Shown: positions 1 through 64,000 of the stretch, one piece after another
How the letters are laid out: each line of letters starts with the position of its first letter
Position numbering within the stretch: position 1 is the first letter of the stretch
From: Verrucomicrobiales bacterium
Lineage (GTDB): Bacteria > Verrucomicrobiota > Verrucomicrobiia > Verrucomicrobiales > DEV007
DNA: 64,000 nt
Assembly: GCA_040905585.1 (NCBI GenBank)
Contig: JBBDRG010000011.1
Location: 95,249-159,248 of the forward strand
Reading direction: 5' to 3'
Notes under the pieces: model-generated
The model's database searches: none
What the model was told of the DNA's origin: nothing
Seen by the model: the letters and a program-made list of their open reading frames with translations, nothing else
Position numbers and translations under genes: made by a program

Positions 1-871
1 CGCGGATGATTTCGGAGGCCGCGCCCAGCTTTTCCTTCACCTCGCCCAGCACGTAGCACGAGGCCCGCCAGGAATGGATAAGCTTGACGAGCCGGGGCTC
101 GGAGGACTCCACCACCCCCGAAATGTACCGCTCGAGCCCTTTGATCTGACTGACGTCCGACAGCTCCTCGTTCGCCAATCCCGAAGTCTTGGCGAGAAAG
201 GCCTGCTTGGCCGAGACGGCGAAGGTGGGGAAGTGCTGGCCGAAGCGATGGTGGGCCGTCTTTTGCAGGTGCTCGAGAACCGCCGCCACTTCCTCGTCGG
301 TGCGCAGGTCGCACTGCTGCAGGACGAAGACGATCTTCTTTTTCCACTGGTGATGGATGCGGTCGAGGAAATCCCAGGTCGACGATCCCCACGGATTCGT
401 CACCGAGAAAACGAAAAGGACGAGGTCGGCCATCGGCAGAAACTGCTCGGTGATTTCCTGGTGCCGAGACACGATCGAGTTGGTGCCCGGCGTGTCGACG
501 ATGTTGAAGTCCCGGAGAAAGTCGCACGGACGGAACACTTCGACGATGTCTTCCGAAAATTCGAACTCGTGAGGTTCCTCGCCGTACTTGAAAAACGCGA
601 TTCGGTCGGTGGTCGGGACGACGTCGGCTTCGCAGAAATCCTCCCCGAACAGCGAGTTCAGCAGCGTGGACTTGCCCGCGTTGACTTCCCCGGCGACCAC
701 GAAAAGGAACGGGTCCTCGAGGTTCGCCATGAGATTGGTGAGGAGGGTGAGGCGGGCCGGGTTGACGCCGCCCTCGCGACCGAGCGCGCCCAGCGACTCG
801 ATCGCGTGGCTGAGTTTTTCCCGGGTCTGGAAATAATTTTTCCCGAGCTGTTCTGTGGTGCCTTCGGCCAA
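1..871 (-). CDS. Dynamin-family (bacterial dynamin-like) GTPase, partial; runs off the left edge
   Basis: Own translation of the minus strand (not in the ORF track): ...NLEDPFLFVVAGEVNAGKSTLLNSLFG (G1)...TTDRI (G2)...FNIVDTPGTNS (G3)...ADLVLFVFSVTNPW...KIVFVLQQCD (G4-like). The start at TTG 871 is tentative. Confidence 0.8.
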   Translation of the reverse strand, partial: MAEGTTEQLGKNYFQTREKLSHAIESLGALGREGGVNPARLTLLTNLMANLEDPFLFVVAGEVNAGKSTLLNSLFGEDFCEADVVPTTDRIAFFKYGEEPHEFEFSEDIVEVFRPCDFLRDFNIVDTPGTNSIVSRHQEITEQFLPMADLVLFVFSVTNPWGSSTWDFLDRIHHQWKKKIVFVLQQCDLRTDEEVAAVLEHLQKTAHHRFGQHFPTFAVSAKQAFLAKTSGLANEELSDVSQIKGLERYISGVVESSEPRLVKLIHSWRASCYVLGEVKEKLGAASEIIR

Positions 872-1014
872 ATCGATAGAATCCTTTAAAGTCTCAAAAC
901 GCGAGTGCCGGCAACGGAGCCGCCTCGCCCCTATTAAAAGCCCATGCCGGGCACGAAATGAAGCGAATTATTTCGGTTTGCCAAATTAAATGTCGGTTTG
1001 AACCGCGAATCCGC

Positions 1015-1617
1015 TCAGCCCGGTCGCGGCATCTGGAATCGGTCCCGGGTTCTGCAGTAGCCCGAGGGAACCTCCATCCGACCGATCGGGGCGAAGGCGT
1101 CGGGATCCACGAGAAGCGTTCCCGGATCGAGAATGCCGTCGCGGGTGTGAACCCGGTCGATGAGTCCGATGACGAGGCGATTTCTCCCGATTTCGAGAGT
1201 CGACCATTCGCGGCACTCGAGAGCCACGGGCGCTTCCGCGATGCGAGGCGGAGAAACGCCCACGCTCGGGACCGTGGTCAATCCCGCCAGTTCGATCTCG
1301 CTGACGCCGAATTCGAGTTCGGCGGACGTTCGGTTCATCGCCTCGGCGCAGGATTCGTCCACGAGATTGACGACGAACTCGCCGCTTCGCCGGATGTTGC
1401 GGGCCGTGTCCTTAGGCACTTCCCGTGTCTTGTTGCCGGGGGCGAACCCGAGAATCGGCGGTCTGGCGCCGAAGACGTTGAAGAAGCTGAAGGGCGCCGC
1501 GTTGATGCAGCCTTCCTCGTCCAGAGTGGTCACCCAGGCGATGGGGCGCGGCGTCACCAGACCCGCGAGCAGTTTGTAGGCGTGGCGCGCGTCGTCCCCG
1601 GCCAGATCGAAGTCCAT
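1015..1617 (-). CDS. Flavin reductase family protein (DIM6/NTAB-like)
   Basis: PRPIAWVTT, NAAPFSFFN, KDTARNI and EFVVNLV motifs typical of the family. Confidence 0.9.
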   Translation of the reverse strand: MDFDLAGDDARHAYKLLAGLVTPRPIAWVTTLDEEGCINAAPFSFFNVFGARPPILGFAPGNKTREVPKDTARNIRRSGEFVVNLVDESCAEAMNRTSAELEFGVSEIELAGLTTVPSVGVSPPRIAEAPVALECREWSTLEIGRNRLVIGLIDRVHTRDGILDPGTLLVDPDAFAPIGRMEVPSGYCRTRDRFQMPRPG

Positions 1618-1637
1618 GGAGACGGCGGACGGGGCGC

Positions 1638-2006
1638 CTACTTGTAAATCACCGGAGGGACCACCAGGGTCGGCTCCTTGCGGTAGGTGCGCTTGAATTT
1701 ATCGCCCCAGGCCCCGTTTTCGTAAACCGGGCGATAGGTGACGACGACCGCTTCGTAGGTTTCGAAGTTTCCGTGCGCGTCCCGGTCGGTCACGACGATG
1801 TCTTCGCGACACCATTCGATGTGGCCCAGGTGGGCGGGATCGCACACGTCCCATTTGCGGGCGAGATTCGGAAAGCCTTTGCAGAACGACCAGTTTTTCC
1901 GGGAGAAGCGGCACTTCAGATCAGGTGGTATATTGGCGTACTGTTCGGCCAAACTGGTTCCGGCGACGGCGAGGAAGACGGCTGAGGTGAGAAGCAAACG
2001 AATCAT
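1638..2006 (-). CDS. Small secreted hypothetical protein (122 aa, 4 Cys)
   Basis: Signal-peptide-like N-terminus MIRLLLTSAVFLAVAGTSLA at ATG 2006 within ORF 1638..2264; gene-like codon usage. Confidence 0.6.
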   Translation of the reverse strand: MIRLLLTSAVFLAVAGTSLAEQYANIPPDLKCRFSRKNWSFCKGFPNLARKWDVCDPAHLGHIEWCREDIVVTDRDAHGNFETYEAVVVTYRPVYENGAWGDKFKRTYRKEPTLVVPPVIYK

Positions 2007-2211
2007 GACGGTTTGAAGCGGTCCCGGCATACTCGGAATAAAGTGGCGGCAGTTCAAGCGGAAAGTCCGACGGATCGAAATCGGACGGCAAAAAGCAGGG
2101 ATTCCGGGTTCCGAACGGGCGTTTTCCGGGGCGGTTCTTCGCAAAATCCGGTTTCCTGCATTGCGAAGCGGCTCACCCGATGCAAATGGTGAGAAATTTA
2201 GCCGCGATACC

Positions 2212-5200
2212 ATGCCGAGAGACACGTCGATTGAGAAGATACTGCTGATCGGGTCGGGACCCATCGTTATCGGGCAGGGTTGCGAGTTCGATTATTCCGG
2301 AGTTCAGGCCTGCAAGGCGCTCAAGGAAGAGGGCTACACGGTGGTACTGGTGAACTCGAATCCGGCCACGATCATGACCGATCCGGAGTTCGCGGATCGC
2401 ACCTACATCGAGCCGATCACCGCGGAGATCGTGGAGAAGATCATCGAGCAGGAGAAGCCCGACGCCCTGCTGCCGACCCTCGGGGGACAAACCGCTCTGA
2501 ACACCGCGATGGAGCTGGTGCGGTCCGGATTTCTCGAGCGATCCGGCGTGAAGCTGATCGGCGCCAACGCCGAAGCCATCGAGAAAGGAGAGGACCGGCA
2601 GCTTTTCAAAGACGCCATGATCAAGATCGGGCTCGACATGCCCCAGTCCGGCGTGGTCCACACCATGGACCAGGCCCGCGAGATCGCGGCCGAGATCGGT
2701 TCGTTTCCGCTCATCGTTCGGCCGGCCTACACCCTGGGCGGTTCCGGCGGAGGGATCGCCTACAACCGCGAAGAACTCGACCTCATCGTGAAGCGGGGGC
2801 TCGATCTCTCTCCGGTCAACGAGGTCCAGATCGACGAATCGCTGCTCGGCTGGAAAGAATTCGAAATGGAAGTGATGCGCGACCACGCCGACAACTGCGT
2901 CGTGATCTGTTCGATCGAGAATTTCGATCCCATGGGGGTTCACACCGGCGATTCCATCACCGTCGCGCCCGCCCAGACGCTGACCGATCGGGAATATCAA
3001 CTGATGCGCGACGCCTCCTTCGCGGTGATCCGGGAGATCGGCGTGGAGACCGGCGGTTCCAACATCCAGTTCTCGGTGAACCCGGAAGACGGACGTCTGG
3101 TCGTCATCGAGATGAACCCGAGGGTGTCCCGCTCCTCGGCGCTCGCCTCGAAAGCCACCGGCTTTCCCATCGCGAAGATCGCCGCCAAGCTGGCGGTCGG
3201 CTACACGCTGGACGAGATACCGAACGACATCACCCGCGAAACCCCGGCCAGCTTCGAGCCGACCATCGATTACTGCGTCGTGAAGCTGCCCCGCTTCACC
3301 TTCGAAAAATTCGCCGACGCGGATCCGACCCTGACCACGCAGATGAAGAGCGTGGGCGAGGCCATGGCCATCGGCCGGACCTTCAAGGAAGCGCTTCAAA
3401 AAGCGCTCCGCTCGTTGGAAACGGGCCGTTTCGGTCTCGGCAGCGACGGCAAGGACGGCGATCCCGACCTCAGCTACATCCGGGAAAGGCTCGCCACTCC
3501 CAACGCCGAGCGCATCTTCTTCGTTCGGCTCGGATTCGAAGCCGGACTCGACTTGGCGGAGATTCACGGCCTCACCGGGATCGACCCCTGGTTTCTCAAG
3601 AACATCGAGGATCTGCTCGCGGCGGAGGGGGAACTGGGGACGGATCTGGAGACGATGGATTTTCGCCGGGCCAAGCGCCTCGGGTATTCCGACCCGCAAC
3701 TGGCCTTTCTCACCGGCCGTTCCGACGCCGAGGTTCGCGCGCTGCGGAAGGAGCGGGGCGTGGTGCCGACCTACCGACTGGTGGACACCTGCGCCGCCGA
3801 GTTCGAGGCGTACACGCCCTACTTCTATTCGACCTACGGAATCGAGAACGAGGCCCGGAAGAGCGACAAGCGCGGGGTGATGATCCTCGGGGGCGGCCCC
3901 AACCGGATCGGCCAGGGAATCGAGTTCGATTACTGCTGCGTCCACGCTTCCTTTGCCCTCAAGGAGTTGGGATTCGAAACCATCATGGTCAACTCGAACC
4001 CGGAGACCGTCTCGACGGACTACGACACCAGCGACAAGCTCTACTTCGAGCCGCTCACTCTGGAAGACGTGCTCAACATCTACGAGCAGGAGGACTGCTG
4101 GGCGGTCATCGTGCAGTTCGGCGGTCAGACGCCTCTCAACCTCGCGGCCGGACTCGAGAAAAACGGCTGCCGGGTGATAGGCACCTCGCCCAAGAACATC
4201 GAATTGGCGGAAGACCGGAAATTCTTCTCCGCGCTGCTCGACAAGCTCGGCTTGCAGCAGGCGCCGGCCGGCACGGCCGTGTCGGCCGAGGAAGCCGTCG
4301 AGATCGCGGGCAAGATCGGCTACCCGGTGCTGGTCCGGCCCTCGTTCGTTCTCGGCGGACGGGCCATGATGATCGTCTACAACGACAAGGACCTGGAGCA
4401 CTACATGCAGACCGCGGTCGACGCGAGCCCGGAGCGACCCGTGCTGATCGACCGCTTCCTCGAGGACGCCACCGAGATAGACGTCGATTGCATTTCGGAC
4501 GGGGAGACGACGGTGGTGGGGGCCATCATGGAACACATCGAGCAGGCTGGCATCCACAGTGGCGACAGCGCCTGCGTGATTCCCTCTTTCTCGCTCGGCG
4601 AAGCGATGTGCGAAAGAATTTCCGACGCCGCCAAGGATCTCGCCAAGGAGCTGGAGGTGCGGGGCTTGATGAACATCCAGTTCGCCGTGAAGGGCGAGGA
4701 ACTCTACGTCATCGAAGTCAATCCCCGCGCGTCGAGGACGGTGCCCTTCGTTTCGAAGGCGATCGGAGTTCCGTTGGCCAAGCTCGCTTCGAAGGTGATG
4801 GCGGGCGAGAAGCTGGTCGATCTCGGTTTCACCGAACCGATTACGCCCAAGCATTTCTCGGTGAAGGAAGCCGTGTTTCCCTTCGCCAAGTTCCCCGGCA
4901 TCGATATCAGTCTCGGTCCCGAGATGAAGTCGACCGGCGAGGTGATGGGAATCGACGCCGATTTTGGAATGGCCTACGCCAAGGCCCAGATGGCGGCTTC
5001 CGCGAAGCTTCCCCTCGAAGGAAACCTCTTCATCAGCGTAAAGGATTCCCACAAGGATCAGGCCGTCGAACTGGCGCGGAAATTCAGCGACCTGGGATTC
5101 ACGATTTTTTCCACCTCGGGGACGGCGACCCGTCTCTCCGAGGCGGGTGTTCCCGTTCACCGGCTTCACAAGTTGGCCGAGGGACGCCCCAACGTGCTGG

Positions 5201-5418
5201 ACATGATCAAGAACGGAGAGATCGCCCTGGTCATCAACACGCCGAGCGGACGCGTTCCCCGGCGCGACGAGGTCCTGATCCGCAGCGGCGCCTTGGCCAA
5301 CGGTGTCCCGGCGATTACGACGATGCGGGGCGCGCGGGCAAGCGTGCGCTCGATCGAATCGCTCCAGAACGCCGAGTTGAGCGTCAAGCCGATCCAGGAA
5401 TACCACGCCGCCGGGTGA
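2212..5418 (+). CDS. carB: Carbamoyl-phosphate synthase large subunit
   Basis: [30 protein letters not shown] start, two ATP-grasp halves ([34 protein letters not shown]) and a C-terminal MGS-like domain. Confidence 0.98.
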
Positions 5419-5479
5419 TCGTTTTGCAAAAGAGCTGAATTTTTCTTGGCATCCCGCGAGACGGGGGCTAGACTTTAAC

Positions 5480-5493
5480 TGTTCAAAGGAATA
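5480..5493. promoter_or_regulatory. Putative LexA (SOS) box, Verrucomicrobia type
   Basis: TGTTC-AAAG-GAATA is a 9/10 match to TGTTC-N4-GAACA. It lies inside a longer inverted repeat (tttaactgttc/gaatagttaaa, 5474-5499) and overlaps the RBS 6 nt before ATG 5500. Confidence 0.6.
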
Positions 5494-5499
5494 GTTAAA

Positions 5500-5928
5500 A
5501 TGTTTTACGATCAAAGTCAGCCAGAGCGTTCCCAGTGGGAAGGGTTTCCCGAATTCAAGGAGTTGGCGGAGACCGAAGCCGCCTGCGAGGATGCCGGGGA
5601 CGTGGCGCTGAATTTTCCCGACGAACGGCAAATCGCGGGATCGGAACAGCCAAACGCCAACCGAGGCAGGCTCGGAAGCCGGGAATACGACCGCGAACTG
5701 ATACGGAGCGTCTGGGAATTCGCCGAAGTCGTTTCGGGCAACGACAAGGAGCTTTGGAGAAAAGACGAATTCGGCGACTGGATCAACCGATGCGATTTCG
5801 GCAAACGGGATTCCGAGTTCGGCTGGGAAATTTTCGACCCCGGGGTCGGGCGCCATGCCCAGGGAGTCTACGCGATGCGTCCGATGCAGTGGAGAAGCTT
5901 CGTTCGACAGTTCGAGGCCCTGGCCTGA
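5500..5928 (+). CDS. Hypothetical protein with a degenerate HNH-endonuclease-like domain
   Basis: VW..A..V.G.D...WRKDEFGDWINRCDFGKRDSEFGWEI matches the N-part of small HNH proteins, but the D-H-x-x-P and N-L...N-N catalytic residues are replaced (IFDP, AMRPMQWRSF). Confidence 0.7.
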   Translation: MFYDQSQPERSQWEGFPEFKELAETEAACEDAGDVALNFPDERQIAGSEQPNANRGRLGSREYDRELIRSVWEFAEVVSGNDKELWRKDEFGDWINRCDFGKRDSEFGWEIFDPGVGRHAQGVYAMRPMQWRSFVRQFEALA

Positions 5929-5945
5929 CTTTGGACAAAAAGCGA

Positions 5946-5967
5946 CCGGACGGCTTACGCCGTCCGG
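5946..5967 (+). terminator. GC hairpin, probable terminator
   Basis: ccggacggc-ttac-gccgtccgg, 17 nt after the stop of the HNH-like gene; the U-tract is weak. Confidence 0.45.
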
Positions 5968-6014
5968 CCTGTTGAGAACTCTCGGAGGAGGGCCGAGAGG
6001 ATCTCAAATCAAAG

Positions 6015-6321
6015 GTAACTATTCACGTCCTCCGCACGATTCTCGGGGGCGTCGCGTGAGATGAGGGCGGAAAGGTGCCCCGTCAGTTCTTCGCCCCGTC
6101 GACGAGCGAGTCGCCCAACTGGCCGGGAGCGCGGAACATCTCCGCGAGCGTGCCGAGCAGATTGCGCGACTGCTTGCGCGCGGTGGAGACCACGCTGCGA
6201 ATGTCGGCGAAGAGCATGGCGTGCTCCTCGGTGCGGAAGGTTCGGGGCACCCCGTGCCGCTGATCTTCTCGCGGGTCTTCATCATGCGCAGGTCGCGCTC
6301 GGCCTGGTTGTTGTCGAAGGA
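6015..6321 (-). mobile_element. IS66-family remnant: transposase C-terminus plus right terminal inverted repeat
   Basis: Minus strand reads SFDNNQAERDLRMMKTREKISG, then after a frameshift TFRTEEHAMLFADIRSVVSTARKQSRNLLGTL (IS66 TnpC C-terminus). GTAACTATTCAC at 6015-6026 resembles IS66 GTAA-type ends. Confidence 0.75.
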
Positions 6322-6478
6322 CTCGGCCCGAAGGCGATCCCCTCGTCGGGGAAACGGGGAAACGGTGGGAAACGGTGTCAGGGAACCAATTCCAAATCTC
6401 GGCATCGTGATCGTTCCATCATCGTCTTCCGCCCACGAATCGCCATGCCTTTTCCCTCAGGCATCGTAAGGTGCCGCC

Positions 6479-7594
6479 ATGTCCTCGTTCCGAGCCTTCG
6501 ACCTGATCCCCTCCCTCCAATCCACCCTGAAAACGGTGGGTTTCGACACGCCCACCGAGATCCAGGAGCGCGCCCTGCCAGCCCTCCTGAGGGGGGACTC
6601 CGTGGTCGGCGTGGCGGAAACCGGTAGCGGCAAGACCCTCGCCTACGCCCTTCCGGTCCTGCAGAAGCTGAAGCAGCTCGAAGAGGGCGGAGACGCCGTT
6701 TCGGCGGCCGGACAACCGCGGGCCGTCGTGCTGGTGCCCTCCAGCGACTTGGGGGAGCAGGTCACCAAGGCGATGAAGGTCTTCACCCACGACACCCGGG
6801 TGCGGGTGCGTTCGGCTCTCGGTGGCATCGCCATGAAAGTCGCCCGCGGCAATGTGGCCGGTCCTTTCGAGATTCTCCTCGCCACGCCGGGGCGTCTCGA
6901 GCAGCTGATGGAGAAGAAGCTCGTGAACCTCTCCGATCTCCGTTTCCTCGTCTTCGACGAAGCCGACCAGATTCTCGACCAGGGGTTTTTGCCAGCGATC
7001 AAGCGGATCCTGAAGTCCAGCCCGCCCGACCGTCAACTGGCCCTCTTCACCGCGACGGCGTCTGACGGGGTCCAGGCCCTCATCCACGAGATGTTCGGGG
7101 ACGCGGAGATGATCGAGACCCGCGGCCACCATCGTCTCGTCCCCACCCTGACCACGGTGAACCTGACCGTGGTGAACGGGAAACGTTTCCCCCTCCTCGA
7201 AACGCTTCTCGCGGAACCGGTGGAGGGAGGCAGCCTCCTTTTCGTCAACACCCGCGAACAATGCGACCAGCTCGCCGCGGAACTCGCCGAACACGGCTAC
7301 CGCTGCGCCATCTACCGCGGCGACATGGACAAGCAGGAGCGGCGCCGGAATCTCAAGGCCTTCCGGGACGGCACGCTGGACCTCCTCATCTCCACCGATC
7401 TCGCCGCGAGAGGGCTCGACGTGGAAAACATCGGTCGCGTCATCAACTATCATCTGCCCAAGGAGATGAAGAACTACCTCCACCGCGCCGGTCGCACCGC
7501 CCGGGCGGGGCGGGGGGGCACGGTGGTCAATTTCGTGACGGAGCGGGATCTCAACCTGGTGAAGCGCCTCGATTCGATCGCCGGCGGGAGCTGA
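6479..7594 (+). CDS. DEAD-box ATP-dependent RNA helicase
   Basis: Q motif GFDTPTEIQ, AETGSGKT, ATPGRL, DEAD, TAT (motif III), ARGLD and HRAGRTARAG. Confidence 0.95.
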   Translation: MSSFRAFDLIPSLQSTLKTVGFDTPTEIQERALPALLRGDSVVGVAETGSGKTLAYALPVLQKLKQLEEGGDAVSAAGQPRAVVLVPSSDLGEQVTKAMKVFTHDTRVRVRSALGGIAMKVARGNVAGPFEILLATPGRLEQLMEKKLVNLSDLRFLVFDEADQILDQGFLPAIKRILKSSPPDRQLALFTATASDGVQALIHEMFGDAEMIETRGHHRLVPTLTTVNLTVVNGKRFPLLETLLAEPVEGGSLLFVNTREQCDQLAAELAEHGYRCAIYRGDMDKQERRRNLKAFRDGTLDLLISTDLAARGLDVENIGRVINYHLPKEMKNYLHRAGRTARAGRGGTVVNFVTERDLNLVKRLDSIAGGS

Positions 7595-7788
7595 GATCCG
7601 GAGACGTCGCTCGATTCGATCCGAGGGCCTCGGGAAGTGTATTTCCCTCACCGCCGGAGAGGGTCGAGTCCCCGACCCAACCCTCTTGGATTGCTTGCTC
7701 CGGCTTCCTTGCCTGCCGAAGCACGCCCGGGCGGGGCGCACCCGCGCCCTTGACCGGGGGCCCGGGTGCGAGGATCTTGACGGGAGCC

Positions 7789-10700
7789 ATGACGAAATTT
7801 TCTGCCCATTTCGTCGCGATCGCCGCCCTGTCGTGGGCGGGGGCGACCCGTGACGTTTCCGCCGAGGTCGATTTCGGGACCGAAATTCGGCCGATCCTGA
7901 CGGAAAAGTGCCTGCTTTGCCACGGACCCGACGACGAGAAAGGAGGCCTGCGTCTCACCGGCATCGATTTCGCGGAGAAGGAACTCGACTCGGGCGCGAT
8001 CGGCATCCTGCCCGGCAAGCCCGACCAGAGCGCGTTGATCGAGCGGATCCACGCCTCCGATCCGGACGACGTCATGCCGCCGCCGGACAAGGCGGAGCCG
8101 CTCACCGACGGCGAAAAGGCGAAGCTGCGCCAGTGGATCGCGGAGGGGGCGACTTGGCCGAAGCACTGGGCCTTCGCGGAACTGTCCGGATTCGACGCCG
8201 AAGGTCGGCCGCCGAAGGGGGAACACCCGATCGATTTTTTCGTCCGGCGCGGGCTGGAGGAAAAGGGAATCGAACCTTCGCCCAAGGCGGACGCCGCGAC
8301 TTTGGTGCGCCGGCTTTTCTACGATCTCGTCGGACTGCCGCCGTCACCGGAACAGGCGGACCGTTATCTGGAATTGCTGCGGAAGGACCGCGAGGCCGGG
8401 CTCGCGCAACTGATCGACGACCTCCTCGCCAGCGAGCATTTCGGCGAGCGCTGGGGGCGCCACTGGCTCGACAAGGCGCGCTACGCCGACAGCGACGGCT
8501 ACGAGAAGGACAACAATCGTCCCGACGCATGGCGCTACCGCGACTGGGTCATCGACGCGATCAACGCCGACATGCCCTTCGACCGCTTCACCATCGAGCA
8601 GTTCGCCGGGGACCTGTTGGAGGAACCGTCGCCGGATCAGCTGCTGGCCACGGCGTTCAATCGGCAGACCTTGACCAACACCGAGGGCGGCACCGACAAG
8701 GAGCAATGGCGCGTCGCCGCGGTGATGGATCGCGTCGAGACGATGGGCGCCGTGTGGATGGGCCTGACCTTGACCTGCGCGCGCTGCCATACCCACAAGT
8801 ACGACGAGGTGACCCACGACGAGTACTATCAGCTGTTCGCCTACTTCAACAACGGCGACGAGGTGGAGACCAAGGTGCCGAAATCGGAGGAAGCCTGGGC
8901 CGCCTACGAACGGGCGGCGGCCCGGCATCGGGAGAAGCTGGAAGACGTCCGAACGCGCGCGGCGGCGGCCCGGGGCGAGCTCGCCGAGCGGATGCCGGAG
9001 TGGGAAGCCCGCGCCCAAAGGTGGCTGGCGGAAGCCGAAGCGGTGGAAGACCCGGTTTTCACGCCGCTTCCGGTGGCAGAGGTCGCCGGACCGAAAGGCG
9101 TGAAGTTCAATCGGGCGAAGGACGGCACGATCACCGCCGGCGGGCAGAATCCGCCGAAGGCCACCTACACCCTGAGCGGCCGGCTCGAGCCCGGTACCGT
9201 GACGGGCGTCCGGATCGAAGCGCTGCCCGATCCGAAGCTCGGCGGCGGCAAGGGGCCGGGACGGTCCAAGGCGGGCAATTTCGTGCTCAACCAGATGAAC
9301 CTGTCGGTCGCGGGAACCGGTCGGCTCGTTTTCGCCGGCGCGGAGGCCGACTATTCCCAAGGAAACTGGGCGGTGCAGAACGCGATCGACGGCGACGCTC
9401 GGGAAGGAAAGGACGGCACGGGCTGGGCGATCTCGCCGGAGATGGGCCAGGCGCACGAGGCCGTCTTCGGGCTCGCGCGGCCGGTCGCGCTGGAAGAGGC
9501 GGCGGATTTCACGCTGGATCTGGTGCAGAATTACGGGAGCGAGCACACCTTGGGCAAGTTCCGGGTTACTTTGCTGACGACGCCGACGCGGCTCGTCCTG
9601 AGCGAAGAAGCGAGAGAGGCGCTGAAGAAGCCGGCGTCGGAGCGCGACACCGCGGAACAGGCCCTGCTGGCGGCGCACTTCGAGCGGATCGATCCGAAGA
9701 CCGCACCGCTGCTGGCGCAGGTACACGCCCTGGAGTCGAAGCCTCCCGCGAAGCCGGAGATGGACGTGCGCATTCTCCGCGAGCGGCGGGAAGACCGGCG
9801 CGAAACGCACGTGTTCAAGCGAGGAGAATTCAAGCAGCCGCTCGGTCCGGTGGAGCCGGGCACGCCGGCGGTGCTGGCGCCCATCGAGCACCGGGGCGGG
9901 GAAGGCGACCGGCTCGACTTGGCGCGCTGGCTGGTGAGCGGCGAGAATCCGCTGCCGCCGAGGGTGGTCGCCAACGGGATCTGGGCGAACCTTTTCGGCG
10001 AAGGGCTCGTGGCCACCCCGGACGATTTCGGCGTCCGCGGCGATCGTCCCTCGCACCCGGAACTGCTGGACTGGCTCGCGGCGGAGTTCGTCGCCCAGGG
10101 ATGGTCCCGCAAGGAACTGATCCGGCGCATCGCCACGTCGAAGACCTACCGCCGGAGCTCCGATCACCGGCCCGATCTGGCCGACGTCGATCCGAACAAT
10201 CGCCTTCTCGCCCGGCAGAACCGTTTCCGCGTGGAGGCGGAAATCGTGCGCGACATTTCCCTCGCCGCGGCCGGGTTGCTGTCGGACAAGATCGGCGGCC
10301 CCAGCGTGTTCCCGCCCCTGCCGGCGGGGGTGGCCGACGTGAACTACAACTCGGCCTTCAAGTGGGTCGTCAGCGAGGACGAGGATCGGTACCGGCGGGG
10401 AATGTACACCTATTTCAAGCGCACCGCGCCGCATCCCAACTTGACGACCTTCGACTGCCCCGATTCGAACACCACGAACGTGCAGCGCTCGCGCTCGAAC
10501 ACTCCGCTGGCCGCTCTCATCACGCTGAACAACGAGACCTTCGCGGAAGCCTCCCGATCCATGGCGGAGCGGGTCCTCGCCGATCTACCGGAAGGCGACG
10601 ACCGGGCCCGGATCGATCGCGCCTTCCGCCTCTGTCTGTCGCGCGGCCCGGAAGCGGCCGAAAGCGACCGTCTCGCCAGCCTGCTGGAGTCCGCGCGGGG

Positions 10701-10842
10701 CTGGTATCGAGAGCATCCCGACGAAGCGGCCCTCTACGCGGGCGATTCCGCGGCCGGCAACGTGCCCGCGCCCGAAGCGGCCGCTTGGATCGCCACGGTG
10801 CGGGTGGTGCTGAATCTCGACGAATTTCTGACCCGGAACTGA
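7789..10842 (+). CDS. PVC-type PSD1 / planctomycete cytochrome c protein (DUF1549+DUF1553)
   Basis: Signal peptide, CLLCH and CARCH heme motifs, HPIDFFV, GERWGRHWLDKARYADSDG, SHPELLDWLA and RNRFRVEAEIVRD. Confidence 0.9.
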   Translation: MTKFSAHFVAIAALSWAGATRDVSAEVDFGTEIRPILTEKCLLCHGPDDEKGGLRLTGIDFAEKELDSGAIGILPGKPDQSALIERIHASDPDDVMPPPDKAEPLTDGEKAKLRQWIAEGATWPKHWAFAELSGFDAEGRPPKGEHPIDFFVRRGLEEKGIEPSPKADAATLVRRLFYDLVGLPPSPEQADRYLELLRKDREAGLAQLIDDLLASEHFGERWGRHWLDKARYADSDGYEKDNNRPDAWRYRDWVIDAINADMPFDRFTIEQFAGDLLEEPSPDQLLATAFNRQTLTNTEGGTDKEQWRVAAVMDRVETMGAVWMGLTLTCARCHTHKYDEVTHDEYYQLFAYFNNGDEVETKVPKSEEAWAAYERAAARHREKLEDVRTRAAAARGELAERMPEWEARAQRWLAEAEAVEDPVFTPLPVAEVAGPKGVKFNRAKDGTITAGGQNPPKATYTLSGRLEPGTVTGVRIEALPDPKLGGGKGPGRSKAGNFVLNQMNLSVAGTGRLVFAGAEADYSQGNWAVQNAIDGDAREGKDGTGWAISPEMGQAHEAVFGLARPVALEEAADFTLDLVQNYGSEHTLGKFRVTLLTTPTRLVLSEEAREALKKPASERDTAEQALLAAHFERIDPKTAPLLAQVHALESKPPAKPEMDVRILRERREDRRETHVFKRGEFKQPLGPVEPGTPAVLAPIEHRGGEGDRLDLARWLVSGENPLPPRVVANGIWANLFGEGLVATPDDFGVRGDRPSHPELLDWLAAEFVAQGWSRKELIRRIATSKTYRRSSDHRPDLADVDPNNRLLARQNRFRVEAEIVRDISLAAAGLLSDKIGGPSVFPPLPAGVADVNYNSAFKWVVSEDEDRYRRGMYTYFKRTAPHPNLTTFDCPDSNTTNVQRSRSNTPLAALITLNNETFAEASRSMAERVLADLPEGDDRARIDRAFRLCLSRGPEAAESDRLASLLESARGWYREHPDEAALYAGDSAAGNVPAPEAAAWIATVRVVLNLDEFLTRN

Positions 10843-10844
10843 AC

Positions 10845-12332
10845 ATGAACCCTTTTTCATCCCAACTCGCTCGCAGCCGGAGGGAATTCCTGGCCACCTC
10901 GGCCTCGGGGCTGGGCGGCATGGCGCTCGGGTCCATGTTGACGGACGACGGCCTGCTCAACGCCGCCACGGCCGGGGATCCCGATGCCTTCCGCAGCATG
11001 AAGCCGCATCGCGACGCCAAGGCCAAGGCCTGCATTTTCATCTTCATGGCCGGCGCGCCGTCGCAGCTCGATCTTTTCGACCCGAAGCCGAAGCTCAACG
11101 AGCTGCACGGGGAAAAACTGCCGAAGTCGATCCTCGACAAGGCGCGATTCGCCTTCATCAAGCCCGAAACGGCCACGTTGATGGGATCCCCGAGGAAATG
11201 GAAGAAGCACGGTCAGAGCGGGATGGAGTTTTCCGATCTGCTGCCCCACCTGGGAACCTGCGCGGACGACTTGCTGATGGTGCGCTCGCTTCACAGCGAA
11301 GAGTTCAACCACCACCCCGGCCAGTTGATGATGCAGTGCGGCGTGTCGCGCTTCGGCATGCCGACAATGGGGTCGTGGCTCAACTACGGGCTCGGCTCCG
11401 AGTCGCGGAACCTGCCCGGCTACGTGGTCCTCACCGCGGGACGGGGGTCGTCGGGAGGATCGACCCTGTGGCAATCCGGTTTCCTGCCCTCGAAATACGC
11501 TGGCGTGCTGTTCCGCAACCAGGGCGAGCCGGTCCTTAACCTGCAGAATCCCGAAGGGCTCCCGCCGGAGTTGCAGCGCGCCGGACTCGACGCGTTGAAG
11601 GATCTCAACCAGCGGCGCTACCAGGAGGTGCACGATCCCGAAATCGCCAGCCGCATCGCCAGCTACGAGTTGGCCAACCGCATGCAGACGGCGGCGCCGG
11701 AGCTGGTCGACCTCTCCGGCGAGTCGCAGAAGACCTTGGACCTCTACGGCGTGGGCCGGCCCGAGCCGGAGGGATCGGGCTTCCGGGGCACCCTGCCCGG
11801 CCTGCCGACCTACGACACGTTCGCCCGCAACTGCCTGCTGGCGCGGCGGCTCGTGGAGCGCGGGGTGCGCTTCATCAACATCGTCCACGCCAGCTGGGAC
11901 CAGCACTCCGAACTGGACAAGAACCTGGCCTACAACGCCGGGGCGGTGGATCAGCCCATCGCCGCCCTGATCAAGGATCTGAAGCGCCGGGGGATGCTCG
12001 ATTCCACCATGGTGGTTTGGGGCTCCGAGTTCGGCCGGACGCCGCTGGGCGAGAACCGGCCCGGGCGCAACGCCAACACGGGCCGGGATCACCACCCGTT
12101 CTGCTTCACCACGCTCATGGCGGGCGGCGGGCTGAAAGGCGGGAAGATCTACGGCGAGACCGACGAGATCGGCTGGAACATCGTGGACAAGCCGGTTCAC
12201 GTCAACGATCTGCACGCTACCATGCTGCGCCAGTTCGGACTGGATCACCTGAAGCTGACCTACCGTTTTCAAGGGCGCGATTTCCGGCTCACGGACGTGG
12301 GCGGGAAAGTGATCGACGACTGGATCGCCTGA
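10845..12332 (+). CDS. DUF1501 domain protein (Tat-type N-terminus)
   Basis: SRREFL leader, FMAGAPSQLDLFDPKP, LLARRLVERGVRF, WGSEFGRTP and GRDHHP; starts 2 nt after the DUF1553 gene, the usual pairing. Confidence 0.92.
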   Translation: MNPFSSQLARSRREFLATSASGLGGMALGSMLTDDGLLNAATAGDPDAFRSMKPHRDAKAKACIFIFMAGAPSQLDLFDPKPKLNELHGEKLPKSILDKARFAFIKPETATLMGSPRKWKKHGQSGMEFSDLLPHLGTCADDLLMVRSLHSEEFNHHPGQLMMQCGVSRFGMPTMGSWLNYGLGSESRNLPGYVVLTAGRGSSGGSTLWQSGFLPSKYAGVLFRNQGEPVLNLQNPEGLPPELQRAGLDALKDLNQRRYQEVHDPEIASRIASYELANRMQTAAPELVDLSGESQKTLDLYGVGRPEPEGSGFRGTLPGLPTYDTFARNCLLARRLVERGVRFINIVHASWDQHSELDKNLAYNAGAVDQPIAALIKDLKRRGMLDSTMVVWGSEFGRTPLGENRPGRNANTGRDHHPFCFTTLMAGGGLKGGKIYGETDEIGWNIVDKPVHVNDLHATMLRQFGLDHLKLTYRFQGRDFRLTDVGGKVIDDWIA

Positions 12333-12396
12333 GCGCTCGGCTTAGCACTCGATCGAGCGATTGCTCCGCTCGGGAAACTTCTCTACCCTCGGTCCC

Positions 12397-14061
12397 ATGA
12401 ACACCGTGACCCGTCTCCTGCTGTTCCCGACCGTTCTGGCCGCCTTTGTCGTCGCGTCCATTGTCAGGGCCGACTCTCCTGTTCACGAAGCGGACGTCGT
12501 GGTCTACGGCGATACGCCCGCCGCCATCGTCGCGGCCATCCAAGTGAAGGGGATGGGGAAATCCGTGATTCTGGTGGCGCCGAAGAAACAACTCGGCGCC
12601 ATGGCCAGCGGCGGGCTGGGCAAGACGGACAAGGGAAAGGAAGGCACGATCGGCGGAATGTCGCGGGAGTTTTTCGAGCGGGTCGGAAAGCACTACGGAA
12701 AGGACATCGGCTGGGATTTCGAGCCGAAGGTCGCCACCGCCGTGTACGAGGAAATGCTGGCGGACGCCGGGCTGGACGACACCGCGGTGCGTCGCGGCCG
12801 GAGGCTCGATTTGACCGACGGCGTCACCAAGAACGGGAGCCGAATCCAGGAGATCCGCTGCGAATCCGGCGAGCGCTTTCGAGCCCGGGTCTTTCTCGAC
12901 TGCACCTACGAAGGCGATCTCATGGCCTTGGCCGGCGTCGCCTATCACGTGGGCCGGGAGCCGCGGAGTCAATACGGCGAAAAACTCGCCGGGGTGCTCG
13001 AGCCCGGCTCGGAGGACTACCGCCAGCCCAAGCAGTTCTTCGAGGAAGGGGTGGATCCCCACATCGAGCCGGGCGATCCTTCCAGCGGCCTGCTTCCCGG
13101 CATACAGGGCGAAGGACTGGCGGAACCCGGCACGGGCGACGCCAAGGTGCAGGCATACAATTTCCGGCTCTGCCTGACCACCGATCCCGGCAATCGCATT
13201 CCCTTCACCAAGCCGAACAACTACGATCCGGCACGATACGAGTTGCTGGCGCGCCACATCCAGGCGCGGGTGAAGGGAGGCCTGCCCGTGACCTTGTCGG
13301 AGCGCGTCGCGGAAGGGTCGACCCTGCTCAAGGTCGACCGGATGCCGAACAACAAAACCGACATCAACGACGGGAGTCCGGCCTCCCTCGACTACATCGG
13401 CGCCAACTGGGACTACCCGGAAGGCAACTACGCGGTTCGCGAACGGATCTGGCGGGAACACGTCGACTATACCAAAGGTCTGATCTGGTTCATCGGAAAC
13501 GATCCCCGGGTCCCGGCGGACGTGCGGAGCGAGATGATGGCCTACGGCTGGCCAAGGGACGAGTACGTCGATACCGACCACTTTTCCCACCAACTCTACG
13601 TCCGCGAAGCCCGCCGCATGGTCGGTCGGTACGTCATGCGCCAGCAGGACTGCGAGGAAACCCGGACCAAGGACGACAGCATCGGGATGGGTTCCTACGG
13701 GGTGGACAGTCACCACATCCAGCGCGTCGTCGTCGACGGTCGGATCGTGAACGAAGGCAACTTTCTCGCTCGGCCCACGGCCTACGAGATTCCCTACGCC
13801 AGCCTGGTCCCGAAGTCCGACGAATGCACCAACCTGCTGGTGCCGGTGTGTTTGTCGGCGTCGCACGTCGCCTTCGGCAGCCTCCGGATGGAACCGGTCT
13901 GGATGATCCTGGGGCAGACCGCCGCGACTGCCGCGGCGCAGGCCATCGACGCCGACGAGACCGTCCAGAAAATCGACTACGGGACGTTGCGCGAGCGCCT
14001 CCTGGCCGACGGTCAACGGCTCAAACTGAGCGAGTGGGATCCCGCTTCGGCGGGGAGGTGA
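12397..14061 (+). CDS. Secreted FAD-dependent oxidoreductase (FAD_oxidored family)
   Basis: Signal peptide, DVVVYGDTPAAIVAA dinucleotide-binding start, FLDCTYEGDL, YVREARRM and SLRMEPVWM. Confidence 0.9.
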   Translation: MNTVTRLLLFPTVLAAFVVASIVRADSPVHEADVVVYGDTPAAIVAAIQVKGMGKSVILVAPKKQLGAMASGGLGKTDKGKEGTIGGMSREFFERVGKHYGKDIGWDFEPKVATAVYEEMLADAGLDDTAVRRGRRLDLTDGVTKNGSRIQEIRCESGERFRARVFLDCTYEGDLMALAGVAYHVGREPRSQYGEKLAGVLEPGSEDYRQPKQFFEEGVDPHIEPGDPSSGLLPGIQGEGLAEPGTGDAKVQAYNFRLCLTTDPGNRIPFTKPNNYDPARYELLARHIQARVKGGLPVTLSERVAEGSTLLKVDRMPNNKTDINDGSPASLDYIGANWDYPEGNYAVRERIWREHVDYTKGLIWFIGNDPRVPADVRSEMMAYGWPRDEYVDTDHFSHQLYVREARRMVGRYVMRQQDCEETRTKDDSIGMGSYGVDSHHIQRVVVDGRIVNEGNFLARPTAYEIPYASLVPKSDECTNLLVPVCLSASHVAFGSLRMEPVWMILGQTAATAAAQAIDADETVQKIDYGTLRERLLADGQRLKLSEWDPASAGR

Positions 14062-14133
14062 AGCGAGTCGTCGTGCGGCGGCGGACCATGAAGTCGCCCT
14101 ATCGAGCGCTGGCATCCGATCAGCACGCCGCCG

Positions 14134-14325
14134 TCAGGCGCCCGGATACCGCCGGGTGGCGCGGGGTCCTTTGCCGGTGCGGCGATACTCGGGGTGGACT
14201 TCCGGGATCGTCTGGTAGAGCTCGCAGGTGCGGTAGTAGTTCCAGATCCTCTGCACGGGATCCGGTTCCCCGGACTCGGTCTGCAGGTGCGGATCGGTCA
14301 GGAGCGCCACGGTTTGCTGATTCGT
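14134..14325 (-). pseudogene. Orphan coding fragment of unknown family
   Basis: About 60 codons with strongly GC3-biased usage (…ALLTDPHLQTESGEPDPVQRIWNYYRTCELYQTIPEVHPEY…) and no convincing start or RBS. Confidence 0.3.
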
Positions 14326-14407
14326 CAGACAAGGGGATCGATGACCAGCTCCCATCCACCCCGGTCGCAGGAGGCTGGTTTTTCTGTCTTGAACATGCAA
14401 ATTCCGA

Positions 14408-15154
14408 TCAATCCACCCGGTCTCGAGGATACAGGATCGAGTCGGGCTCCTCATTCATGGTCAGGCGGCAAATGACGCCCATCGCCACGCCGGCTACGAA
14501 TCCGCCAACATGCGCCATGTAGGCCACCCCGCCCGTCTGCTCGGTGACGGCGATCGAGCCGACACCGTAGACGAATTGCATCAGCGCCCACATGCCGATG
14601 ACGAAAATCGCCGGCACGGAAATGACGTGATAAAACACGACGGCGTTCACCCGATTGTGTGGGAAAAGCACGATGTAAGCGCCCATGACGCCGGAAATCG
14701 CACCTGAAGCGCCGAGATTCGGAATGACGCTGTCTGGATCGACCGCAATCTGCGCCGCCGAGCCTACGAGTCCGGCCACGAGGTAGAAAACCAGAAATCG
14801 GAGGTGACCGAAACGATGTTCCACATTGTCGCCGAAGATCCAAAGGTAGAGCATGTTCCCGGCAATGTGAGCGAAACCGCCATGCATAAACATCGAGGTT
14901 AGCAGCGTCAGATAAATCGGCACGGGCCCGGGCGCCTGCGGGATGGAAACGCGCTGACCGCCGGTATTGACCGCGACCGGATCGACAAGGTCCCGGCCCG
15001 TCATGATTTCCAGCGGAACGATGCTCCAGCCATAAGTGAAAGCGTCGTTGGCCAATTGCAGAAGAAAGACACCCACATTCGCCGCGAGAATGAGGTAGGT
15101 CACGAATACCGGGCCGGAAATGCCGCGATTGTCATCGGAAATCGGAAAGAGCAT
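14408..15154 (-). CDS. Rhomboid-family intramembrane serine protease
   Basis: HIAGNMLYLWIFGDNVE, GASGAISG (catalytic Ser), AHVGGF (catalytic His) and multiple TM segments. Confidence 0.92.
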   Translation of the reverse strand: MLFPISDDNRGISGPVFVTYLILAANVGVFLLQLANDAFTYGWSIVPLEIMTGRDLVDPVAVNTGGQRVSIPQAPGPVPIYLTLLTSMFMHGGFAHIAGNMLYLWIFGDNVEHRFGHLRFLVFYLVAGLVGSAAQIAVDPDSVIPNLGASGAISGVMGAYIVLFPHNRVNAVVFYHVISVPAIFVIGMWALMQFVYGVGSIAVTEQTGGVAYMAHVGGFVAGVAMGVICRLTMNEEPDSILYPRDRVD

Positions 15155-15406
15155 GGCAATGATCTACCCCCGGCCACAACGATTGCAAAGTAGATTGGCT
15201 TTTTGAGGTCTGTCTTTCGGAAGGTCGTTACGAGAACCAGCGGAGTCGGGATTGCTGGCCCCGGGACCGAGACACGGTCGGACTTGAAATCCTTTGCCGA
15301 ACCGGAACGGCCACGAGACTTCCGAGCACCGCCGTCGCCGCATACGGAAGAAGAGCGCCACGCCGGTGACGCTCTTCCCGAGAGAGCAGGAGTAGAGGTG
15401 CTTCGG

Positions 15407-16441
15407 TTATTCTTTCTTGGTCGCTTTCTTCACAGCCTCCTGCTCTTCGTTCGCGGCCGACGAATCGCCGGTTGGTTCCGTCTCGTCTGGCTGGTTCGCG
15501 AACCATGAAGTCATGCGGTTCCAGAATCCACGCACTTTCTTGCCGGCGCCTTCCTCTTCCAGCTTGCCGAAGAGCTGCTCGATTTGACTCTGCATCTCTT
15601 TCGCCTTCTCGCCGGCCTGATCGCTGATCGCCTGCCGGTAGGTTTCCAGATGAAGGCGCGCTAGGCGCAGGTTTTCCTCGGCCGTTTCATAGCGCTGGTC
15701 TTCGATCATCCGTTCGGCCAGACGCAGGGCGCTCTGGGCATCAATCAGCGGGCTCTCCTCTTTGTTCGTGACGAAGCTTACCCCGCCGGTTTGGGCCAGA
15801 ATGACGGACGCGAGCGCCTCGTCAATCTGGCCTATCTGCTCCAGCGCCCGGTTGATCTTGCGCTCCACGTAGCCGAGATCCAACAGGAAGGAGGCATTGA
15901 TCACTTCGGCGTCGGCCAGCCGCATCCCCTTCAGCTCGGCCGCTGCGAGAGTACTGCTTTCCTCGTCCTTCGCGTCAAGAACCGGCTCGATGACGTCTAC
16001 CGCGATCATGTGCCGGTAAAGAGGGATCTGGTCATCCTGCACGTGGTCGACGTAGCGATAGACTTCCTTGCCGGATTCGTCTTTCACGACCGTCTCCACT
16101 TTGGTTGCCGGGAGAATGTCGCGGATGATGTTCACCAATGTCTTGGCGTGCTCCAGTTCCGGTTTCGCCTGGCTGGCTTCGTCGTCGAGAAGGTGCTTCG
16201 ACGCCTTGTCCAGATGCACCAGGATCCGGGAACCCAGAAGGGACGCCGTGCGGAAGTCCTCTTCGCTCAGCTCGCCTTTGGTTTCACGGTTGATGGTCGT
16301 GGTGTACTTGGCGCTGCCTGTTTTGGTTTCGGCAGCGGTGCCTACTTCGGTTTTGCTATCCTGAGCCCAGACCAACGGCAGGCTGCCGAGGCCCAGACAC
16401 AAGGCGGCAACAGTGCTGTTTTGATAGAGTGATGTTTTCAT
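15407..16441 (-). CDS. Secreted YfdX-like protein
   Basis: Signal peptide and a helical, acidic sequence with two A..L..A..(L/A)..A repeats resembling YfdX-family proteins; family assignment from memory of the family. Confidence 0.65.
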   Translation of the reverse strand: MKTSLYQNSTVAALCLGLGSLPLVWAQDSKTEVGTAAETKTGSAKYTTTINRETKGELSEEDFRTASLLGSRILVHLDKASKHLLDDEASQAKPELEHAKTLVNIIRDILPATKVETVVKDESGKEVYRYVDHVQDDQIPLYRHMIAVDVIEPVLDAKDEESSTLAAAELKGMRLADAEVINASFLLDLGYVERKINRALEQIGQIDEALASVILAQTGGVSFVTNKEESPLIDAQSALRLAERMIEDQRYETAEENLRLARLHLETYRQAISDQAGEKAKEMQSQIEQLFGKLEEEGAGKKVRGFWNRMTSWFANQPDETEPTGDSSAANEEQEAVKKATKKE

Positions 16442-16508
16442 CTTTCTGGTTTGGGTTGAGTTATTTCAGGCAGGGAACCCTCTTGAGAGTTCCTCCAGTT
16501 TCCTGGAA

Positions 16509-16524
16509 AGCAAATACGGTGCCA
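16509..16524 (-). promoter_or_regulatory. Sigma-54 (-24/-12) promoter for the YfdX-like gene
   Basis: Minus strand TGGCAC-CGTAT-TTGCT is a perfect consensus, about 70 nt upstream of ATG 16441. Confidence 0.75.
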
Positions 16525-16687
16525 ACACTTCGCCTCGTCACATAGTGCCTCATTGAGTCAAATCGAGTCAAAGTGTCCCTAGTTGAGACATCATAAAGCG
16601 GTCATTTTGTCGCGTTCATACCCTGTTTCGACGGGGTGTTAAAAGGGCGGTACCTCAAAACTCAGCGTCGCTGGACTTCCTTTGAAC

Positions 16688-16703
16688 TGGCACGGGTTTT
16701 GCT
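16688..16703 (+). promoter_or_regulatory. Sigma-54 (-24/-12) promoter, divergent
   Basis: TGGCAC-GGGTT-TTGCT, perfect consensus. Confidence 0.7.
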
Positions 16704-16775
16704 GACTTCCCCAATACGGAGAAGGAGCCCTCTCCTCAGGGGGCTTCGGCACGATCCCTAACCCGGTTAGTTACG

Positions 16776-16949
16776 ATGAACGCGGCGCCGCATCGTTTCG
16801 AGGAACTGGAAAGATTGGGCGGAGGGCTGCGCCAGCGCCTCCGGTCGGGAGCGACCTATGTCATGAATCGCCCGGCCGAATTGCGAGCGTTCGCTGACCG
16901 CCATGGTCCCAGTTCCTGGACGCCATTCAGCGTCTTGTCGGAGCTGTGA
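16776..16949 (+). CDS. Possible small protein (57 aa) downstream of the sigma-54 promoter
   Basis: ATG..TGA ORF MNAAPHRFEELERLGGGLRQRLRSGATYVMNRPAELRAFADRHGPSSWTPFSVLSEL, below the ORF-track cutoff; weak RBS. Confidence 0.3.
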   Translation: MNAAPHRFEELERLGGGLRQRLRSGATYVMNRPAELRAFADRHGPSSWTPFSVLSEL

Positions 16950-16960
16950 AGTTCAGGCGA

Positions 16961-17026
16961 AGGAAATCGCTTTTTCAATCCTCCCGCTCCGACACCGCAC
17001 GTCGCTCCGGGACGGAGGGTGCAGCC
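16961..17026. repeat. Dispersed repeat, copy A
   Basis: AGGAAATCGCTTTTTCAATCC is identical to 54272-54292, followed by about 45 nt of partial similarity. Confidence 0.7.
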
Positions 17027-17086
17027 ATTTCTCGGCGAGTGGGATTGATCGCCACAGGCGGATCTACGCGGTTTTCAGGTGTGGAT

Positions 17087-17953
17087 TCACCCATCTTCTC
17101 CGAACACCGCCAATTGCGGCAGGTGATCGCTGAGGGCGAATGAGCTTTCGTCGCCTGTATCCAGGCGGAACGCTCCCTCGAAAAGCGGCCTCGATTCGAC
17201 GACTTGCTTGGCGATCGGTCCGGTAGCCATGACGTAATCGATGCGGCGCTGCGGATCGTCGGCCTTGATCGTCGAGCCGTCTCCTCGGCCGACCTCGGCA
17301 AAGGTGTCGATCCACCCGGCGTCCGTCCAGAGTTTGTATTCCTCGGTGTCCGGGGCGTGGTTCAAGTCACCGATCAGCAACATCGAGCGGCCGGCATCGA
17401 GATCCTCTTTCATCGAGGCCAGCATCGCCCTGATCTCCTTCAGCCGGACGGTGGGATCCGGGCCGGGGAACAGGTGCGCGGAATGGACGATCAACGGCTC
17501 GCCGTCGGGCAATTCGACCGTGCCCATTCCCCAGTGCCGAGTGAAAAGGTCCTCCGGTTGTTCGTATCCGAGTGGGACGTTGGCCGAATCGGCGATCTCG
17601 AACCGGCTGAGCAACGTTCCCGGCCAGTTGCCCCCGCTGGGCAGGCAGACGTGATTCATCCCCAGATAGCCGGCCACTTCTTTGGCGATCTCTTCGCCGG
17701 GCGATTCGGAAAAGCTGACGATGTCGGGATCGTACATCGCCAGTTCCATGGCCAGCCGCCTGGGCATCTGGCCTTTCTCGACCGCTTGCTTCGCCATCGG
17801 GCGATCGGCCGGCCATCCCTTGCAGCGGTACACGTTGTAGGCAATCACCCGCAGCGATGGCAGGCGCTTGTCGGCCGCGAATACCGGCACCGTGGTCGCC
17901 GAAAGGCCGGCAGCGCCGAGAGCGGCGCAAAATCGACGCCGAGGAAGCGTCAT
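17087..17953 (-). CDS. Endonuclease/exonuclease/phosphatase (EEP) family protein, Tat-exported
   Basis: PRRRFCAALG Tat motif; IAYNVY, SFSES, LIGDLNH, RIDYV and SDHLP catalytic motifs. Confidence 0.88.
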   Translation of the reverse strand: MTLPRRRFCAALGAAGLSATTVPVFAADKRLPSLRVIAYNVYRCKGWPADRPMAKQAVEKGQMPRRLAMELAMYDPDIVSFSESPGEEIAKEVAGYLGMNHVCLPSGGNWPGTLLSRFEIADSANVPLGYEQPEDLFTRHWGMGTVELPDGEPLIVHSAHLFPGPDPTVRLKEIRAMLASMKEDLDAGRSMLLIGDLNHAPDTEEYKLWTDAGWIDTFAEVGRGDGSTIKADDPQRRIDYVMATGPIAKQVVESRPLFEGAFRLDTGDESSFALSDHLPQLAVFGEDG

Positions 17954-18275
17954 GGCGGGACTTTCCTTTGGATTCATGGAAGGGGTGCAGGGAAGCAAGG
18001 GTGAAATAGCAGTTCGACTGCCGGGATGTCATCGCCGATTGCTCCTTTCGTCAAGCTTTTGCCGGAAATGGATGCCATTTTCGCCGACTCGAGGACACGA
18101 AAATCGCCCTGAGCGGGTTCCCTCCCGCAGAGGCGCGGAGGCAGGAGAAAGATGGATTCCTAACGACCATGAAGCGCTCGCGGCAGACGCCGCGAATTGG
18201 GTTGCCCGGCGGGAGGGAAGGGGAGAGATTCCGATGGACTGGCCGGCAGACGATCCGTTTCCCGGCAATAAACCG

Positions 18276-20810
18276 ATGAGAGCTGTAATCCTTGCAACCA
18301 CGCTCGCCCTGAGCGCGGTCATTGACAGCGGCGGGGCAGCCGAGCCGGTGGAGGTTGCCCTCGCCGAGGGCGGGCGAACCCGTCACGCGGTGGTGATCGG
18401 TCCCGGGGCGACCGAGCGCACCAAGGAGGCGGCGCGGGACTTGGCCGGGTATCTGGAACGCATCAGCGGCGCGACCTTCGAGGTGCGCGTCGGCGATGGC
18501 ACCACGGGCCTGGCGGTGGGCGAGGTCGGCGATTTCCCCGCCTTGGATCTCGACGCGGACTTCGAGCCCGAGGACCCGTTCCGCCGCGACGATTACCTGC
18601 TGCGCACGCACGAGGACGGCGCCTACCTGATCGGCGCCGGTGAACTGGCGATCCATCTGGCGGTCTGGGATTTTCTGCATCGCTTGGGCTACCGGCTCTA
18701 TTTTCTCACCGACACGTGGGAAATCGTGCCGGAGCGCACCGATCTGGCGGTGGCGCTCGATACGTTCGAGCAGCCCGATTACGTCACCCGCCAGGCTCCG
18801 CGCGGCGCGCCGTGGAGCGATCTCGGTTTGTGGAATCGCTGGCGGCTGCGCAACCGTGTCGACGCCTCGTTTTCCCTCCAGACGGGCCACGTCTACGGCC
18901 GAATCATCCAGGCCAACCGGGAAGCGTTCGACGAGAACCCCGACTACTACGCTTTGGTCGACGGGGAACGCAAGGACGGCGGCGCCAATACGAAATTCTG
19001 CATCAGCAACCAAGGCTTGCGGCAACTGGTGATCGACTGGGCCGTGCGCGAGACGGAGGACAATCCCGAGCGGGACAGCCTCTCGATGGATCCGTCAGAC
19101 GGCGGCAACTGGTGCGAATGCGAAGACTGCGCTGCGATGGGAAGCGTCAGCGATTTGGCGATCACGCTGGCGAACGAAGTGGCCGAGGCCATCAACGATC
19201 TCGGCCTGGGCTCCAGGTACGTCGGCATCTACGGTTACAACCAGCACAGTCCCCCACCGAACATCGAGGTGCATCCGAACGTGGTCGTCAGCGTGGCGAC
19301 CAGCTTTATCCGCGGCGGCTACACGGTCGAGGAACTGGTCGAGGGCTGGCGGGCACGGGGCGCGACGCTGGGCATCCGCGACTACCACGGCGTATTCACC
19401 TGGAACCACGACGGCCCTCGCGAAGCCCGCGGCGGGGATCTGGAATACCTCCGTCGCACCATTCCCTACTTTCACGGGCAGGGCGCGCGCTTCATGAACT
19501 CGGAGAATGGCGACAGTTGGGGCGCCGACGGCCTCGGCTTCTGGATGACGCCGCGGATGCTGTGGGACCTCGACGAGGCCGACCGCGTCGACGAACTGGT
19601 CGAGGACTTTCTGGGCAAAGCCTTCGGTTCGGCGAGGAAGCCCATGGGCGAGTTCTACCACTTGCTCAATCTCGATCACGACTCGGTGCGTTCGAGCGAG
19701 GATGTCGTCGCCCGCCTCTATCGCCATCTCGACGAAGCCCGGCAGCTCGCGGACGATCCCGCCGTTCGCGAACGGCTCGCCGACCTGGTCCTTTACACTC
19801 GCTATCTGGAACTCTACTACGCCTACCGGCAGGCCGACGGCGCCGCGCGGCAGGCGGCCTTCGAACAGGTCTGGCGTCACGCCTACCGCATGCGCGATCG
19901 GATGATGCTCTCCACCGTGGCCATCTGTCACCGGGGGCGCGCCTATCGCGACCCTTCGGTCGAGGTGCCCGCGGAAGCGCATTGGAATGTGCCCGAAGAG
20001 GAGAACCCGTGGAAGAGCGGCGAGCCGTTCGGGGAGGGGGAAATCGCGGAGGTGCTCGAAGCGGGAATCGAGGCCAATCAACCGACGGTGCTGGATTTCG
20101 AGCAGACCGCCTACAGCGAGGACTTGGTGCCGGCCACTCGCTTGAACCTGCCGGAGGTGGAGCCGGGCAGTCGGCCCGATCAGTTCCGAGGGCGGCAATC
20201 CTTCCACACGTGGCTTCCTGCAGATCGGGGGCGGATCGAGTTGCAGGTCACCGGCGGCCTGATCGCCCATTACCGCGACCGGGGCAACGTGGAGATCGCC
20301 CTCCACGCCGATCAGGAAGCGACGCTCGAACCGGTGGCGCGGGACGACAGCGTGCCGCCGGACGGCGAGGAGCGCACGGTGGTGCTGAGCACGCCCTACG
20401 ACGGGCTGCATAGCCTGGAGTGGAGCGACGGCAACGACATGACGCGGGTCGTCTGGCCGGACGGGCTGCCGTTCACGGTGCGTTCGACGCTGGAGGACCA
20501 GATGAACTTTGTAGGCCGCTGGAGCCTGTACTTCTACGTGCCGCGCGGCACGCGGGTCGTCGGCGGCTACAGCACCGGCACCCAGGGGAAACTGCTCGAC
20601 GGCAGGGGCAACACCGTTTTCTCGTTCGGCGATCTAGGCCAAGCGGACTACTTCAGCGTGCCCGTGCCCGAAGGCCAGGACGGAACGCTCTGGAAATTCG
20701 AGAATTGCAGCGGCCGGCGGATGCTAATGTCCGTCCCGCCCTACTTGGCCCCCAGTGCCGAAGACCTGCTGCTGCCGCGCGAAGTCGTGGAGGCCGACGC
20801 GGGACCATGA
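18276..20810 (+). CDS. DUF4838 domain secreted protein (glycoside-hydrolase-like)
   Basis: Signal peptide at ATG 18276; AARDLAGYLERISGA N-domain, HPDY/NPDYYAL...KFCISN, SMDPSDGGNWCECEDC and YGYNQHSPPP. Confidence 0.8.
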   Translation: MRAVILATTLALSAVIDSGGAAEPVEVALAEGGRTRHAVVIGPGATERTKEAARDLAGYLERISGATFEVRVGDGTTGLAVGEVGDFPALDLDADFEPEDPFRRDDYLLRTHEDGAYLIGAGELAIHLAVWDFLHRLGYRLYFLTDTWEIVPERTDLAVALDTFEQPDYVTRQAPRGAPWSDLGLWNRWRLRNRVDASFSLQTGHVYGRIIQANREAFDENPDYYALVDGERKDGGANTKFCISNQGLRQLVIDWAVRETEDNPERDSLSMDPSDGGNWCECEDCAAMGSVSDLAITLANEVAEAINDLGLGSRYVGIYGYNQHSPPPNIEVHPNVVVSVATSFIRGGYTVEELVEGWRARGATLGIRDYHGVFTWNHDGPREARGGDLEYLRRTIPYFHGQGARFMNSENGDSWGADGLGFWMTPRMLWDLDEADRVDELVEDFLGKAFGSARKPMGEFYHLLNLDHDSVRSSEDVVARLYRHLDEARQLADDPAVRERLADLVLYTRYLELYYAYRQADGAARQAAFEQVWRHAYRMRDRMMLSTVAICHRGRAYRDPSVEVPAEAHWNVPEEENPWKSGEPFGEGEIAEVLEAGIEANQPTVLDFEQTAYSEDLVPATRLNLPEVEPGSRPDQFRGRQSFHTWLPADRGRIELQVTGGLIAHYRDRGNVEIALHADQEATLEPVARDDSVPPDGEERTVVLSTPYDGLHSLEWSDGNDMTRVVWPDGLPFTVRSTLEDQMNFVGRWSLYFYVPRGTRVVGGYSTGTQGKLLDGRGNTVFSFGDLGQADYFSVPVPEGQDGTLWKFENCSGRRMLMSVPPYLAPSAEDLLLPREVVEADAGP

Positions 20811-20868
20811 AAGGCTCTTGCCGAACCGTGGTCGACGAACGGAAACCTTCCGACCGCGGCAGGGCGCA

Positions 20869-20893
20869 GGGAGGGCTGAAAAAGCGAATTCCT
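20869..20893. repeat. Dispersed repeat, copy C (inverted)
   Basis: Reverse complement AGGAATTCGCTTTTTCAGCCCTCCC matches the copy A core AGGAAATCGCTTTTTCAATCCTCCC. Confidence 0.55.
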
Positions 20894-20945
20894 GGATTCG
20901 AGCATTCAGTGTAGGATGGGAATCGTCCATCGCTAAAGCGCCGCC

Positions 20946-22400
20946 ATGACAAGCCACTCTCACGACGATTCTCCATGCCCCTCCCGGATTCCGCGTCGCG
21001 CGGCGCTGCGGCAGGGGGCGATCCTGACGGCGGGAGTCTCTTCCCTGTGCGGCTCCGCCCGGCCGCTGCGGGCCGCGACCAAGCGGCCCGAGCTGAACGC
21101 CCGCATTCTCGAGGCGGAGGTGGAGTTCCTCGACCGCACGCTCGACCCGCCCTTGCGGCTCAGTTCCGGAGTGATCACCGAGGTGACCGAAGCCCGCGCC
21201 CGCGTGACGGTTCAAGTCGGCGAAAAACGGGGGATCGGACGGGGGAGCATTTATCTGAGCAATCTCTGGTCGTGGCCCGATCCGGAGATTCCCCACGCCC
21301 GGCGGGACGCGGCGCTCCGGGAGCTCTGCCGCCGGATCTCTCGGGATCTGCCGGGGCTCTGCGGAGACGAACCGGCCCATCCGTTGGAACTCGGCCTGCG
21401 ACTGCACGCGGCCCTGACCGAGGAAGCCGAAGCGTTGCCCGAACGATCGGTGCCGATCGACGATCCACCCGTGCTGGCCCGCGCCCTGTGCGGCAGTCCA
21501 TTCGACGCCGCCATTCACGACGCCGCCGGGCAGGCGCTGGAGCGTTCCGCTTTCGCGTTCTACGAGGAGCCTTTTTCCATCCCGAGCGCGGACGAGGCCT
21601 TCCCCGACGAAGGGGCTTGCGGAGCGGTGGCGGGTCTTCTGCGCAAACCGATCACGCGTCTGAAATCCTGGTGGGTCGTGGGGGCGCAGGACGACTTGGA
21701 AGCCGTCGTCGCGCCGGCCGTGCGGAAGCGCGGCGATCGCTGCTTCAAGCTGAAGATCGGCGGCGAGGACCCGGCTGCCGACGCCGATCGGACCGTGGAG
21801 GTGTTTCGGTTCGTCAGGACACTGGGAATCGCGCGTCCCCGGTTGATCGCCGACAGCAACCAGGGGACTCCGGATGCCGACAGCGTCGCGGAGTACCTGG
21901 AGCGGATCCGTGCCGCCGATCCGGAAGCGTTTGCCGCTTTGCTCTATCTGGAGCAGCCGACGGGGCGGGACATCGAGAAGTCGGCCTACGGCTGGACCGC
22001 CGTCACCCGCCTCAAGCCGGTCTTCCTGGACGAAGGGCTGATTCATCCCCGTCTTTCGCCGTTCCGCCTGTTCGAGACGGCCCGCGACCAAGGCTGGAGC
22101 GGTTTTGCTCTCAAGACCTGCAAGGGACACAGCTTCACGCTGGTGGCCGCCGCCTGGGCCAAACGGCACGGGCTCGAGATCTCGCTTCAGGATCTGACGA
22201 ATCCCGGACTGGCGGCGATCCACGCGGCCCTGCTGGCGGCGCACGTCCCTTTCGTGAACGAAGTGGAACTGAACTCGCCCCAGTTCACCCCCGGCGCCAA
22301 CCGGGAATGGCTCCCCCGTCTAAGCGGCCTGTTCGAGCCGCGCGGCGGGCGGCACCGGCTCGATTTTCCGATCCCGAACGGTCTCGGGTCGACGCTGTGA
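20946..22400 (+). CDS. Enolase-superfamily (mandelate racemase/MLE-like) enzyme with Tat-like leader
   Basis: RIPRRAALRQG leader; CFKLKIGG (KxK), ADSNQG, YLEQP, FLDEG metal ligands and ALKTCKG. Confidence 0.8.
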   Translation: MTSHSHDDSPCPSRIPRRAALRQGAILTAGVSSLCGSARPLRAATKRPELNARILEAEVEFLDRTLDPPLRLSSGVITEVTEARARVTVQVGEKRGIGRGSIYLSNLWSWPDPEIPHARRDAALRELCRRISRDLPGLCGDEPAHPLELGLRLHAALTEEAEALPERSVPIDDPPVLARALCGSPFDAAIHDAAGQALERSAFAFYEEPFSIPSADEAFPDEGACGAVAGLLRKPITRLKSWWVVGAQDDLEAVVAPAVRKRGDRCFKLKIGGEDPAADADRTVEVFRFVRTLGIARPRLIADSNQGTPDADSVAEYLERIRAADPEAFAALLYLEQPTGRDIEKSAYGWTAVTRLKPVFLDEGLIHPRLSPFRLFETARDQGWSGFALKTCKGHSFTLVAAAWAKRHGLEISLQDLTNPGLAAIHAALLAAHVPFVNEVELNSPQFTPGANREWLPRLSGLFEPRGGRHRLDFPIPNGLGSTL

Positions 22401-22537
22401 GCGGGCGACCCGGGGGCTTCGGGAGAAGATCTCGCGAAAACGGCGCAGCGCCCCGTTCCTTCTATCGGCCCGCGACTCCTTCGCGTCGCGAGTTTGTCAT
22501 CGACAGGCTCGCGACGCTTGAGGAAACTGGAGCCCTT

Positions 22538-22762
22538 ATGAATCCAACGACCATTACCAACATCGACATTCCCTTCGGCCGCCTCGTGGCCATCATTCTG
22601 AAAGTGATCCTCGCCTCCATACCGGCGGTTCTGCTTCTCTACCTCATCCTGGCGGTCATCAGCTTCATCGTTTTCGCGATCCTCGGTGGGGTGTGGGGGC
22701 TGTCGGGCGCCGGGGCCGAATGGCTGAAGAACCTCGAGGGGGCCGGCCCCCAGGCTCCCTGA
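22538..22762 (+). CDS. Small membrane protein (74 aa)
   Basis: MNPTTITNIDIPFGRLVAIILKVILASIPAVLLLYLILAVISFIVFAILGG, with two hydrophobic stretches and a purine-rich stretch upstream. Confidence 0.7.
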   Translation: MNPTTITNIDIPFGRLVAIILKVILASIPAVLLLYLILAVISFIVFAILGGVWGLSGAGAEWLKNLEGAGPQAP

Positions 22763-22916
22763 TTCAACCCTGTCCGGTCGTCGTCTCGACCCCCTTCGAT
22801 CCTTCCCGCCCAAGACCGGATCGCGGCGGCCGGGCCGTCCATCGCCTGAAGAGGGACTGGACGGTCCGCCTTCCCCATCCGAGCTTTGGGGAACCTCCGA
22901 CGTTTCGATTCGACCC

Positions 22917-25900
22917 ATGATTTCACGCTTTCGCTTCTCGATCTTTCTCGCGCTTCTCCTGCTGGCGGCCGTTTTTCAACCCGCCGTCGCCGAAGACAAG
23001 CCGCATGCCGTATTCGTCGTCGGGACGCCGCACTACAACCCCGCCGCTTCGATGCCGCCGCTGGCCGAGCAGCTCGAAGAGACCTTCGGCTGGGAAACCA
23101 CGGTCCTGTCGACGGACTACAATCCCGAAAAGGACTCCAGGGGCATTCCCGGCCTCGAGGCTCTCGAAACCGCCGATCTCGCCGTTTTCTACCTGCGTTT
23201 CCTCACCTTGCCGCCGGAGCAGTTCGCCCACCTCGAAGCCTATTTGAAATCCGGCAAGCCAGTGGTCGCTCTCCGCACCAGCAGTCACGCCTTCGCCTAT
23301 CCGGAAGATTCGCCGCTCGCCGAGTGGAACGACGCCTTCGGGAAGCGGGCCATGGGAACGAAGTATTTCATCCACGGGGAAGGAATCACGTGGGTCAGCA
23401 AAGCCGCGGAACACGAAATCCTGACGGGCGTCGACCTGGATCTCGCCCGCGAGGCCTCCGGCACGCTCTACCTGTCGGAGTTGCCGGACGAAGCCACCGT
23501 TCTTCTCGAGGGCACGGGCGCCTTCCGCAGGACGGGCACCGTCACCAATGCCTTCGGCACCCACGAGCTCGAAGCGGAAATGACGGACGACGTGGCCTGG
23601 ATCTGGACCAACGAGTGGGGCGGTCGCGTGTTCGGCACGACCCTGGGGCATCCGACCACGCTGTCCGATCCCAACTGGGTGCGCCTCCTGATCAACGGCA
23701 TGCACTGGGCGGCGGGCCAACCGGTCCCCGACGCCGACGCCAAAGTCGAGCCGATCGAAGCCGACCCGGAGGACACCCAGTACGCCGTTCCGGTTCCCAC
23801 GCCGGAACCGGAGAAGAAAAAGATCCCGGCATCGAAACGCCAGACGGGGGCGAAAGCCGACGCCGGCATGCCCCCGATCGACGACCGCCGGAATCCCCGC
23901 GTGAAGAACGAAAAGGACGCGAAATGGAAGGTCGCCGACAAGCCCGAACCCGAACGCGATCCCGCTCTCGCCGATCACGGCATCTACGCCGAGAACGCGC
24001 CCACCCCGGAAAGAACCGCGCCGGTGGCGACCGCGTTGCCGTTGAAGCTGGAGAAAGGCGATCGCATCGCCTTCATCGGGAACACCCTTTTCGACCGGGC
24101 CCAGAATTTCGGCTGGTTCGAGTCGTCGCTCTATCTCGCTCATCCGGAGCACGATCTCGTCATTCGCAACTTCGCGTGGTCGGCCGACGAGATCGACCTG
24201 CAGCCGCGCCCGGACAATTTCGCCACGGTGAAACAGCATCTCACCCGGGAAAAAATCGACGTCGTTTTCGCCGCCTTCGGCTACAACGAGAGCTTCGACG
24301 GGATCGAGGCGATCGACAGTTTCAAGGCGCGCCTCGCCACTTGGCTGATCGATCTCAAGACGAGCGCCTTCAACGGCGAGTCCGGCCCGCGCCTCGTGCT
24401 GGTCTCGCCGATCGCCAACGAAAACGTCGAGGGCGTTCCCGCCGCCGATCTCAACAACGAGCGCCTCGCCGCCTACACCAAAGCCATGGCCGAAGTCGCC
24501 GCCGAGCAGGAAGTCGGGTTCGCCGACGTATTCGAGACGACCCGTGCCGCCATGGCCGACGACGAATCGAGCCTGACCTTCAACGGCGCCCACTTGGTCG
24601 AGGAGGGCTACGAACGGTTGGCGGGGCACTTGTTCAGCGAGGTCTTCGGCACTTCGGCACCCGACCCGAACGCCGCGCTCCGCGAGGTCGTCGTCGACAA
24701 GAACCGCCAGTTTTTTCGCCGCTACCGGCCGCTCAACACGTTCTACTACACCGGCGGACGCAGCAAGGACCACGGCTACCTCGATTTCCTCCCGGCGATG
24801 CGGAACTTCGACATCATGACCGCCAACCGCGAAAAGCGGGCCTGGGAAATCGTGCGGAGCCAGAGCGCCGGCGTCGATTCGCCGGGCGACGCTTCGCCGG
24901 GCGACGCTTCGGCGATCGACGACTCGAACGTGCCGCCGCTAGACGACGTCGTCGAATCCATGGGCGCCAACGAGTGGCTCTCGCCCGCGGACGAACTGGC
25001 GGCCTTCCGCGTCGACCCGCGCTTCGAAGTGAACCTTTTCGCCAGCGAAGAAGAGTTCCCCGACATTGCCAATCCCATCCAGATGCGCTGGGACGCCCAA
25101 GGCCGCCTCTGGGTGAGTTGCTCCACCACCTACCCGCACGTCTACCCCGGGCAGGAGCCGAACGACAAAATCGTCATCCTCGAGGATACCGCCGGCGACG
25201 GCAAGGCCGACAAATCGACCGTCTGGGCGGACGACGTCCACATTCCGCTCTCGTTCGAATTGTACCAAGACGGCATCTACGTTTCCGAGGAGCCCCACCT
25301 TAGCCTCCTGCGCGACACCGACGGCGACGGCAAGGCCGACTGGCGGCGGCACGTCTCCACCGGCTTCGGCACCGAGGATTCCCACCACGCCCTCCACGAC
25401 TTCGTCTGGACGCCCGACGGCGAACTGCTCTTCCGCGAGTCCATCTTCCACAACTCCCAGGTCGAGACGCCCTACGGACCCGTTCGCGCGAAAAACTCCG
25501 CCTGGTTCCAGTTCCGGCCCGTCACCCAGAAACTCGTCACCTTCGGGGCCTATCCGAACACCAACCCCTGGGGCGTCACCTTCGACGACTGGGGAAATCA
25601 CGTCGCCAGCCACCCCATCTTCGCCAGCGCCTTCCACGCCACCAACCCGCCCTATCCCGAGCAGCACCCCAAGGCCGTCGGCATCCCCGCCTACTCAGGC
25701 GTGTGCGGGCACGAGTTCGTCGACTTTCCATCCTGGCCCGAGGAAATGCAGGGCGGCTTCGTCAAGGCGCGCTACAAGCCCACCAACAGCATCGAGTTCC
25801 ACCGCTGGGTCGAAAAGGACGACCACTTCGCCGAGGAGTACGTCGGCGACCTGATCTTCTCCGAGAACCTCAGCTTCATTCCCGTCGATGTGAAATACGG

Positions 25901-27116
25901 GCCCCGGGGCGCCATGTACATCTGCGACTGGTACAACCCCGTCAAGGGCCATGCCCAGTACTCCCTGCGCGACCCCCGCCGCGACCGCGAGAGCGGCCGC
26001 ATCTGGCGGATCGTGCCGAAGGGCGCCGAGCTGTCCGATCCCCCGCGGATCGCCGACGCCGCCGTGCCCGAACTGCTCGACAACCTGAAGCGGCGCGAAT
26101 ACCGCTACCGCTACTGGACTCGCCGCGAACTCCGCGACGCCTACTCCGCCGAGGCCGTGGCCGTGGCCGCCGCGACCGACCAGTGGCTCGCCGACCTCGA
26201 CCCCGACGACGAGCGCTACCGCCATCACCAGGTCGAGGCCATGTGGCTTTACCGCAGCCTCGGCGAAAGCCGGCCCGACCTTCTCGCCGAACTCCTCGAG
26301 TGCGACCAGCACCTCGCCCGCGCCGCCGTCACCCGCCTGCTGCGCTACCCCGCCGGAGACACCGGCCGCACCCTCTGGCAGGAAGGCCTCGCCGACAACG
26401 GACTCTCCCTCGACCGCAACCTCGCGTTCCTCGAAGACCGCGCCAACGACGAGAACGGCCTGGTCCGGCTCGAAGCCGTCGTCGCCGCCAGCTACGTCGG
26501 CACCCGGGAGGCGCTGGAAGCCATCGTCGGCGTCTTCGACCACCCCGTGGGCACCCATCTCGGCTACGCCGTCACGACCGCCCTCGGCTCCGAAGCCCTG
26601 GCCAAGCACTGGAAGGACGATCCCGACTTCCAACGGGACCATCCCCGCTTGACCGAGTTCATGAAAGTGAAGCCCGACGCGGGCAGGATCACCATCGCCA
26701 AGCCCACCCCCTCTGAGCGGAAATTCGACCGGCAGAAGAATCTCGAGGAAGTCGAGATCCGATGCGTTCCGGAGCGTTTGCTCTTCGACGTCACCCGCAT
26801 CGAAGTCGTCGCGGGCCAGCCCGTGAAAATCGTTCTTTTCAACCCGGACGCCACCCAGCACAACCTCGTCGTGGTCGAGCCCGGCGCCTTGGAGGAAGTC
26901 GGCCTGGCCGGCAACGAAATGGCCAAGGACCCGGGCGGACTCGCCAAGGGGTTCATTCCCGACTCGCCCAAGATTCTCCACCACACCGCCCTGCTCGAGC
27001 CCGACACCGCCGAGGCCCTTCGCTTCCACGCCCCGAAGACGCCCGGTACCTATCCCTACCTCTGCACCTTTCCCGGTCACTGGTTCGTGATGAAAGGCGA
27101 GATGATCGTGGAGTGA
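22917..27116 (+). CDS. Multidomain secreted protein: ThuA-like + SGNH/GDSL + PVC-type sorbosone-dehydrogenase-like propeller + HEAT-like + C-terminal cupredoxin
   Basis: GGRVFGTTLGH (ThuA), RIAFIGNT/FGYNES/NGAHL (SGNH), LFASEEEFPDIANPIQMRWDAQGRLWV, DTDGDGKAD and HNLVVV...CTFPGHWFVM (type-1 Cu ligands). Confidence 0.85.
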   Translation: MISRFRFSIFLALLLLAAVFQPAVAEDKPHAVFVVGTPHYNPAASMPPLAEQLEETFGWETTVLSTDYNPEKDSRGIPGLEALETADLAVFYLRFLTLPPEQFAHLEAYLKSGKPVVALRTSSHAFAYPEDSPLAEWNDAFGKRAMGTKYFIHGEGITWVSKAAEHEILTGVDLDLAREASGTLYLSELPDEATVLLEGTGAFRRTGTVTNAFGTHELEAEMTDDVAWIWTNEWGGRVFGTTLGHPTTLSDPNWVRLLINGMHWAAGQPVPDADAKVEPIEADPEDTQYAVPVPTPEPEKKKIPASKRQTGAKADAGMPPIDDRRNPRVKNEKDAKWKVADKPEPERDPALADHGIYAENAPTPERTAPVATALPLKLEKGDRIAFIGNTLFDRAQNFGWFESSLYLAHPEHDLVIRNFAWSADEIDLQPRPDNFATVKQHLTREKIDVVFAAFGYNESFDGIEAIDSFKARLATWLIDLKTSAFNGESGPRLVLVSPIANENVEGVPAADLNNERLAAYTKAMAEVAAEQEVGFADVFETTRAAMADDESSLTFNGAHLVEEGYERLAGHLFSEVFGTSAPDPNAALREVVVDKNRQFFRRYRPLNTFYYTGGRSKDHGYLDFLPAMRNFDIMTANREKRAWEIVRSQSAGVDSPGDASPGDASAIDDSNVPPLDDVVESMGANEWLSPADELAAFRVDPRFEVNLFASEEEFPDIANPIQMRWDAQGRLWVSCSTTYPHVYPGQEPNDKIVILEDTAGDGKADKSTVWADDVHIPLSFELYQDGIYVSEEPHLSLLRDTDGDGKADWRRHVSTGFGTEDSHHALHDFVWTPDGELLFRESIFHNSQVETPYGPVRAKNSAWFQFRPVTQKLVTFGAYPNTNPWGVTFDDWGNHVASHPIFASAFHATNPPYPEQHPKAVGIPAYSGVCGHEFVDFPSWPEEMQGGFVKARYKPTNSIEFHRWVEKDDHFAEEYVGDLIFSENLSFIPVDVKYGPRGAMYICDWYNPVKGHAQYSLRDPRRDRESGRIWRIVPKGAELSDPPRIADAAVPELLDNLKRREYRYRYWTRRELRDAYSAEAVAVAAATDQWLADLDPDDERYRHHQVEAMWLYRSLGESRPDLLAELLECDQHLARAAVTRLLRYPAGDTGRTLWQEGLADNGLSLDRNLAFLEDRANDENGLVRLEAVVAASYVGTREALEAIVGVFDHPVGTHLGYAVTTALGSEALAKHWKDDPDFQRDHPRLTEFMKVKPDAGRITIAKPTPSERKFDRQKNLEEVEIRCVPERLLFDVTRIEVVAGQPVKIVLFNPDATQHNLVVVEPGALEEVGLAGNEMAKDPGGLAKGFIPDSPKILHHTALLEPDTAEALRFHAPKTPGTYPYLCTFPGHWFVMKGEMIVE

Positions 27117-27379
27117 GGGGGCGGGAGCAGTGCGCCGCCGCGAGAAGGGATGCCGATTCGTCCGTCGAGGGTGGTTCGTCGGAACTTTCACAAGTTCCGC
27201 GGGATTCGACGGGGTGACTCGAAGGAGGTGGCGAAAGAGACGACTCTTCCGGGCGGAGGTCCCGGACCGCGCCGCCACGTTTGCCTCTGTGCCTTCTCCC
27301 TTCCTCCCCCCCCTACGCCGCGAATGCGGGATGGCGGCGACAGGCTCTTCTTCGCTAGCCTCCAGGGAAACATCCACCC

Positions 27380-28819
27380 ATGAAAAACCGATTTCTCCTG
27401 ACCCTTGCCCTGACCGCCGTTGGATCGGTCGCTTCGACTTCCCCGGCCGCGGAGCCGGTTGCGATCGGCGACCGGCTCGAACTGTTCGGCGACGAGCACC
27501 TCGTGGAGTCGATCAGCGGCGACGTGCGCCGGCATGTTCATCGGCCCGAGCCGCGCGAGGTCGTCTTCGTGGCCGACGCTCCCTGGGAGGGGAACACCAG
27601 CGGGTACTATTCGGTGTTCCGCGACGAGGATCTCGTCCGTCTCGTCTACCGCGGGTGGGCTCACGAAGTCGGCGGTAAAAAGAGAGCCCTGCGTCCCGAA
27701 GTAACCTGCCTCGCCAACAGCGCGGACGGGCTCCAATTCGAGCGGCCGGTGCTGGAGAAGCACGAATGGGAGGGTTCTCTGAAGAACAACATCATTCTGA
27801 AAGGGAAGGCGACCCACAACTTCGCCGCCTTCGTCGACACCAACCCCGACTGTCCTCCGGAAGCCCGCTACAAGGGGATCGGCGGGCAAAAATCCGAGGG
27901 GGGGCTCTTCGTCTATGCTTCCCCGGACTGCGTGAATTGGGAGAAACTGGAGGATTCACCGGTCATCACCGACGGGGCCTTCGACTCGCAGAACATCGCT
28001 TTCTGGGATTCGACGAGGGAGGAATACCGGGCCTACTACCGGATTTTTTCGGGCGGTGGCACCGAGGGTGGAGAATGGAAGCCGAAGGGCAAGCGGGCGA
28101 TCCGCACCGCCGTTTCCAAAGATTTCGTGACCTGGGAAAAAGGGGTGGACGTCACCTATCCCGAAGGGACGCCGGACCAGCATCTCTACACCAACGCGAT
28201 CGAGCCCTACTTCCGTGCGCCCCATCTCTTCGTCGGGTTTCCGACCCGCTACCTGCCCGACGAGGGCCAACGCGTGGAACCGGTGTTCATGATGGGCCGG
28301 GACGGGGAACGCTTCACCCGGTTCGACAAGGCGGTCATTCCGGAATCCGCGCCGGCCGACCGGGCGGGCAACAGAAGCAACTACATGGCGTGGGGAATGG
28401 TGACGCTGCCGGAGCATCCCGACGAAATTTCCGTCTACGCCACCGAGGCCTACTACGGACCCGTGCCCGGACGCGTCCGCCGTTTCGTCTATCGCCTCGA
28501 CGGATTCGTGTCGCTGCGGGCCGACGCGGACGGCGGGGAAGCGGTGACCCGCCCGCTCGAGTGGAAGGGCGACACCCTGACCCTGAACTACGCGGGGCGA
28601 AGCGGGAATTCCTCGCTTCGGGTCGAGTTGCAGGACGCGGCAGGTGCGGCTCTCCCCGGCTTCGCGCTCGACGATGCCGTGCCCCTCACCGGCGACAACA
28701 CCGCCGCGACGGTCGAATGGAAGGGCGGCGCCAGCCTGGAATCTCTCGGAGATCAGCCGGTTCGCATCCGCTTCGTGCTGCGCGATGCGGACCTCTATTC
28801 GCTCCGGTTCGGCGGATGA
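27380..28819 (+). CDS. Secreted five-bladed beta-propeller glycoside-hydrolase-like protein
   Basis: Signal peptide; APWEGNTSGY, SADGLQFERP, SPDCVNW, FDSQN..FWD and TAVSKDFVTW repeats. Confidence 0.75.
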   Translation: MKNRFLLTLALTAVGSVASTSPAAEPVAIGDRLELFGDEHLVESISGDVRRHVHRPEPREVVFVADAPWEGNTSGYYSVFRDEDLVRLVYRGWAHEVGGKKRALRPEVTCLANSADGLQFERPVLEKHEWEGSLKNNIILKGKATHNFAAFVDTNPDCPPEARYKGIGGQKSEGGLFVYASPDCVNWEKLEDSPVITDGAFDSQNIAFWDSTREEYRAYYRIFSGGGTEGGEWKPKGKRAIRTAVSKDFVTWEKGVDVTYPEGTPDQHLYTNAIEPYFRAPHLFVGFPTRYLPDEGQRVEPVFMMGRDGERFTRFDKAVIPESAPADRAGNRSNYMAWGMVTLPEHPDEISVYATEAYYGPVPGRVRRFVYRLDGFVSLRADADGGEAVTRPLEWKGDTLTLNYAGRSGNSSLRVELQDAAGAALPGFALDDAVPLTGDNTAATVEWKGGASLESLGDQPVRIRFVLRDADLYSLRFGG

Positions 28820-28834
28820 GCGCGGGGCGGTGCG

Positions 28835-29404
28835 TCATGCGGCGACTCCCGCGAGCAGCCCGGAGAATTCCCGGAGGAAGGCAGGAATGTCGTCCGGGTT
28901 GCGGCTGGTGACGAGGTTGCCGTCGACAACGGCCTCTTCGTCCACCCAGAGAGCTCCGGCGTTTTCCACGTCGGTTTTGATCGAGTTGTAGGAAGTCATT
29001 CTCCGTCCTTCCAGTTCAATGGCGTCGATGAGAATCTGGGGCGCGTGACAGATCGCGCCGACCGGCAGCTCCATCGTGAAAAAGCTGGCCACGAAATCGA
29101 GGGCGTCCTGATTGGTTCGAAGCGTGTCCGGATTCATCACTCCGCCGGGGAGGAGGAGGCCATCGAACTCGTCGGCAATGGCTTTGGCGAGGTCGAGGTG
29201 TACGGGATAGGAGTCGCCCCAGTCGGAGACCGCCCCGTCCCACGCCTTGACCCTGTCTCCCTCGACCGGGCTCACGACGACGACTTCCGCGCCCGCCTCG
29301 CGCAACGCGTCGACGGGCTCGGTGAATTCGGGCTCCTCGAATCCGTCGGCGACCAAGACCGCGATCCGGTTTCCCGACAATGAATGTTGGATTTCTTCGC
29401 TCAT
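28835..29404 (-). CDS. PfpI/YhbO (DJ-1) family type 1 glutamine amidotransferase-like protein
   Basis: DGFEEPEF, LLLPGGVMNPDTLR, GAICHAP (nucleophile Cys) and LVTSRNPDD; AGGGGAG RBS before ATG 29404. Confidence 0.92.
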   Translation of the reverse strand: MSEEIQHSLSGNRIAVLVADGFEEPEFTEPVDALREAGAEVVVVSPVEGDRVKAWDGAVSDWGDSYPVHLDLAKAIADEFDGLLLPGGVMNPDTLRTNQDALDFVASFFTMELPVGAICHAPQILIDAIELEGRRMTSYNSIKTDVENAGALWVDEEAVVDGNLVTSRNPDDIPAFLREFSGLLAGVAA

Positions 29405-29670
29405 GACTCCCCTGAATCGCAATTGCCGTGCCTCGTGCCGATAGATGCCGCAACTTACTGACAGTCAAATTATTGATCAGCATGAATCGGAGGACGTTGT
29501 TGACCGGACACCGTTGCAGTATGGATTTTGCACGGTGCATCTTGCATCGGATCATGCGCGGCGAGCAGTCTCGCAACGGATCGATTAGAGTGTCGCGGTG
29601 GGCGTGGTCGTATTTCCGAATTACGCCTTGGTCGCGATCGGCCACGGCGTCGTAACGGCATGGAGAAATC

Positions 29671-31521
29671 ATGACGTTGGACAATCGTTTCTCCCGAACC
29701 CCGACCAAGCGCCCTTCGCGAGGCACGACAGGATGGTGCGCCGCCTTCGCCGTCGCGCTGGCAGCCGCTCTGGCGATCAGCTTGGCGCCCGCCCGCGACC
29801 TGACATTCCACGGGCCGATTCTCCAGTGGCATCGCGATCCGGCCACTTCGGTCGCGATCACCTGGGTGGAGCGGATTGCTCCCGAGGCGCTGGAGGCGCC
29901 GGTGTGGCGCGATGGACTGGCCGGTTTCGGCTACGGCGACGACGACGACCGGACCGAACTACCCAACATGAAGGACAACTACGAGCGGATCTATCTCGCC
30001 AATACCTTCGACCTCGCATCCGTTCCCGAAGGGGTGGACATGAGGCTGGTGATTCGCTACGACGATGCCTTCGTCGCCTGGATCAACGGGACGGAGATAG
30101 CGAGGTCTCCGAACATCAAGGGGCATCATGCCGCGGCCGACGTGAAAGACTGGCACGAGGCCCAGGAAGCGGAAACGTTCGTGGTGAAGAATCCTCGTCG
30201 ATTCCTGAAAGAAGGGAAGAACCTCATCGCGATCGAGGGTCACAACAGGAAGATCTCGAGCAGCGACCTGACGATCGACCCCGTCCTGATGCTGGGAAAC
30301 CGGGCCGTCGTTCCCGAGGCTGCCGAGTGGAAATACCTCGCCGGTACCGACCCTCCGGTTCGCTGGTTCCTTTACGATCCTTCCGTGCCGTCGCTGCCGG
30401 AACTTCCCAAGGCGGAGGAATCCGAGTGGACCGCGGGGATCAGACCGCGTCGGTCCAACGTCCCCTTCGAGGCCGTCAAGATCGACGAGCGCGAATTGGC
30501 CTCGACGGGCAACCCGGTCTTCGAGGCCAAGGTGGACGGGCTCGTTCCGGACACCGAATACGAGTACGTTTTGATGGCCGAGGGACGCGAGGTGAAGAAG
30601 GGATGGTTCCGCACTGCGCCGGCGGTGCTGACCCGACCCCTGAAATTCGTCGTCGGAGGAGACATGGGGACCTCGACCGCCGTGCCGGTCTGCATCCTGG
30701 CCGGGAACGAGGATCCGCTTTTCGCCCTGATCGGAGGAGACCTCGCCTACGCGAACGGAACCGATGCCCACAGGTGGTACGACTGGCTGGACAACTGGAC
30801 CGAGTTCATCGTCGGCGACGGTGGGCGGGACATACCCATCATCGCCGCCATCGGCAATCACGAGAAACACGGATACCGGGTGCGGAGGTCGGACGCGCCC
30901 TTCTACTTCTCCCTCTTCGACCTTCCCCGCCGTCAGACCAACTTCACGGTCGATTTCGGCGACTACATGAGCATTGTGGTCGTCGACTCCAACCACGCGA
31001 AAAAGGTGAAGGCGCAGACGTTGTGGCTCAACGGCCAGCTCAATCGTCGCAAGGACGTGCCGCACCTCTTCGCCATTTACCACCGGCCGGCCTGGGGCAC
31101 GGGCATCAAGGGCAACGTCGACGACATCCAAGACCATTGGTGCCCGCTTTTTGAGAAATACGGCGTCGATTGCGTTTTCGAGAACGATCACCACGTCTAC
31201 AAACGCACCAAGAAGATCGTCGGCGGCGTGCCGAACGAAGAGGAGGGCGTCGTCTACATCGGCGACGGCGCCTGGGGCGCCAGGCTGCGCCCCATCACCG
31301 AGAGAGGCCTGGAGCGGGTCGGCGGACGCCGGTATCTGGAGACGTGGGCCTCGCGCCACCATCTCGTGACCGTCACCATCGATCCCGACGGCATGAAGCA
31401 CTACCGGGCCAAGGCCCCCGGCGGGGAGGTTTTCGATTCATACGACGACCGCGGCACGCCTCCTGCGGCGACCGGACTATTCCGAAACTCGGCGCAAGGC
31501 GGGCCGAAAATTCGAAACTAA
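29671..31521 (+). CDS. Secreted purple-acid-phosphatase-like metallophosphoesterase with sugar-binding-like insert and FN3 domain
   Basis: GGDMG, GGDLAY, IGNHE, AIYHRP and FENDHH metallophos motifs; GFGYGDDD...YDDAFVAWING accessory module. Confidence 0.85.
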   Translation: MTLDNRFSRTPTKRPSRGTTGWCAAFAVALAAALAISLAPARDLTFHGPILQWHRDPATSVAITWVERIAPEALEAPVWRDGLAGFGYGDDDDRTELPNMKDNYERIYLANTFDLASVPEGVDMRLVIRYDDAFVAWINGTEIARSPNIKGHHAAADVKDWHEAQEAETFVVKNPRRFLKEGKNLIAIEGHNRKISSSDLTIDPVLMLGNRAVVPEAAEWKYLAGTDPPVRWFLYDPSVPSLPELPKAEESEWTAGIRPRRSNVPFEAVKIDERELASTGNPVFEAKVDGLVPDTEYEYVLMAEGREVKKGWFRTAPAVLTRPLKFVVGGDMGTSTAVPVCILAGNEDPLFALIGGDLAYANGTDAHRWYDWLDNWTEFIVGDGGRDIPIIAAIGNHEKHGYRVRRSDAPFYFSLFDLPRRQTNFTVDFGDYMSIVVVDSNHAKKVKAQTLWLNGQLNRRKDVPHLFAIYHRPAWGTGIKGNVDDIQDHWCPLFEKYGVDCVFENDHHVYKRTKKIVGGVPNEEEGVVYIGDGAWGARLRPITERGLERVGGRRYLETWASRHHLVTVTIDPDGMKHYRAKAPGGEVFDSYDDRGTPPAATGLFRNSAQGGPKIRN

Positions 31522-31566
31522 AAGCTGGAAATTCGACGGCCGGTCGCTTCCACTTAGGGCTCCGTC

Positions 31567-33597
31567 ATGGACTTCCTCCGACATTTCCTTGCACCGTCCC
31601 TTGTCTTTGTCGCGCTTCAGGTAGGAAGCGGAGCGGAGCGGGAAATCGGGACCTACACCGTCGAGGAACTTCGCAGCCGCGAGACGACGGCGGCTCTCTA
31701 CGAGGAGACGAGGAAGCGTATCGCCGGTCTGGAGAAAGACCTGGCGGAAGCGAAGACCGAAGGCGACGAGGACGAGCAGGAGGACCTCGAGGAGGAACTG
31801 GAACTCCTCGAGTTTTCCGGGAACTGGCTGCGGCGAGCGCTGGCGCCGGGCGCCGCGGAGCGGGAAATCTACGACGCCAATGCCCATGTCGAACGCTTTC
31901 TGCACACCCTCGAAGAGGGCTTGGGGCCGTCGGGGCTGTGGTCCCTGCCGAAGCTTTTCCGCAATGTCTTTCTCGGCGGCCTGGTTGGCCAGCCGGCACC
32001 CAACGTTCCCGCCGCGCGGAGGGACCAGCCCCTCGGGGAGGCGAGAGCGGAGAAAGAGGCGGTCAATCTTCACGCCTCCGGAAGAAAGGCGTATTTTTCC
32101 GTCGGGGAACTGGCCGCGATGACTCCGGAGGAAGTAGCGGCCCTGGACGTCTCGCCCGAACATCCCGTCTGGTACGATCGGCGAACGCTCGCCGGCATGG
32201 CCGACCCCGTCGAGCATCTCGAATCCCGCCTGCGTCGCGGAATGACCGCCGTCCTGCGGAAAGAGGGCGATCTCGACGCCGGTGCCGACTACCCGATGCA
32301 CGCGGCCCGCCGGGTTCTTTTTCTCGAGGAAATCTATCTCTCGGGAACGTCCGCGAAGGGCACCGCCGAAGATGCCTTCGGCGTCGAGTGGAAGGTGAAG
32401 TGGGGAGACGAGGTCGCCGTCGAACCGGTGGCGGGACGTCTCTATCTGCTGGCCGGCGGCAAGGCCACCGATTTCGTCTACACCTCCGGCCACGGCCCGG
32501 ACGACATGGTCCTCGTCCTGATGGATCCCGAAGAGGCCGAAGAGGAAAGGAAGGACGACGACGAGGACGAATTGTATCCTGTCACGGTCGAGGAACTGAA
32601 ATCAGACCTCGACGAGTTCTACGGCTTCGATGTCGAGCCCTACATCGCGGCTCGCGGGGTCGTCACCCCGAGCAACGTGGATTCGATTCTCCGGAATCAT
32701 CCCGGCGCGGGGAAGTCGAAGTACCGCAAGGAAAAGATGATCGGACGGCACTGGGTCGCGTTCCGGGAGTCCAGCGTGGAATTCAAGCCTCAGGGGTACA
32801 TCGAGCGCCACGACGGCTCCCGCATGTCGGACCCGGCGGCCATCCACGACCGGGCGTTTCGGGGGATGTATCTTTTCGATCTCTGGATCGCCAACCGCGA
32901 CGTCAAGGACGACAACAACAAGGCGTTTTTCTTTCGCTCTCCGGGCGAGGGCATGGAGATTTCGGAATACCGGGAGGGCCATCACGACATCGGACACGCC
33001 CTCGGGTCGGTTTGGAGTTCGGGCGAAGTGAACAAGTTCCGGCCCGGCGAGACTTTCGTGCGCCGCGGACTCTTCGGGAACCTGCGGTTTCCCCAAGCCA
33101 CCTTGTTCCGGCCGGGGGCCTGGGAGGCGGCGACGTGGGCGGACCTGAAATGGATGGCCGGGAACATCGTCCGCATTTCCGACAGCGAGATCGAGGAAGC
33201 CGTGTCCGCTTCGGGGTGGCCCGACTTCGTTCGGGCGGCGGTGATCTACAAGCTGGTTTCCCGCCGCGACCGGATCGCCGAGCTCTTCGGGATCGACGGC
33301 GGGAGCGATCGCGCTAGCGTCGCCGCGCCGACGATGAGCCTTCCCCTGGGAACTCCGGAGGAGATCGAGGCGGTGGAGAGACGGTACCGGCTCGCTCCGG
33401 GCTCGCTCGCTCGGGCCCTGGGAGGACGGCGAACCCGCCCCGGCTACAGCGAGACAGTTCTGCGGGACGGGAAGATCGCGGACTGCCGTCGATCCGCCGT
33501 CGTCCGGGAACTGGTTCGGCAGCGCTATCCTTCGGGACTGGACACCCGCTATAGCCGTTTGACCAAGACGAAGCCCCGATGCCTCGAGCCCGAGTGA
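31567..33597 (+). CDS. Secreted hypothetical protein with atypical protein/lipid-kinase-like motifs
   Basis: Signal-like N-terminus; GTSAK (Gly loop-like), WKVKWGDE (beta3 Lys / helix C Glu), NRDVKDDNN (catalytic D..N) and HDIG (DFG-like). Confidence 0.7.
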   Translation: MDFLRHFLAPSLVFVALQVGSGAEREIGTYTVEELRSRETTAALYEETRKRIAGLEKDLAEAKTEGDEDEQEDLEEELELLEFSGNWLRRALAPGAAEREIYDANAHVERFLHTLEEGLGPSGLWSLPKLFRNVFLGGLVGQPAPNVPAARRDQPLGEARAEKEAVNLHASGRKAYFSVGELAAMTPEEVAALDVSPEHPVWYDRRTLAGMADPVEHLESRLRRGMTAVLRKEGDLDAGADYPMHAARRVLFLEEIYLSGTSAKGTAEDAFGVEWKVKWGDEVAVEPVAGRLYLLAGGKATDFVYTSGHGPDDMVLVLMDPEEAEEERKDDDEDELYPVTVEELKSDLDEFYGFDVEPYIAARGVVTPSNVDSILRNHPGAGKSKYRKEKMIGRHWVAFRESSVEFKPQGYIERHDGSRMSDPAAIHDRAFRGMYLFDLWIANRDVKDDNNKAFFFRSPGEGMEISEYREGHHDIGHALGSVWSSGEVNKFRPGETFVRRGLFGNLRFPQATLFRPGAWEAATWADLKWMAGNIVRISDSEIEEAVSASGWPDFVRAAVIYKLVSRRDRIAELFGIDGGSDRASVAAPTMSLPLGTPEEIEAVERRYRLAPGSLARALGGRRTRPGYSETVLRDGKIADCRRSAVVRELVRQRYPSGLDTRYSRLTKTKPRCLEPE

Positions 33598-33703
33598 TCC
33601 ACTCAAGCCGGTCGAGTCCGCGGAGAGATAGGCTGCCGGCTCTCACCCGGCAAGCTGCGATGCGGCTTGTTCCTCCCGCTCCGGTTGCCTTCATTCTACC
33701 AGG

Positions 33704-34855
33704 TCACTCGTCCGTTTGGGATCGAGCCCGGAGTTGGGCCGGTCGCCCTTTCCCTTTCCGGCGCTTTCTCTGCTTCTCTTCGTCGCGGCGGGATTTTCTA
33801 ACCTCGGGCAACTCGCGATACATCACGGTCAGGCGCACTTGGTTCTTGTCGACGCGATCGATCTCGATGTTGTTCACTTCCACCCGGAATTCTTCGGCCA
33901 CCCTTTCCCTCAGGTAATCCTTGTCCAGCATCGTCGTCGTGTCCTTGGTCCGGTAGCGGATCCTGGCCGTCTGGTAGGCACCTCGCCAGACCCGGGGATG
34001 ATCTCCGGCCCACGCGGTAGCCAACACAACCAGCGAAGAAACCATTTCGATACGAGCGGGCAGCATGGCGTTGATGAATGTCAGAGCCACGGCACCGAGG
34101 AGATAGGCGACCTCCGTTTTCGAGAACGTGTCGCTCCGTAGCCGGACGAGAGCGAGCAGGGCGAAAAGCGTGAACCCGAACCCGGCCGTGAGACTGGTGC
34201 TGACGAGGAAAATCGGAAAGAGGAACAGGTTGAACCCGAGGAGCAGGAACAGCATCTGGTGGTCGTGGTGACGACGGTAGTAGATCACCCACGCGAAGAT
34301 GAAAATGGTGAGAAGGTTGAAGCCGAACTCGAACAGGAGGTCCAGCCTTCCCATGTCCGCGGGGCTTTTAGCTTTGTTGAACGTGCCTACGGGAGTCTGG
34401 AGACCGTCGATTACCGTCGCTATTGCTCCGACGCGTTTTCCGTAGACGTCGTATTCGACGTCCTGGTTTTCGCCGGGGCGCACGAACTCGACATCGTAGA
34501 ACCTGCCGCGAGAGGAGTGATCCACTACTTCGATTTCGGAGATCTCGTCGCTTCCGAACTCCATCCGGATCGCCCGTTTGATCTTGTCGGGAAGATCCTC
34601 GAATTCGATCGATCTCTCGGTTTCGACCCAGAAACCTTCCTCCGTGAAATCGGCCCGGTATTCTTTCCCATCCTCCGTGAACGCGGTTTCCCAGAAGCCG
34701 TTCGAATCCACCTGCCATTCCTCCGGCTCCACTTCGGGATATTTGCTTTCGAAAGCCTCCTCTACCGCCCTGGGCACCGCGAAGGCCGAAGCGGCCGAGA
34801 ACGCCATGAGAAGTGCCAGGACGTTGGCTTTGAAGGCAGTCGGTTTCACAACCAT
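33704..34855 (-). CDS. PepSY-like periplasmic repeats fused to a DUF4956 membrane domain
   Basis: Signal peptide; AVEEAFESKYP...WETAF...FTEEG.W and FYDVEF (PepSY-like); then YYRRH...FLLLGFN, AGFGFTLFALLALVRLRS (DUF4956) and a C-terminal IEIDRVD. Confidence 0.75.
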   Translation of the reverse strand: MVVKPTAFKANVLALLMAFSAASAFAVPRAVEEAFESKYPEVEPEEWQVDSNGFWETAFTEDGKEYRADFTEEGFWVETERSIEFEDLPDKIKRAIRMEFGSDEISEIEVVDHSSRGRFYDVEFVRPGENQDVEYDVYGKRVGAIATVIDGLQTPVGTFNKAKSPADMGRLDLLFEFGFNLLTIFIFAWVIYYRRHHDHQMLFLLLGFNLFLFPIFLVSTSLTAGFGFTLFALLALVRLRSDTFSKTEVAYLLGAVALTFINAMLPARIEMVSSLVVLATAWAGDHPRVWRGAYQTARIRYRTKDTTTMLDKDYLRERVAEEFRVEVNNIEIDRVDKNQVRLTVMYRELPEVRKSRRDEEKQRKRRKGKGRPAQLRARSQTDE

Positions 34856-35101
34856 GGGTAGCCTGTGATTGAAGAATCTCAAGGTTTGAGAGTGGGTGGA
34901 TGGCGCGGCGGGCGAGGGGATCGCTGATATTCGTTTCGATCACGGATCCCGCGCCCCGCGAATCTTCGTCGACCGGGCATGAAATTGTATACGCGGGAGA
35001 CCCCGTTCGGGTTCGCGGACAACCCGGAATCCTCGCTGGCGGCTCGGGAAAAGCAAGCGGGCCGAACCTTTCGGCGACCGGCTTTCCCCGAACCGGTCGG
35101 G

Positions 35102-35983
35102 CTACCAGTGTTCCGCGATCTTGCGCCGAAGGAAGGCCGCGCTGCGGGCGAGCTGCTCCATGCCCTCGACGCCGTCCTCGATGCTGATCCACCCGTCGAA
35201 GCCCTTGCTCTTCAGCTCGGTGAAAATGGCGTCGTAGTCGTTGAGCCCCTGGCCGATTTCGCCGTGCCGCAACCGCTTGGCGTAGCCCGCCGACCCGCCT
35301 TCTTCGTGCCGGAGGTCCTCCAGGGTGCCTTCGGCCAGGTAGCGGTCGCTGGCGTGCATCGTGACGACACGATGCGAGACGCGCTTCAGCAGCTCGATGG
35401 GATCCTCCCCCGCGAGGTAGGCGTTGCTGGGGTCGAAGTTCACGCCGAAATGCGGATGGCTCAGGCGGTCCACAAGGCGGCAGAAGACGTCCGCCATCTG
35501 GGCGAATTCGGGATAGTCCCAGAAGTCGTCCTTGTAGTGATTCTCCAGGATCAGGGTGACGCCATGAGCCTCGGCGTAGGGGAGGCACGCCTCGATCGAC
35601 CGCGCCGCCAGTTCCACGCCTTCCTCCGGAGTCAACTCCGGCCGCCGCTGTCCGCTGAGCACGCGGCAGTAGCTTCCGCCGAGCGCGTGGGTCATGTCGA
35701 TCCATCGCTTCTGCTTTTGGATTTCGTTTTCGCGGAACGCGGCGTCGGGATGCGTGAAGTCCGGCGAGCAGCACATCATGGGAATGACCATGTCGTTCGA
35801 TTCGACCTCCCGTCGAAACCGAGCCCAGTTCGACTCGTCCTCCATTTCGAGAAAGCCCGCGTACCATTCCAGCCCTTCGACGTCGAGGTCGGCCGCCATC
35901 GTGATCCACTCCGAGACCGACAGGGAGCCGTCCTTGCAGAGGGCCTGCATGAAGGCTTTGGGAAAGGCGGCGAGATTGGGCAT
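35102..35983 (-). CDS. Sugar phosphate isomerase/epimerase (xylose-isomerase-like TIM barrel)
   Basis: LILENH, NFDPSN, MHASD and WISIEDG metal-binding motifs. Confidence 0.88.
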   Translation of the reverse strand: MPNLAAFPKAFMQALCKDGSLSVSEWITMAADLDVEGLEWYAGFLEMEDESNWARFRREVESNDMVIPMMCCSPDFTHPDAAFRENEIQKQKRWIDMTHALGGSYCRVLSGQRRPELTPEEGVELAARSIEACLPYAEAHGVTLILENHYKDDFWDYPEFAQMADVFCRLVDRLSHPHFGVNFDPSNAYLAGEDPIELLKRVSHRVVTMHASDRYLAEGTLEDLRHEEGGSAGYAKRLRHGEIGQGLNDYDAIFTELKSKGFDGWISIEDGVEGMEQLARSAAFLRRKIAEHW

Positions 35984-36046
35984 GGGGGTCGGGGGTCGGA
36001 ATTAGGAATTAGGAATTAGGAATTAGGAATTAGAAATCGGAAGTCG
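35984..36046. repeat. Heptamer tandem array
   Basis: (gggggtc)2 (ggaatta)5 gaaatcg gaagtcg. Confidence 0.9.
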
Positions 36047-36293
36047 GGAGTTTGAGGCTTGATGAGAAATTTTTCCGGGCGATTGAGCATAGCGCCCAAC
36101 ATTTTTCCCACTTCCTGATTAAGCGGCTCCAATTCCGAGAACTCTTCGGCGGAAATGAACTCGCAATCTGCAGCGAAACAGAGGGAGGAATGCGTCTCCG
36201 CGCTTTCTCCGTCACTGTCCGTGAGCTTTGAAACTGCTCGTAAGCCTTGCGATACACGATCAGATCTCGCTCCGATTGAATCACTTTTCCCAT
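36016..36293 (-). pseudogene. Four-helix-bundle protein (23S-IVP/bAvd-like), internally deleted and frameshifted
   Basis: MGKVIQSERDLIVYRKAYE, then in the shifted frame VSKLTDSDGESAETHSSLCFAADCEFIS...EVGKMLGAMLNRPEKF. The central ~40 codons are missing. Confidence 0.85.
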
Positions 36294-36300
36294 GCCAAGC

Positions 36301-36356
36301 TTCCGACCTCCGACCTCCGACCTCTGATTTCCGATTTCCGACCTCTGATTTCCGAC
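36301..36356. repeat. Heptamer tandem array (8 units)
   Basis: ttccgac ctccgac ctccgac ctctgat ttccgat ttccgac ctctgat ttccgac. Confidence 0.9.
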
Positions 36357-36364
36357 GTCCGCCC

Positions 36365-37390
36365 CTACTCCGGCCGCAGCACGCTTTTCACCACTTCGCC
36401 GGCGTGCATCTTCTCGAAGGCCTCGTGCCACTCGGTGAGGGTCCAGATGCCTCCGATGATGGGCTTCACGTCGAGCCGTCCGCCGGCGAGCAGGGCGACG
36501 ACGCGCTCCCACACGGGCCAGTTGTGGCTGAAACTGCCCTGGAGGGTGACGTTTTTCTGAACGAGCGGATCGAGGCTGAAGCCCAGGGGTTGGGGACCCC
36601 ACCCGACTTTGCTGATCCAGCCGGCGGGGCGAACGAGGTCGAGCGCGATCTGCAAAGTCGCGCTGGCGCCCGCGGCGTCGACGACACCGTCGCAGCCGAG
36701 TCCGTCGCGTTCCAGCGCCCACGGCATGGCGTCGCCGACGATGGTTTCGCAGCCGTAGCGCTTCGCGATCTCAAGACGGTGGGCGTCCGCGGGAAGACCC
36801 ACGACCGCGACTTCGGCGCCGCACAGCCGGGCCATGGCGGCGCAGAGAATGCCGATGGTCCCGGGCCCCAGCACGACGACGCGGTCGCCGGGCTCGACGC
36901 GGGCGTTCTTGACCACCGCGTTGTAGGCCACGCAGCAGGGCTCGGCGAGACAAGCCTGCTCGAAGGGGAGCGCATCCGGCACTCGGTGGAGGATGCGGGC
37001 GGGCACGCGAACGTATTTCGTCATGGCCCCGTCGACGCCGTAGCCGAAGCCTTTCCGGGTCGGATCGAGATTGTAGAGGCCCCGCCGGGACATCGGGTTG
37101 GAGGAATCGACCACGGCGGCGGTTTCGGAGACGACGCGTTCGCCTTCGGTCCAGCCTTCGACTTCGCCGCCGACCTCGATGATGCGGCCGCCGAACTCGT
37201 GCCCGAGGACGACGGGATAATTGACGGGCCAGGAATGGTCGGCGGTCCACTGGTGGAGGTCGCTGCCGCAGACGCCGACGTTGGCCACCTCGAGAAGAAT
37301 GTCCTCCGGACCGATTTTCGGGCGATCGATCTCGCGGATCTCGACGCACCCTTTCTCAGGAGCGAAATTGACGACGGCGGGGGATTTCAT
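36365..37390 (-). CDS. Zinc-binding alcohol/polyol dehydrogenase (MDR family)
   Basis: GVCGSDLH, LGHEFGG and GPGTIG motifs; ATG 37390 overlaps the upstream stop codon. Confidence 0.92.
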   Translation of the reverse strand: MKSPAVVNFAPEKGCVEIREIDRPKIGPEDILLEVANVGVCGSDLHQWTADHSWPVNYPVVLGHEFGGRIIEVGGEVEGWTEGERVVSETAAVVDSSNPMSRRGLYNLDPTRKGFGYGVDGAMTKYVRVPARILHRVPDALPFEQACLAEPCCVAYNAVVKNARVEPGDRVVVLGPGTIGILCAAMARLCGAEVAVVGLPADAHRLEIAKRYGCETIVGDAMPWALERDGLGCDGVVDAAGASATLQIALDLVRPAGWISKVGWGPQPLGFSLDPLVQKNVTLQGSFSHNWPVWERVVALLAGGRLDVKPIIGGIWTLTEWHEAFEKMHAGEVVKSVLRPE

Positions 37391-38088
37391 GACGACGAGG
37401 CGGTTTCCTGTGAATGAATCGCCTCGCAAATCAGACGAAGCGAACCTTCGAGGTCGCCGTCCGCCGTCTTGAAGGCGTCGGCGTCCACCGTCAGGGGCGC
37501 GCCAAGTACCACGAGCGGAGCCCCGTATTGCGGGCACTGGATCGCTTGTTCCAGGCTGAGGCCGCCGACCGCCTGGACCGGCACCTCCACGGCATCGACC
37601 ACTTCCCGCAGTTGGTCGAGCGGGCTCGGCATGCGGTGGCCCGCCGCGGCGATCCCGCGACGTTCGTCGTAGCCGACGTGGTGAATGACGAACCCGCACC
37701 CGAGGTCCTCGAGTTGCTTCGCGCCGTCGACCATGTCCGGACAGCCGAGATTGTCGCCCATGACTTCGCACCCGAAATCCTGCCCGGCCCGGACCACGCA
37801 CTTGATCGTTTCCTCGTGGGCGCGGGCCATGACGACCACGTGGGTGGCGCCGGCCTTGGCCATCATCTCGGCCTCGAGGTAGCCGCCGTCCATGGTCTTC
37901 AGATCCGCGACCACGGGAACGCCGGGGAAAGCCTCGCGCAGGGCGCGCACGCCGCGGAGGCCTTCGGCGAGAATCAGCGGCGTGCCCGCCTCGAGCCAGT
38001 CGACGCCGGCCCGCCGGGCGAGCGCGGCGGTTTCGAGCGCTTCGTCGATGTCGGTGAGATCGAGCGAGATCTGGACCAGGGGTTTCAT
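37387..38088 (-). CDS. 3-hexulose-6-phosphate synthase / 3-keto-sugar-acid decarboxylase family (OMP decarboxylase fold)
   Basis: QISLD, LEAGTPLI, VADLKTMDGG, HVGYD and QAVGGL. Confidence 0.88.
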   Translation of the reverse strand: MKPLVQISLDLTDIDEALETAALARRAGVDWLEAGTPLILAEGLRGVRALREAFPGVPVVADLKTMDGGYLEAEMMAKAGATHVVVMARAHEETIKCVVRAGQDFGCEVMGDNLGCPDMVDGAKQLEDLGCGFVIHHVGYDERRGIAAAGHRMPSPLDQLREVVDAVEVPVQAVGGLSLEQAIQCPQYGAPLVVLGAPLTVDADAFKTADGDLEGSLRLICEAIHSQETASSS

Positions 38089-38115
38089 GGAGGTGCCTGA
38101 CTTTTGACCGGTTGG

Positions 38116-39714
38116 TTACCGCTCCACCTTCTGGCCGAACTTCTCTTCGAAAATCTCGACCGGATCGTAGTCGGGTTTGCCGTAGAGCTTCTGCTGCCGC
38201 TCGGTTTGGTGGTTGGGATAGAAGTCGAAAATGTCGCCTTGGCCGAGGGTTCGCGGATCGCCCTGCTTTTTCAACTTCGACTCCATTTTCCGCCGCAGGG
38301 CTTCCTTGTTTTCAGCGTATTCCGGGCTGTCGGCGAGATTGCGGACGCAGTCGGTGTCGCTTCGCATGTCGAAGAGTTCTTCCGCCGGCCGCTTGCCGAA
38401 GGCCATCTCGTAGAACTTGTATTCCGGATCGTCGGGTTTCAGTTCGGTCAGGTAGGATTTCGTGGGCGAGGCGTCGCAGTTGAGCAGTCCGTATTCCGGA
38501 TCGCCGCCCGGCCAGCGATCGGGTTCGAAGTTGCGCACGTAGAGAAAATCGTCGGTCCGGATGGCCCGGGATGGGTAGCCCACCGAGAGACGGTCGCCGT
38601 CGGTGCGACCGACGTCGTGCCGCTCTTTTCCGAGCAGGGTGTAGTTGCGTTCCGGATCGATTCGACCCGATTCCTCCGACAGCAGTTGCTCGAGAAAGCT
38701 CTCGCCGGTCATCTGGTCGGGCGCGGCAACCCCGGCGATCTCCATCAGCGTGGGGGCGAGGTCGGGAAAGGTGATGAAGTCGGTGACGACGCGTCCCGGC
38801 TGGATCTTCCCTTCCCAGCGAGCCACGAAGGGGACGTGGAAGCCGTCCTCGTAGACTTGTCCTTTGACGCGGGGAAAGGGCATCCCGTGATCGGACGCGG
38901 CGATGACGAGGGTGTTCTCGAGGAGACCGTGTTTCTCGAGGTGGGCGAGGGCTTCGCCGATGTGCTTGTCGAACCACTCCACCTCGATGGCGTAGTCGGC
39001 GAGATCGCCGCGGATCGTTTCGTTGTCGGGATAGTACTCGGGCACGGTGACGTCTTCGAGATCGCGTCCGTCCTTCTTCCAACTGTCGAGTTCGTATTTC
39101 CGATGCGGCTCCTTGACTCCGAGCCAGAAGCAGAAGGGTTGGTCCTCGGGCTTCTCGTCGAGGAAAGCCGCGAAGTTGCCTGCGTAGTCCGTGTTGGCGA
39201 TGCCCTTGTAGGGGGGCTTGAGAGTGAGTTCGTTCCAGGGACGCCCGGCGGGATTTTCCTTCTCGAACTTCGACTTGCCGCCGTCGATTCCCTGCCAGAT
39301 GCCCGGCCCCCAGCCTTTGCCGGTGAAGCCCATGTAATAGCCGTCGTCTTCGAGCAGGTAGGGATAGAAAGCCCACTTCGACGAGAGATAGGGGTTGTGG
39401 TTGGCGGCTTCCTCGAGTTGCCACGAGTAGCGTCCCGTGAGGAGGCAGGCGCGAGCGGGCGCGCACTTGGGATTGCAGTTGTAGGCGTTGGTGAAAAGGA
39501 CGCCCTCCTTGGCGATGCGGTCGAAGTTGGGAGTTTCGACGTAGGTGCTGCCGTAGGCGCCGAAGCTGTCGCGCGAGGCGTCGTCGGCGATGATGAAAAG
39601 AATGTTGGGCCGCTCGGCCTGCTTCCCGGATTGCGCGTTCGCCGCGAGAGGGGCCACGCCCGCGGCGAGGCCGACGAAGGAAGCGACGAGAAGGGTTTTG
39701 GAACGAAGGTTCAT
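38116..39714 (-). CDS. Secreted sulfatase (Cys-type)
   Basis: RPNILFIIADD, CAPARACLLTG (CxPxR), TGKGWGPG and SDHGMPFPRVK. Confidence 0.93.
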   Translation of the reverse strand: MNLRSKTLLVASFVGLAAGVAPLAANAQSGKQAERPNILFIIADDASRDSFGAYGSTYVETPNFDRIAKEGVLFTNAYNCNPKCAPARACLLTGRYSWQLEEAANHNPYLSSKWAFYPYLLEDDGYYMGFTGKGWGPGIWQGIDGGKSKFEKENPAGRPWNELTLKPPYKGIANTDYAGNFAAFLDEKPEDQPFCFWLGVKEPHRKYELDSWKKDGRDLEDVTVPEYYPDNETIRGDLADYAIEVEWFDKHIGEALAHLEKHGLLENTLVIAASDHGMPFPRVKGQVYEDGFHVPFVARWEGKIQPGRVVTDFITFPDLAPTLMEIAGVAAPDQMTGESFLEQLLSEESGRIDPERNYTLLGKERHDVGRTDGDRLSVGYPSRAIRTDDFLYVRNFEPDRWPGGDPEYGLLNCDASPTKSYLTELKPDDPEYKFYEMAFGKRPAEELFDMRSDTDCVRNLADSPEYAENKEALRRKMESKLKKQGDPRTLGQGDIFDFYPNHQTERQQKLYGKPDYDPVEIFEEKFGQKVER

Positions 39715-39736
39715 GGCGGGCAGTCTGGGGATGGAC

Positions 39737-41824
39737 TCAGGGTTTGTCGAGAGAATCGAGGACTTCGTCGAGGAAGGCTTTCATCTCCGGGGTGATCTTT
39801 TCGAAGCCAGCCGCGGAGCGCGGTTGACCGAGGGCGTGGCGCATCGCGTTGTGCATCAGGTAGCGGCCGGTGGCGTGATCCATGTGGATGGCGTCTCGGT
39901 AGAGTTCGGTCAGATCGTCGACGGGAGCGTCGCCCGCTTCGATCCGGGCACTGGCGCGGGCGAGGAGATCCATAGCCCGGGTGCGACGGATCTCGCGGTC
40001 GGGATGGAGCGCTTTCAATTTGTCGACCAGAGCCTCGATGTAGGCCACCGAGTGGGTCATCTTTCCGCCGGCTTCGTCGGCGGCCCACTCTTCCGCCCGG
40101 CTCTCGGATCGCGCCCAGCCGGTGTGGACGACGAAAACGGCCTCCGGCTGCATGCTCATCCATTCCGAAATGACCGCCGCGTCTTCCTCCAATGTGGCCC
40201 CGTAGTGGGACTGAACCGAGACGATGTCGTACTGCTTGTTCGCAAGCGCCTCCGGCCAGACGGTCGACGTCTTGACGCAGGGCATTCCGGGGTTTTCGAA
40301 GAGGTAGGGAAGACTCTTTCCGCAACCGATGTGCCACTGCACGTCCCCGTCGAGACGGGTCGGAATCGTGTCCTGGGTGAGGGAATTTCCGATCAGGTAA
40401 ACGGTCTGTTCCGGTTCTTCCTCGACGGCAAGCCAACCTCCGGGCTGCGGGGTGGCGGTCTCTTGAGTGTCGGCGTACCAAGCCTCGAGTTCGGCCAGCA
40501 TCGCGGCGGTCCGCTCAGGGTGCTCGTCGGAAAGGTCGGTCTCCTCCGAGGGGTCGTCGGCCAAGTGGTAGAGCGCGGTCGTTTCGTTCTCGAAGGTGCC
40601 GGGCGCCGCTTTGGGATGCGTCACCACCAGCTTCCAGTCTTCTTCGCGCATCGCTTCGGACCGCGCTCCTCCGTTATTGAGCGAGGCCCAGAAAAGAGGC
40701 CGCGCGGCGGGCGGTTCGCCATTCAAGAGGAGGGGGGAGATGTCCACGCCGTCCAGCGGCCGTTCGGGATCCGGTGCGTTCGCCAGTGCCAGCAGCGTCG
40801 GCATGACGTCGAGGCTGATGAGCGCCGCGTCCGATTCCGATCCCGCTTCTATCTTCCCCGGCCACCAGGCGATCGCGGGCACCTTGTGTCCGCCTTCGTG
40901 GACCGAGCCCTTGTCGCCGCGCAGTTCGGGGCTTCCGCTGGGGAAATCCGCGGCGGCGCCGTTGTCCGAAAAGAAGAGCACCAGGGTGTTTTTATCGATG
41001 CCGAGCTCGACGAGCAGGCGGCGCAAGTCGCCGACGGCCTCGTCGAGGGGCAGGGTCATGCCCTTGTATTTTTCGATTCGCTCTTCCTCGGAATGCTCCT
41101 GCCATTTCCACCGGTCCCAGCCGTCCTCGGTCCGGCGGACCGGATCGCCCGGAACCTGCACGGGATTGTGGATCGCCTCGTGCGCGACGTAGAGGCAAAA
41201 AGGTTCCTCGGCGTGGCGCCGGACGAAGTCGAGGGTGTGGCGGTTGATGAGGTGGGTGCTGTAGCCTTCCTCCTCGGTCTCCTCCCGACCGTGCCACCAG
41301 TCGTGCTCGTAGTGGTCGCCGACGTGACTGACGAAATCGATGTTGCCGCTGTGAAAGCCGACGAATTCGTCGAACCCGTGCACCTGCGGATGGAATTCGT
41401 CCGAGTTTTTCGGGTAGCCCTGGTGCCACTTTCCGACGAGACCGGTCGTGTAGCCCGCCTCTTGCAACACTTCGGCAAAGGTTGTCTCCGAGGGCTTCAA
41501 TCCCTTCCGGTGCTCCGGGTGATCGGAAACCGGGTGGATCACCGCCTCGATCCCGGCCCGTTGCTGGTAGCGGCCCGTCAGCAGCCCGGCGCGGGTCGGC
41601 GAGCACACCGTGCCAGACGAGTGGAAGTCGGTCAGCCGCATTCCCTCCGCGGCGAGCCGGTCGAGTTCGGGCGTTTCGAAATGGGGATTCCCGAAGCAAC
41701 CGAGTCCGGCGTAGCCCATGTCGTCGACCATGACCACGACGAGGTTGGGACGGGACGGAGCCTCGCCTTGGGCGGAGAGGGAAAAGGCAAGGGCGAGAAA
41801 CAGCAAGGGAGGGAGGATTTTCAT
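39737..41824 (-). CDS. Arylsulfatase-like sulfatase fused to a C-terminal SGNH-like domain
   Basis: CSPTRAGLLTG, VGKWHQG and FSDNG; C-terminal YLIGNSLT...YRDAIH. Confidence 0.9.
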   Translation of the reverse strand: MKILPPLLFLALAFSLSAQGEAPSRPNLVVVMVDDMGYAGLGCFGNPHFETPELDRLAAEGMRLTDFHSSGTVCSPTRAGLLTGRYQQRAGIEAVIHPVSDHPEHRKGLKPSETTFAEVLQEAGYTTGLVGKWHQGYPKNSDEFHPQVHGFDEFVGFHSGNIDFVSHVGDHYEHDWWHGREETEEEGYSTHLINRHTLDFVRRHAEEPFCLYVAHEAIHNPVQVPGDPVRRTEDGWDRWKWQEHSEEERIEKYKGMTLPLDEAVGDLRRLLVELGIDKNTLVLFFSDNGAAADFPSGSPELRGDKGSVHEGGHKVPAIAWWPGKIEAGSESDAALISLDVMPTLLALANAPDPERPLDGVDISPLLLNGEPPAARPLFWASLNNGGARSEAMREEDWKLVVTHPKAAPGTFENETTALYHLADDPSEETDLSDEHPERTAAMLAELEAWYADTQETATPQPGGWLAVEEEPEQTVYLIGNSLTQDTIPTRLDGDVQWHIGCGKSLPYLFENPGMPCVKTSTVWPEALANKQYDIVSVQSHYGATLEEDAAVISEWMSMQPEAVFVVHTGWARSESRAEEWAADEAGGKMTHSVAYIEALVDKLKALHPDREIRRTRAMDLLARASARIEAGDAPVDDLTELYRDAIHMDHATGRYLMHNAMRHALGQPRSAAGFEKITPEMKAFLDEVLDSLDKP

Positions 41825-41906
41825 GTTGGAGAGGGTTGGATGGTCGGGGCGACCCCGTCAAGGCGACCCCGTCTGGTGCGGAAGGATGTCGAGTATAGGG
41901 CTTGTG

Positions 41907-42755
41907 TCAGGGTTCAAGCAGGTCGAGGGACCGGAGAAATTCGGCCGCTGCTTCGATCGCCTCCTCGTAGAGATCCTCCGTCCGGATCAGGTAGCCGTGG
42001 ACGCCGCCGTCGTTGACGACGAGTTCGCTGCGGTTGCCGGCGGCCAGCATGTTGTTGTGAAATGCCTTGGCGCCTTGGAACGGGGTCGTGGTGTCGCCGG
42101 TCCCGTGAAAGGTGATCGTGGGCGGCAGGTCGGCGCGGACGTGGTCGACGGGCGAGAGTTCGCGCCATTTCTCGCCGATCTTCTTCTGCCCGTAGCCCTC
42201 GGGCGAGGTGTCGATCACGGGGAAGAACAAGATCAGCGCATTCGGTCGGCAGGAAACGGAGACGTCTTCGCCGGGTTCGTCCACCCCGTCGAACATCGCG
42301 GTGGCGGCGGCGAGGTGGCCGCCGGCCGAAGCGCCGCTGACGACGATCCTGTCGGGATCGATGCCGAACTTTTCCGGATGCGAGCGGACGTAGCGCACCG
42401 ACGAGCGAGCGTCGCGAACGCAGTCGAAAACGGTCACCGACTCGTCCGGCTGGTAGAGGCGATACTGCACGCTGATGCCGACCATGCCGTGGCGCTTCGC
42501 GAAATCGGCGGCGAAGGGATACATCCGGCTCGGATCCATGCCCCGCCAGCCGCCGCCGTGAATGATGTGGAAACAAGGTCGCTTGTCGTCCGCGGACCAG
42601 CCCTCGGGAAGAAAAAGATGCAGCTCGAGTTCCCGACCGGCGACCTCCTTGTAGACGATCTTCCGGTCCGGCTCGAGTTCGGCAATGCGGTCGCCGATGT
42701 AGTCGGCGAAGCCGGTCAGCGGGAGGAAGCCCAGCAGGGCGCAGAGAAATTTCAT
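41907..42755 (-). CDS. Secreted alpha/beta hydrolase (BD-FAE-like esterase)
   Basis: HGGGW, GASAGGHLA (GxSxG), FHGTGDTT and GGVHG. Confidence 0.88.
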   Translation of the reverse strand: MKFLCALLGFLPLTGFADYIGDRIAELEPDRKIVYKEVAGRELELHLFLPEGWSADDKRPCFHIIHGGGWRGMDPSRMYPFAADFAKRHGMVGISVQYRLYQPDESVTVFDCVRDARSSVRYVRSHPEKFGIDPDRIVVSGASAGGHLAAATAMFDGVDEPGEDVSVSCRPNALILFFPVIDTSPEGYGQKKIGEKWRELSPVDHVRADLPPTITFHGTGDTTTPFQGAKAFHNNMLAAGNRSELVVNDGGVHGYLIRTEDLYEEAIEAAAEFLRSLDLLEP

Positions 42756-42917
42756 GGCAGGGCACGACTCTGACAGAATCCTCGCTCGGGGGCAAGAGGC
42801 CGCGATGACGCCTCGCGTCGGGCTATTCGTCCCGGTCCCGGTCCTGAAGGCCCGCCTGCCGAGCGGCACCGATTTCGCCGCAGCGTCCTCCCCCTCCGGA
42901 TCAACTGAACCTGTCCC

Positions 42918-44369
42918 TCACTCCGTCCCGGCGGGATGCGGCGTCGGGGCCGCCGGGTGGTTTTCGCCGAGATAGCTCGTTTCCGACGGGGTCAGAATAT
43001 CGCCCTCCGAGCCCTTGCCGACCAGGTTGCCCGAGATCAGCGTCCCCGGAGAGTCGCCCACGACCTCGATCGCGGCGACCATCTTGGGTTCCTCGCCCCG
43101 ATGCACAATGACGTTGTCCGACACCCGCGTGTTGCGGCTCTCCGAGACATAGAGGCCGCGATGGTTCGGCTCGAAAATCTGGCAGCCGCTGACCGTCGTC
43201 TCCCGGGAGTTCAGGATCTCGATCGACCCGCCCTGCTTTTCGTCCCCGGCCCGGTCGAGGAGAAGACCCTTCAGAATCACCCCGTCGCAGTCCTTCACCG
43301 TGACGCCGTTGGTGAAACCGCCGCGAAAATTGTGGCTCTGGTCGAGAGAGTTGTCGCCCACGACGATGTGGTGGCACTCCTCGAAGTTCAGAGTGCGCTT
43401 GACCCCGGTATAGATGTGGTTGCCCGAGATCGCGATGCCGCGGCTGCGGACCAGGTGGATGTTCGTCTCCTGGTTGCCAATCAGGTTGCCGGTGATGGCC
43501 CATAGGCCCGAGAGCGTGCGTTCCACAGGACGTTCCGGTCCGATGAAGCGGATGTTCGCTCCGCCCGGACTGGGGCGCGCCTGGATCGTGTTGCTCACGA
43601 TGCTGCCCTCCGCGAGGCTGCCTTCGCGCATGTCGAAGAGAATGTCCGCGCTGCCCTCCGATTCCGTGTCGAAGTTGTATTCGATGTCGCACCCCGTGAC
43701 GTGGAAATTCCGGATCTCGCCGCCGAGCACCACGATGCCGCCCCGCTTGTTGTAGCTGATGTGGGACCCTTGGATAATGCACTGGTGCAGGTTGACCTCC
43801 TTGAAAAAAATGCCGATCTCCGAGTTTTCGTAGACGTGGCAGGCGTCGACGAGCACGTTCCGGTTGCGCTCAGTCACCACGATGCCGTGGCGCAGTTTGC
43901 GCAACAGGAGCCGCTGCAGCGTCGGCTGCATCGTGCCGATCAACTCGATCCCGTCCGCTTCGGGATGGTCTCCCACGATCTCCAGACCCGTCACCTGGGG
44001 CATCCGTTCCCGCTCCCAGACTTCCGGCTTGAAGCTGGTCGGTCCCGCCGTGCCCTCGTGGGTGCCGACGATGCGAAGCGCTGGCCCTGGACCGGTCATG
44101 AGCAGGCGGGCCGTGCCGCCCGAACCGTCCATGGAAAAGCGACCGATCGCGGCCAGGTCCACCTCCAGCGTCTCGGTGAGGCGGTAGTCGCCGCGCGGCA
44201 GCCGCACCACCCCGTCCGCCGATTCGTCGATGGCGCGCTGAATGGCGGCGGTATCGTCCGTCTCCCCGTCGCCCGCGGCCCCGAAAGCGAGGACGTCGTC
44301 GGCGGCGAGGTCATTGGCGAAGGCGAAGGCGAGGCAGGCGAGAAGAAGTGGAGCGGTGCGAAAAGTCAT
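42918..44369 (-). CDS. Right-handed parallel beta-helix protein (pectate-lyase-like fold)
   Basis: FGAAGDGETDDTAAIQRAID start, followed by many I.GN/I.DN/ISGN beta-helix repeats. Confidence 0.85.
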   Translation of the reverse strand: MTFRTAPLLLACLAFAFANDLAADDVLAFGAAGDGETDDTAAIQRAIDESADGVVRLPRGDYRLTETLEVDLAAIGRFSMDGSGGTARLLMTGPGPALRIVGTHEGTAGPTSFKPEVWERERMPQVTGLEIVGDHPEADGIELIGTMQPTLQRLLLRKLRHGIVVTERNRNVLVDACHVYENSEIGIFFKEVNLHQCIIQGSHISYNKRGGIVVLGGEIRNFHVTGCDIEYNFDTESEGSADILFDMREGSLAEGSIVSNTIQARPSPGGANIRFIGPERPVERTLSGLWAITGNLIGNQETNIHLVRSRGIAISGNHIYTGVKRTLNFEECHHIVVGDNSLDQSHNFRGGFTNGVTVKDCDGVILKGLLLDRAGDEKQGGSIEILNSRETTVSGCQIFEPNHRGLYVSESRNTRVSDNVIVHRGEEPKMVAAIEVVGDSPGTLISGNLVGKGSEGDILTPSETSYLGENHPAAPTPHPAGTE

Positions 44370-44647
44370 GGTTGGTGCCAAAGGTTTAGCGAATCGGTCG
44401 TCGGAAGCAACTGCGAAGAGTTGCCTCGGGCAAGCGGAATTCGGAACCTTCGTCCCGGCTACGAGGGGGCAGACCGCCAGCCTGCACAGAGGCAGTCGAG
44501 GAACGGAGGAATCGAGGAATTTGTAGATTTGTCTCTCGATCCGCTTTTCGCCCCTCCCTTTTTCTGCTATCTAATGCTCCCCGGACCGACCGAATGACGA
44601 AAACCGGCGGCGCGACAAGCCCTTGACAGAAAACGAAGGCCGACCAC

Positions 44648-44661
44648 TGTTCTAAAGAACA
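44648..44661. promoter_or_regulatory. LexA (SOS) box, Verrucomicrobia type
   Basis: Perfect TGTTC-TAAA-GAACA, 41 nt before the MTase ATG and 19 nt after a perfect TTGACA (44623-44628), so it overlaps the expected -10 region. Confidence 0.75.
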
Positions 44662-44702
44662 TCTTTCCAGGAGCTGCTTTTTAAACCGTCTCAATTTTCC
44701 AG

Positions 44703-45902
44703 ATGCCAGAACCGTTCACAGTGGTCGATCTCTTCTCCGGTGCCGGAGGCATGAGTTTCGGCTTTCACCGGCATCCTTCCTTCAAGCTGATCGCCGCCGC
44801 CGATGCCGAGATCGGGAAGCCCAGCATGGGAGCGGGAACCCTTCAGTGCAATTCCACCTACGCCAGGAACATGGGCTTCGCCCCGACCCGGGTGAACCTC
44901 GCGGATCTGGAACCCGGACGGCTTCGCGAGGCTCTCGGTCTCTCCCCGACCCGGGAAGTCTCGGTGCTGTCCGCGTGCCCGCCCTGCACCGGCTTCAGTC
45001 GGGCCAATCCGGTAAACCATCTGCGTGACGATCCGCGGAACAACCTGGTTGTGCGGGCCGCGGATTTCGCGCGGGAACTCGGGCCCGACATCGTGGTCAT
45101 GGAAAACGCGCGCGAACTTCTTCGAGGAAACTTCAAAGACCACTTCAACCACTTTCGCGATTCGATGGAGTCGGCGGGCTATGCCGTTTCCGCGCGTAAC
45201 CACGTCCTGACCTGCTTCGGGATCCCGCAGATCCGGGAGCGGGCCGTGGTCATCGCCGCGAGGAAGCCCTTCCTCTTGAAAACCTTGGACGACCTGTGGG
45301 AAGGGTTCTCGGTGAAGGAATCCCATCTCACGGTGAGAGCCGCCTTCGCGGCGATTTCGGACCGGGCCAGCGGCGTCGACGACTTCCCGTCGATTTCGGA
45401 CCCGGGAGTGCTCGCCCGCTTGCGGGCCGTTTCCCGCGACGGCGGATCGTGGCTGGAACTCGTGTCCCATCCGGATGGCGAGGTCCTCATGACTCCGGCC
45501 ATGAAGCGGCTCGCCGCTCGCGGAAAGTTTGGCTCGCATCCCGACGTGTACGGCCGGATGAGCTGGGACAAACCCGCGCCAACCATCAAGCGGGAGTGCG
45601 CCCACATCGGCAATGGCCGGTATGCCCACCCCGAAGAAGACCGGCTTTGTTCCGTCCGGGAAATGGCCATGCTCCAAGGGTTTCCCAACGACTTCGAATT
45701 CGTCGGCACCTCGCTCGCCAACCAATACCGGCACATCGGGGACGCGGTTCCCCCGTTGATCTCCCACCAGCTCGCCCACGTTTGCGAGTGGATCCTGACC
45801 GGGAGAGCGAAAACTCCCGCGGACACCTTTCTTCCGGGAACTCACCTGAAGCCCTCGTCGCTGACCCGATCCCGGCAAGAAGATCTCTTCCAGTATGCCT
45901 GA
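44703..45902 (+). CDS. DNA (cytosine-5)-methyltransferase
   Basis: DLFSGAGG (motif I), CPPCTGFS (IV), MENA (VI), QIRER (VIII), SVREMAMLQGFP (IX) and YRHIGDAVPP (X). Confidence 0.93.
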   Translation: MPEPFTVVDLFSGAGGMSFGFHRHPSFKLIAAADAEIGKPSMGAGTLQCNSTYARNMGFAPTRVNLADLEPGRLREALGLSPTREVSVLSACPPCTGFSRANPVNHLRDDPRNNLVVRAADFARELGPDIVVMENARELLRGNFKDHFNHFRDSMESAGYAVSARNHVLTCFGIPQIRERAVVIAARKPFLLKTLDDLWEGFSVKESHLTVRAAFAAISDRASGVDDFPSISDPGVLARLRAVSRDGGSWLELVSHPDGEVLMTPAMKRLAARGKFGSHPDVYGRMSWDKPAPTIKRECAHIGNGRYAHPEEDRLCSVREMAMLQGFPNDFEFVGTSLANQYRHIGDAVPPLISHQLAHVCEWILTGRAKTPADTFLPGTHLKPSSLTRSRQEDLFQYA

Positions 45903-46614
45903 ACCCGACTCGCCCCATTCCGCCGCCGAATCCAGAAGGGTGGCGGAGTTGGTATCCGCCCTGAGGACCGAGGTCGAGGCGACCATTTCGCCCGATTCGC
46001 CGTTGATGTCCGAGACGTTCGTGGACGAGTTCCAGTCCCGCCTGCTCACCCAGCACGTTTTCATCGGCACCCCTCTCTTCCAAGAGGGATTCGATCGGGC
46101 GATCATCGCATCCGCCGCGGCCGCCGGCTTCGACGTGGCCGAGGCGCCCGGCGGACAGCGCTTCTGGGATTTGAGCCTGAACGGCCGGAAGGTCAGCCTC
46201 AAGTCCAGCAAGGCCAAGAACTTGATGCCGCACAAGCTTCACATCAGCAAGCTCACCGAGGCGGCCTGGATCCAGGATTGCCGGACCGCCGCCAAGCGGC
46301 AGAGAGCGACTTTGAATCTCTTCGAGACCTATTGCTCCGAGGTGGATGAAATTCTTCAGCTTCGCTATTTCGCGCGCTCCGCCACCTACGAACTCGTGGG
46401 CGTCCCGGTGCGCCTTCTTGAGCAAATCCTCGATTTGCCCACGTCGGAATTCCAAGCCGACGGACCCACCATCAACATTCCGGTGGGGAAGACGCCGCCA
46501 GACTTCACGCTCAAGATCGACCGATCCGACGCGAAGATCACCCTCGCCAACATCCTGAAAGCGAACTGCATCGTCCACGGGGCCTGGGTGCTTCCGCCTC
46601 CGGCCACGCCATAG
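45895..46614 (+). CDS. Putative restriction endonuclease (PD-(D/E)XK-like)
   Basis: Overlaps the MTase stop by 8 nt; FWDLSLNGRKVSLKSS resembles a D...xLK nuclease core; 239 aa, no signal peptide. Confidence 0.6.
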   Translation: MPEPDSPHSAAESRRVAELVSALRTEVEATISPDSPLMSETFVDEFQSRLLTQHVFIGTPLFQEGFDRAIIASAAAAGFDVAEAPGGQRFWDLSLNGRKVSLKSSKAKNLMPHKLHISKLTEAAWIQDCRTAAKRQRATLNLFETYCSEVDEILQLRYFARSATYELVGVPVRLLEQILDLPTSEFQADGPTINIPVGKTPPDFTLKIDRSDAKITLANILKANCIVHGAWVLPPPATP

Positions 46615-46770
46615 GCCGTCTCCAGTGGATCGTGTTTCTTCGACTGTAGAGAAAACCATGCCACGATCTCCCGCGCGATCATGGCGGCATGGGGGCACCC
46701 CGACTGCGCCCGAAGCGCCACTCCGTCTCGGGATTGACCTTCGGGTCCGGTTCGTGGCAGATTTGCCACC

Positions 46771-47652
46771 ATGAACCGCACACTCTTCCCCGCCTTGGCT
46801 TTCGCGCTCCTGTTCGCGGGTCACGACGCCTTCGCCCAGAAACGGACGTCCGACATCCCCTACGTCGAGAACGGTCACGAACGCCAGGTCCTCGACATTT
46901 ACACGCTCGAACAGCCCGACGGCGAAAGCCTGCCCGTCATGTTCTGGATTCACGGGGGGGGGTGGCAGGTCGGGGACAAGAGCGATGTCGCCCGGAAACC
47001 CGAAGCGTTGACCGAGAGGAAATTCGTCTTCGTCTCGACCAATTACCGGCTTCTGCCCGACGTGGACATGGACGAGCTGACCCGCGACGTGGCCCGCTCG
47101 CTCGGTTGGGTGCACCGGAACATCGCCCGGCATGGCGGGGACCCGAACCGGATCTTCGTCGGCGGTCATTCCGCCGGCGCCCAGCTCGCGGCCTTGATCT
47201 GCACCGACGATCGCTACCTGGAGGAACAAGGCGTGTCCTTCGACGTCCTCCGAGGGTGCGTGCCGGTGGACGGCGACACCTACGACATTCCCAAGATCAT
47301 CATGACCGCGGAGCTGCGGGAGGCTCTTTACGGCCGGCCGATGCCCGTCTTCGGTCACCGGCAAAAGTTCGGAAACGACCCTCAAAAGCACGTCGATTTC
47401 TCGGCCGTCACACACGTGGCCGAGGCCAAGGGCATCCCGCCGTTCCTGATTCTCTACTTCCCCGGCAACCCCAACACGCGAGCCCAGGCGCGGCGTCTCG
47501 AAGAGGTGTTGACGGAAGCGGCGATTCCGGTCGCGGCGTACGGCAAACGAGACAGCAACCACAACCGCCTGAACGACGACCTGGGCGATCCCGACGATCC
47601 GGCGACACGGGAACTCTACGAGTTTCTGGATCCGCTAGTCGGCGGGCGATAG
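46771..47652 (+). CDS. Secreted alpha/beta hydrolase (carboxylesterase-like)
   Basis: Signal peptide, [22 protein letters not shown] and DSNHN. Confidence 0.88.
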
Positions 47653-47769
47653 CGCTCATGGAGCGTCTTCGTGGGGAGAGGATCCGGCCCTGGCGATGCT
47701 GGAGGGGCTGAGAATGGGTGGGATCGCGGGGGATGATAAATGGCTTGGAAGGCCATGCTCCGGTCACGG

Positions 47770-47862
47770 GGAAAAAGAAAAGGATTAGGAAAAAGAAAAG
47801 GAGTCTTCGGGGCGGGGGGAGGCCGAGCGGGGGAGTAGGAGGAGGATTAAGAGTAGGAGTTA
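47770..47862. repeat. Purine-rich hexamer-periodic tract between convergent genes
   Basis: ggaaaaagaaaagga twice at 18-bp period (47770, 47788), then ggggagtaggaggaggattaagagtaggagtta. Confidence 0.7.
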
Positions 47863-49128
47863 TTTCACTTGGCCGGTTCCCACGACGAGGTACTTGTAGC
47901 TGCACAGTTCCTCTAGGGCCATGGGGCCTCTGGCGTGGAGCTTGTCGGTGCTGATGCCGATCTCGGCGCCGAAGCCGAACTCGGCGCCGTCGGCGAAGCG
48001 GGTGGAGGAATTCCAGAAGACGCAGGCGGAGTCGACTTCGAGCTGGAAGCGGGCCGCCGCCTCTTCGTCGTCGGTGACGATGCAGTCGGAGTGGTGGGAG
48101 CCGTAGTGGTTGATGTGCTCGATGGCGGCGTCGAGGTCGTCGACGACCTTGACGGAGAGGATGTAGTCGAGGTATTCGGTGCTCCAGTCGCTTTCGACGG
48201 CGGGGACGACGCCGTCGATGCCGGCCAATTCCCGGAAGGCTTCGTCGCCGCGCAGTTCAACTCGCTTGGCGGAGAGGTTTTCGGCGATGCGGGGGGCGAA
48301 CCGGGGCGCGGCGTCGCGGTGGATGAGCAGGGTCTCCATGGCGTTGCAGACGGAGGGTTTCTGCACCTTGGCGTTGATGGCGATGGCCTCGGCCATGTCG
48401 AGGTCGGCCTTCTTGTCGACGTAGGTGTGGCAGACGCCGTCGTAGTGCTTGATCACCGGCATGCGGGCCATGGAGACGACGGCTTCGATGAGGCCGGCGC
48501 CGCCGCGCGGGATGATGAGATCGAGGTAGGCGTCCATCTCGGCGAGGTGGCGCACGCTCTCGCGGTCGGTGAAGGGGATGAGCTGGATGCTGTGCTCGGG
48601 CAGTCCCGCCGCGGCACCGCCTTCCTGGAGGGCGGCGGCGATGGCTCGGTTGGAATGGATGGCTTCCTTGCCGCCGCGCAGGATGGTGGCGTTGCCGGTC
48701 TTGAAGCAGAGGACGGCGGCGTCGGCGGTCACGTTGGGTCGGCTTTCGTAGATGATGCCGATGACGCCGATGGGGGTGCGCTGCTTCCGGATCAGCAGCC
48801 CGTTGGGACGGGTCCACTCGCGGATGGTCTCGCCGGAGGGATCGCGGAGTTCGGCGACGTCGCGGATACCCTTGGCCATGGCGGCGATGCGGTCGCGATC
48901 GAGGCGGAGCCGGTCTTTCATGGCCTCGGCCAAACCGGCTTCGGCGGCGGCGGCTAGGTCCTGCTCGTTGGCTTCGATGATTTTCGCCTCCTTCGCGGCC
49001 ACGGCGTCGGCCATGGCGAGGAGGATGGCTTTTTTCTGCGGGCTGCTCAGCTTGGTCAGGGCGTGGGCGGCGGCGCGGGCTTGCTTGCCCATTTGCCATA
49101 CATGGTCGCGGATTTCTTCGGAGGTCAT
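47860..49128 (-). CDS. proA: Gamma-glutamyl phosphate reductase
   Basis: IIYESRPNVT, LRGGKEA, SVCNAMETL, EYLD, HINHYGSHHSD and GISTDKLHARGPM. Confidence 0.96.
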   Translation of the reverse strand: MTSEEIRDHVWQMGKQARAAAHALTKLSSPQKKAILLAMADAVAAKEAKIIEANEQDLAAAAEAGLAEAMKDRLRLDRDRIAAMAKGIRDVAELRDPSGETIREWTRPNGLLIRKQRTPIGVIGIIYESRPNVTADAAVLCFKTGNATILRGGKEAIHSNRAIAAALQEGGAAAGLPEHSIQLIPFTDRESVRHLAEMDAYLDLIIPRGGAGLIEAVVSMARMPVIKHYDGVCHTYVDKKADLDMAEAIAINAKVQKPSVCNAMETLLIHRDAAPRFAPRIAENLSAKRVELRGDEAFRELAGIDGVVPAVESDWSTEYLDYILSVKVVDDLDAAIEHINHYGSHHSDCIVTDDEEAAARFQLEVDSACVFWNSSTRFADGAEFGFGAEIGISTDKLHARGPMALEELCSYKYLVVGTGQVK

Positions 49129-49934
49129 GGGGAAGGGGGAGTCGGAGATGTTTGAGGTCCCTTGGCGGGGACGGTGAAGCGGGTACCGAGGCCGCCGCCG
49201 GAGACGAGATCGAGGAGTTGTTCGGGGCGAAGGCCGCTGGCGATGACCGTTTCGATGCCGTTGGAGACGGCGGACTGGACGGCGCGGAGCTTGCTCGCCA
49301 TGCCGCCGACGGAAAGGAGGCCCTTTTCGTCGCGGGCGAAGCCGAGCACGGACTCGATGTCGTCGACGCTGGAAACGATGTCTTCTCCGGATTTGGCGTC
49401 GGGTCCGAGAAGGCCGTCGACGCTGGTGAGAAGGACGAGCAAATCGGCGTGGATCAGGTCGGCGACGATGGACGAAAGGATGTCGTTGTCCCCGACCTTG
49501 AGCTCGTGGACGGAGACGGAATCGTTCTCGTTGACGATGGGGATGACGTGCCGGTGGGGAAGAAGGGCATTGAGGGTTGCGAGGACGTTGCCGCGGCGGC
49601 GTTCGTCCCCGAGGTCGTCGTGGGTGACGAGGAGCTGGGCCGTGCTCAAGCCGTGGTGGCTGAACTGGCTCTCGTAGAGGTGCATGAGGCGCGCCTGCCC
49701 GGCCGCGGCGCAGGCCTGGAGGATATCGATTCCGACGGGGCGCTCGGTGAGCCCGAAGGTGGAAAGCCCCGCCCCGACCGCGCCGGAGGTGACGACGACG
49801 CAGCGGTGACCGGCCGTGGCGACGTCGGCGATCGCCTGGGTGAGCCGGGCGATCATGGCGTGGTGAATCTGGCCGCCGGACCCGCGGGTGAGCACGCCGG
49901 TCCCGATTTTGATGACCACTCGTTTGCCTGACAT
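49125..49934 (-). CDS. proB: Glutamate 5-kinase (no PUA domain)
   Basis: VVIKIGTGVL, VTSGAVGAG, AAGQARL, NENDSV, GDND and GGMASKL; overlaps the proA start. Confidence 0.95.
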   Translation of the reverse strand: MSGKRVVIKIGTGVLTRGSGGQIHHAMIARLTQAIADVATAGHRCVVVTSGAVGAGLSTFGLTERPVGIDILQACAAAGQARLMHLYESQFSHHGLSTAQLLVTHDDLGDERRRGNVLATLNALLPHRHVIPIVNENDSVSVHELKVGDNDILSSIVADLIHADLLVLLTSVDGLLGPDAKSGEDIVSSVDDIESVLGFARDEKGLLSVGGMASKLRAVQSAVSNGIETVIASGLRPEQLLDLVSGGGLGTRFTVPAKGPQTSPTPPSP

Positions 49935-50056
49935 TGCCTCTTCCATTCCGAGATCCGACGGCGCGGATTCAGCATCGTTGGCGACGGGCGGGACGATATG
50001 CTTCGGGGCAAGGGGTGTAAAGCGTCAGTTTCCTGGCCTGTCGTCGTGGTTATGAC

Positions 50057-50085
50057 TTGCGAATTCAGCGGGGAGGCAACATCTT
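50057..50085 (+). promoter_or_regulatory. Possible sigma-70 promoter for the tRNA
   Basis: TTGCGA-17 bp-CATCTT, 50 nt upstream of the tRNA. Confidence 0.4.
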
Positions 50086-50135
50086 AACCGCCCCCGGCCA
50101 GTCGCCGCCCAGAGCGAGCCGGGAGGAATTCAAAC

Positions 50136-50207
50136 GCACCCATAGTAAAATGGATATTACGTCGGCCTCCGGAGCCGAAGGTCCAGGTTCGATTCCTGGT
50201 GGGTGTA
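50136..50207 (+). tRNA. tRNA-Arg(CCG); CCA not encoded
   Basis: Acceptor stem GCACCCA/TGGGTGT, D arm GTAA..TTAC, anticodon arm TCGGC-CTCCGGA-GCCGA and T arm CCAGG-TTCGATT-CCTGG. Confidence 0.95.
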
Positions 50208-50208
50208 C

Positions 50209-50225
50209 GTTCCGCAAAGCGGAAC
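50209..50225 (+). terminator. Hairpin immediately after the tRNA
   Basis: gttccgc-aaa-gcggaac. Confidence 0.4.
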
Positions 50226-50230
50226 CCTCA

Positions 50231-50262
50231 TACTCCTAATCCTCCTCTTCCTCCTACTCCCC
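50231..50262. repeat. Hexamer-periodic tract, second copy
   Basis: Reverse complement ggggagtaggaggaagaggaggattaggagta shares its first 14 nt with 47829-47842. Confidence 0.6.
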
Positions 50263-50327
50263 GCGAAGCCAAGTCGCGAACCGAACGGATCGATGGAGTG
50301 GCCGCCCCGCATCGGGCTTCAGGTTTT

Positions 50328-53120
50328 TCAGAGCAGCTTGCGCAGGTAGCGGCCCGTCAGCGAGGCGGCGCTCTCGGCGATGGCCGCGGGCGATCCCTCC
50401 GCCACGATGCTCCCGCCGGCCTCGCCGCCGCCCGGCCCCAGGTCGACGATCCAGTCGGCGCACTTGACGACGTGAAGATTGTGCTCGATCACGACGAGGG
50501 TGTTTCCCTGGTCGCGGAGGCGGTAGAAGACGTCCAGCAGCGTGGCGATGTCGGCGAAGTGCAGGCCGGTGGTCGGCTCGTCGAGCAGGTAGACGGTTTG
50601 GCCGGTGGCGGTTTTGCCGAGTTCGGCGGCCAACTTGATCCTCTGGGCTTCGCCGCCCGACAGGGTCGTGGCCGACTGCCCGAGCTTGACGTAGCCGAGC
50701 CCGACGTCGCGAAGGGCGCGGAGTTTCTGGCCGATCCCCGGGATTTTCTGAAAGAATGTCAGGGCCTCCTCGACGGTCATTTCAAGGACGTCGGCGATGC
50801 TCTTGCCTCGGTAGGTGACGTCGAGCGTCTCCCGGTTGTAGCGACGGCCGTTGCAGGATTCGCAGGTGACGTAGACGTCGCTGAGAAAGTGCATGTCGAT
50901 CTTGATGAGTCCGTCGCCCTGGCACGTCTCGCAGCGTCCTCCCGCGACGTTGAAGCTGAAGCGCCCCGGTCCGTAGCCGCGGGCGCGCGAAGCCGGCAGT
51001 TGGGAGAAAAGATCCCGGATCGGGGCGAAGACGCCGATGTAGGTGGCGGGATTCGAGCGCGGGCTGCGGCCGATGGGGGCCTGGTCGATGACGATGGCCT
51101 TGTCGACGTGTTCGAGACCGTCGACGCGGTCGTGCTCGCCGGGACGTTCCTTGCTCTGATGGAGGCGGCGGAAGAGAACCCGCCGGAGAATGTCGTCGAC
51201 GAGCGTCGATTTGCCGCTGCCGGAGAGACCGGTGACGCAGATGAATTTCCCCAGCGGGAAGCGCACTTCGATGTTCTTGAGGTTGTGCTGTCGGGCACCG
51301 TGGATGCGAAGCTCGCGCGTCTCCGCTTCCAGGGAGGTCGGTGGCGGGATCTCGATTTTCCGGCGGCCGGAAAGGTAGGCGCCGGTGACGGACTCGGGAT
51401 CGGCGATGACTTCCTCGGGCGTGCCCTGGGCGAGCAGGCGACCGCCGCTGTCTCCGGCGCCGGGACCCAGGTCGACGAGGTGATCGGCGGCGCGGATGGT
51501 GTCCTCGTCGTGCTCGACGACGATGACGGTGTTGCCGACGTCGCGCAGGTCGCGCAGGGTGGCGATGAGCTTCTCGTTGTCCGACTGGTGCAGGCCGATG
51601 CTCGGCTCGTCGAGCACGTAGAGGACGCCCGCGAGCCCGGCGCCGAGCTGGGTTGCCAGCCGGATGCGTTGGCTTTCGCCGCCCGAGAGGGTGCCGCTCT
51701 GCCGGTTCAGGCTGAGATAGCCGAGGCCGACGGTGTCCAGAAAGGCGAGGCGTTTCCGGACCTCGTCGAGCACCTCGGTCGCGTAGGTCACCTGGACGTC
51801 GGAGAGCCGGACGCCGTCGAGCCAGCGGAGCGCGGCGGCGATGCTCAGTCCAGTGAAGCCTTCGATGGAGAGCGGCGTCTCCTCGTGGTCGAGCGTGATC
51901 GAAAGGATCTCGTCCTTGAGACGCCGGCCCTCGCAGTCGGGACAAGGCTTCGGCGACATGAAACGCCGCACGTTGCGTTTCGTCATTTCGCTTTTGCTCG
52001 TTCCCAGCAGCCGAAGCGCCTGGTTGGAGAGCCCCTCGAAGTCGTCGTTGCCGAAGAGGAGCGCCTTCTTGAATTCCCGGCCGAGACTTCGGATCGGCTC
52101 GTCGAGATCCGCCGAGTAGGTCGCGGCAAGCTCCTCGATGGCCCGCTGGTGAAACCCCTTTCGTTTTTTCGATCCGGACCACCACGTCTTGATCCCGCCG
52201 TCCCGGATGGATTTGTCGGGGTCGGGAACCATCAGTTCGCCGTCGGGCACGAGGCGGGTTCCGAGGCCGTGGCAGGTCGGGCAGGCACCGAGGTGGCTGT
52301 TGAAGGAGAAATGCTTCGGCGTCAGCTTCGGAAGCGAGAAGCCGGTTTCGGGATTGGTGAAATTGAAACTGAAGTCGTGCTGCTCGTAGTCGTCGGTCCC
52401 GGGAGGTTGAACCAGGACGGCGATCCGGTTTTCCGACACCTTCTGCGCGATCTCGAGCGAATCGGCCAGGCGACTGCGGATGTCCTCGCGCACCACGAGA
52501 CGGTCGACCACGACCTCGGCGGTCTTGGCCTTGATCTTGTCGGGCAGTTCCTCGATCTCCGCGATGTTCCCGTCGAGCCGGGCCCGCAGGAATCCCTGCA
52601 CGCGGTAGCGTTCGAGCACGTCCTTGAGTTTTTCGCCTTTCTCCCGCTCGACCGGCGCCGCCAGAACGACGCGGGTGCCCTCCGGGAAGGCGACCAGGAA
52701 ATCGACGATATCCTTGACCGTGTGGCGGACCAGCGGCGTGCCCGTTTCCGGGTCGTGGGGCTGACCGAGCGCGGCGTAGAGAATCCGGAGGTAGTCGTAG
52801 ATCTCGGTGGTCGTGGCGATGGTGGACCGGGGATTGGGCTGCGAACTCCGCTGCTCGATGGCGATCGCGGGCGTCAGTCCCTCGATGAAGTCGACGTCCG
52901 GCTTTTCCAGTCGATCGAGAAACTGCCGCGCGTAGGCGGAGAGCGACTCGACGTAACGACGCTGCCCCTCGGCGTAGAGAGTGTCGAAGGCGAGCGAGGA
53001 CTTTCCCGAACCGGAGACGCCGGTGACGACGACGAAGCGGTTCCTGGGGATTTCCAAATTCAGGTTCTTCAGGTTGTGCTGTCGGGCTCCCTGAATTTTG
53101 ATCAACGCGTCGTCGCCCAT
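50328..53120 (-). CDS. uvrA: Excinuclease ABC subunit A
   Basis: [34 protein letters not shown], two ABC cassettes ([16 protein letters not shown]) and Zn-finger CxxC pairs. Confidence 0.96.
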
Positions 53121-53424
53121 TTGGAAGTTGTTCGGAACGGAAGAGGACAACATTGAGACATATCGCTTCGCCGCAACCGGAGTATAAACCCGGAAGGGTT
53201 GTTTCGCCGCCCGAAACGAGGTAAGGTAGGCGATGTCCGTCGTGATCGAGCTTTTCCCGCATGAGGACGGGACCGCCCTCAATCCGAAGCGCCGGGAGGA
53301 GCTTGCCGGGAATGCTTCTCCGGCGCGTCTCGATCGACGAATCGCGGACGGTGGGGAAGCTTGCGCGAACTCGGCGCGGTGCCGGGAGTTTCCGAGAGAC
53401 ATTTCGCTTTGATCCGCACAGCCC

Positions 53425-53961
53425 ATGTCAGCGCCCGAACGTCGAAAGTACAGAACGTTGAGGAATATCGGGGCGTCCGCGCCCGGAGCGAATCCCGCCG
53501 GAGTCGGCGACGGGAAAAGTGCCGGGCCGGAGGAGGAGGGCGACGGAGCGCCGGCGCGCGTTCTCGTGGCCCATCCGGTGGCGTCGACGTCCCGGCTCGT
53601 CCGGGAGACGCTCGAGAGCTTTACCGGGTCGCGGGTCGAGACGTCTTCCAATCCCCTGCGGGCTTTCGAACTGGCTTTGCAGAAGCCCTACCGGCTTTTC
53701 ATTTTCGCCATGCAGATGGGCGAAATCACCGGGCCGATGCTCTACGAATTGATTTCCAAAGCCTACACCGCCGGACGCGGTCCGAAACAACTGGCGCCGG
53801 GCGTGATTTTCATTCGCGAAAAGGACGATGCCAAACTGCCCGAGGAACTGTCCCGGGACGTCCGGGTGAAGGACGTCCTCACCAAACCGCTCCGGATCGA
53901 GCGACTCCTCCAGCCGGTCGCCGGCGTTCTCGAGGTGCGCGATCCGACGACGGGGACGTAG
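53425..53961 (+). CDS. Stand-alone pseudo-receiver (atypical response regulator) domain protein
   Basis: RVLVAHP...LFIFAMQM...GPML...VLTKPL follows the REC fold pattern, but the acidic pair and phosphoacceptor Asp are missing. Confidence 0.7.
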   Translation: MSAPERRKYRTLRNIGASAPGANPAGVGDGKSAGPEEEGDGAPARVLVAHPVASTSRLVRETLESFTGSRVETSSNPLRAFELALQKPYRLFIFAMQMGEITGPMLYELISKAYTAGRGPKQLAPGVIFIREKDDAKLPEELSRDVRVKDVLTKPLRIERLLQPVAGVLEVRDPTTGT

Positions 53962-54271
53962 CGTTTTCCGTCGCCGCGACCGCGACCGAGCTTCGAGAAC
54001 ACGACCTCGGCTCCGGCGGCCTTGGAGCATCTGCCGAGACCGGCACGCTCTTGGAAAATGCGGCGTATGATTCGATATTCTTTTCCTGGCATCGTCCACG
54101 GAGCAGAAGATCGCCGGGCTGGACATGCTGGAGCAGGTCGAAGGCCGTCGACATGTCGTTCTCCCTCCAGTCGATGGAGTTCGGCGTCGACGGTTTCGCC
54201 CGAGCGAAAATCGAAGGCCCAGCGGAGTCGGAGCGCGGCGGTGTCTCCGAACTGATTCGGGAAAAATTGCT

Positions 54272-54339
54272 AGGAAATCGCTTTTTCAATCCCAACGCTC
54301 CCTCACCGCGCATCGCCCCGGGTTGGAGAGGGTTCAGCC
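54272..54339. repeat. Dispersed repeat, copy B
   Basis: 21-nt identity to 16961-16981 plus downstream similarity; lies where the Kelch ORF loses its homology. Confidence 0.7.
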
Positions 54340-54577
54340 GCCAGCTTCGGTCGGACGGACCGAGTTCGATCGCGGTGTCGCGCCATCTCTTGAGCCCCTC
54401 CTGCCAGCAGGTGCCGCCCGCCACCAGCAGAGTCGCCCCCTTTTTCGTCACCGCGTGCCCGGCCAAGCCCTTCGGCATGGCCGGCAACTCCTGCCAAACC
54501 GACGCCGCAGGCGCATGCCCGGCCGCAGCCATAACGGCGATTGCAGCCAAGTTGCGGACTATCCGGCGGGCATTCAT
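54340..54577 (-). pseudogene. Truncated Kelch-repeat (NanM-like) secreted protein
   Basis: Signal peptide, then WQELPAMPKGLAGHA...LLVAGG...W (one Kelch blade); runs into the dispersed repeat after about 80 codons. Confidence 0.6.
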
Positions 54578-54600
54578 GATGGTGCAACGCGCCATCGAGC

Positions 54601-55788
54601 TTATTTAGGCAACGAGCGCAGAAACGGAGCCATGACGTTTTCGTAGGTTTCGTCGATGAAGTCCGCCACTCCCAGGTAACGCCGGAAGCCGCTGCTGCAC
54701 TCCTCCTCCAGATAGCGGCGCACGTCCGTCACAAGGTCGGGACGCGGCGGGGCGGCGGCAAATTCCTCCGCCGTGACGCAGTAGCCGGAAGTTCCCCCTT
54801 CCTTTGGGGGCCGCTCCGGCTCGCGGCCCTGCCGCACAAACCCGGAAAAACCGCCGACGCCCAGAGTGTAGTTGAACCCCACCCCGCGTGCATCCTCCGC
54901 AATGAGCACCGAGGGACGGCGCTGGCGGAAGAAACCCAGGTGGGCATGGCATTCGTAGCCCACGTGCAGGTCGCACTCCCGATAGAAATCCAGTTTGCCG
55001 ACATCCCCGGCCAGCTCCAGCACCTCGAAGCCCAGCTCCACCGCGCGGCGGCGAATGAACGCATTCTTCTCCGCGACGTCGGGACGCATCGACGCGTCGT
55101 TGGTCGGTCGTTTGTCGGCAAAGGGCGACACGTTCGCGTCCGTCAGGTGCATGGCACAGTAGCGCTGAGCCCGGGGAAACAGCTCCGCCAGCATAACCAG
55201 CACCGCGTCCGCCTGATCCCGGTAGTAGGCGCTCAGCGGCGGGCTGAACATCACCCGCTCGATCGAAGCGGGACGATGCAGGGGCTGGCCCAGAAAGTCC
55301 GGATCATACCAGGCCGGATCACCGGTCATCAGCGTGTTGCCGATGCCGTGTCGCTGCAGCACTTCGGACACAAAATACTCCCGGCATGAGATCGCCTCCA
55401 CCCCCGCAGCGACACGTTGCAGAAACGCGGTGGTTTCGGGCGAGTAGCGCACGTGGCGCCGGTTTTCAGCATCGCCGGGATAGACGTTCCAATTGGCCCC
55501 GACCGGGATGAGCGGCACCTTGATGCGGTCGAGATCCTCAACCAGCCGATAGCATCCGGGATACATCGGCGCGTCGCGGATGGGAAAGGCCGGCATCAGG
55601 ATGCCTGCAGTCGCGTTGATTTCGTCGAGTCGCTCGTCCAGCGGGTCCTCACGAAAGATCGTGAGATAGTCCACCTCGCCGCATTCGCGGTCGATCAGTC
55701 GCTTGGTGGCAACTTCAATGAGTTGGTCGCCGACATTGGACGAACTGCGGTTTTCCGGGAACGTGGTAAGAACCGTGTATTTTGTCAT
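54601..55788 (-). CDS. Polysaccharide pyruvyl transferase family protein
   Basis: NVGDQLI, ISCREYF, TGDPAW and HVGYECHAHL (equivalent of the R.H..I motif). Confidence 0.75.
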   Translation of the reverse strand: MTKYTVLTTFPENRSSSNVGDQLIEVATKRLIDRECGEVDYLTIFREDPLDERLDEINATAGILMPAFPIRDAPMYPGCYRLVEDLDRIKVPLIPVGANWNVYPGDAENRRHVRYSPETTAFLQRVAAGVEAISCREYFVSEVLQRHGIGNTLMTGDPAWYDPDFLGQPLHRPASIERVMFSPPLSAYYRDQADAVLVMLAELFPRAQRYCAMHLTDANVSPFADKRPTNDASMRPDVAEKNAFIRRRAVELGFEVLELAGDVGKLDFYRECDLHVGYECHAHLGFFRQRRPSVLIAEDARGVGFNYTLGVGGFSGFVRQGREPERPPKEGGTSGYCVTAEEFAAAPPRPDLVTDVRRYLEEECSSGFRRYLGVADFIDETYENVMAPFLRSLPK

Positions 55789-55818
55789 GATTGAAGTGAT
55801 GTCAGGCCCCGCCGGGAA

Positions 55819-57081
55819 TCAGAGATTCAGGAAAGTGCCCGCGATATAGCGGGTGATGGATTCCGGGTCATCGGGGGTTTCCTGATTGAAATAATAGGCC
55901 ATCAGCACGCGGCCGTCCGGCAGCTCGATCGAAACAGGGTAACCCAGATCCGAAGTGCCACCATCGTCTCGCACGACGATCTCGTTGGCGATGTCCCAAG
56001 TCTCGCCTCCGTCGTGGCTGAGGGTCGCCCGCACCCCGAACGGAGGGCGACGGTACCCGTAGGCGCAGAGCAGCCGCCCGTCGCTGAGTTCCAGCACGTG
56101 TGCGGGGAAGCCCCACATCGGGGTCTGCACCGGCTCCGACCAGGTGCGGCCGTTATCATCCGAAATGCATTGGAATACGTGGCCGTAGTGACTGTAGAGC
56201 GTACCCACATCACCACCTTCCTGCCGCACGCGCTCGTCCGCTTCCGGGCCTTCGCCACGTGTGCGCAACATGCTGATGAGGCGGCCGCTGCGCAACCGCA
56301 CCAAACTGGGTTCCAGAAAGTGCACCGCAAGCTCCGAACCTTCCGCAACCGACGTTGGTTCTCGCCAGGTTACGCCGCCATCGGTTGAACGCAGACAGAA
56401 CACCAGGGCCCAGTCGCGCGGGCGGCCCACCGTGCGGCTCAGGTCGTTGACCTGCATGAGCAGCGTGCCGTCGTCGAGTTCCACGACCTGGGCCCGCCCG
56501 CCAAACGGTGGCAACCCCGCCACATCGACCGGACGACGATCCGTCCAAGTCCGCCCTTGATCCGTCGAATGTCGCGTCCACATCCCTTCGAATATGCCGA
56601 TGAACGGCTTCCGCGGGCCCACCACCCGGCGGCCGGTGTGGATCTTGTCCAACGCCACTCCGGTCGGCACCGGCGCGATGCCCCAGCTGTAGATGCCCGC
56701 CAGCAAGCTGCCGTCGGACAGGACGGTCAGGGTGGTGTCCTGGGACGAGGAAAAACGTATCGTCTCGTCGTCGACCACCCGCTTTTCACCGAAGGTGCGG
56801 CCGCCGTCGCGCGAGCGCAAAAGCACCCCGCGGGACGCGGGATCAACGTGCCCCCGCAGTTTCCGGGACCGCGCATGGGCCTCTCGCAGACCCATCAGAA
56901 TGTCGCCGTCGGGCAACACCGCGAGCGACGGTCCGAGGTAATACATCGTATCATCGCGGTGCAGCACCACGTGCTCCATCTCAACCGTGGTATCGGCCAA
57001 CACCGGCACCGCCGGGCTGATCAGGAGGCCCGACAAAGCAGGGCAGAAAAGGGTAAGGATTCGGGGTATTCGGTTCATCAT
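55819..57081 (-). CDS. Secreted BNR/Asp-box sialidase-like glycosidase
   Basis: Five Asp boxes (SRDGGRTF, STDQGRTW, STDGGVTW, SDDNGRTW, SHDGGETW), plus EPSL and a C-terminal AYY. Confidence 0.85.
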   Translation of the reverse strand: MMNRIPRILTLFCPALSGLLISPAVPVLADTTVEMEHVVLHRDDTMYYLGPSLAVLPDGDILMGLREAHARSRKLRGHVDPASRGVLLRSRDGGRTFGEKRVVDDETIRFSSSQDTTLTVLSDGSLLAGIYSWGIAPVPTGVALDKIHTGRRVVGPRKPFIGIFEGMWTRHSTDQGRTWTDRRPVDVAGLPPFGGRAQVVELDDGTLLMQVNDLSRTVGRPRDWALVFCLRSTDGGVTWREPTSVAEGSELAVHFLEPSLVRLRSGRLISMLRTRGEGPEADERVRQEGGDVGTLYSHYGHVFQCISDDNGRTWSEPVQTPMWGFPAHVLELSDGRLLCAYGYRRPPFGVRATLSHDGGETWDIANEIVVRDDGGTSDLGYPVSIELPDGRVLMAYYFNQETPDDPESITRYIAGTFLNL

Positions 57082-57101
57082 GATTTTGTTGGGTTCGTGA
57101 T

Positions 57102-58634
57102 TCAGGAGGGATCTCGCTCGCGCACGACGGTCCGCCAGGTAAGTCCCTTCAATTCCTCCGCCGACTTGGTTTTATGACCCGCCAGAACGGCCAGCGCCGC
57201 GGCCGTCGCGAGCCAGCCGGGCAGCCCCAGCCAAATGAAGCCGATGCGTTCATCCGCCGGGGTGCCGAAGTAGAGGAACCAAGGAATCGTCAGATTGATA
57301 ACGCTTCCGGCGATGATGCCGACCACCGCACCGCGGGCGGTGCACCGCGGGAAGAATATGCCGGCGAGCATGACCACGAGCAGCACCCCCCAGAGGTTGG
57401 CCCAGACCAGATTGATCTCGAACACGGACGTCTCCACCTGCTTGCCCGCCGCGATGACGGCCAGCGCCAGACCGATCATCACCCCACCCCAGACCAAGGT
57501 CAGTCGTTTGCCCAGTCGCAGGAGCTCGGTGCCGTCACGTCGCTTCAAAATGTCGATCGTGAACACCGTGGAAATTGAATTCAGCGTGGAATCGAATGAC
57601 GACATCAACGCCGCCACCAAAGCCGCCGCGATCAGCCCGGGAATCGGCGACGGCAATGAGGTTGAGATGAACCAGCCCAGGATCCCGTCGGCCTCCACGC
57701 CGGGCGGCGGCGCGCCCAGCTTGTTGTAATAGAAGTAGAGCAGCAGACCGCAGAAATAGAAGACCAGCATGATCGGCAAGGTGCCGAGAGTCTTGAGCAT
57801 GATAGCCTTCTTCGCCGTATCGTAAGAGGAACTCGCGAGAATGCGCTGCACGACGAGCTGATCGGTGCCGTAGTTGGCCAACGGGGTGATGAAGGAGAAC
57901 ATCAAACACAGCCAGAACGTGTAGCGCAGGTGCAGATCGAAGGAGAAAAACTCTGCGGTCGTCACCGCGCCGTAGGTCCGGTCGTTCTGCCGGGCGAAAT
58001 CCCACACCGCCCCGAAATCGAAATCCGCCGCCGCCGACAACTTGAAGACAATAAAGCCCAGGCCGAACAGGATTACCATCGTCTGGACAAAGTCCGTGAT
58101 GATGATCGCCCGCATGCCCCCGATGTAGCTGTAGGCAATCGTGACCGTGCCGATGACCAATACCGTAACTTCCGGCGGCCAGCCAACCAGCGTCTCAAAC
58201 GCCTTCGCCGAGGCGTAAAAGATCATCGCTCCCGTCAGGCACCGCGCGATGATGAAGATGACGCTGCCGAGTGTGCGGGTGGATCCGCCGAAGCGACGTC
58301 CCAGATACTCATAAGCCGTGAATGTGCCCGCCTGATAAAAGAAGCGCAGAAAGATCCACACCGCCAAGGGCGTGAAGAGGAAGTAACCGACTGAATTGAG
58401 GCTGAGCAACATGCCGTTGCGATAGGCCTCGGCCGGCACCGCCACGAAGCTGATGGTGCTGAAAAGCGTGGCATACATGCTGACTCCGATCAGCAGCCAC
58501 CCTGTCCTGCGACCGGCCAGGAAATAGTCTTCGCCGGTTTTCTGACCGCGACGAATTCGTAGCGCCGTGCCGAACGTGAAGAGCACGTAGACACCAACGA
58601 CCAGCCAGTCCAGTATCGTCAGATTGGTGGTCAT
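57102..58634 (-). CDS. Sodium:solute symporter (SSS) family transporter
   Basis: EDYFLAGR, STISFVAVPAEAY, YEYLGRRFG, GGMRAIIITD, TDQLVVQR and AALMSSFDS. Confidence 0.92.
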   Translation of the reverse strand: MTTNLTILDWLVVGVYVLFTFGTALRIRRGQKTGEDYFLAGRRTGWLLIGVSMYATLFSTISFVAVPAEAYRNGMLLSLNSVGYFLFTPLAVWIFLRFFYQAGTFTAYEYLGRRFGGSTRTLGSVIFIIARCLTGAMIFYASAKAFETLVGWPPEVTVLVIGTVTIAYSYIGGMRAIIITDFVQTMVILFGLGFIVFKLSAAADFDFGAVWDFARQNDRTYGAVTTAEFFSFDLHLRYTFWLCLMFSFITPLANYGTDQLVVQRILASSSYDTAKKAIMLKTLGTLPIMLVFYFCGLLLYFYYNKLGAPPPGVEADGILGWFISTSLPSPIPGLIAAALVAALMSSFDSTLNSISTVFTIDILKRRDGTELLRLGKRLTLVWGGVMIGLALAVIAAGKQVETSVFEINLVWANLWGVLLVVMLAGIFFPRCTARGAVVGIIAGSVINLTIPWFLYFGTPADERIGFIWLGLPGWLATAAALAVLAGHKTKSAEELKGLTWRTVVRERDPS

Positions 58635-58641
58635 CCTGCGT

Positions 58642-58731
58642 TCACGTAGTTTGAAGTTTGTCCTTGGTCACGATGGCGTATTCGTGAGTCTTGGCGTATT
58701 CCCAGATGTCGGTATCGCTGTCGTCGGCCAT
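58642..58731 (-). pseudogene. Fragment of a DUF5615 PIN-like protein
   Basis: MADDSDTDIWEYAKTHEYAIVTKD matches the A.D..IW..A......IVTKD.DF core of that family; both ends are missing. Confidence 0.5.
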
Positions 58732-58937
58732 TGCCGCCTTCGGCACCCTCTGCGGTCACGCTTCGCGGCTTTCGTGCGCTGTCGCGCCGCGGCAGTGCCA
58801 TTCGGTTTCACTCCCGCCGCGCCATCAATCCTCGGGTGGCGGTTCGATCTCGTCACTCCAGCCCCACCGCAGCGGCATGTCGAGCGGCTCCATCGTGTCG
58901 ATGCCGAAGGGCGGACGTAATTGAAGACCTGGTCCCT

Positions 58938-59168
58938 AAATACTCGGAACGGCCCGACCATCGTCCCGGCCGGAAGAATCAGGTTCCGGCCCGTGGCAGG
59001 ACAACCGAGGGATTGACCGGATTTCGACTCGATCCCGCTCAGGAATGATTCGTATCGTGCGAGCAGCTCCGCGTCGTGACCGCATTTGCCAAGAAGATAC
59101 TTTTCGCGATCGTCGTTCGCAGTGTGACCCAGCGCCTCGATCAAAATATCGCTGAGGACGGTTTTCAT
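58938..59168 (-). pseudogene. N-terminal remnant of a PVC-type Ser/Thr protein kinase
   Basis: ILIEAL...REKYLLGKCGHDAELLARYESFL...GTMVGPFRV is the typical pre-kinase segment; there is no GxGGMG and no kinase body after it. Confidence 0.5.
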
Positions 59169-59345
59169 CTCGGGATTGTTGCCTCTCGGCCAACTACTTT
59201 CAATAGAGAACGAAGATCATTCACCTGGCGGCAGGACGTGACCTCATCAGGAGAAAAGGTCGAGTCGGTGACCCGACTCTGTCAGGTCGTGGATCCGACC
59301 CTGTTGAAAAGAATGTGGCAGACACCCTCCATCGCGTCTCTTGCG

Positions 59346-61796
59346 ATGCGCCTCGTAACCGGATACAGGTTTCGTGTGTTCAGGATTCTCAGCACGGGCC
59401 TTGCCCTCTGGTCGATGACCGCGATCGCGGGAGCGGTCGACTTCGAATCGGAGATTCGTCCGATTTTGGAACGCGTCTGTGTCGATTGTCACGGTCCGGA
59501 AAAGCAGAAGGCGGACATTCGGTTCGACCAACTGAATCCGAACTTTCTCGCGGGCGGGCATGCCGATACCTGGCACGACGCCCTCGACCAGGTGAACCTT
59601 GGTGAGATGCCGCCGAAGAAAGCGGAGAAACAACTGACTTCCGGGGAGCGCCGCATTCTGACCTCGTGGATAAACGATTCGCTCGAGGCATTGGTCGAGA
59701 GCACACGCAATGTCGGTGGTCGAGTCGCTTCCCGTCGTTTGACCCGATACGAATACGCGAACACGATGCGCGATTTGCTCGGAGTCGAATTCGACTTCGC
59801 CCGTGAACTGCCTCCCGAGCCGGCTTCGCCGGAAGGATTTCTCAATAACGGACGAACGCTCGAACTGTCGCCCACCCAGGTCGAAACCTATTTGGCCGTG
59901 GCTCGCGAGGCACTTGACCTGGCCATCGTGACCGGTGACGCACCGAAAGTCTCGGTCGTCGAACAGGAGGAAACAGCCGTCGGCAAGCTGCCGAGAAAAA
60001 AAGACGGCGGTGCCATTCCAGTGAATCCGGAGTTCGTTCTCGATGTGGAGGAATTTCCGCGGAGCGGCGAGTTCGAAATCACAGTCCGGGCGGGAGCCGT
60101 CGTCCCCGACGGGAACGACTTCCCCCGGATGGAAGTCTGGCTCGGATGTGTTCCGGGAATCATCCACGTGCCGCGCAAACTCGTCGGCGCGGTCGATGTC
60201 ACCGCTCCGGCAGACGACCCGGAGACGTTCGTCTTTCGAGGACGGATGGAAGATTACCCGCAAGCGGGCGAGACCCGATTCGGAGCCAATGTCGATTTCG
60301 ACGGCGTCATCGTCATGCTCGATTTTTTCGATGCGGATGGGAAAGAATTGAGGTATCCGCATCGCCGCTATTCGGATCCGCCGCCCAGGCCGAAAAAAAA
60401 GGGACAGCCCGTTCCCAAGTTGCCGCCGGCTCCGGAGGGGCCGCTGCTCGACATCGTGATCGAGTCGGTCCGCTACGAGGCGCCCGCGGTGACGAGTTGG
60501 CCGCCGCAGAGCCATGTCGCGCTGCTCGATCCTGAATTCTCCGGCCATTCGGAAAATGAACGCGCCGGGGCTGCCTTGGAATCGTTTTTGCCACGCGCCT
60601 TCCGCCGACCTGTTCGCGCGGAAGAGACAGCGCGCTATCTCGCCCTCTTCGAATCGATACGGGCCGCCAGCGATTCCTTCGAAAACGCCATACGTGAAGT
60701 GTTCGCCGCCGCGCTGGTGTCGCCCCATTTTCTGCACCTGGTCGATACGCGCGACGATTTCGCGATCGCGAACCGGCTTTCGTATTTGTTGTGGAGCACC
60801 TCCCCGGACCGGCAACTGATGGAGCGCGCCCGGAACGGGCGACTCGGGGACCCTGACATTCTCGAAAAGGAAACCGCCCGTCTGCTCGACGACGCCCGCA
60901 CTGCGGAATTCGTGAATCGGTTCGCGGATCAATGGTTCGATTTGGGCGGACTCGACCGGGTCGCGGTCAATCCGGAGTTCTTTCCGGATTTCGACAACGA
61001 CCTCAAGGCCGCCATGCGACAGGAGACGCGCGAATTCTTCGGGGAGATCGTCCGCGGGGACCTGAGTTGCCTCGAACTGATCGACTCGAACTGGACCATG
61101 GCGAATCGCCGTCTCGCCAGCCACTATGGCCTCGGCGAGGTGCCGCGTTCCGGAAGGTTCGAACGCGTCGTTCTCACTCCCGCCGACCGTCGGGGCGGCG
61201 TATTCGGTCACGGCGCCTTTCTGCTGAGCAACTCGAACGGCGAGTCCTCCCATCCGATCAAGCGGGCGGTCTGGATACTCGACCGCTTGCTGGACTCGCC
61301 GCCGTCGCCACCACCGCCGGACGTGCCGGACCTGGATCCCGGGAATCCCGATCTCGCCGGACTCAGTCTCCAGCAGCAGTTGGAAGTGCATCGCGAGAAG
61401 GAATCCTGCCGCAGTTGCCACGAGAATATCGATCCATGGGGAGTCGCTCTCGAACATTTCGACGCGACGGGACTGTATCGAACCCATGCGGCCACCAGGA
61501 TCCGGAAGAAAGGCGATGCGCCGGAGGGAGCGGAAATCGATGCGGCGACGCAACTGCCGGACGGGACCGAGCTCTCTGGCGTGGATGATTTGAAGAGATT
61601 TCTTCTCCAGGAAAAACGGCCCCACTTCGCCCGGTCCGTTGTCCGGAGGCTCGCGACGTATGCGCTGGGACGTTCGCTCGATCTGGCCGACCGCGAGACG
61701 ATCGACCGGCTCACCGCGGATTTCGAAAGCAGCGGCTTTCGACTCCGGGGCCTCATCGTGGATCTTGTCACCAGCGAAATCTTTACCGAGTCTTAA
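59346..61796 (+). CDS. DUF1592/DUF1588/DUF1595/DUF1587 cytochrome-c-type PVC protein
   Basis: CVDCH and CRSCH heme motifs, RRLTRYEYANT, ANRLSYLLWS..PD, SHPIKRAVW and YALGRSL. Confidence 0.9.
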   Translation: MRLVTGYRFRVFRILSTGLALWSMTAIAGAVDFESEIRPILERVCVDCHGPEKQKADIRFDQLNPNFLAGGHADTWHDALDQVNLGEMPPKKAEKQLTSGERRILTSWINDSLEALVESTRNVGGRVASRRLTRYEYANTMRDLLGVEFDFARELPPEPASPEGFLNNGRTLELSPTQVETYLAVAREALDLAIVTGDAPKVSVVEQEETAVGKLPRKKDGGAIPVNPEFVLDVEEFPRSGEFEITVRAGAVVPDGNDFPRMEVWLGCVPGIIHVPRKLVGAVDVTAPADDPETFVFRGRMEDYPQAGETRFGANVDFDGVIVMLDFFDADGKELRYPHRRYSDPPPRPKKKGQPVPKLPPAPEGPLLDIVIESVRYEAPAVTSWPPQSHVALLDPEFSGHSENERAGAALESFLPRAFRRPVRAEETARYLALFESIRAASDSFENAIREVFAAALVSPHFLHLVDTRDDFAIANRLSYLLWSTSPDRQLMERARNGRLGDPDILEKETARLLDDARTAEFVNRFADQWFDLGGLDRVAVNPEFFPDFDNDLKAAMRQETREFFGEIVRGDLSCLELIDSNWTMANRRLASHYGLGEVPRSGRFERVVLTPADRRGGVFGHGAFLLSNSNGESSHPIKRAVWILDRLLDSPPSPPPPDVPDLDPGNPDLAGLSLQQQLEVHREKESCRSCHENIDPWGVALEHFDATGLYRTHAATRIRKKGDAPEGAEIDAATQLPDGTELSGVDDLKRFLLQEKRPHFARSVVRRLATYALGRSLDLADRETIDRLTADFESSGFRLRGLIVDLVTSEIFTES

Positions 61797-61826
61797 CGCG
61801 AGCATGAGTCTTAACGCGAGCATGAG
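61788..61826. repeat. Perfect 18-bp tandem duplication at the gene junction
   Basis: (GAGTCTTAACGCGAGCAT)x2 + GAG; duplicates the upstream TAA and the downstream ATG. Confidence 0.9.
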
Positions 61827-63162
61827 AAAATCCTGGCACATCGACCGACGAACCGCCCTCAAAGGAGCCGGCGTCACCTTGGCGCTTCCTTGGATGGAGG
61901 GAATGTCCGCCGGACTCACCGCTGCGGAAAAGAAAGTCGCCGCCGAACTGCCGAAGCGTCTTTGCTGCGTCATGTTTCCCTACGGCGTCGCCGTCCCGAA
62001 AGCCGACGATCCGGCGCGGGAATGGGGTTGGTTTCCTACGGGGGAGGGAAAAGACTATCAGCTCACCAAAGTCCTCGATCCGCTCCAGCCTTTGATGGAC
62101 GACATCTCCATTTTCTCAGGTCTCTCCCATCCGCGCTGCCGCTCGATGAACGGGCACGACACTGGCGACACGTTTCTGACCGGAAACAATCTCGCCCCCG
62201 GAACCTACAAAAACACCATCTCGCTCGATCAACTCGCGGCCGGTCATTTGGGCGAGCAAACCCGGCTCGGGTCGCTGACGGTGTCGACCGACGGCGGGAT
62301 CGGTCCGCGGACTCGTTCGACGACACTTTCCTACACTGCCAAAGGGCAACCCATCCCCGCGCTGTCGGATCCAAAGCTAATTTTCAATCGCCTATTCGGA
62401 CAAGACAACGCCAGCCGCCTCGACCGGGCGAGATTGGAAAACTCCGGCAGCATCCTCGATCTCGTCATGGAGCAATCCGGATCGCTCAAACGGGCGCTCG
62501 GCACGGGCGACCAGATGAAACTCGACGAATTCGAGACTTCCGTCCGCGAAGTCGAGCAGCGGGTCGAGCGGGCCCGCGAGTGGCTCGACGTGCCGCTTCC
62601 GGATGTCGATGCCTCGCAGATCGCTCTCGACTCCGATCCCGAAGCGCCAAAGGCCTACATCGCCGCGATCTACGATCTGCTTTTTCTCGCCTACCAGACC
62701 GACATCACCCGCGTCTCCGCTTTCCAGTTGGGCAGCTATGGTCCCACCCGGGCGCGGACCTTTCCCGCCTGTCTCGGGCTTGAAGCGAACTGGCACAGCC
62801 TCGCCCACAAGGCCGGGAAGAAAGGCGGACCCGAAGCCATCGGCAAATTCGATCGGTTCCTCGCCGAGAACTTGGCGCGGTTTTTGCAGCGAATGAAAGA
62901 GACACCCGAGGGCGAAACTGGAGCGAATCTCCTGGACCGCACCTTGGTTCTCTACGGGTCGAGCAATTCGAAGACCCACCAGAACCGCAACTATCCGCTC
63001 CTCCTCGCCGGTGGCCGCGATTTCGGGCTGAAGCACAACCAGTTTCTCCGCTTCGACGAGAAGATACCGATGTCGAATCTCTTCGTATCGATGTTCCACT
63101 CGCTCGGGATCGAAGAGGAACAATTCGTCGACAGCACGGGTCCACTGGACGGGATTTCTTGA
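61822..63162 (+). CDS. DUF1552 domain protein
   Basis: IDRRTALKGAGVTLALPWMEGM, NTISLDQ, IFNRLFG, LLDRTLVLYGS and HQNRNYPLLLAGG; usual partner of DUF1592. Confidence 0.9.
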   Translation: MRKSWHIDRRTALKGAGVTLALPWMEGMSAGLTAAEKKVAAELPKRLCCVMFPYGVAVPKADDPAREWGWFPTGEGKDYQLTKVLDPLQPLMDDISIFSGLSHPRCRSMNGHDTGDTFLTGNNLAPGTYKNTISLDQLAAGHLGEQTRLGSLTVSTDGGIGPRTRSTTLSYTAKGQPIPALSDPKLIFNRLFGQDNASRLDRARLENSGSILDLVMEQSGSLKRALGTGDQMKLDEFETSVREVEQRVERAREWLDVPLPDVDASQIALDSDPEAPKAYIAAIYDLLFLAYQTDITRVSAFQLGSYGPTRARTFPACLGLEANWHSLAHKAGKKGGPEAIGKFDRFLAENLARFLQRMKETPEGETGANLLDRTLVLYGSSNSKTHQNRNYPLLLAGGRDFGLKHNQFLRFDEKIPMSNLFVSMFHSLGIEEEQFVDSTGPLDGIS

Positions 63163-63297
63163 GAAGATCTGTCCCGATCGGAATTCCTCGGCCTGATTTT
63201 CAGTTCGATCGATGGAAGCAGCAGTGATAAACCTCTCCCTCCCCGTCTTCCCTCCAAGGCACTCCAAACGCGGGCTGACTGCGGGGATGTTGAATCG

Positions 63298-64000
63298 ATG
63301 AAACGTCTCTTCCTGCTTGTCGCCATCGTTCTGCCGACGGCCGTGGCGGCTGACCCCATCGCTCTCGAAAACCGGCGTGAACTCTTCGTCGACGATTTCC
63401 TCATCGAAAAATTCGACGGTGCCGAGCTCAAATTGCACCAGCCCGTTCCTCAGGAGATCGCGATCCTGCATGACGCGCCGTGGGAAGGAGAGACTTCGGC
63501 TTATCACACGGTGTTTCAGGACGGCGACCTCTACCGGATGTATTATCGCGGGTCGGGAGGCGGGAGGCGGCGGGGGCGTCTGATGGAACGCCATCACATG
63601 AGTCACGAAACGGCCTGCTACGCAGAAAGCCGGGACGGCATCCATTGGACCAAACCGGAACTGGGGCTATTCGAACACGACGGATCCACCGCGAACAACA
63701 TCGTCTGGGCGGGACCCGGCGGGCACAACTTCGCTCCGTTCAAAGACAGCAACCCCGACTGCTCTCCGGAGCATCGCTACAAGGCGCTGGCCTTCATGCA
63801 CGACGACGAGGCGCTGGCCGAGGGGCGCCGCGTTCGTTATCTCTACGCGTTTCATTCGTCCGACGCGATTCATTGGCAGCTCACGCAGGAGGAACCGGTC
63901 ATGAGCGACGGCGCGTTCGACTCGCTCAACGTGGCCGCGTGGGACGAGCGGCGCGGATGTTACGTCGCGTTCGTGCGCAAGAACCGGCCCGGGTTCGGAC
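63298..64000 (+). CDS. Secreted beta-propeller glycoside-hydrolase-like protein, partial; paralog of 27380..28819
   Basis: Own translation: MKRLFLLVAIV...RRELFVDD...DAPWEG...YRMYYRG...YAESRDGIHWTKP...HNFAPFKDSNPDC...SSDAIHW...FDSLN; runs off the right edge. Confidence 0.75.
   Translation, partial: MKRLFLLVAIVLPTAVAADPIALENRRELFVDDFLIEKFDGAELKLHQPVPQEIAILHDAPWEGETSAYHTVFQDGDLYRMYYRGSGGGRRRGRLMERHHMSHETACYAESRDGIHWTKPELGLFEHDGSTANNIVWAGPGGHNFAPFKDSNPDCSPEHRYKALAFMHDDEALAEGRRVRYLYAFHSSDAIHWQLTQEEPVMSDGAFDSLNVAAWDERRGCYVAFVRKNRPGFG

Follow-up and report, generated by a model that had tools for sequence, protein, structure and literature searches.

A putative LexA operator in front of a small, acidic, HNH-derived protein in one clade of uncultured Verrucomicrobiales

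What is known of SOS regulons in non-model bacteria comes largely from motif searches, and new damage-response functions probably lie among the lineage-specific members. In E. coli, DinI is a small, acidic, DNA-mimicking protein that is induced in the SOS response and regulates the RecA filament. Among the described members of the LexA regulon of Verrucomicrobia we know of no HNH-derived gene. The LexA operator of this phylum reportedly reads TGTTC-N4-GAACA, with tandem sites at lexA and recA, as Erill, Campoy, Kilic and Barbe are said to have described in 2016 in Front Mol Biosci 3:33. A study of the Verrucomicrobia LexA regulon by Erill et al. 2016 is cited in PMC8565304. Nuclease folds can also lose catalysis and keep binding: among the His-Me finger domains, Smad MH1 and the nuclease-like domain of ENPP1-3 are examples (PMC5714182).

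The gene described here codes for a 142-aa protein and lies in a stretch of 64,000 nucleotides ("the window") of a Verrucomicrobiales bacterium (GCA_040905585.1, contig JBBDRG010000011.1, positions 95,249 to 159,248 of the forward strand; coordinates below count from the first letter of the window). Its product is probably a LexA-repressed, non-catalytic HNH derivative, with LexA control as a putative element, and the gene is likely a new, lineage-specific member of the SOS response in one uncultured Verrucomicrobiales clade. With the known Verrucomicrobia regulon the locus shares the half-site sequence, the spacing and the position near a promoter; the same motif is found at this genome's own lexA, splB, imuA-imuB-dnaE2 and an ssb paralog, and tandem sites occur at lexA and recA here too. 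It differs from that regulon in its imperfect right half (GAATA here), in that the regulated gene is unannotated, and in that the operator occurs only in a single clade of GTDB Akkermansiaceae-like MAGs. What is new is thus the probable lineage-specific SOS gene, while the operator type itself is already known as that of Verrucomicrobial LexA. On the protein side, the closest described systems are the HNH endonucleases (PF01844, and an unnamed family of ~100 aa, WRKD...GWEIDHIxP...NLRPLQWxNN). The domain has the same length, a strand-strand-helix C-terminus is predicted for it, and it has the residues W72, R87, D89 and W109, which are invariant across the whole family; unlike these enzymes, it lacks the D-H and Asn positions and the basic C-terminal tail, and it is preceded by an additional acidic region at the N-terminus. 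With Smad MH1 and ENPP1-3 it shares a scaffold that was kept while the catalytic His was lost, but those are eukaryotic domains within larger proteins, and MH1 is a basic DNA binder, whereas the present protein is free-standing, strongly acidic and bacterial. DinI would be an analogue at most: it is likewise small, strongly negative and without an enzymatic motif, and LexA control is presumed for the new gene, but no relation in sequence or fold is expected and the resemblance would lie only in a possible mode of action.

The 142-aa open reading frame follows carB, whose stop codon is at 5418, and the 81-nt gap between them has a single sigma-70-like promoter, TTGGCA-17-TAGACT, with 9/12 matches (1 found in the promoter scan vs. 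0.1 expected; Table 1). In the box TGTTCAAAGGAATA the one mismatch is a change of C13 to T, and 13 of the 14 palindrome positions agree. The box begins 5 nt past the -10 hexamer and overlaps the predicted +1, where an operator would lie on the promoter itself. The first-pass annotation had described a TGTTC-AAAG-GAATA box within an 11-nt inverted repeat, covering a stretch that resembles a ribosome-binding site and ending 6 nt from the ATG, and all of these elements are located as it described them. The arms of the repeat (5474-5484 and 5489-5499) are 91% complementary around a 4-nt spacer, and the repeat reaches the ATG. In most orthologs AAAGGA is replaced by AAAAGA or AAACGA, so this stretch is not conserved as a Shine-Dalgarno element. 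The ATG at 5500 is the sole possible start codon because the frame opens at 5479, and the gene appears to be monocistronic, since a hairpin follows the stop codon and the next plus-strand open reading frame begins at 6479. Between the gene and this next one, which encodes a DEAD-box helicase, sits a minus-strand open reading frame (6019-6405) with FDNNQAERDLRMMKTREKISG, which looks like a fragment of an IS66-family transposase.

Table 1. Features of the 142-aa gene and its promoter region (window coordinates)
Feature	Position	Strand	Basis or remark
-35 hexamer TTGGCA	5446..5451	+	Promoter scan; conserved in orthologs
-10 hexamer TAGACT	5469..5474	+	Same offset in orthologs: TAGAAT, TAGACT or TACAAT
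11-nt inverted repeat TTTAACTGTTC / GAATAGTTAAA	5474..5499	.	Species-specific extension of the box
Extended 18-bp palindrome ACTGTTCAAAGGAATAGT (AC-TGTTC-N4-GAACA-GT type)	5478..5495	.	AC/GT flanks taken from imuA and splB sites
LexA-type operator (putative) TGTTCAAAGGAATA	5480..5493	.	1 mismatch to TGTTC-N4-GAACA; at predicted transcription start
Shine-Dalgarno-like AAAGGA inside the box	5485..5490	+	Read from sequence
Coding sequence of the small acidic protein (142 aa, pI 4.59)	5500..5928	+	List of open reading frames
N-terminal region: conserved MFYDxS(E/D) start, then variable acidic low-confidence segment	5500..5676	+	Ortholog N-termini, AF2
HNH-derived domain, residues 60-142, without catalytic His and Asn	5677..5925	+	hhalign, Pfam on relatives, AF2
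GC-rich hairpin, terminator-like, 3' of the stop codon	5944..5969	.	T-run on minus strand

A motif with one mismatch allowed is easily found by chance. At this stringency a window should contain 1.47 boxes by chance; this one has 2, a number that 38 of 100 shuffled sequences also reach, and in the genome as a whole (5.25 Mb, 62.6% G+C) there are 71 such sites. The number of boxes is therefore not significant by itself, and neither is the mutual support that was earlier seen in the presence of two in the window. The significance of the box comes from its position and its conservation, not from the count. Perfect boxes number five in the genome, and three of them are those of lexA, of a splB-type radical-SAM gene and of a methyltransferase (R-M) operon at window position 44648. 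When scored with a PSSM built from the lexA and ssb sites only, the target box reaches 13.5 bits and rank 23 in the 5.25 Mb, and the sites ranked above it are nearly all intergenic; its score lies inside the span of the splB sites of the genus (6.5-21.8 bits), with which the boxes of its orthologs (5.4-15.9 bits) overlap in range. The 18-bp form AC-TGTTC-N4-GAACA-GT has, at up to one mismatch, two sites in the genome including the target, against 0.36 expected, and at up to two mismatches its sites include those of lexA, splB, imuA, the R-M operon, a transposase and an integrase. As this longer motif was picked after looking at the data, these counts serve as supporting evidence only. The bare half-site TGTTCWWW occurs 302 times in the genome, and a scan for it is too unspecific to be used.

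Conservation is more informative. The 142-aa protein has 127 homologs at E <= 1e-3, and the gene is found in 89 of 151 genomes of the order. Its own clade, 'MFYDQS', comprises the proteins that start with MFYDxS(E/D) and end in ...RQYEAFA, and contains 38 species with readable upstream DNA, all of them uncultured Verrucomicrobiales that bear the label Akkermansiaceae or UBA. One box-carrying locus, L146 of 'Verrucomicrobiales bacterium BCK34', has no MAG label. In each of the 38 species the sequence acTGTTCA stands at the same place, with positions 1-6 and A14 invariant, 17-20 nt before the ATG (29 nt in one case). The promoter layout is constant as well, a TTGGCA-17-TAGAAT-type promoter followed by acTGTTCAAA, and the spacer bases A6-A8 are also conserved. 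The gene upstream varies by species (carB in about half, other genes elsewhere), hence promoter and box travel with the gene. The right half is looser: G10 is found in 29/38 orthologs and A11 in 26/38, position 13 is C in 18/38 and T in 20/38, and a perfect GAACA never occurs, with 1-3 mismatches in each ortholog. A sister group of three orthologs (g8-type) has a perfect TATTC-N4-GAATA palindrome right after a GAACA. In 21 orthologs that carry a basic tail (...VTADGLRNxRRLL; Prosthecobacter and others) there is no box near the gene, which makes this type of control lineage-specific. The expectation that the box would accompany the gene in other species thus holds for the left half and its position within the clade, but neither for a canonical right half nor for the more distant orthologs. 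The 11-nt repeat as a whole does not stand as a conserved feature, being confined to the source species, with outer arms that vary in the orthologs.

The same style of operator is found at other genes that belong to the damage response. There is a single lexA in the genome, and its 205-aa product (PF01726 match, 66 bits) has the GESM and KRF motifs with the Ser and Lys expected of a repressor that cleaves itself. The lexA promoter contains a perfect TGTTCTTAGGAACA 9 nt before the ATG and then a second TGTTCA, and the same arrangement is found at lexA in 20 related genomes. At the splB promoters of the genus, cTGTTCA is kept while the right half reads GTTCA, GATTA, GGACT, AGACA, TAACA, GTCCA or TTGCA; the splB box is perfect in this genome and in two others. 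The imuA-imuB-dnaE2 cassette (contig C34:1222-6657, within the region C34:1192-6657; an imuA-like gene of 236 aa, an imuB of 508 aa of the IMS family and a dnaE2-sized gene of 1044 aa) lies behind TGTTCAAATAGACA, which is the box most similar to that of the 142-aa gene. Its promoter reads gatacTGTTCAAATAGACAgtt in this genome and aatacTGTTC-N4-[A/G/T]AACA in relatives. A scan of recA promoters for the box at up to one mismatch found none; what these promoters share throughout the clade is the conserved tandem TGTTCAnnTTTTTA-C-TGGACnnnTGAACA (TGTTC-N19-GAACA), with canonical half-sites on the outside alone and degenerate ones inside. At locus L070 (contig C68) the tandem stands some 240-300 nt upstream of the part that codes for the RecA domain, and it is also found at loci L057-L074. 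The RecA of the clade has a conserved N-terminal extension that starts with MVELLSP. A second ssb paralog (131 aa; C78:4140-4542, loci L090-L101), separate from the housekeeping ssb gene, has a perfect box, which lies in the -35 region in relatives, and a further box, TGTTCnnATGAGYA, over its start codon.

SOS genes of this clade, namely splB, recA and, less markedly, imuA, therefore use one perfect and one loose half-site, and with such a design, searches for full palindromes would miss part of the regulon. The earlier proposal that the box in front of the 142-aa gene is a LexA operator is plausible in this light, given the perfect motif at the genome's own lexA, the position at +1, the left half in 38/38 orthologs and the similar design at splB and imuA. 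Strong binding of LexA is doubtful, as the canonical GAACA right half is present in no ortholog. The conserved AAA in the spacer is not required by a LexA site; the element may owe some of its conservation to a different factor or to constraints on the 5' leader.

The protein itself has no direct match in Pfam (even at E <= 10), NCBIfam or PHROGs. Its relatives were reached with a clade profile (A1) built from 61 clade members, which found 967 representatives at E <= 1e-3. Many of these are proteins of ~100 aa with the pattern ...WRKDxCGAWIxRxxYGNRxSxYGWEIDHIxPxxxGGxDxLxNLRPLQWxNN, and 29 of 96 sampled family members match Pfam HNH (PF01844). One D-H-bearing relative (P0147), found by the profile at E 4.9e-17, reaches 31 bits against PF01844, where the cut-off is 21.4, and the D-H-bearing relatives match many HNH families in PHROGs. 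Against the PDB these relatives give weak matches (E about 0.03) to the HNH domains of Cas8f-HNH fusions and of ZRANB3. A direct hhalign comparison of the clade with 33 D-H-bearing relatives gave a probability of 99.7% (E 4.6e-26, 80 columns). The HNH homology proposed earlier is borne out by this comparison and by the Pfam matches of the relatives, and judged from the alignments the protein descends from this HNH (His-Me finger) family. The PDB sequence match of the clade profile itself, a designed armadillo-repeat protein, was judged spurious. The contigs of the remote HNH-intact relatives, looked up for their gene context, are only ~1 kb long.

The WRKD..G..I...(Y/F)G...S..GWEI scaffold that had been reported for the protein is present, except that the gap from I to F is 4 residues and not 3. 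The replacement of the catalytic His and Asn, also reported, could be traced position by position: D-H of GWEIDH corresponds to F112-D113 in a MAFFT alignment (hhalign places the His opposite a gap), the Asn of NLRP to A125 and the Asn of QWxN to S133. No Verrucomicrobiales ortholog keeps the general-base His. On this comparison, the His has been lost across the Verrucomicrobiales branch and the structural Asn has been lost in this clade as well. With these defining catalytic features missing, the protein is better named HNH-derived than an HNH endonuclease. The loop DPGVGRHxQG is nearly invariant across the 61 clade sequences, which are only about 45-65% identical overall, and its near-invariance marks a functional surface. 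Gain of the operator, gain of the acidic N-terminal region and disappearance of the basic tail coincide on one branch.

An acidic, disordered N-terminus had been described for the protein, and it is indeed acidic and modelled at low confidence: the N-terminal 59 residues (13 acidic, 5 basic) have a pI of 4.15, and AF2 gives pLDDT values below 50 for residues 31-59. The net charge of the whole protein is about -11. The full-length AF2 model is poor (pLDDT 58.9), and Foldseek found nothing with it. The model of the C-domain is much better (pLDDT 89.3, pTM 0.79) and contains, besides a helix and a small sheet, a strand-loop-strand-helix end (strands 50-53 and 68-71, then helix 72-82), a predicted C-terminus as would be expected for a beta-beta-alpha module. 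With this model, Foldseek did not find a solved HNH structure or any other relative in the PDB, so the assignment of the fold rests on homology in sequence. The sole match to the C-domain model in BFVD is A0A2H4UTT3, an uncharacterised 82-aa protein of Bodo saltans virus (TM 0.82, 23% identity), from which it follows that the small WRKD/GWEI family also occurs in a eukaryotic virus.

Taken as a whole, the locus is best explained as an SOS (LexA)-controlled, non-catalytic HNH-derived protein that acts by binding, an explanation that we consider reasonably likely. Its competitors concern either the DNA element or the protein. For the DNA element, it is possible that acTGTTCAAA is not a LexA site, and is instead the site of another regulator or a constrained start-site or A-rich leader for the initiation of transcription or translation. 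This would account for an invariance that is limited to the left half, A6-A8 and A14, with a right half that is never GAACA; the half-site is also frequent in the genome, as seen above, and a single site at up to one mismatch is expected by chance. Against it speaks that the flanked half-site acTGTTCA with a loose partner is also found on the splB, imuA and recA promoters, where the palindrome is perfect in some species, that the perfect palindrome beside GAACA in the g8-type sister group suits a dimeric factor, and that the preferences for G10, A11 and G15 fit a palindrome. We regard such a non-LexA element as unlikely, though it is the competitor to be taken most seriously. Much less can be said for the inverted repeat as an RNA hairpin that hides the ribosome-binding site and so controls translation. 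If the repeat is fully transcribed, the hairpin has a folding energy of -10.3 kcal/mol (z = -4.4 in this genome) and would base-pair the leader from AAAGGA as far as the ATG. However, transcription is predicted to start ~7 nt past TAGACT, within the left arm, and the leader that remains folds at only -0.8 kcal/mol. In the orthologs the values are -1.3 to -6.3 kcal/mol (z from -2.3 to +0.6), and it is the DNA half-site that is invariant instead. As a conserved function the hairpin was rejected, being significant in this genome only and having unconserved outer arms; translational control of this kind is very improbable.

For the protein, the main competitor is that it is still an enzyme, a damage-induced nuclease in which the loop D113-P-G-x-G-R118-H119-x-Q121-G rebuilds the catalytic centre. 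The Asp and His of this loop are (near-)invariant in the 61 clade sequences, and replacement of the general base is documented in the His-Me finger superfamily (PMC5714182). On the other side, the canonical His and both Asn positions are gone, the tail-bearing Verrucomicrobial orthologs of the family do not have H119, and a His-Me finger domain that has neither His nor Tyr is considered an inactive binder (PMC5714182). A rebuilt enzyme is in our view quite improbable; because the loop could form a new active site, we infer rather than observe that the protein is 'nuclease-dead'. A more specific form of the binding hypothesis is that on its recruitment to the SOS response of this clade the protein was rebuilt, gaining the acidic tail with its MFYDxS(E/D) motif and losing the basic one, into a DNA mimic or adaptor that binds and modulates the RecA filament, SSB, LexA or the ImuA-ImuB-DnaE2 mutasome. 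This is speculative and, in such detail, rather improbable. If true, the adaptor would be comparable in function to DinI or PsiB, on an unrelated fold that derives from a nuclease.

For the preferred reading, a non-catalytic protein under LexA control, the following mechanism is proposed. The gene would be a self-contained transcription unit, with a sigma-70-type promoter and then the LexA operator ACTGTTC-AAAG-GAATAGT over +1. In the undamaged cell LexA would occupy the operator and initiation would be blocked; upon DNA damage, RecA-stimulated self-cleavage of LexA would free the promoter, and the protein would be made. As the right half-site is a full match in no ortholog, this is probably a weak operator, in which case de-repression would reach this gene sooner than most others and its induction would be early or partial. 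The product would then work by binding rather than by cutting. DNA binding, one of the functions suggested in the first-pass annotation, is doubtful at a net charge of this size, which makes a protein partner of the damage response, or DNA mimicry, more probable. An unannotated family with three changes on one branch would be a tangible example of how a nuclease scaffold came to serve as what is probably a non-catalytic factor of the SOS response.

Some further sites of the same type were seen in the genome. The second box in the window is a perfect TGTTCTAAAGAACA at 44648-44661, 41 nt before a gene for a C5 DNA methyltransferase (PF00145, E 8.7e-39). LexA-type boxes, some of them in tandem, are found at the starts of two paralogous tyrosine recombinases and of IS200-like (Y1) and IS91-like (Y2) transposases (C84:3707-3735, C84:84312-84365, C10:3425, C89:5988 and C79:20746), which suggests mobile elements that are induced by damage. 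Further weak operators may be cTGTTCAAATGTTCT, 20 nt upstream of dprA (C37:15434), and TGTTCAAATATTCA, 7 nt before an unidentified open reading frame (C14:14717).

Follow-up and report, generated by a model that had tools for sequence, protein, structure and literature searches.

A two-gene type II restriction-modification (R-M) cassette in an uncultured member of the Verrucomicrobiales has at its promoter the same rare operator that precedes the lexA gene of its host. The most likely interpretation, which we favor on the basis of sequence comparison, is a mobile R-M operon with a translationally coupled nuclease whose promoter is governed by the host SOS repressor. Because the cassette promoter shares its operator with host lexA, the cassette is very probably a defense system that is switched on by DNA damage. 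From this arrangement we infer LexA binding, repression, induction by damage, and cotranscription of the methylase (M) and nuclease (R) genes.

Organization of the cassette

The window, meaning the whole stretch of 64,000 nucleotides that was analyzed, contains the following features:

44623-44628, + strand: TTGACA, a -35-like hexamer read from the sequence
44648-44661, no strand assigned: candidate LexA operator, a perfect Verrucomicrobia-type box TGTTC-TAAA-GAACA identified by motif match, TGTTCTAAAGAACA
44703-45902, + strand: C5 cytosine DNA methyltransferase (M gene), from PF00145, PADLOC, and TIGR00675
45895-46614, + strand: SmaI-like type II restriction endonuclease (R gene), from PF17411 and PADLOC
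42918-44381, - strand: beta-helix protein gene, the divergent upstream neighbor of the M gene

The palindrome begins 19 nt past the TTGACA hexamer and is separated by 41 nt (44662-44702) from the methylase ATG at 44703, which confirms the placement given in the first-pass annotation of this DNA. That annotation also put the box over the expected -10 of a TTGACA promoter. A box that starts 19 nt past the -35-like hexamer does cover this position. The overlap is a positional statement only, since no TATAAT-like -10 is recognizable at the cassette promoter and a consensus scan found no sigma-70-type promoter there. A nuclease gene directly behind the methylase gene had been proposed as well. The two ORFs indeed share 8 nt (ATGCCTGA) at the M stop and the R start, and the second ORF matches both PF17411 and PADLOC REase_II. 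The cassette leaves no room for a vsr gene, and its neighbors encode the beta-helix protein and an alpha/beta hydrolase.

The spacer upstream of the M gene is a divergent intergenic region of 320 nt. A genuine LexA site in this position could in principle serve the beta-helix gene, or damp read-through, instead of controlling the M-R operon. We regard such an assignment as highly improbable: the start of the beta-helix gene is about 270 nt from the box whereas the methylase ATG is only 41 nt away, and the TTGACA hexamer is oriented toward the methylase. In three other cassette carriers (genomes G013 and G015 and an Akkermansia MAG), moreover, the upstream neighbors are unrelated and the box still adjoins the methylase gene.

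The methylase

The ORF at 44703-45902 matches the C5 DNA methyltransferase family over its full length (PF00145, E = 8.7e-39), as well as PADLOC MTase_II (E = 4e-67) and TIGR00675 dcm (100.3 bits). Catalytic motifs I, IV, VI, VIII, and X are complete and invariant among orthologues; the alignment shows no variation in FSGAGG (residues 11-16), PPC (93-95), ENA (134-136), QIRER (176-180), or GDAVPP (346-351). As motif I (FSGAGG) is reached already at residue 11, the protein does not have the N-terminal HTH extension of the autoregulating SsoII/EcoRII/MspI-type C5 methylases, and autoregulation through such a domain was excluded. The earlier statement that the cassette has no controller (C) gene also holds. 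Two small ORFs in the 320-nt spacer have no Pfam match, the neighboring genes are not HTH controllers, and no small HTH controller gene with C-boxes was found in or beside the cassette.

LexA and its operator in the host genome

The LexA (SOS) motif of Verrucomicrobia is reportedly TGTTC-N4-GAACA, a result that is said to come from Erill et al. in 2016. The motif is shared by a cultured relative, Verrucomicrobium spinosum. The host genome (G000, 5.25 Mb, Verrucomicrobiales) encodes a canonical LexA of 205 aa, with an N-terminal winged-HTH domain (LexA_DNA_bind, PF01726, E = 1.5e-17) and a C-terminal, self-cleaving peptidase domain (Peptidase_S24, PF00717, E = 3.5e-20). A perfect box (TGTTCTTAGGAACA on the coding strand) is also present at the promoter of this lexA gene, 9 nt ahead of its ATG. 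The host is a Verrucomicrobium with a matching lexA, a point that the first-pass annotation had asked to have confirmed. Among the other genomes sampled from the genus, five of eight have a perfect box at the lexA promoter, four of them without a cassette homologue, and the lexA promoter of the cassette carrier G013 has a box with one mismatch. The lexA promoters of the genus consist of TTGCGC, 18 nt, and then the box; a -35-like hexamer followed after 14-19 nt by the box is an arrangement that orthologous cassette promoters and the lexA promoters of the genus have in common.

Perfect boxes are rare. Base composition predicts 2.1 of them in the 5.25-Mb genome (about 0.026 per 64 kb, in agreement with an earlier chance estimate of about 0.02), and five are observed, including the one match in the window. 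All five lie just upstream of start codons, those of lexA, a PA0069-type radical-SAM gene (NF033668, E = 1e-133), two Y1_Tnp (IS200-like) genes, and the methylase; for the four genes outside the cassette the distance is 3-28 nt. Boxes with one mismatch are found ahead of ssb, a further two Y1_Tnp copies, and a fragment of an integron integrase, as classified by hand inspection in a genome of which a crude GC3-based gene caller reached only 72%. There are seven perfect boxes in G013 and five in G015, with a count of zero for the reversed control pattern. In the host genome no box occurs at the classical SOS genes uvrA, uvrB, dinB, and ruvB, and recA has only a box with two mismatches plus half-sites. 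The company that a box keeps is therefore not enough to decide whether its gene belongs to the regulon.

These observations bear on whether the palindrome might be the operator of some other regulator, either cassette-encoded, the methylase itself, a LexA paralogue, or a phage-type S24 repressor, in which case expression would be independent of the SOS signal. Control of type II R-M systems usually lies with C proteins or the methylase itself, and a second, weak LexA_DNA_bind match does exist in the congener G031. Nevertheless, there is very little likelihood that another regulator is involved. The host genome has a single LexA_DNA_bind match and the cassette box is of the same type as the box at lexA. 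The cassette offers neither an ORF for a C protein or other HTH regulator in or beside it nor a methylase domain ahead of motif I. No palindrome is common to the orthologous cassette promoters of other phyla.

Conservation of the cassette and its box

The box recurs at three orthologous cassettes. In the congener G013, where the methylase is 70% identical, it is perfect, has a different spacer (TGTTCGCTTGAACA), and lies 18 nt past TTGACA. The cassette of a second congener, G015 (methylase 65% identical), has a box with two mismatches (TGTTCGTAAATACA), and as both fall in one arm, LexA may bind it weakly. In the Akkermansia MAG, a box with one mismatch (TGTTCACATGAACC) lies 14 nt past TTGACA, and the lexA promoter of this genome has a perfect box. 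The window and G013 boxes are not independent gains because the two cassettes are sister copies. The Akkermansia copy is placed outside the well-supported Verrucomicrobiales clade of the cassette tree. It is conceivable, if on balance doubtful, that type II R-M cassettes were captured by the SOS system more than once, in the Verrucomicrobiales clade and separately in the Akkermansia lineage, and that restriction became inducible in this way.

The box has been seen at the cassette solely in genomes that also have the motif at their lexA promoter, and it is present in four of the five genomes that have both a cassette and the motif at lexA (the window, G013, G015, and Akkermansia). The fifth, the host of cassette copy L011, has the motif at lexA although its closely related cassette is boxless, which indicates that the control is dispensable. 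No box was found at the cassettes of three Verrucomicrobiota genomes without the motif at lexA, in the 28 non-Verrucomicrobiota copies whose locus included the methylase promoter, or at the promoters of about 30 relatives from metagenome contigs (at most 61% identical). A search of 400 Verrucomicrobiota genomes for more box-bearing copies returned two further cassettes, both without the box. Cassettes in other phyla are also not preceded by LexA motifs of their own phylum, as far as the CTGT-N8-ACAG, GAAC-N4-GTTC, cyanobacterial, and alphaproteobacterial types are concerned. Conservation of the box at homologous methylase-nuclease pairs was one check that the first-pass annotation had proposed, along with the presence of a matching host lexA. 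The box is kept in motif-using genomes and absent where the host does not use the motif; every in-silico check asked for thus came out in favor of control by LexA.

In tblastx comparisons between genomes, homology is limited to the cassette (44697-46595) and the flanks are non-homologous. Protein comparison of long flanking ORFs of the window, G013, and G015 gave no information on synteny, as these ORFs are probably in the wrong frame. The M and R genes occur in strict linkage and are scattered over at least 10 phyla in non-homologous contexts, which is how a mobile R-M cassette behaves.

With this conservation in hand, we consider it quite unlikely that the palindrome is a chance occurrence or a relic that has no regulatory effect on the cassette. 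About two perfect boxes per genome are expected from composition where five are seen, the -10 consensus is absent, and the L011 copy is boxless in a motif-using host, all of which would be compatible with chance. However, five of five perfect boxes would then have fallen just upstream of start codons, and the box would have been kept in G013, G015, and Akkermansia despite diverged spacers and flanks. With seven perfect boxes in 5.4 Mb, the probability that one falls by chance no more than 60 nt from the start of the G013 orthologue is roughly 8e-5. Boxes with up to one mismatch have a background of 27 per 626 kb, and the corresponding figure for such a box at the Akkermansia copy is roughly 3e-3.

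The nuclease

The ORF at 45895-46614 matches the SmaI family PF17411 marginally (29.3 bits; Pfam gathering threshold 27.3), with residues 30-231 aligned to positions 30-238 of the 240-position model, and it matches PADLOC REase_II over its full length (E = 9e-17). Searches with this protein against NCBIfam gave no match, and its profile found nothing significant among PDB chain sequences. An AlphaFold2 model (pLDDT 91.6) has as its best PDB fold matches the restriction enzymes ThaI, NhoI, EcoRV, and DpnI, together with Hjc resolvase, all of them weak (TM about 0.4). The modeled fold is of the PD-(D/E)XK type, with restriction enzymes as its top matches. An alignment of 61 homologues shows no variation at D92, S101-x-K103, or E122. 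The M and R genes lie side by side in 43 of 80 loci, which come from many phyla. Palindrome avoidance in the host genome did not point to a recognition site, as the ratio for CCCGGG is 0.89 and no GC-rich 6-mer stands out.

Some of these properties could also fit a LexA-controlled pair for DNA repair or processing, in which a cytosine methylase and a nuclease act on damaged or mismatched DNA rather than in R-M defense. SOS control would be unsurprising for such a pair. Its boxed company in the host genome includes the repair genes ssb and PA0069 radical-SAM, the D...S-x-K core of the nuclease is atypical, the SmaI score is marginal, a resolvase is among the weak fold matches, and CCCGGG is not avoided. 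We nonetheless judge this function unlikely. The full-length PADLOC match is to a type II restriction enzyme, the methylase fits type II methylase models, and the top fold matches are sequence-specific restriction enzymes. The strictly linked pair is distributed as a mobile R-M cassette would be, and most of its copies do not have a LexA box at all.

Comparison with known systems

The known kinds to which this R-M operon with a LexA-type operator relates are members of the SOS regulon and regulated type II R-M systems. The cassette operator has the same sequence and the same promoter placement as that at lexA, and it co-occurs in the genome with boxes at the known regulon members lexA, ssb, and the splB-like PA0069 radical-SAM gene. 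As described in PMC8565304, the Verrucomicrobia LexA regulon comprises repair, mutagenesis, and uracil-glycosylase/splB genes, and no R-M operon is among the members reported there. In type II R-M systems controlled by C proteins, such as PvuII, Esp1396I, and Csp231I, transcription of M and R is likewise gated by a repressor and operator at the promoter, and the level of nuclease is tied to earlier expression of the methylase (PMC2377437, PMC8053105, PMC6765115). The present cassette differs in having no C gene. Its proposed regulator is the global SOS repressor of the host, and it would respond to DNA damage, not to the time that has passed since the cassette entered the cell.

Functional parallels exist among DNase colicin operons, the SOS-induced toxins symE and tisB (PMC1891008), and the LexA-repressed Caulobacter endonuclease BapE (as cited in PMC12907096). 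In these modules, a nuclease or toxin that could harm its own cell comes with a partner that protects against it, LexA represses the module until damage releases it, and mobile DNA is often the carrier. These systems have no sequence relationship to the cassette, and they kill, arrest, or are exported, whereas an R-M system methylates its own genome and attacks incoming DNA.

A review of R-M biology from 2025 is silent on LexA, and the literature that we searched contains no description of LexA or SOS control of R-M, including ydiO/BsuM. The Bacillus subtilis BsuMI methylase operon ydiO-ydiP is nevertheless said to have been placed in the LexA regulon by Au et al. in 2005. If this placement is right, R-M cytosine methylases are found behind a LexA box there too, with the difference that the restriction genes are in a separate operon and that both the motif and the phylum are different. 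LexA is also known to control functions of mobile elements, among them integron integrases, SXT/ICE, and prophage induction. Those genes resemble the cassette in being mobile DNA that is wired to the host SOS signal, but they promote movement or recombination rather than restriction. The host genome has its own instances of this kind, with a one-mismatch box before the integron-integrase fragment and boxes before four IS200-like genes.

Proposed mechanism

In an undamaged cell, LexA dimers would occupy TGTTCTAAAGAACA, which lies 19 nt past TTGACA, at the position of the -10 contacts that RNA polymerase has to make. This occupancy would hold both genes at a low basal level of transcription, which would be enough to keep the chromosome methylated. 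RecA filaments would form on single-stranded DNA when DNA is damaged, when replication stalls, during some phage infections, or when ssDNA enters by conjugation or transformation, and these filaments would in turn stimulate self-cleavage of LexA. Once the operator is vacated, methylase and nuclease would increase together.

Three benefits can be envisaged. We rank first a selfish-element or defense logic, in which the cassette would be cheap and quiet until it is boosted when foreign or damaged DNA is sensed. LexA boxes in the host genome also precede the integrase fragment and the IS200-like genes. Second, extra methylase could re-methylate DNA synthesized during repair, with the nuclease rising alongside it only through the operon structure. 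Self-killing triggered by damage ranks third. It is not obvious what would be gained by inducing the nuclease together with the methylase instead of expressing them constitutively, and this counts against control by LexA.

Implications

The usual picture of an R-M system is that of a constitutive barrier, and to our knowledge the only known regulation of such systems solves the establishment problem, in which the methylase must be made before the nuclease in a newly entered cell. If LexA governs the cassette, restriction would be inducible instead of constitutive, with a boost whenever RecA senses ssDNA from damage, phage replication, conjugation, or transformation, and its strength would vary with cell physiology. 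The known ways of regulating R-M, by C proteins, methylase autoregulation, and antisense RNA, would then be joined by LexA control. The acceptance of foreign DNA by a stressed cell would change, phage-host dynamics would be affected, and so would the cost of carrying an R-M system, which includes self-restriction and 5-methylcytosine mutagenesis.

The SOS response also induces integron integrases and competence-linked functions, and control of this cassette by LexA would link it directly to the regulation of horizontal gene transfer. The cassette provides a concrete, testable case of mobile elements that listen to the SOS signal of their host. It would also extend the small LexA regulon of the Verrucomicrobia, including that of gut Akkermansia relatives.

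The methylase-nuclease pair

The methylase promoter, the two genes and their neighbours are as follows.

44623-44628: TTGACA, read from the sequence
44648-44661: perfect 14-bp palindrome TGTTC-TAAA-GAACA, read from the sequence
44703-45902, + strand: C5 cytosine DNA methyltransferase, ATG at 44703, 399 aa (PF00145, E 8.7e-39; PADLOC MTase_II, E 4e-67; TIGR00675, 100.3 bits)
45895-46614, + strand: type II restriction nuclease ORF, 239 aa (Pfam SmaI; PADLOC type II REase)
Neighbour, - strand: beta-helix protein
Neighbour: alpha/beta hydrolase

The Pfam match to PF00145 spans the full length of the methylase, whose stop codon overlaps the nuclease start by 8 nt (ATGCCTGA). The nuclease scores marginally against Pfam SmaI (29.3 bits, cut-off 27.3) and clearly against the PADLOC type II REase model (E 9e-17). 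Its AlphaFold2 model, computed with 61 homologues as input, is confident (pLDDT 91.6), and its best PDB matches, all weak (TM about 0.4), are the restriction enzymes ThaI, NhoI, EcoRV and DpnI together with Hjc resolvase; the fold matched by this predicted structure is PD-(D/E)XK. Residues D92, S101-x-K103 and E122 are invariant throughout the family. This D...SxK core with a displaced glutamate presumably resembles that of Cfr10I/NgoMIV-type enzymes, which read CCGG cores, and such a core would fit a SmaI-like site. An analysis of palindrome avoidance in the genome did not point to any recognition site.

The nuclease family has 269 confirmed relatives in species-representative genomes. Of 80 loci fetched, 43 have this methylase directly before the nuclease gene; Verrucomicrobiota, Planctomycetota, Thermodesulfobacteriota, Synergistota, Cyanobacteriota and Actinomycetota are among the phyla represented. 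Between genomes, homology is restricted to 44697-46595 and the flanks are unrelated, so the pair behaves as a mobile cassette; its GC content is that of its surroundings. Close orthologues occur in two of 36 congeners (G013 and G015), and a third has a distant nuclease homologue (26% identical) without a box. Remoter nuclease homologues (L052-L088, 33-47% identical) include many from Nitrospirales, Acidimicrobiia and sponge-associated MAGs; they lack a counterpart of the C5 methylase within 4 kb and are presumably solitary or paired with a different methylase type. The methylases of a Verrucomicrobia MAG (L029) and a Spirochaetaceae MAG (L048) are nearly identical (sister pair 100/99, terminal branches about 0.06-0.07 in the methylase tree), which points to either a very recent transfer or faulty binning.

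A probable LexA box at the methylase promoter

The first-pass annotation described TTGACA, the palindrome and the methylase ATG, and all three can be read directly in the sequence. The palindrome follows TTGACA by 19 nt, precedes the ATG by 41 nt, and has the form TGTTC-N4-GAACA, reportedly the Verrucomicrobia LexA motif of Erill et al. 2016. The lexA promoters of the host genome (G000), G013 and G015 have a -35-like TTGCGC, 18 nt and then the box, an architecture that, as read from sequence, is common to methylase and lexA. A consensus scan found no sigma-70-type promoter at the methylase. The proposed placement of the box over the -10 therefore holds for its position after TTGACA, with no recognisable hexamer.

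Two other regulators were considered and rejected. The small ORFs in the 320-nt spacer upstream of the cassette have no Pfam match and the neighbours are the beta-helix protein and the hydrolase, in agreement with the earlier statement that no controller (C) gene is present. An autoregulating methylase bearing an HTH would need an N-terminal DNA-binding extension, for which there is no room because catalytic motif I (FSGAGG) already begins at residue 11.

The box at orthologous cassettes

The first-pass annotation proposed testing whether the box is conserved upstream of homologous pairs. It recurs at three of them, with its arms kept while the spacers and surrounding promoter have diverged.

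Boxes at orthologous cassettes
G013 (congener): methylase 70% identical; TGTTCGCTTGAACA, 0 mismatches; 18 nt after TTGACA, 7 nt before ATG
G015 (congener): methylase 65% identical; TGTTCGTAAATACA, 2 mismatches; 4 nt before ATG
Akkermansia sp. MAG (L034): methylase 62% identical; TGTTCACATGAACC, 1 mismatch; 14 nt after TTGACA

The rough chance of a perfect box within 60 nt of the G013 orthologue start is about 8e-5, and that of a box with at most one mismatch equally near the Akkermansia start is about 3e-3; the background is 27 boxes with at most one mismatch per 626 kb of fetched loci. G013 and G015 contain 5-7 perfect boxes per genome and none of a reversed control pattern. The G015 box may be weak. 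Its promoter is AT-rich, and a 7+7 inverted repeat (GTTTGAATATGTTTCAAAC, 2766-2784 of L010) lies immediately upstream of the degenerate box. The box stays with the cassette although the flanks differ between genomes, so it is unlikely to regulate the divergent neighbour gene instead.

The methylase tree groups G015, L011, the window and G013 with good support (100/99) and places the Akkermansia methylase outside this clade, in an unresolved region, a position compatible with, though no proof of, a second, independent gain of the box.

We compared lexA loci for genomes carrying cassettes. A perfect or one-mismatch box occurs at lexA in G000, G013, G015, the Akkermansia MAG and the host of L011, and four of these five also have it at the cassette; the exception, L011, shows that box control can be lost. 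In the Verrucomicrobiota hosts of L029, L031 and L047 the box is missing both from lexA and from the cassette. It is also absent from two further Verrucomicrobiota cassettes, about 30 metagenome relatives and 28 copies from other phyla with the methylase promoter in the locus; those 28 have neither their own phylum's LexA motif nor a common palindrome. Since the operator is missing in most copies and matches the host lexA operator, it is not an element intrinsic to the cassette. Two other Verrucomicrobiota genomes lack TGTTC-N4-GAACA at the lexA promoter (L181:1440-1490, L182:1440-1495) and have other short palindromes there (GTCCA-C-TGGAC; CCGT-GGA-ACGG) between TTGAC/TTGAA and TATAG, a hint that LexA may recognise another motif in these lineages.

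The predicted LexA regulon of the host

The G000 assembly (5.25 Mb, 103 contigs) encodes the LexA that the proposal assumed, a single 205-aa protein with LexA_DNA_bind and Peptidase_S24 domains. Across the whole genome five perfect sites are observed against 2.1 expected by composition, each of them immediately ahead of a start codon.

Boxes in G000
Perfect: lexA, box end 9 nt before ATG
Perfect: PA0069-family radical-SAM gene (NF033668, E 1e-133)
Perfect: two IS200-like Y1_Tnp genes
Perfect: cassette methylase
One mismatch: over the ssb start
One mismatch: upstream of two more Y1_Tnp copies
One mismatch: upstream of an integron-integrase fragment
One mismatch: ahead of the 142-aa ORF at window 5500

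The radical-SAM gene is the splB-like one that in Verrucomicrobia is reported to be under SOS control. No box was found at uvrA, uvrB, dinB or ruvB, and the only candidate at recA is degenerate (TGGACACCTGAACA), accompanied by isolated half-sites; the LexA regulon therefore appears small, with several mobile-DNA functions among the predicted boxes examined. In the window, a long ORF at 50328-53651 (- strand) contains the UvrA Walker motif GVSGSGKS, and no box with up to 2 mismatches precedes it.

The four Y1_Tnp copies (contig positions C10:3425, C79:20746, C11:33367, which is outside the window, and C87:76750), each with its box just upstream, suggest an SOS-controlled transposase-like gene family. 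The protein reads MR.ARIRGEGKSYYH..., two copies look broken, and three share a TTGACCTGTCCC-like (or TTAACCTGTCCC) element. At C84:3722-4540 the box (TGTTCTTATGAACG) and the start of a 271-aa ORF overlap. The C-terminal part of this ORF gives a partial match to integron integrase (TIGR02249, E 1e-24), and the arrangement resembles that of LexA-controlled integron integrases in other phyla. A gap of 6 nt separates the window box at 5480-5493 (TGTTCAAAGGAATA) from the ATG of the 142-aa ORF (5500-5928, + strand, beginning MFYDQSQPERSQW), which has no Pfam or NCBIfam match and may likewise be under SOS control.

Implications

The evidence on regulation, computational throughout and from MAGs, best supports repression of a type II R-M operon by the host LexA. 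RecA-ssDNA filaments would trigger LexA self-cleavage, and the operon would be derepressed. The B. subtilis BsuMI methylase operon ydiO-ydiP is reportedly listed in the LexA regulon. We found no LexA- or SOS-controlled R-M system in the literature searched, and LexA does not appear anywhere in a 270,000-character review of R-M biology from 2025. From this comparison, the cassette would therefore join two known kinds, the SOS regulon member and the transcriptionally regulated type II R-M system, as a variant of both and not as a new category. The mobile-DNA company of the G000 boxes agrees with the LexA control established in other organisms for integron integrases, ICEs, colicins and SOS toxins. 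Because boxes occur at several mobile-DNA functions, our preferred rationale is that the cassette would be a mobile element listening to SOS.

Follow-up and report, generated by a model that had tools for sequence, protein, structure and literature searches.

What does a pyruvyl-transferase-family protein, whose Pfam name is that of a biosynthetic family, do in a row of genes that otherwise resembles a sialic-acid (nan) locus? The question is raised by 64,000 nucleotides of DNA from a Verrucomicrobiales bacterium (GCA_040905585.1 JBBDRG010000011.1:95249-159248), here called the window, in which a first-pass annotation made from sequence alone had described an SSS transporter, an Asp-box sialidase-like enzyme, a pyruvyl-transferase-family protein (hereafter Q) and a truncated Kelch protein in tandem. 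That description held, as all four were found on the minus strand, separated by gaps of 20, 30 and approximately 23 bp, in the following arrangement:

58635-59075, no strand given: upstream edge of the acquired block and presumed promoter region
57102-58634, minus strand: SSS-family Na+/solute symporter, 510 aa, first gene of the operon
55819-57081, minus strand: secreted BNR/Asp-box propeller, 420 aa
54601-55788, minus strand: Q, PS_pyruv_trans-family protein, 395 aa
54338-54577, minus strand: NanM-type Kelch stump of 80 codons, a pseudogene (by tblastn)
54266-54337, no strand given: copy of a dispersed host repeat of ~70 nt, exactly at the Kelch break

Beyond the upstream edge, a DUF1592/DUF1552 gene pair runs divergently from the operon. 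A single weak sigma-70-like site lies at 59203-59175, and the profile search assigned no family to the 166-aa ORF at 58668-59168.

The arrangement of the four genes is not due to chance, because positions 54377-58651 are collinear with positions 7139-11408 of a metagenome locus (L007) at 79% nucleotide identity, and the order SSF-BNR_2-PS_pyruv_trans-Kelch recurs in L005/L006 as well as L007/L008. In L005-L008 the genes are part of a fuller cassette, GntR-TBDR-sulfatase-SSF-BNR_2-Q-Kelch(NANM)-sulfatase, with a full-length Kelch gene in L007. Collinearity with L007 ends at 58651, and the upstream sulfatase, TonB receptor and GntR genes of L007 are missing from the window; a search of 40 related genomes did not find the cassette. 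The gene identities, the conserved order and the horizontal origin of the locus are shown, and conservation of the four-gene neighbourhood, a check that the first-pass annotation had proposed, is borne out. What can be added is that a larger cassette rich in sulfatases exists, of which the locus is a trimmed copy gained by horizontal transfer. Since the sulfatases, receptor and regulator are lacking here, the locus may now be used differently from the full cassette.

Of the 331-aa NANM-type Kelch protein of L007, the window retains no more than residues 1-80 (55% identical by tblastn), corresponding to the signal peptide and the first Kelch blade. The L007 orthologue scores 58 bits with PF24996 (NANM), for which the cut-off is 45, and a Pfam search of the 238-aa ORF at the stump gave no match. 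Homology stops at 54338, where it abuts the ~70-nt repeat, an element with 27 matches in the genome at E <= 0.01, approximately 18 of which span most of its length at 78-93% identity while the others are partial; a further copy lies within the window at 16961-17017. No second Kelch copy was found in the genome.

A truncation of this kind could suggest that the whole locus is what is left of an acquired island, no longer functional and in decay, a reading to which the break at a host repeat, the missing receptor, sulfatases and regulator, and the absence of the cassette from the 40 related genomes would all lend support. Against it, the three other genes are full length, share 84-91% identity with their orthologues and have dN/dS values of 0.04-0.10 as opposed to 0.36 for the Kelch stump. 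Purifying selection acts on all three, and we consider the remnant reading very improbable.

The symporter matches PF00474 (E 9.6e-43) and TIGR00813 (231 bits), and is 89% identical to its L007 orthologue with a dN/dS of 0.058. Among proteins in the PDB, the sialic acid transporter SiaT (5nv9) is the best match (E 1.4e-40); SMCT1, NIS and SMVT come next, and the sugar transporters SGLT and vSGLT score far lower. Judged by these closest solved relatives, the protein belongs, within the SSS family, to the carboxylate branch, and a carboxylate-bearing sugar is its probable cargo, an inference from subfamily. The sialic-acid-binding residues of Proteus mirabilis SiaT are T58, S60, T63, Q82 and R135. 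In a phmmer alignment to SiaT, S60 is kept, T63 is replaced by Ser, T58 by Leu, Q82 by Ser and R135 by Thr, and an Arg is found three residues before the position equivalent to R135.

The BNR protein (PF13088, 70.5 bits, with PF02012 also matched) begins with a signal peptide, contains five S-x-D-x-G-x-T-W/F boxes and has a dN/dS of 0.10. Its profile matches Dfer_1899 (5hx0) at E 1.7e-71, with sialidases next at ~1e-17, and a Foldseek search with the structure model (pLDDT 87) likewise placed 5hx0 first (TM 0.71/0.81), the remaining top matches all being GH33 sialidases. Profile alignments place D80, E257 and R273 at the sialidase catalytic Asp, Glu and second Arg, while R344 corresponds to the third Arg of the triad by blade position only. 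Members of the family do not vary at the residues aligned to the acid/base Asp, the catalytic Glu and two of the arginines, nor at Y381, whose assignment to the role of the sialidase Tyr also rests on blade position alone, the C-terminal blades having no sialidase alignment. The arginine of the RIP motif is absent: sialidase Y-R-I-P aligns to Y-x-x-P (Y-L-G-P here), and no Arg occurs at this position family-wide. The protein is therefore best described as a member of the uncharacterised Dfer_1899 family with a six-bladed, sialidase (GH33-like) fold as predicted by the model, for which sialidase activity is not shown. Of the earlier label 'sialidase-like enzyme', the fold held; a true sialidase is unsupported, given the missing RIP arginine and a nearest solved relative that is itself uncharacterised.

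Q has no signal peptide and a dN/dS of 0.041. It matches PF04230 with 40.2 bits (cut-off 25.3) over residues 18-170 only, equivalent to profile positions 1-164 of 280; relatives that we term R-type, described below, match positions 1-276. The structure model (pLDDT 93.5) has a GT-B fold, and the pyruvyltransferase Pvg1p (5ax7) aligns to it over 260 residues with a Z of 14.9 and an rmsd of 4.4, on a par with many GT-B enzymes; PDB sequence searches with Q did not find Pvg1p. The motif at issue is HVGYE279CH281AH283. Alignment of Q to Escherichia coli WcaK by hhalign pairs E279 with the Arg of R-L-H, H281 with the His, R301 with the Lys, and R136 with the Arg of R-E. Neither match is strong (57% and 10% probability, E 1e-4 and 3e-3), although they agree in register, and the placement of E279 in the active site thus rests on two concordant profile alignments and not on a superposition of coordinates. 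The aligned residues correspond to Pvg1p R337 and H339, identified as PEP contacts by modelling and docking, and to CsaB H308, K328 and R148, which are supported by mutagenesis (PMC10435577). The PEP-binding set is accordingly incomplete in Q: R136, H281 and R301 are kept, and the Arg of R-x-H is Glu279. Glu is found at this position in 100% of Q's clade and Arg in 100% of the sister clades. The Arg-to-Glu switch is shown for the clade, with the caveat that its register comes from profile alignments of modest probability.

Sequences of Q's clade (E-type) form a single branch with an SH-aLRT of 100, and across many phyla close homologues of Q (53-91% identity) have catabolic surroundings. Transporters and regulators, for instance, are their neighbours in Woeseia, Planctomicrobium, Limnochordia, Spirochaetia and Paenibacillus, and one homologue is found inside a SusC/SusD PUL in Membranihabitans. 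All 11 Pfam-annotated Q loci are catabolic, and in none of these 11 does a classical glycoside hydrolase lie beside Q. Among 32 non-duplicate E-type loci, NeuB or PseF/G is never present, sialidase-fold propellers occur in 15 and sulfatases in eight, as compared with NeuB or PseF/G in 38 of 50 R-type loci. The R-type sister clades keep the Arg and the full R-x-H...K signature, and adjoin PseF-PseG and NeuB/PseI-like genes in both bacteria and archaea. Tat-like signals are predicted for 20 of 119 E-type proteins, and for no R-type protein that is extended at its N terminus. Both the split between clades and contexts and the export of some members are shown, the latter insofar as predicted signals can show it.

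Together, the clade context, the Tat signals and the Glu in place of the R-x-H Arg argue that Q is not an ordinary biosynthetic transferase. The suggestion in the first-pass annotation that the pyruvyl-transferase fold acts catabolically is supported by context, gene order, Tat export and the Arg-to-Glu change, in the absence of biochemical data; the finding that would have refuted it, homologues confined to biosynthetic loci in an unconserved arrangement, was looked for and not met. Its two alternatives for the substrate, a pyruvate ketal or a nonulosonic acid, remain undecided, with distant homologues of Q sitting in Pse-type biosynthesis loci.

The same evidence bears on the simplest explanation, that this is an ordinary Neu5Ac uptake operon within which a biosynthetic, PEP-dependent pyruvyl transferase has come to lie by chance. 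The likeness of the SSS, BNR and Kelch genes to nan loci, and the Pfam name of Q, speak for it. Against it are the missing RIP arginine of the BNR protein, a gene order conserved across phyla, and a clade for Q that is never biosynthetic in context, has Tat-exported members and is without the R-x-H Arg. In addition, a different contig of the genome already has a canonical sialidase locus, where BNR_2 scores are 271-275 bits, versus 60 bits here, and a DHDPS gene adjoins. Very little credence can be given to this explanation.

We propose instead that the locus is a trimmed, horizontally acquired module for harvesting an anionic sugar, in which Q is a 2-oxo-acid ketal hydrolase and most likely a depyruvylase, a proposal that we regard as about evenly balanced; reaction and substrate are both inferred, and no biochemical data exist for the clade. 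The cassette would harvest an anionic, carboxylate-bearing sugar decoration of foreign glycans, often sulfated in the case of the full cassette. In the periplasm, the secreted sialidase-fold BNR enzyme would free the acidic sugar, whose anomers a NanM-like mutarotase would formerly have equilibrated before its gene was reduced to a stump (the stump itself is shown). The SiaT-like Na+ symporter would then bring the sugar into the cytoplasm, where Q would split the ketal at C2 of the 2-oxo acid, water replacing the phosphate of the transferase reaction, to yield most likely pyruvate and the free sugar. As the BNR protein is periplasmic and Q cytoplasmic here, the substrate of Q must be one that the symporter can transport. 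No depyruvylating enzyme is known in the literature (PMC13750104); if the proposal is true, Q's clade removes pyruvate from sugars rather than adding it, an activity to which no enzyme has been assigned.

A variant of this scheme makes the BNR protein the real depyruvylase, leaving Q some other part, such as to bind or isomerise the sugar once released, or to act on another substituent. By inference, a pyruvate ketal mimics a sialoside, its carboxylate-bearing ketal carbon being chemically analogous to C2; the sialidase-aligned Asp and Glu and two arginines are invariant, as is the Tyr placed by blade position only; and BNR-type propellers lie beside Q in 15 of 32 loci. However, Q is accompanied in Woeseia and Planctomicrobium by a transporter only, without a BNR gene, its ancestry lies with enzymes that bind the pyruvate-ketal product, and the variant leaves its Arg-to-Glu switch in want of explanation. 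We consider it unlikely.

The more serious objection to the depyruvylase reading is that the sialidase fold, the NanM-type Kelch, DUF386 and the SiaT-like symporter point at least equally to a nonulosonic acid (NulO), and that the R-type sister clades adjoin Pse-type NulO synthesis genes. The cassette could possibly serve a NulO other than Neu5Ac (Pse-, Leg- or Kdn-like, and perhaps sulfated), with Q acting on the NulO itself. Q might then be a GT-B-fold enzyme that hydrolyses ketosides, or it might strip a substituent from the NulO, conceivably a pyruvate ketal carried by the glycerol side chain, ahead of aldol cleavage. In favour of this reading, which we consider less likely than the depyruvylase, the BNR protein keeps the residues aligned to the sialidase Asp, Glu and second Arg, the Kelch proteins of relatives exceed the NANM Pfam threshold, and DUF386, GntR/FCD, DHDPS, HpcH and GFO_IDH_MocA genes lie near the cassette in relatives. 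SiaT is also the closest solved transporter, R-type relatives directly adjoin PseF-PseG and NeuB/PseI-like genes (38 of 50 loci), and the want of classical glycoside hydrolases beside Q in the 11 Pfam-annotated loci fits the harvesting of a terminal cap. On the other hand, the first of the three sialidase arginines is missing from the BNR family, most of the SiaT sialic-acid-binding residues are not kept in the phmmer alignment, and Q's fold is not known to have any NulO-processing activity. Moreover, as the R-type relatives keep the R-x-H...K signature, their link to NulO loci may mean only that the glycans concerned are also pyruvylated.

The locus has a near counterpart in nan loci (GH33 sialidase, NanM, SiaT, NanR, NanA), with which the window shares a secreted sialidase-fold hydrolase and an SSS symporter closest to SiaT, and its relatives a NANM-family Kelch mutarotase, a GntR/FCD regulator and DUF386. 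It differs in having no NanA, NanK or NanE gene, in a core that includes, in relatives, sulfatases and a pyruvyl-transferase-fold enzyme, and in being set apart from the separate canonical sialidase locus of the same genome. At the level of single proteins, the BNR protein shares with GH33 exo-sialidases a six-bladed beta-propeller with Asp-boxes, but has an incomplete arginine triad without the R-I-P Arg and belongs to the Dfer_1899 (5HX0) family. The symporter has the SSS fold of SiaT-type sialic acid Na+ symporters and its closest solved similarity to them, while the full six-blade propeller of NanM, matching PF24996, is not retained.

With the ketal-pyruvyltransferases of PF04230 (Schizosaccharomyces pombe Pvg1p, PDB 5AX7; Paenibacillus alvei CsaB; E. 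coli WcaK), Q has in common the Pfam family, the GT-B fold, the N-terminal N-x-G-D motif and the equivalents of CsaB R148, H308 and K328, present as R136, H281 and R301. Unlike these enzymes, every member of Q's clade has Glu for the R-x-H Arg (Pvg1p R337), and the clade has additional invariant residues (D157 and D217), two insertions, and a distribution in catabolic loci, with some members Tat-exported to where PEP is not expected. A further parallel is VK1_2210 of Luteolibacter sp. VK1, like Q a verrucomicrobial protein annotated as a pyruvyltransferase, which was detected only in cells growing on a pyruvylated EPS, the oligosaccharides of which lost their pyruvate (PMC13750104, 2026). VK1_2210 is predicted to be Tat-secreted, whereas the Q of the window is cytoplasmic; membership of VK1_2210 in the E-type clade is not established, and the authors left the role of VK1_2210 open (PMC13750104). 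Finally, the sialate O-acetylesterase NanS, carbohydrate sulfatases and the etherase MurQ are unrelated to Q in fold and chemistry, and none cleaves a ketal, but they would have the same role in their pathways, in that a non-sugar substituent is removed before standard catabolism.

A symporter, a sialidase-like protein, a pyruvyl-transferase-family protein and a truncated Kelch protein had been described in tandem in the first-pass annotation, and this four-gene observation held. The genes are collinear on the minus strand (54338-58634), are separated by gaps of 20, 30 and ~23 bp, and are as follows:

57102-58634, minus strand: SSS symporter, 510 aa (PF00474, E 9.6e-43; TIGR00813, 231 bits)
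55819-57081, minus strand: BNR/Asp-box protein, 420 aa, with a signal peptide (PF13088, 70.5 bits)
54601-55788, minus strand: Q, PS_pyruv_trans family, 395 aa, without a signal peptide (PF04230, 40.2 bits)
54577-54338, minus strand: remnant of a Kelch gene, first 80 codons

The match of Q, the candidate depyruvylase, to PF04230 (cut-off 25.3 bits) is confined to the first half of the profile. On one side the operon is flanked by proB/proA, uvrA and a receiver-domain gene, and on the other by a DUF1592/DUF1552 pair, all unrelated to sugars; promoter and terminator scans gave no convincing signal. The receiver-domain gene (53425-53961, plus strand) encodes a stand-alone protein that scores 25.8 bits against PF00072, under the cut-off of 30.2, and is kept in 21 of the 24 same-genus genomes; the read-through ORF of the Kelch stump runs into the 3' end of this gene. 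Between the operon and the DUF1592 gene, a 166-aa ORF (58668-59168, minus strand) matches no family, overlaps the start of the DUF1592 gene, and is probably not a gene.

The operon was acquired and is a trimmed version of a conserved cassette. Nucleotides 54377-58651 match the metagenome contig L007 at 79% nucleotide identity with no rearrangement, and the full cassette of L007/L008 and L005/L006 has the order GntR/FCD, TonB-dependent receptor, sulfatase, SSF, BNR_2, Q, Kelch, sulfatase, with genes for MR_MLE, 2-hydroxyacid dehydrogenase, DUF386, HpcH aldolase and GFO_IDH_MocA proteins nearby. The Kelch proteins of these cassettes are 331-338 aa long and score above the NANM Pfam threshold. 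Of the genes of the full cassette, the window retains SSF, BNR and Q plus the Kelch stump, and no others. Q is present as a single copy in the source genome (92.8% complete), where no full-length Kelch gene of the NANM-cassette kind was found, and was not found in the 24 same-genus and 16 same-order genomes searched. Relative to L007, dN/dS values are low for SSS (0.058), BNR (0.100) and Q (0.041), and the three intact genes have therefore been maintained; the value for the Kelch stump is 0.36. Kelch homology stops at 54338, and exactly at this break lies a copy of a ~70-nt dispersed host repeat (54266-54337); it was thus through a rearrangement at this repeat that the mutarotase gene was lost. 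The repeat has 27 matches in the genome (E <= 0.01), about 18 of them covering most of the element (78-93% identity), with a second copy in the window at 16961-17017, and may represent a REP/MITE-like element that mediates rearrangements. Base composition gives no mark of an acquired island, and the insertion site is undefined, synteny at the receiver-domain gene being too divergent in the five same-genus genomes compared.

Within the pyruvyl transferase family, Q falls in a clade whose gene context is catabolic. All ORFs of 83 non-duplicate loci were clustered, disregarding antisense shadow ORFs produced by greedy ORF calling (cluster 7), and the loci were divided by the residue at position 279. 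NeuB or PseF/G is encoded in none of the 32 Glu-type loci, whereas sialidase-fold propellers (15/32) and sulfatases (8/32) are; a NeuB-like synthase and/or a PseF-PseG fusion is encoded in 38 of the 50 Arg-type loci, typically in the order PseF/G, NeuB, Q homologue, Wzx. The Woeseia locus L001, missed by the motif search (sequence HVGFECHAH), is also Glu-type. These counts are descriptive, without a statistical test, and the loci are related to one another. The Glu-type sequences group as a single clade (SH-aLRT 100) in a quick IQ-TREE search, where the midpoint root serves only for drawing.

Close homologues of Q (53-91% identity) are found in Verrucomicrobiota, Planctomycetota, Kiritimatiellia, Lentisphaerae and Bacteroidota, and also in Gammaproteobacteria (Woeseia), Paenibacillus, Limnochordia, Chloroflexia, Spirochaetia and Halovenus. 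They adjoin transporters (SSF, MFS, ABC binding proteins) and TonB receptors, regulators of the AraC, LacI, GntR or IclR type, sulfatases and BNR_2 proteins, with sugar-acid oxidation genes (GFO_IDH_MocA, MR_MLE, HpcH or DHDPS aldolases, FAH, AKR) nearby; in Membranihabitans, the neighbours are a SusC/SusD PUL. A family of 430-450 aa without a Pfam match accompanies Q in six loci (for instance, L003:8619-9938, L089:5341-6642 and L023:168-1517), is grouped by the ESM Atlas with 'probable sialidase' propellers (TM 0.87), and carries a Tat-like signal in its Bacteroidota copy. Separately, in Woeseia-type loci the Q-SSF pair is flanked by three or four paralogous proteins of 514-530 aa without a Pfam family (L001:14159-17390 and 3604-5169; L110:2057-3601, 8174-9748, 12752-14296 and 17675-19237), and these loci also hold FAH, AKR and a TonB receptor.

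The AlphaFold model of Q (pLDDT 93.5) is a GT-B fold, with Pvg1p (Z 14.9) among many GT-B enzymes matched, and the ESM Atlas added nothing beyond the Pfam name. No relative came up in PDB sequence searches, whether the query was Q alone or profile A1 or A2, and residues were therefore mapped by profile-profile alignment (hhalign) of both clades to WcaK, the colanic acid ketal-pyruvyltransferase of E. coli. A single register was obtained, in which C-E-L-T-V-G-T-R-L-H of WcaK pairs with C-D-L-H-V-G-Y-[R/E]279-x-H281, the downstream Lys with R301, and R-E with R136-E137. An alternative placement of the canonical R-L-H on D273-L-H275 was dropped, as the WcaK alignments put it on [R/E]279-x-H281. 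The motif reads R337-L338-H339 in Pvg1p, where models bring R337 and H339 into contact with PEP, and in CsaB R148, H308 and K328 are required for PEP binding or catalysis (PMC10435577). Position 279 is Glu in 27/27 aligned members of the catabolic clade, as opposed to Arg in 64/64 others; the clade thus retains three signature positions and reverses the charge at the fourth. D157 and D217 are likewise invariant in it, and it carries two clade-specific insertions. Both hhalign alignments have low probabilities (57% and 10%), and the positions of E279, D157 and D217 relative to the cleft were not seen in coordinates. A twin-arginine motif in an N-terminal extension (for instance, RRDFIK followed by a hydrophobic stretch) is present in 20 of 119 Glu-type proteins, and in none of the Arg-type proteins with N-terminal extensions. 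PEP is not expected outside the cytoplasm. From sequence, context and Tat signals, we infer that Q is probably not a PEP-dependent transferase.

In 38 of the 50 loci, the Arg-type relatives (27-39% identical; L039-L088) directly adjoin a PseF-PseG fusion and a NeuB/PseI-like synthase, with Wzx coming next in many cases (for instance, L075:9935-11122, L044:9998-11155 and L047:9998-11125). Their hosts span many bacterial phyla, haloarchaea, Nitrosopumilus and Bathyarchaeota, and the canonical R-x-H...K signature is kept. Conceivably they pyruvylate Pse-type glycans, or represent an unrecognised nonulosonic acid (NulO) transferase. A role as a PseG/LegG-like nucleotide-sugar hydrolase of NulO pathways was rejected, since PseG is already encoded there, fused to PseF. 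In the paper on Halorubrum legionaminic acid, nothing is said of the Q homologue.

The BNR protein has a sialidase fold: its first structural match is 5hx0, and those that follow are all GH33 sialidases, including the P. aeruginosa pseudaminidase. By sequence it groups with Dfer_1899 (5hx0), which has a solved structure but no known function (profile E 1.7e-71). Profile alignments to sialidases pair Y-x-x-P of the family with Y-R-I-P, so that the first arginine is lost. The acid/base Asp is matched by H-V-D80-P, the catalytic Glu by E257, and the second Arg by R273, which follows E257 by sixteen residues; R344 and Y381 do not vary and occupy the places of the third Arg and the Tyr by position, without being aligned to sialidases. 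The protein is thus expected, from sequence and fold, to be an active hydrolase for an acidic sugar, but is not a demonstrated sialidase. In the genome search for BNR_2, which gave 18 matches in all, it scores 60 bits, as compared to 271-275 bits for two full-length matches in a canonical sialidase locus elsewhere (G000, contig C52:77561-93691) that also holds further BNR_2 fragments and a DHDPS (NanA-like) gene. NanE (PF04131) was not found in the 92.8%-complete genome. The known PvGal-releasing enzyme was ruled out as a BNR-like protein, being a GH1 enzyme. The symporter is closest to SiaT (E 1.4e-40), then to SMCT1, NIS and SMVT, and is far from SGLTs, placing it in the anion branch of its family; most of the presumed substrate-binding residues of SiaT are not kept.

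In the mechanism that we consider most likely, the secreted sialidase-fold exo-hydrolase would release an anionic sugar, the symporter would take it into the cell, and Q would split a ketal at C2 of a 2-oxo acid. The BNR homologue of Gram-positive carriers lacks a signal peptide, and so both enzymes are inferred to act there in the cytoplasm after ABC import. Most simply, Q would hydrolyse a pyruvate ketal, yielding pyruvate and a free diol, because its ancestors make a pyruvate ketal as product and it has lost the Arg that models put in contact with PEP; water and Glu279 would substitute for phosphate and Arg. To our knowledge, no depyruvylase has been described in the literature searched. 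In Luteolibacter, a Tat-secreted 'pyruvyltransferase' was detected only on pyruvylated EPS, which became depyruvylated (PMC13750104), and this fits the depyruvylase reading, although membership of that protein in the E-type clade has not been established. The main rival is that the imported sugar is a NulO on which Q acts; in its favour are the NanM-type Kelch, DUF386 and the sialidase fold, along with the presence of PseF/G and NeuB beside the sister clades. A combined reading, in which Q takes a pyruvate ketal off a NulO or off a glycan that contains one, is not excluded.

Extending the depyruvylase reading to the whole E-type clade (HVG[YF]E-x-H-x-H) as the missing family for glycan depyruvylation, toolkit included, is a bolder proposal, and one we would narrowly bet against at present. 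In this proposal, E-type proteins would be derived from PEP-dependent ketal-pyruvyltransferases in which a switch from Arg to Glu let water replace phosphate. Either cytoplasmic or Tat-exported, they would belong to a widespread set of tools that strips anionic caps, the other members being a Dfer_1899-type sialidase-fold hydrolase, sulfatases and a SiaT-like importer, with carriers among PVC bacteria, Bacteroidota, Bacillota, Chloroflexota, Spirochaetota and haloarchaea. Pyruvate ketals occur on xanthan, succinoglycan, colanic acid, many capsules, cyanobacterial and algal galactans and yeast N-glycans, and block glycosidases. The candidate family is now defined by sequence and recognisable by a diagnostic motif; some carriers can be cultivated and pyruvate release is simple to assay, and the question of depyruvylation is thus directly testable. 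If true, the proposal would add a new class of carbohydrate-active enzymes, allow genes named 'pyruvyl transferase' in polysaccharide utilisation loci to be better annotated, account for the recycling of pyruvylated, sulfated polymers by marine and soil bacteria, provide a tool to tailor xanthan-type gums, and offer a clear case of a transferase becoming a hydrolase by one charge reversal. The gene families themselves are already known; what is without description in the literature searched is a catabolic, partly exported PF04230 clade that is marked by a diagnostic Arg-to-Glu switch and whose partnership with Dfer_1899-type propellers is conserved.
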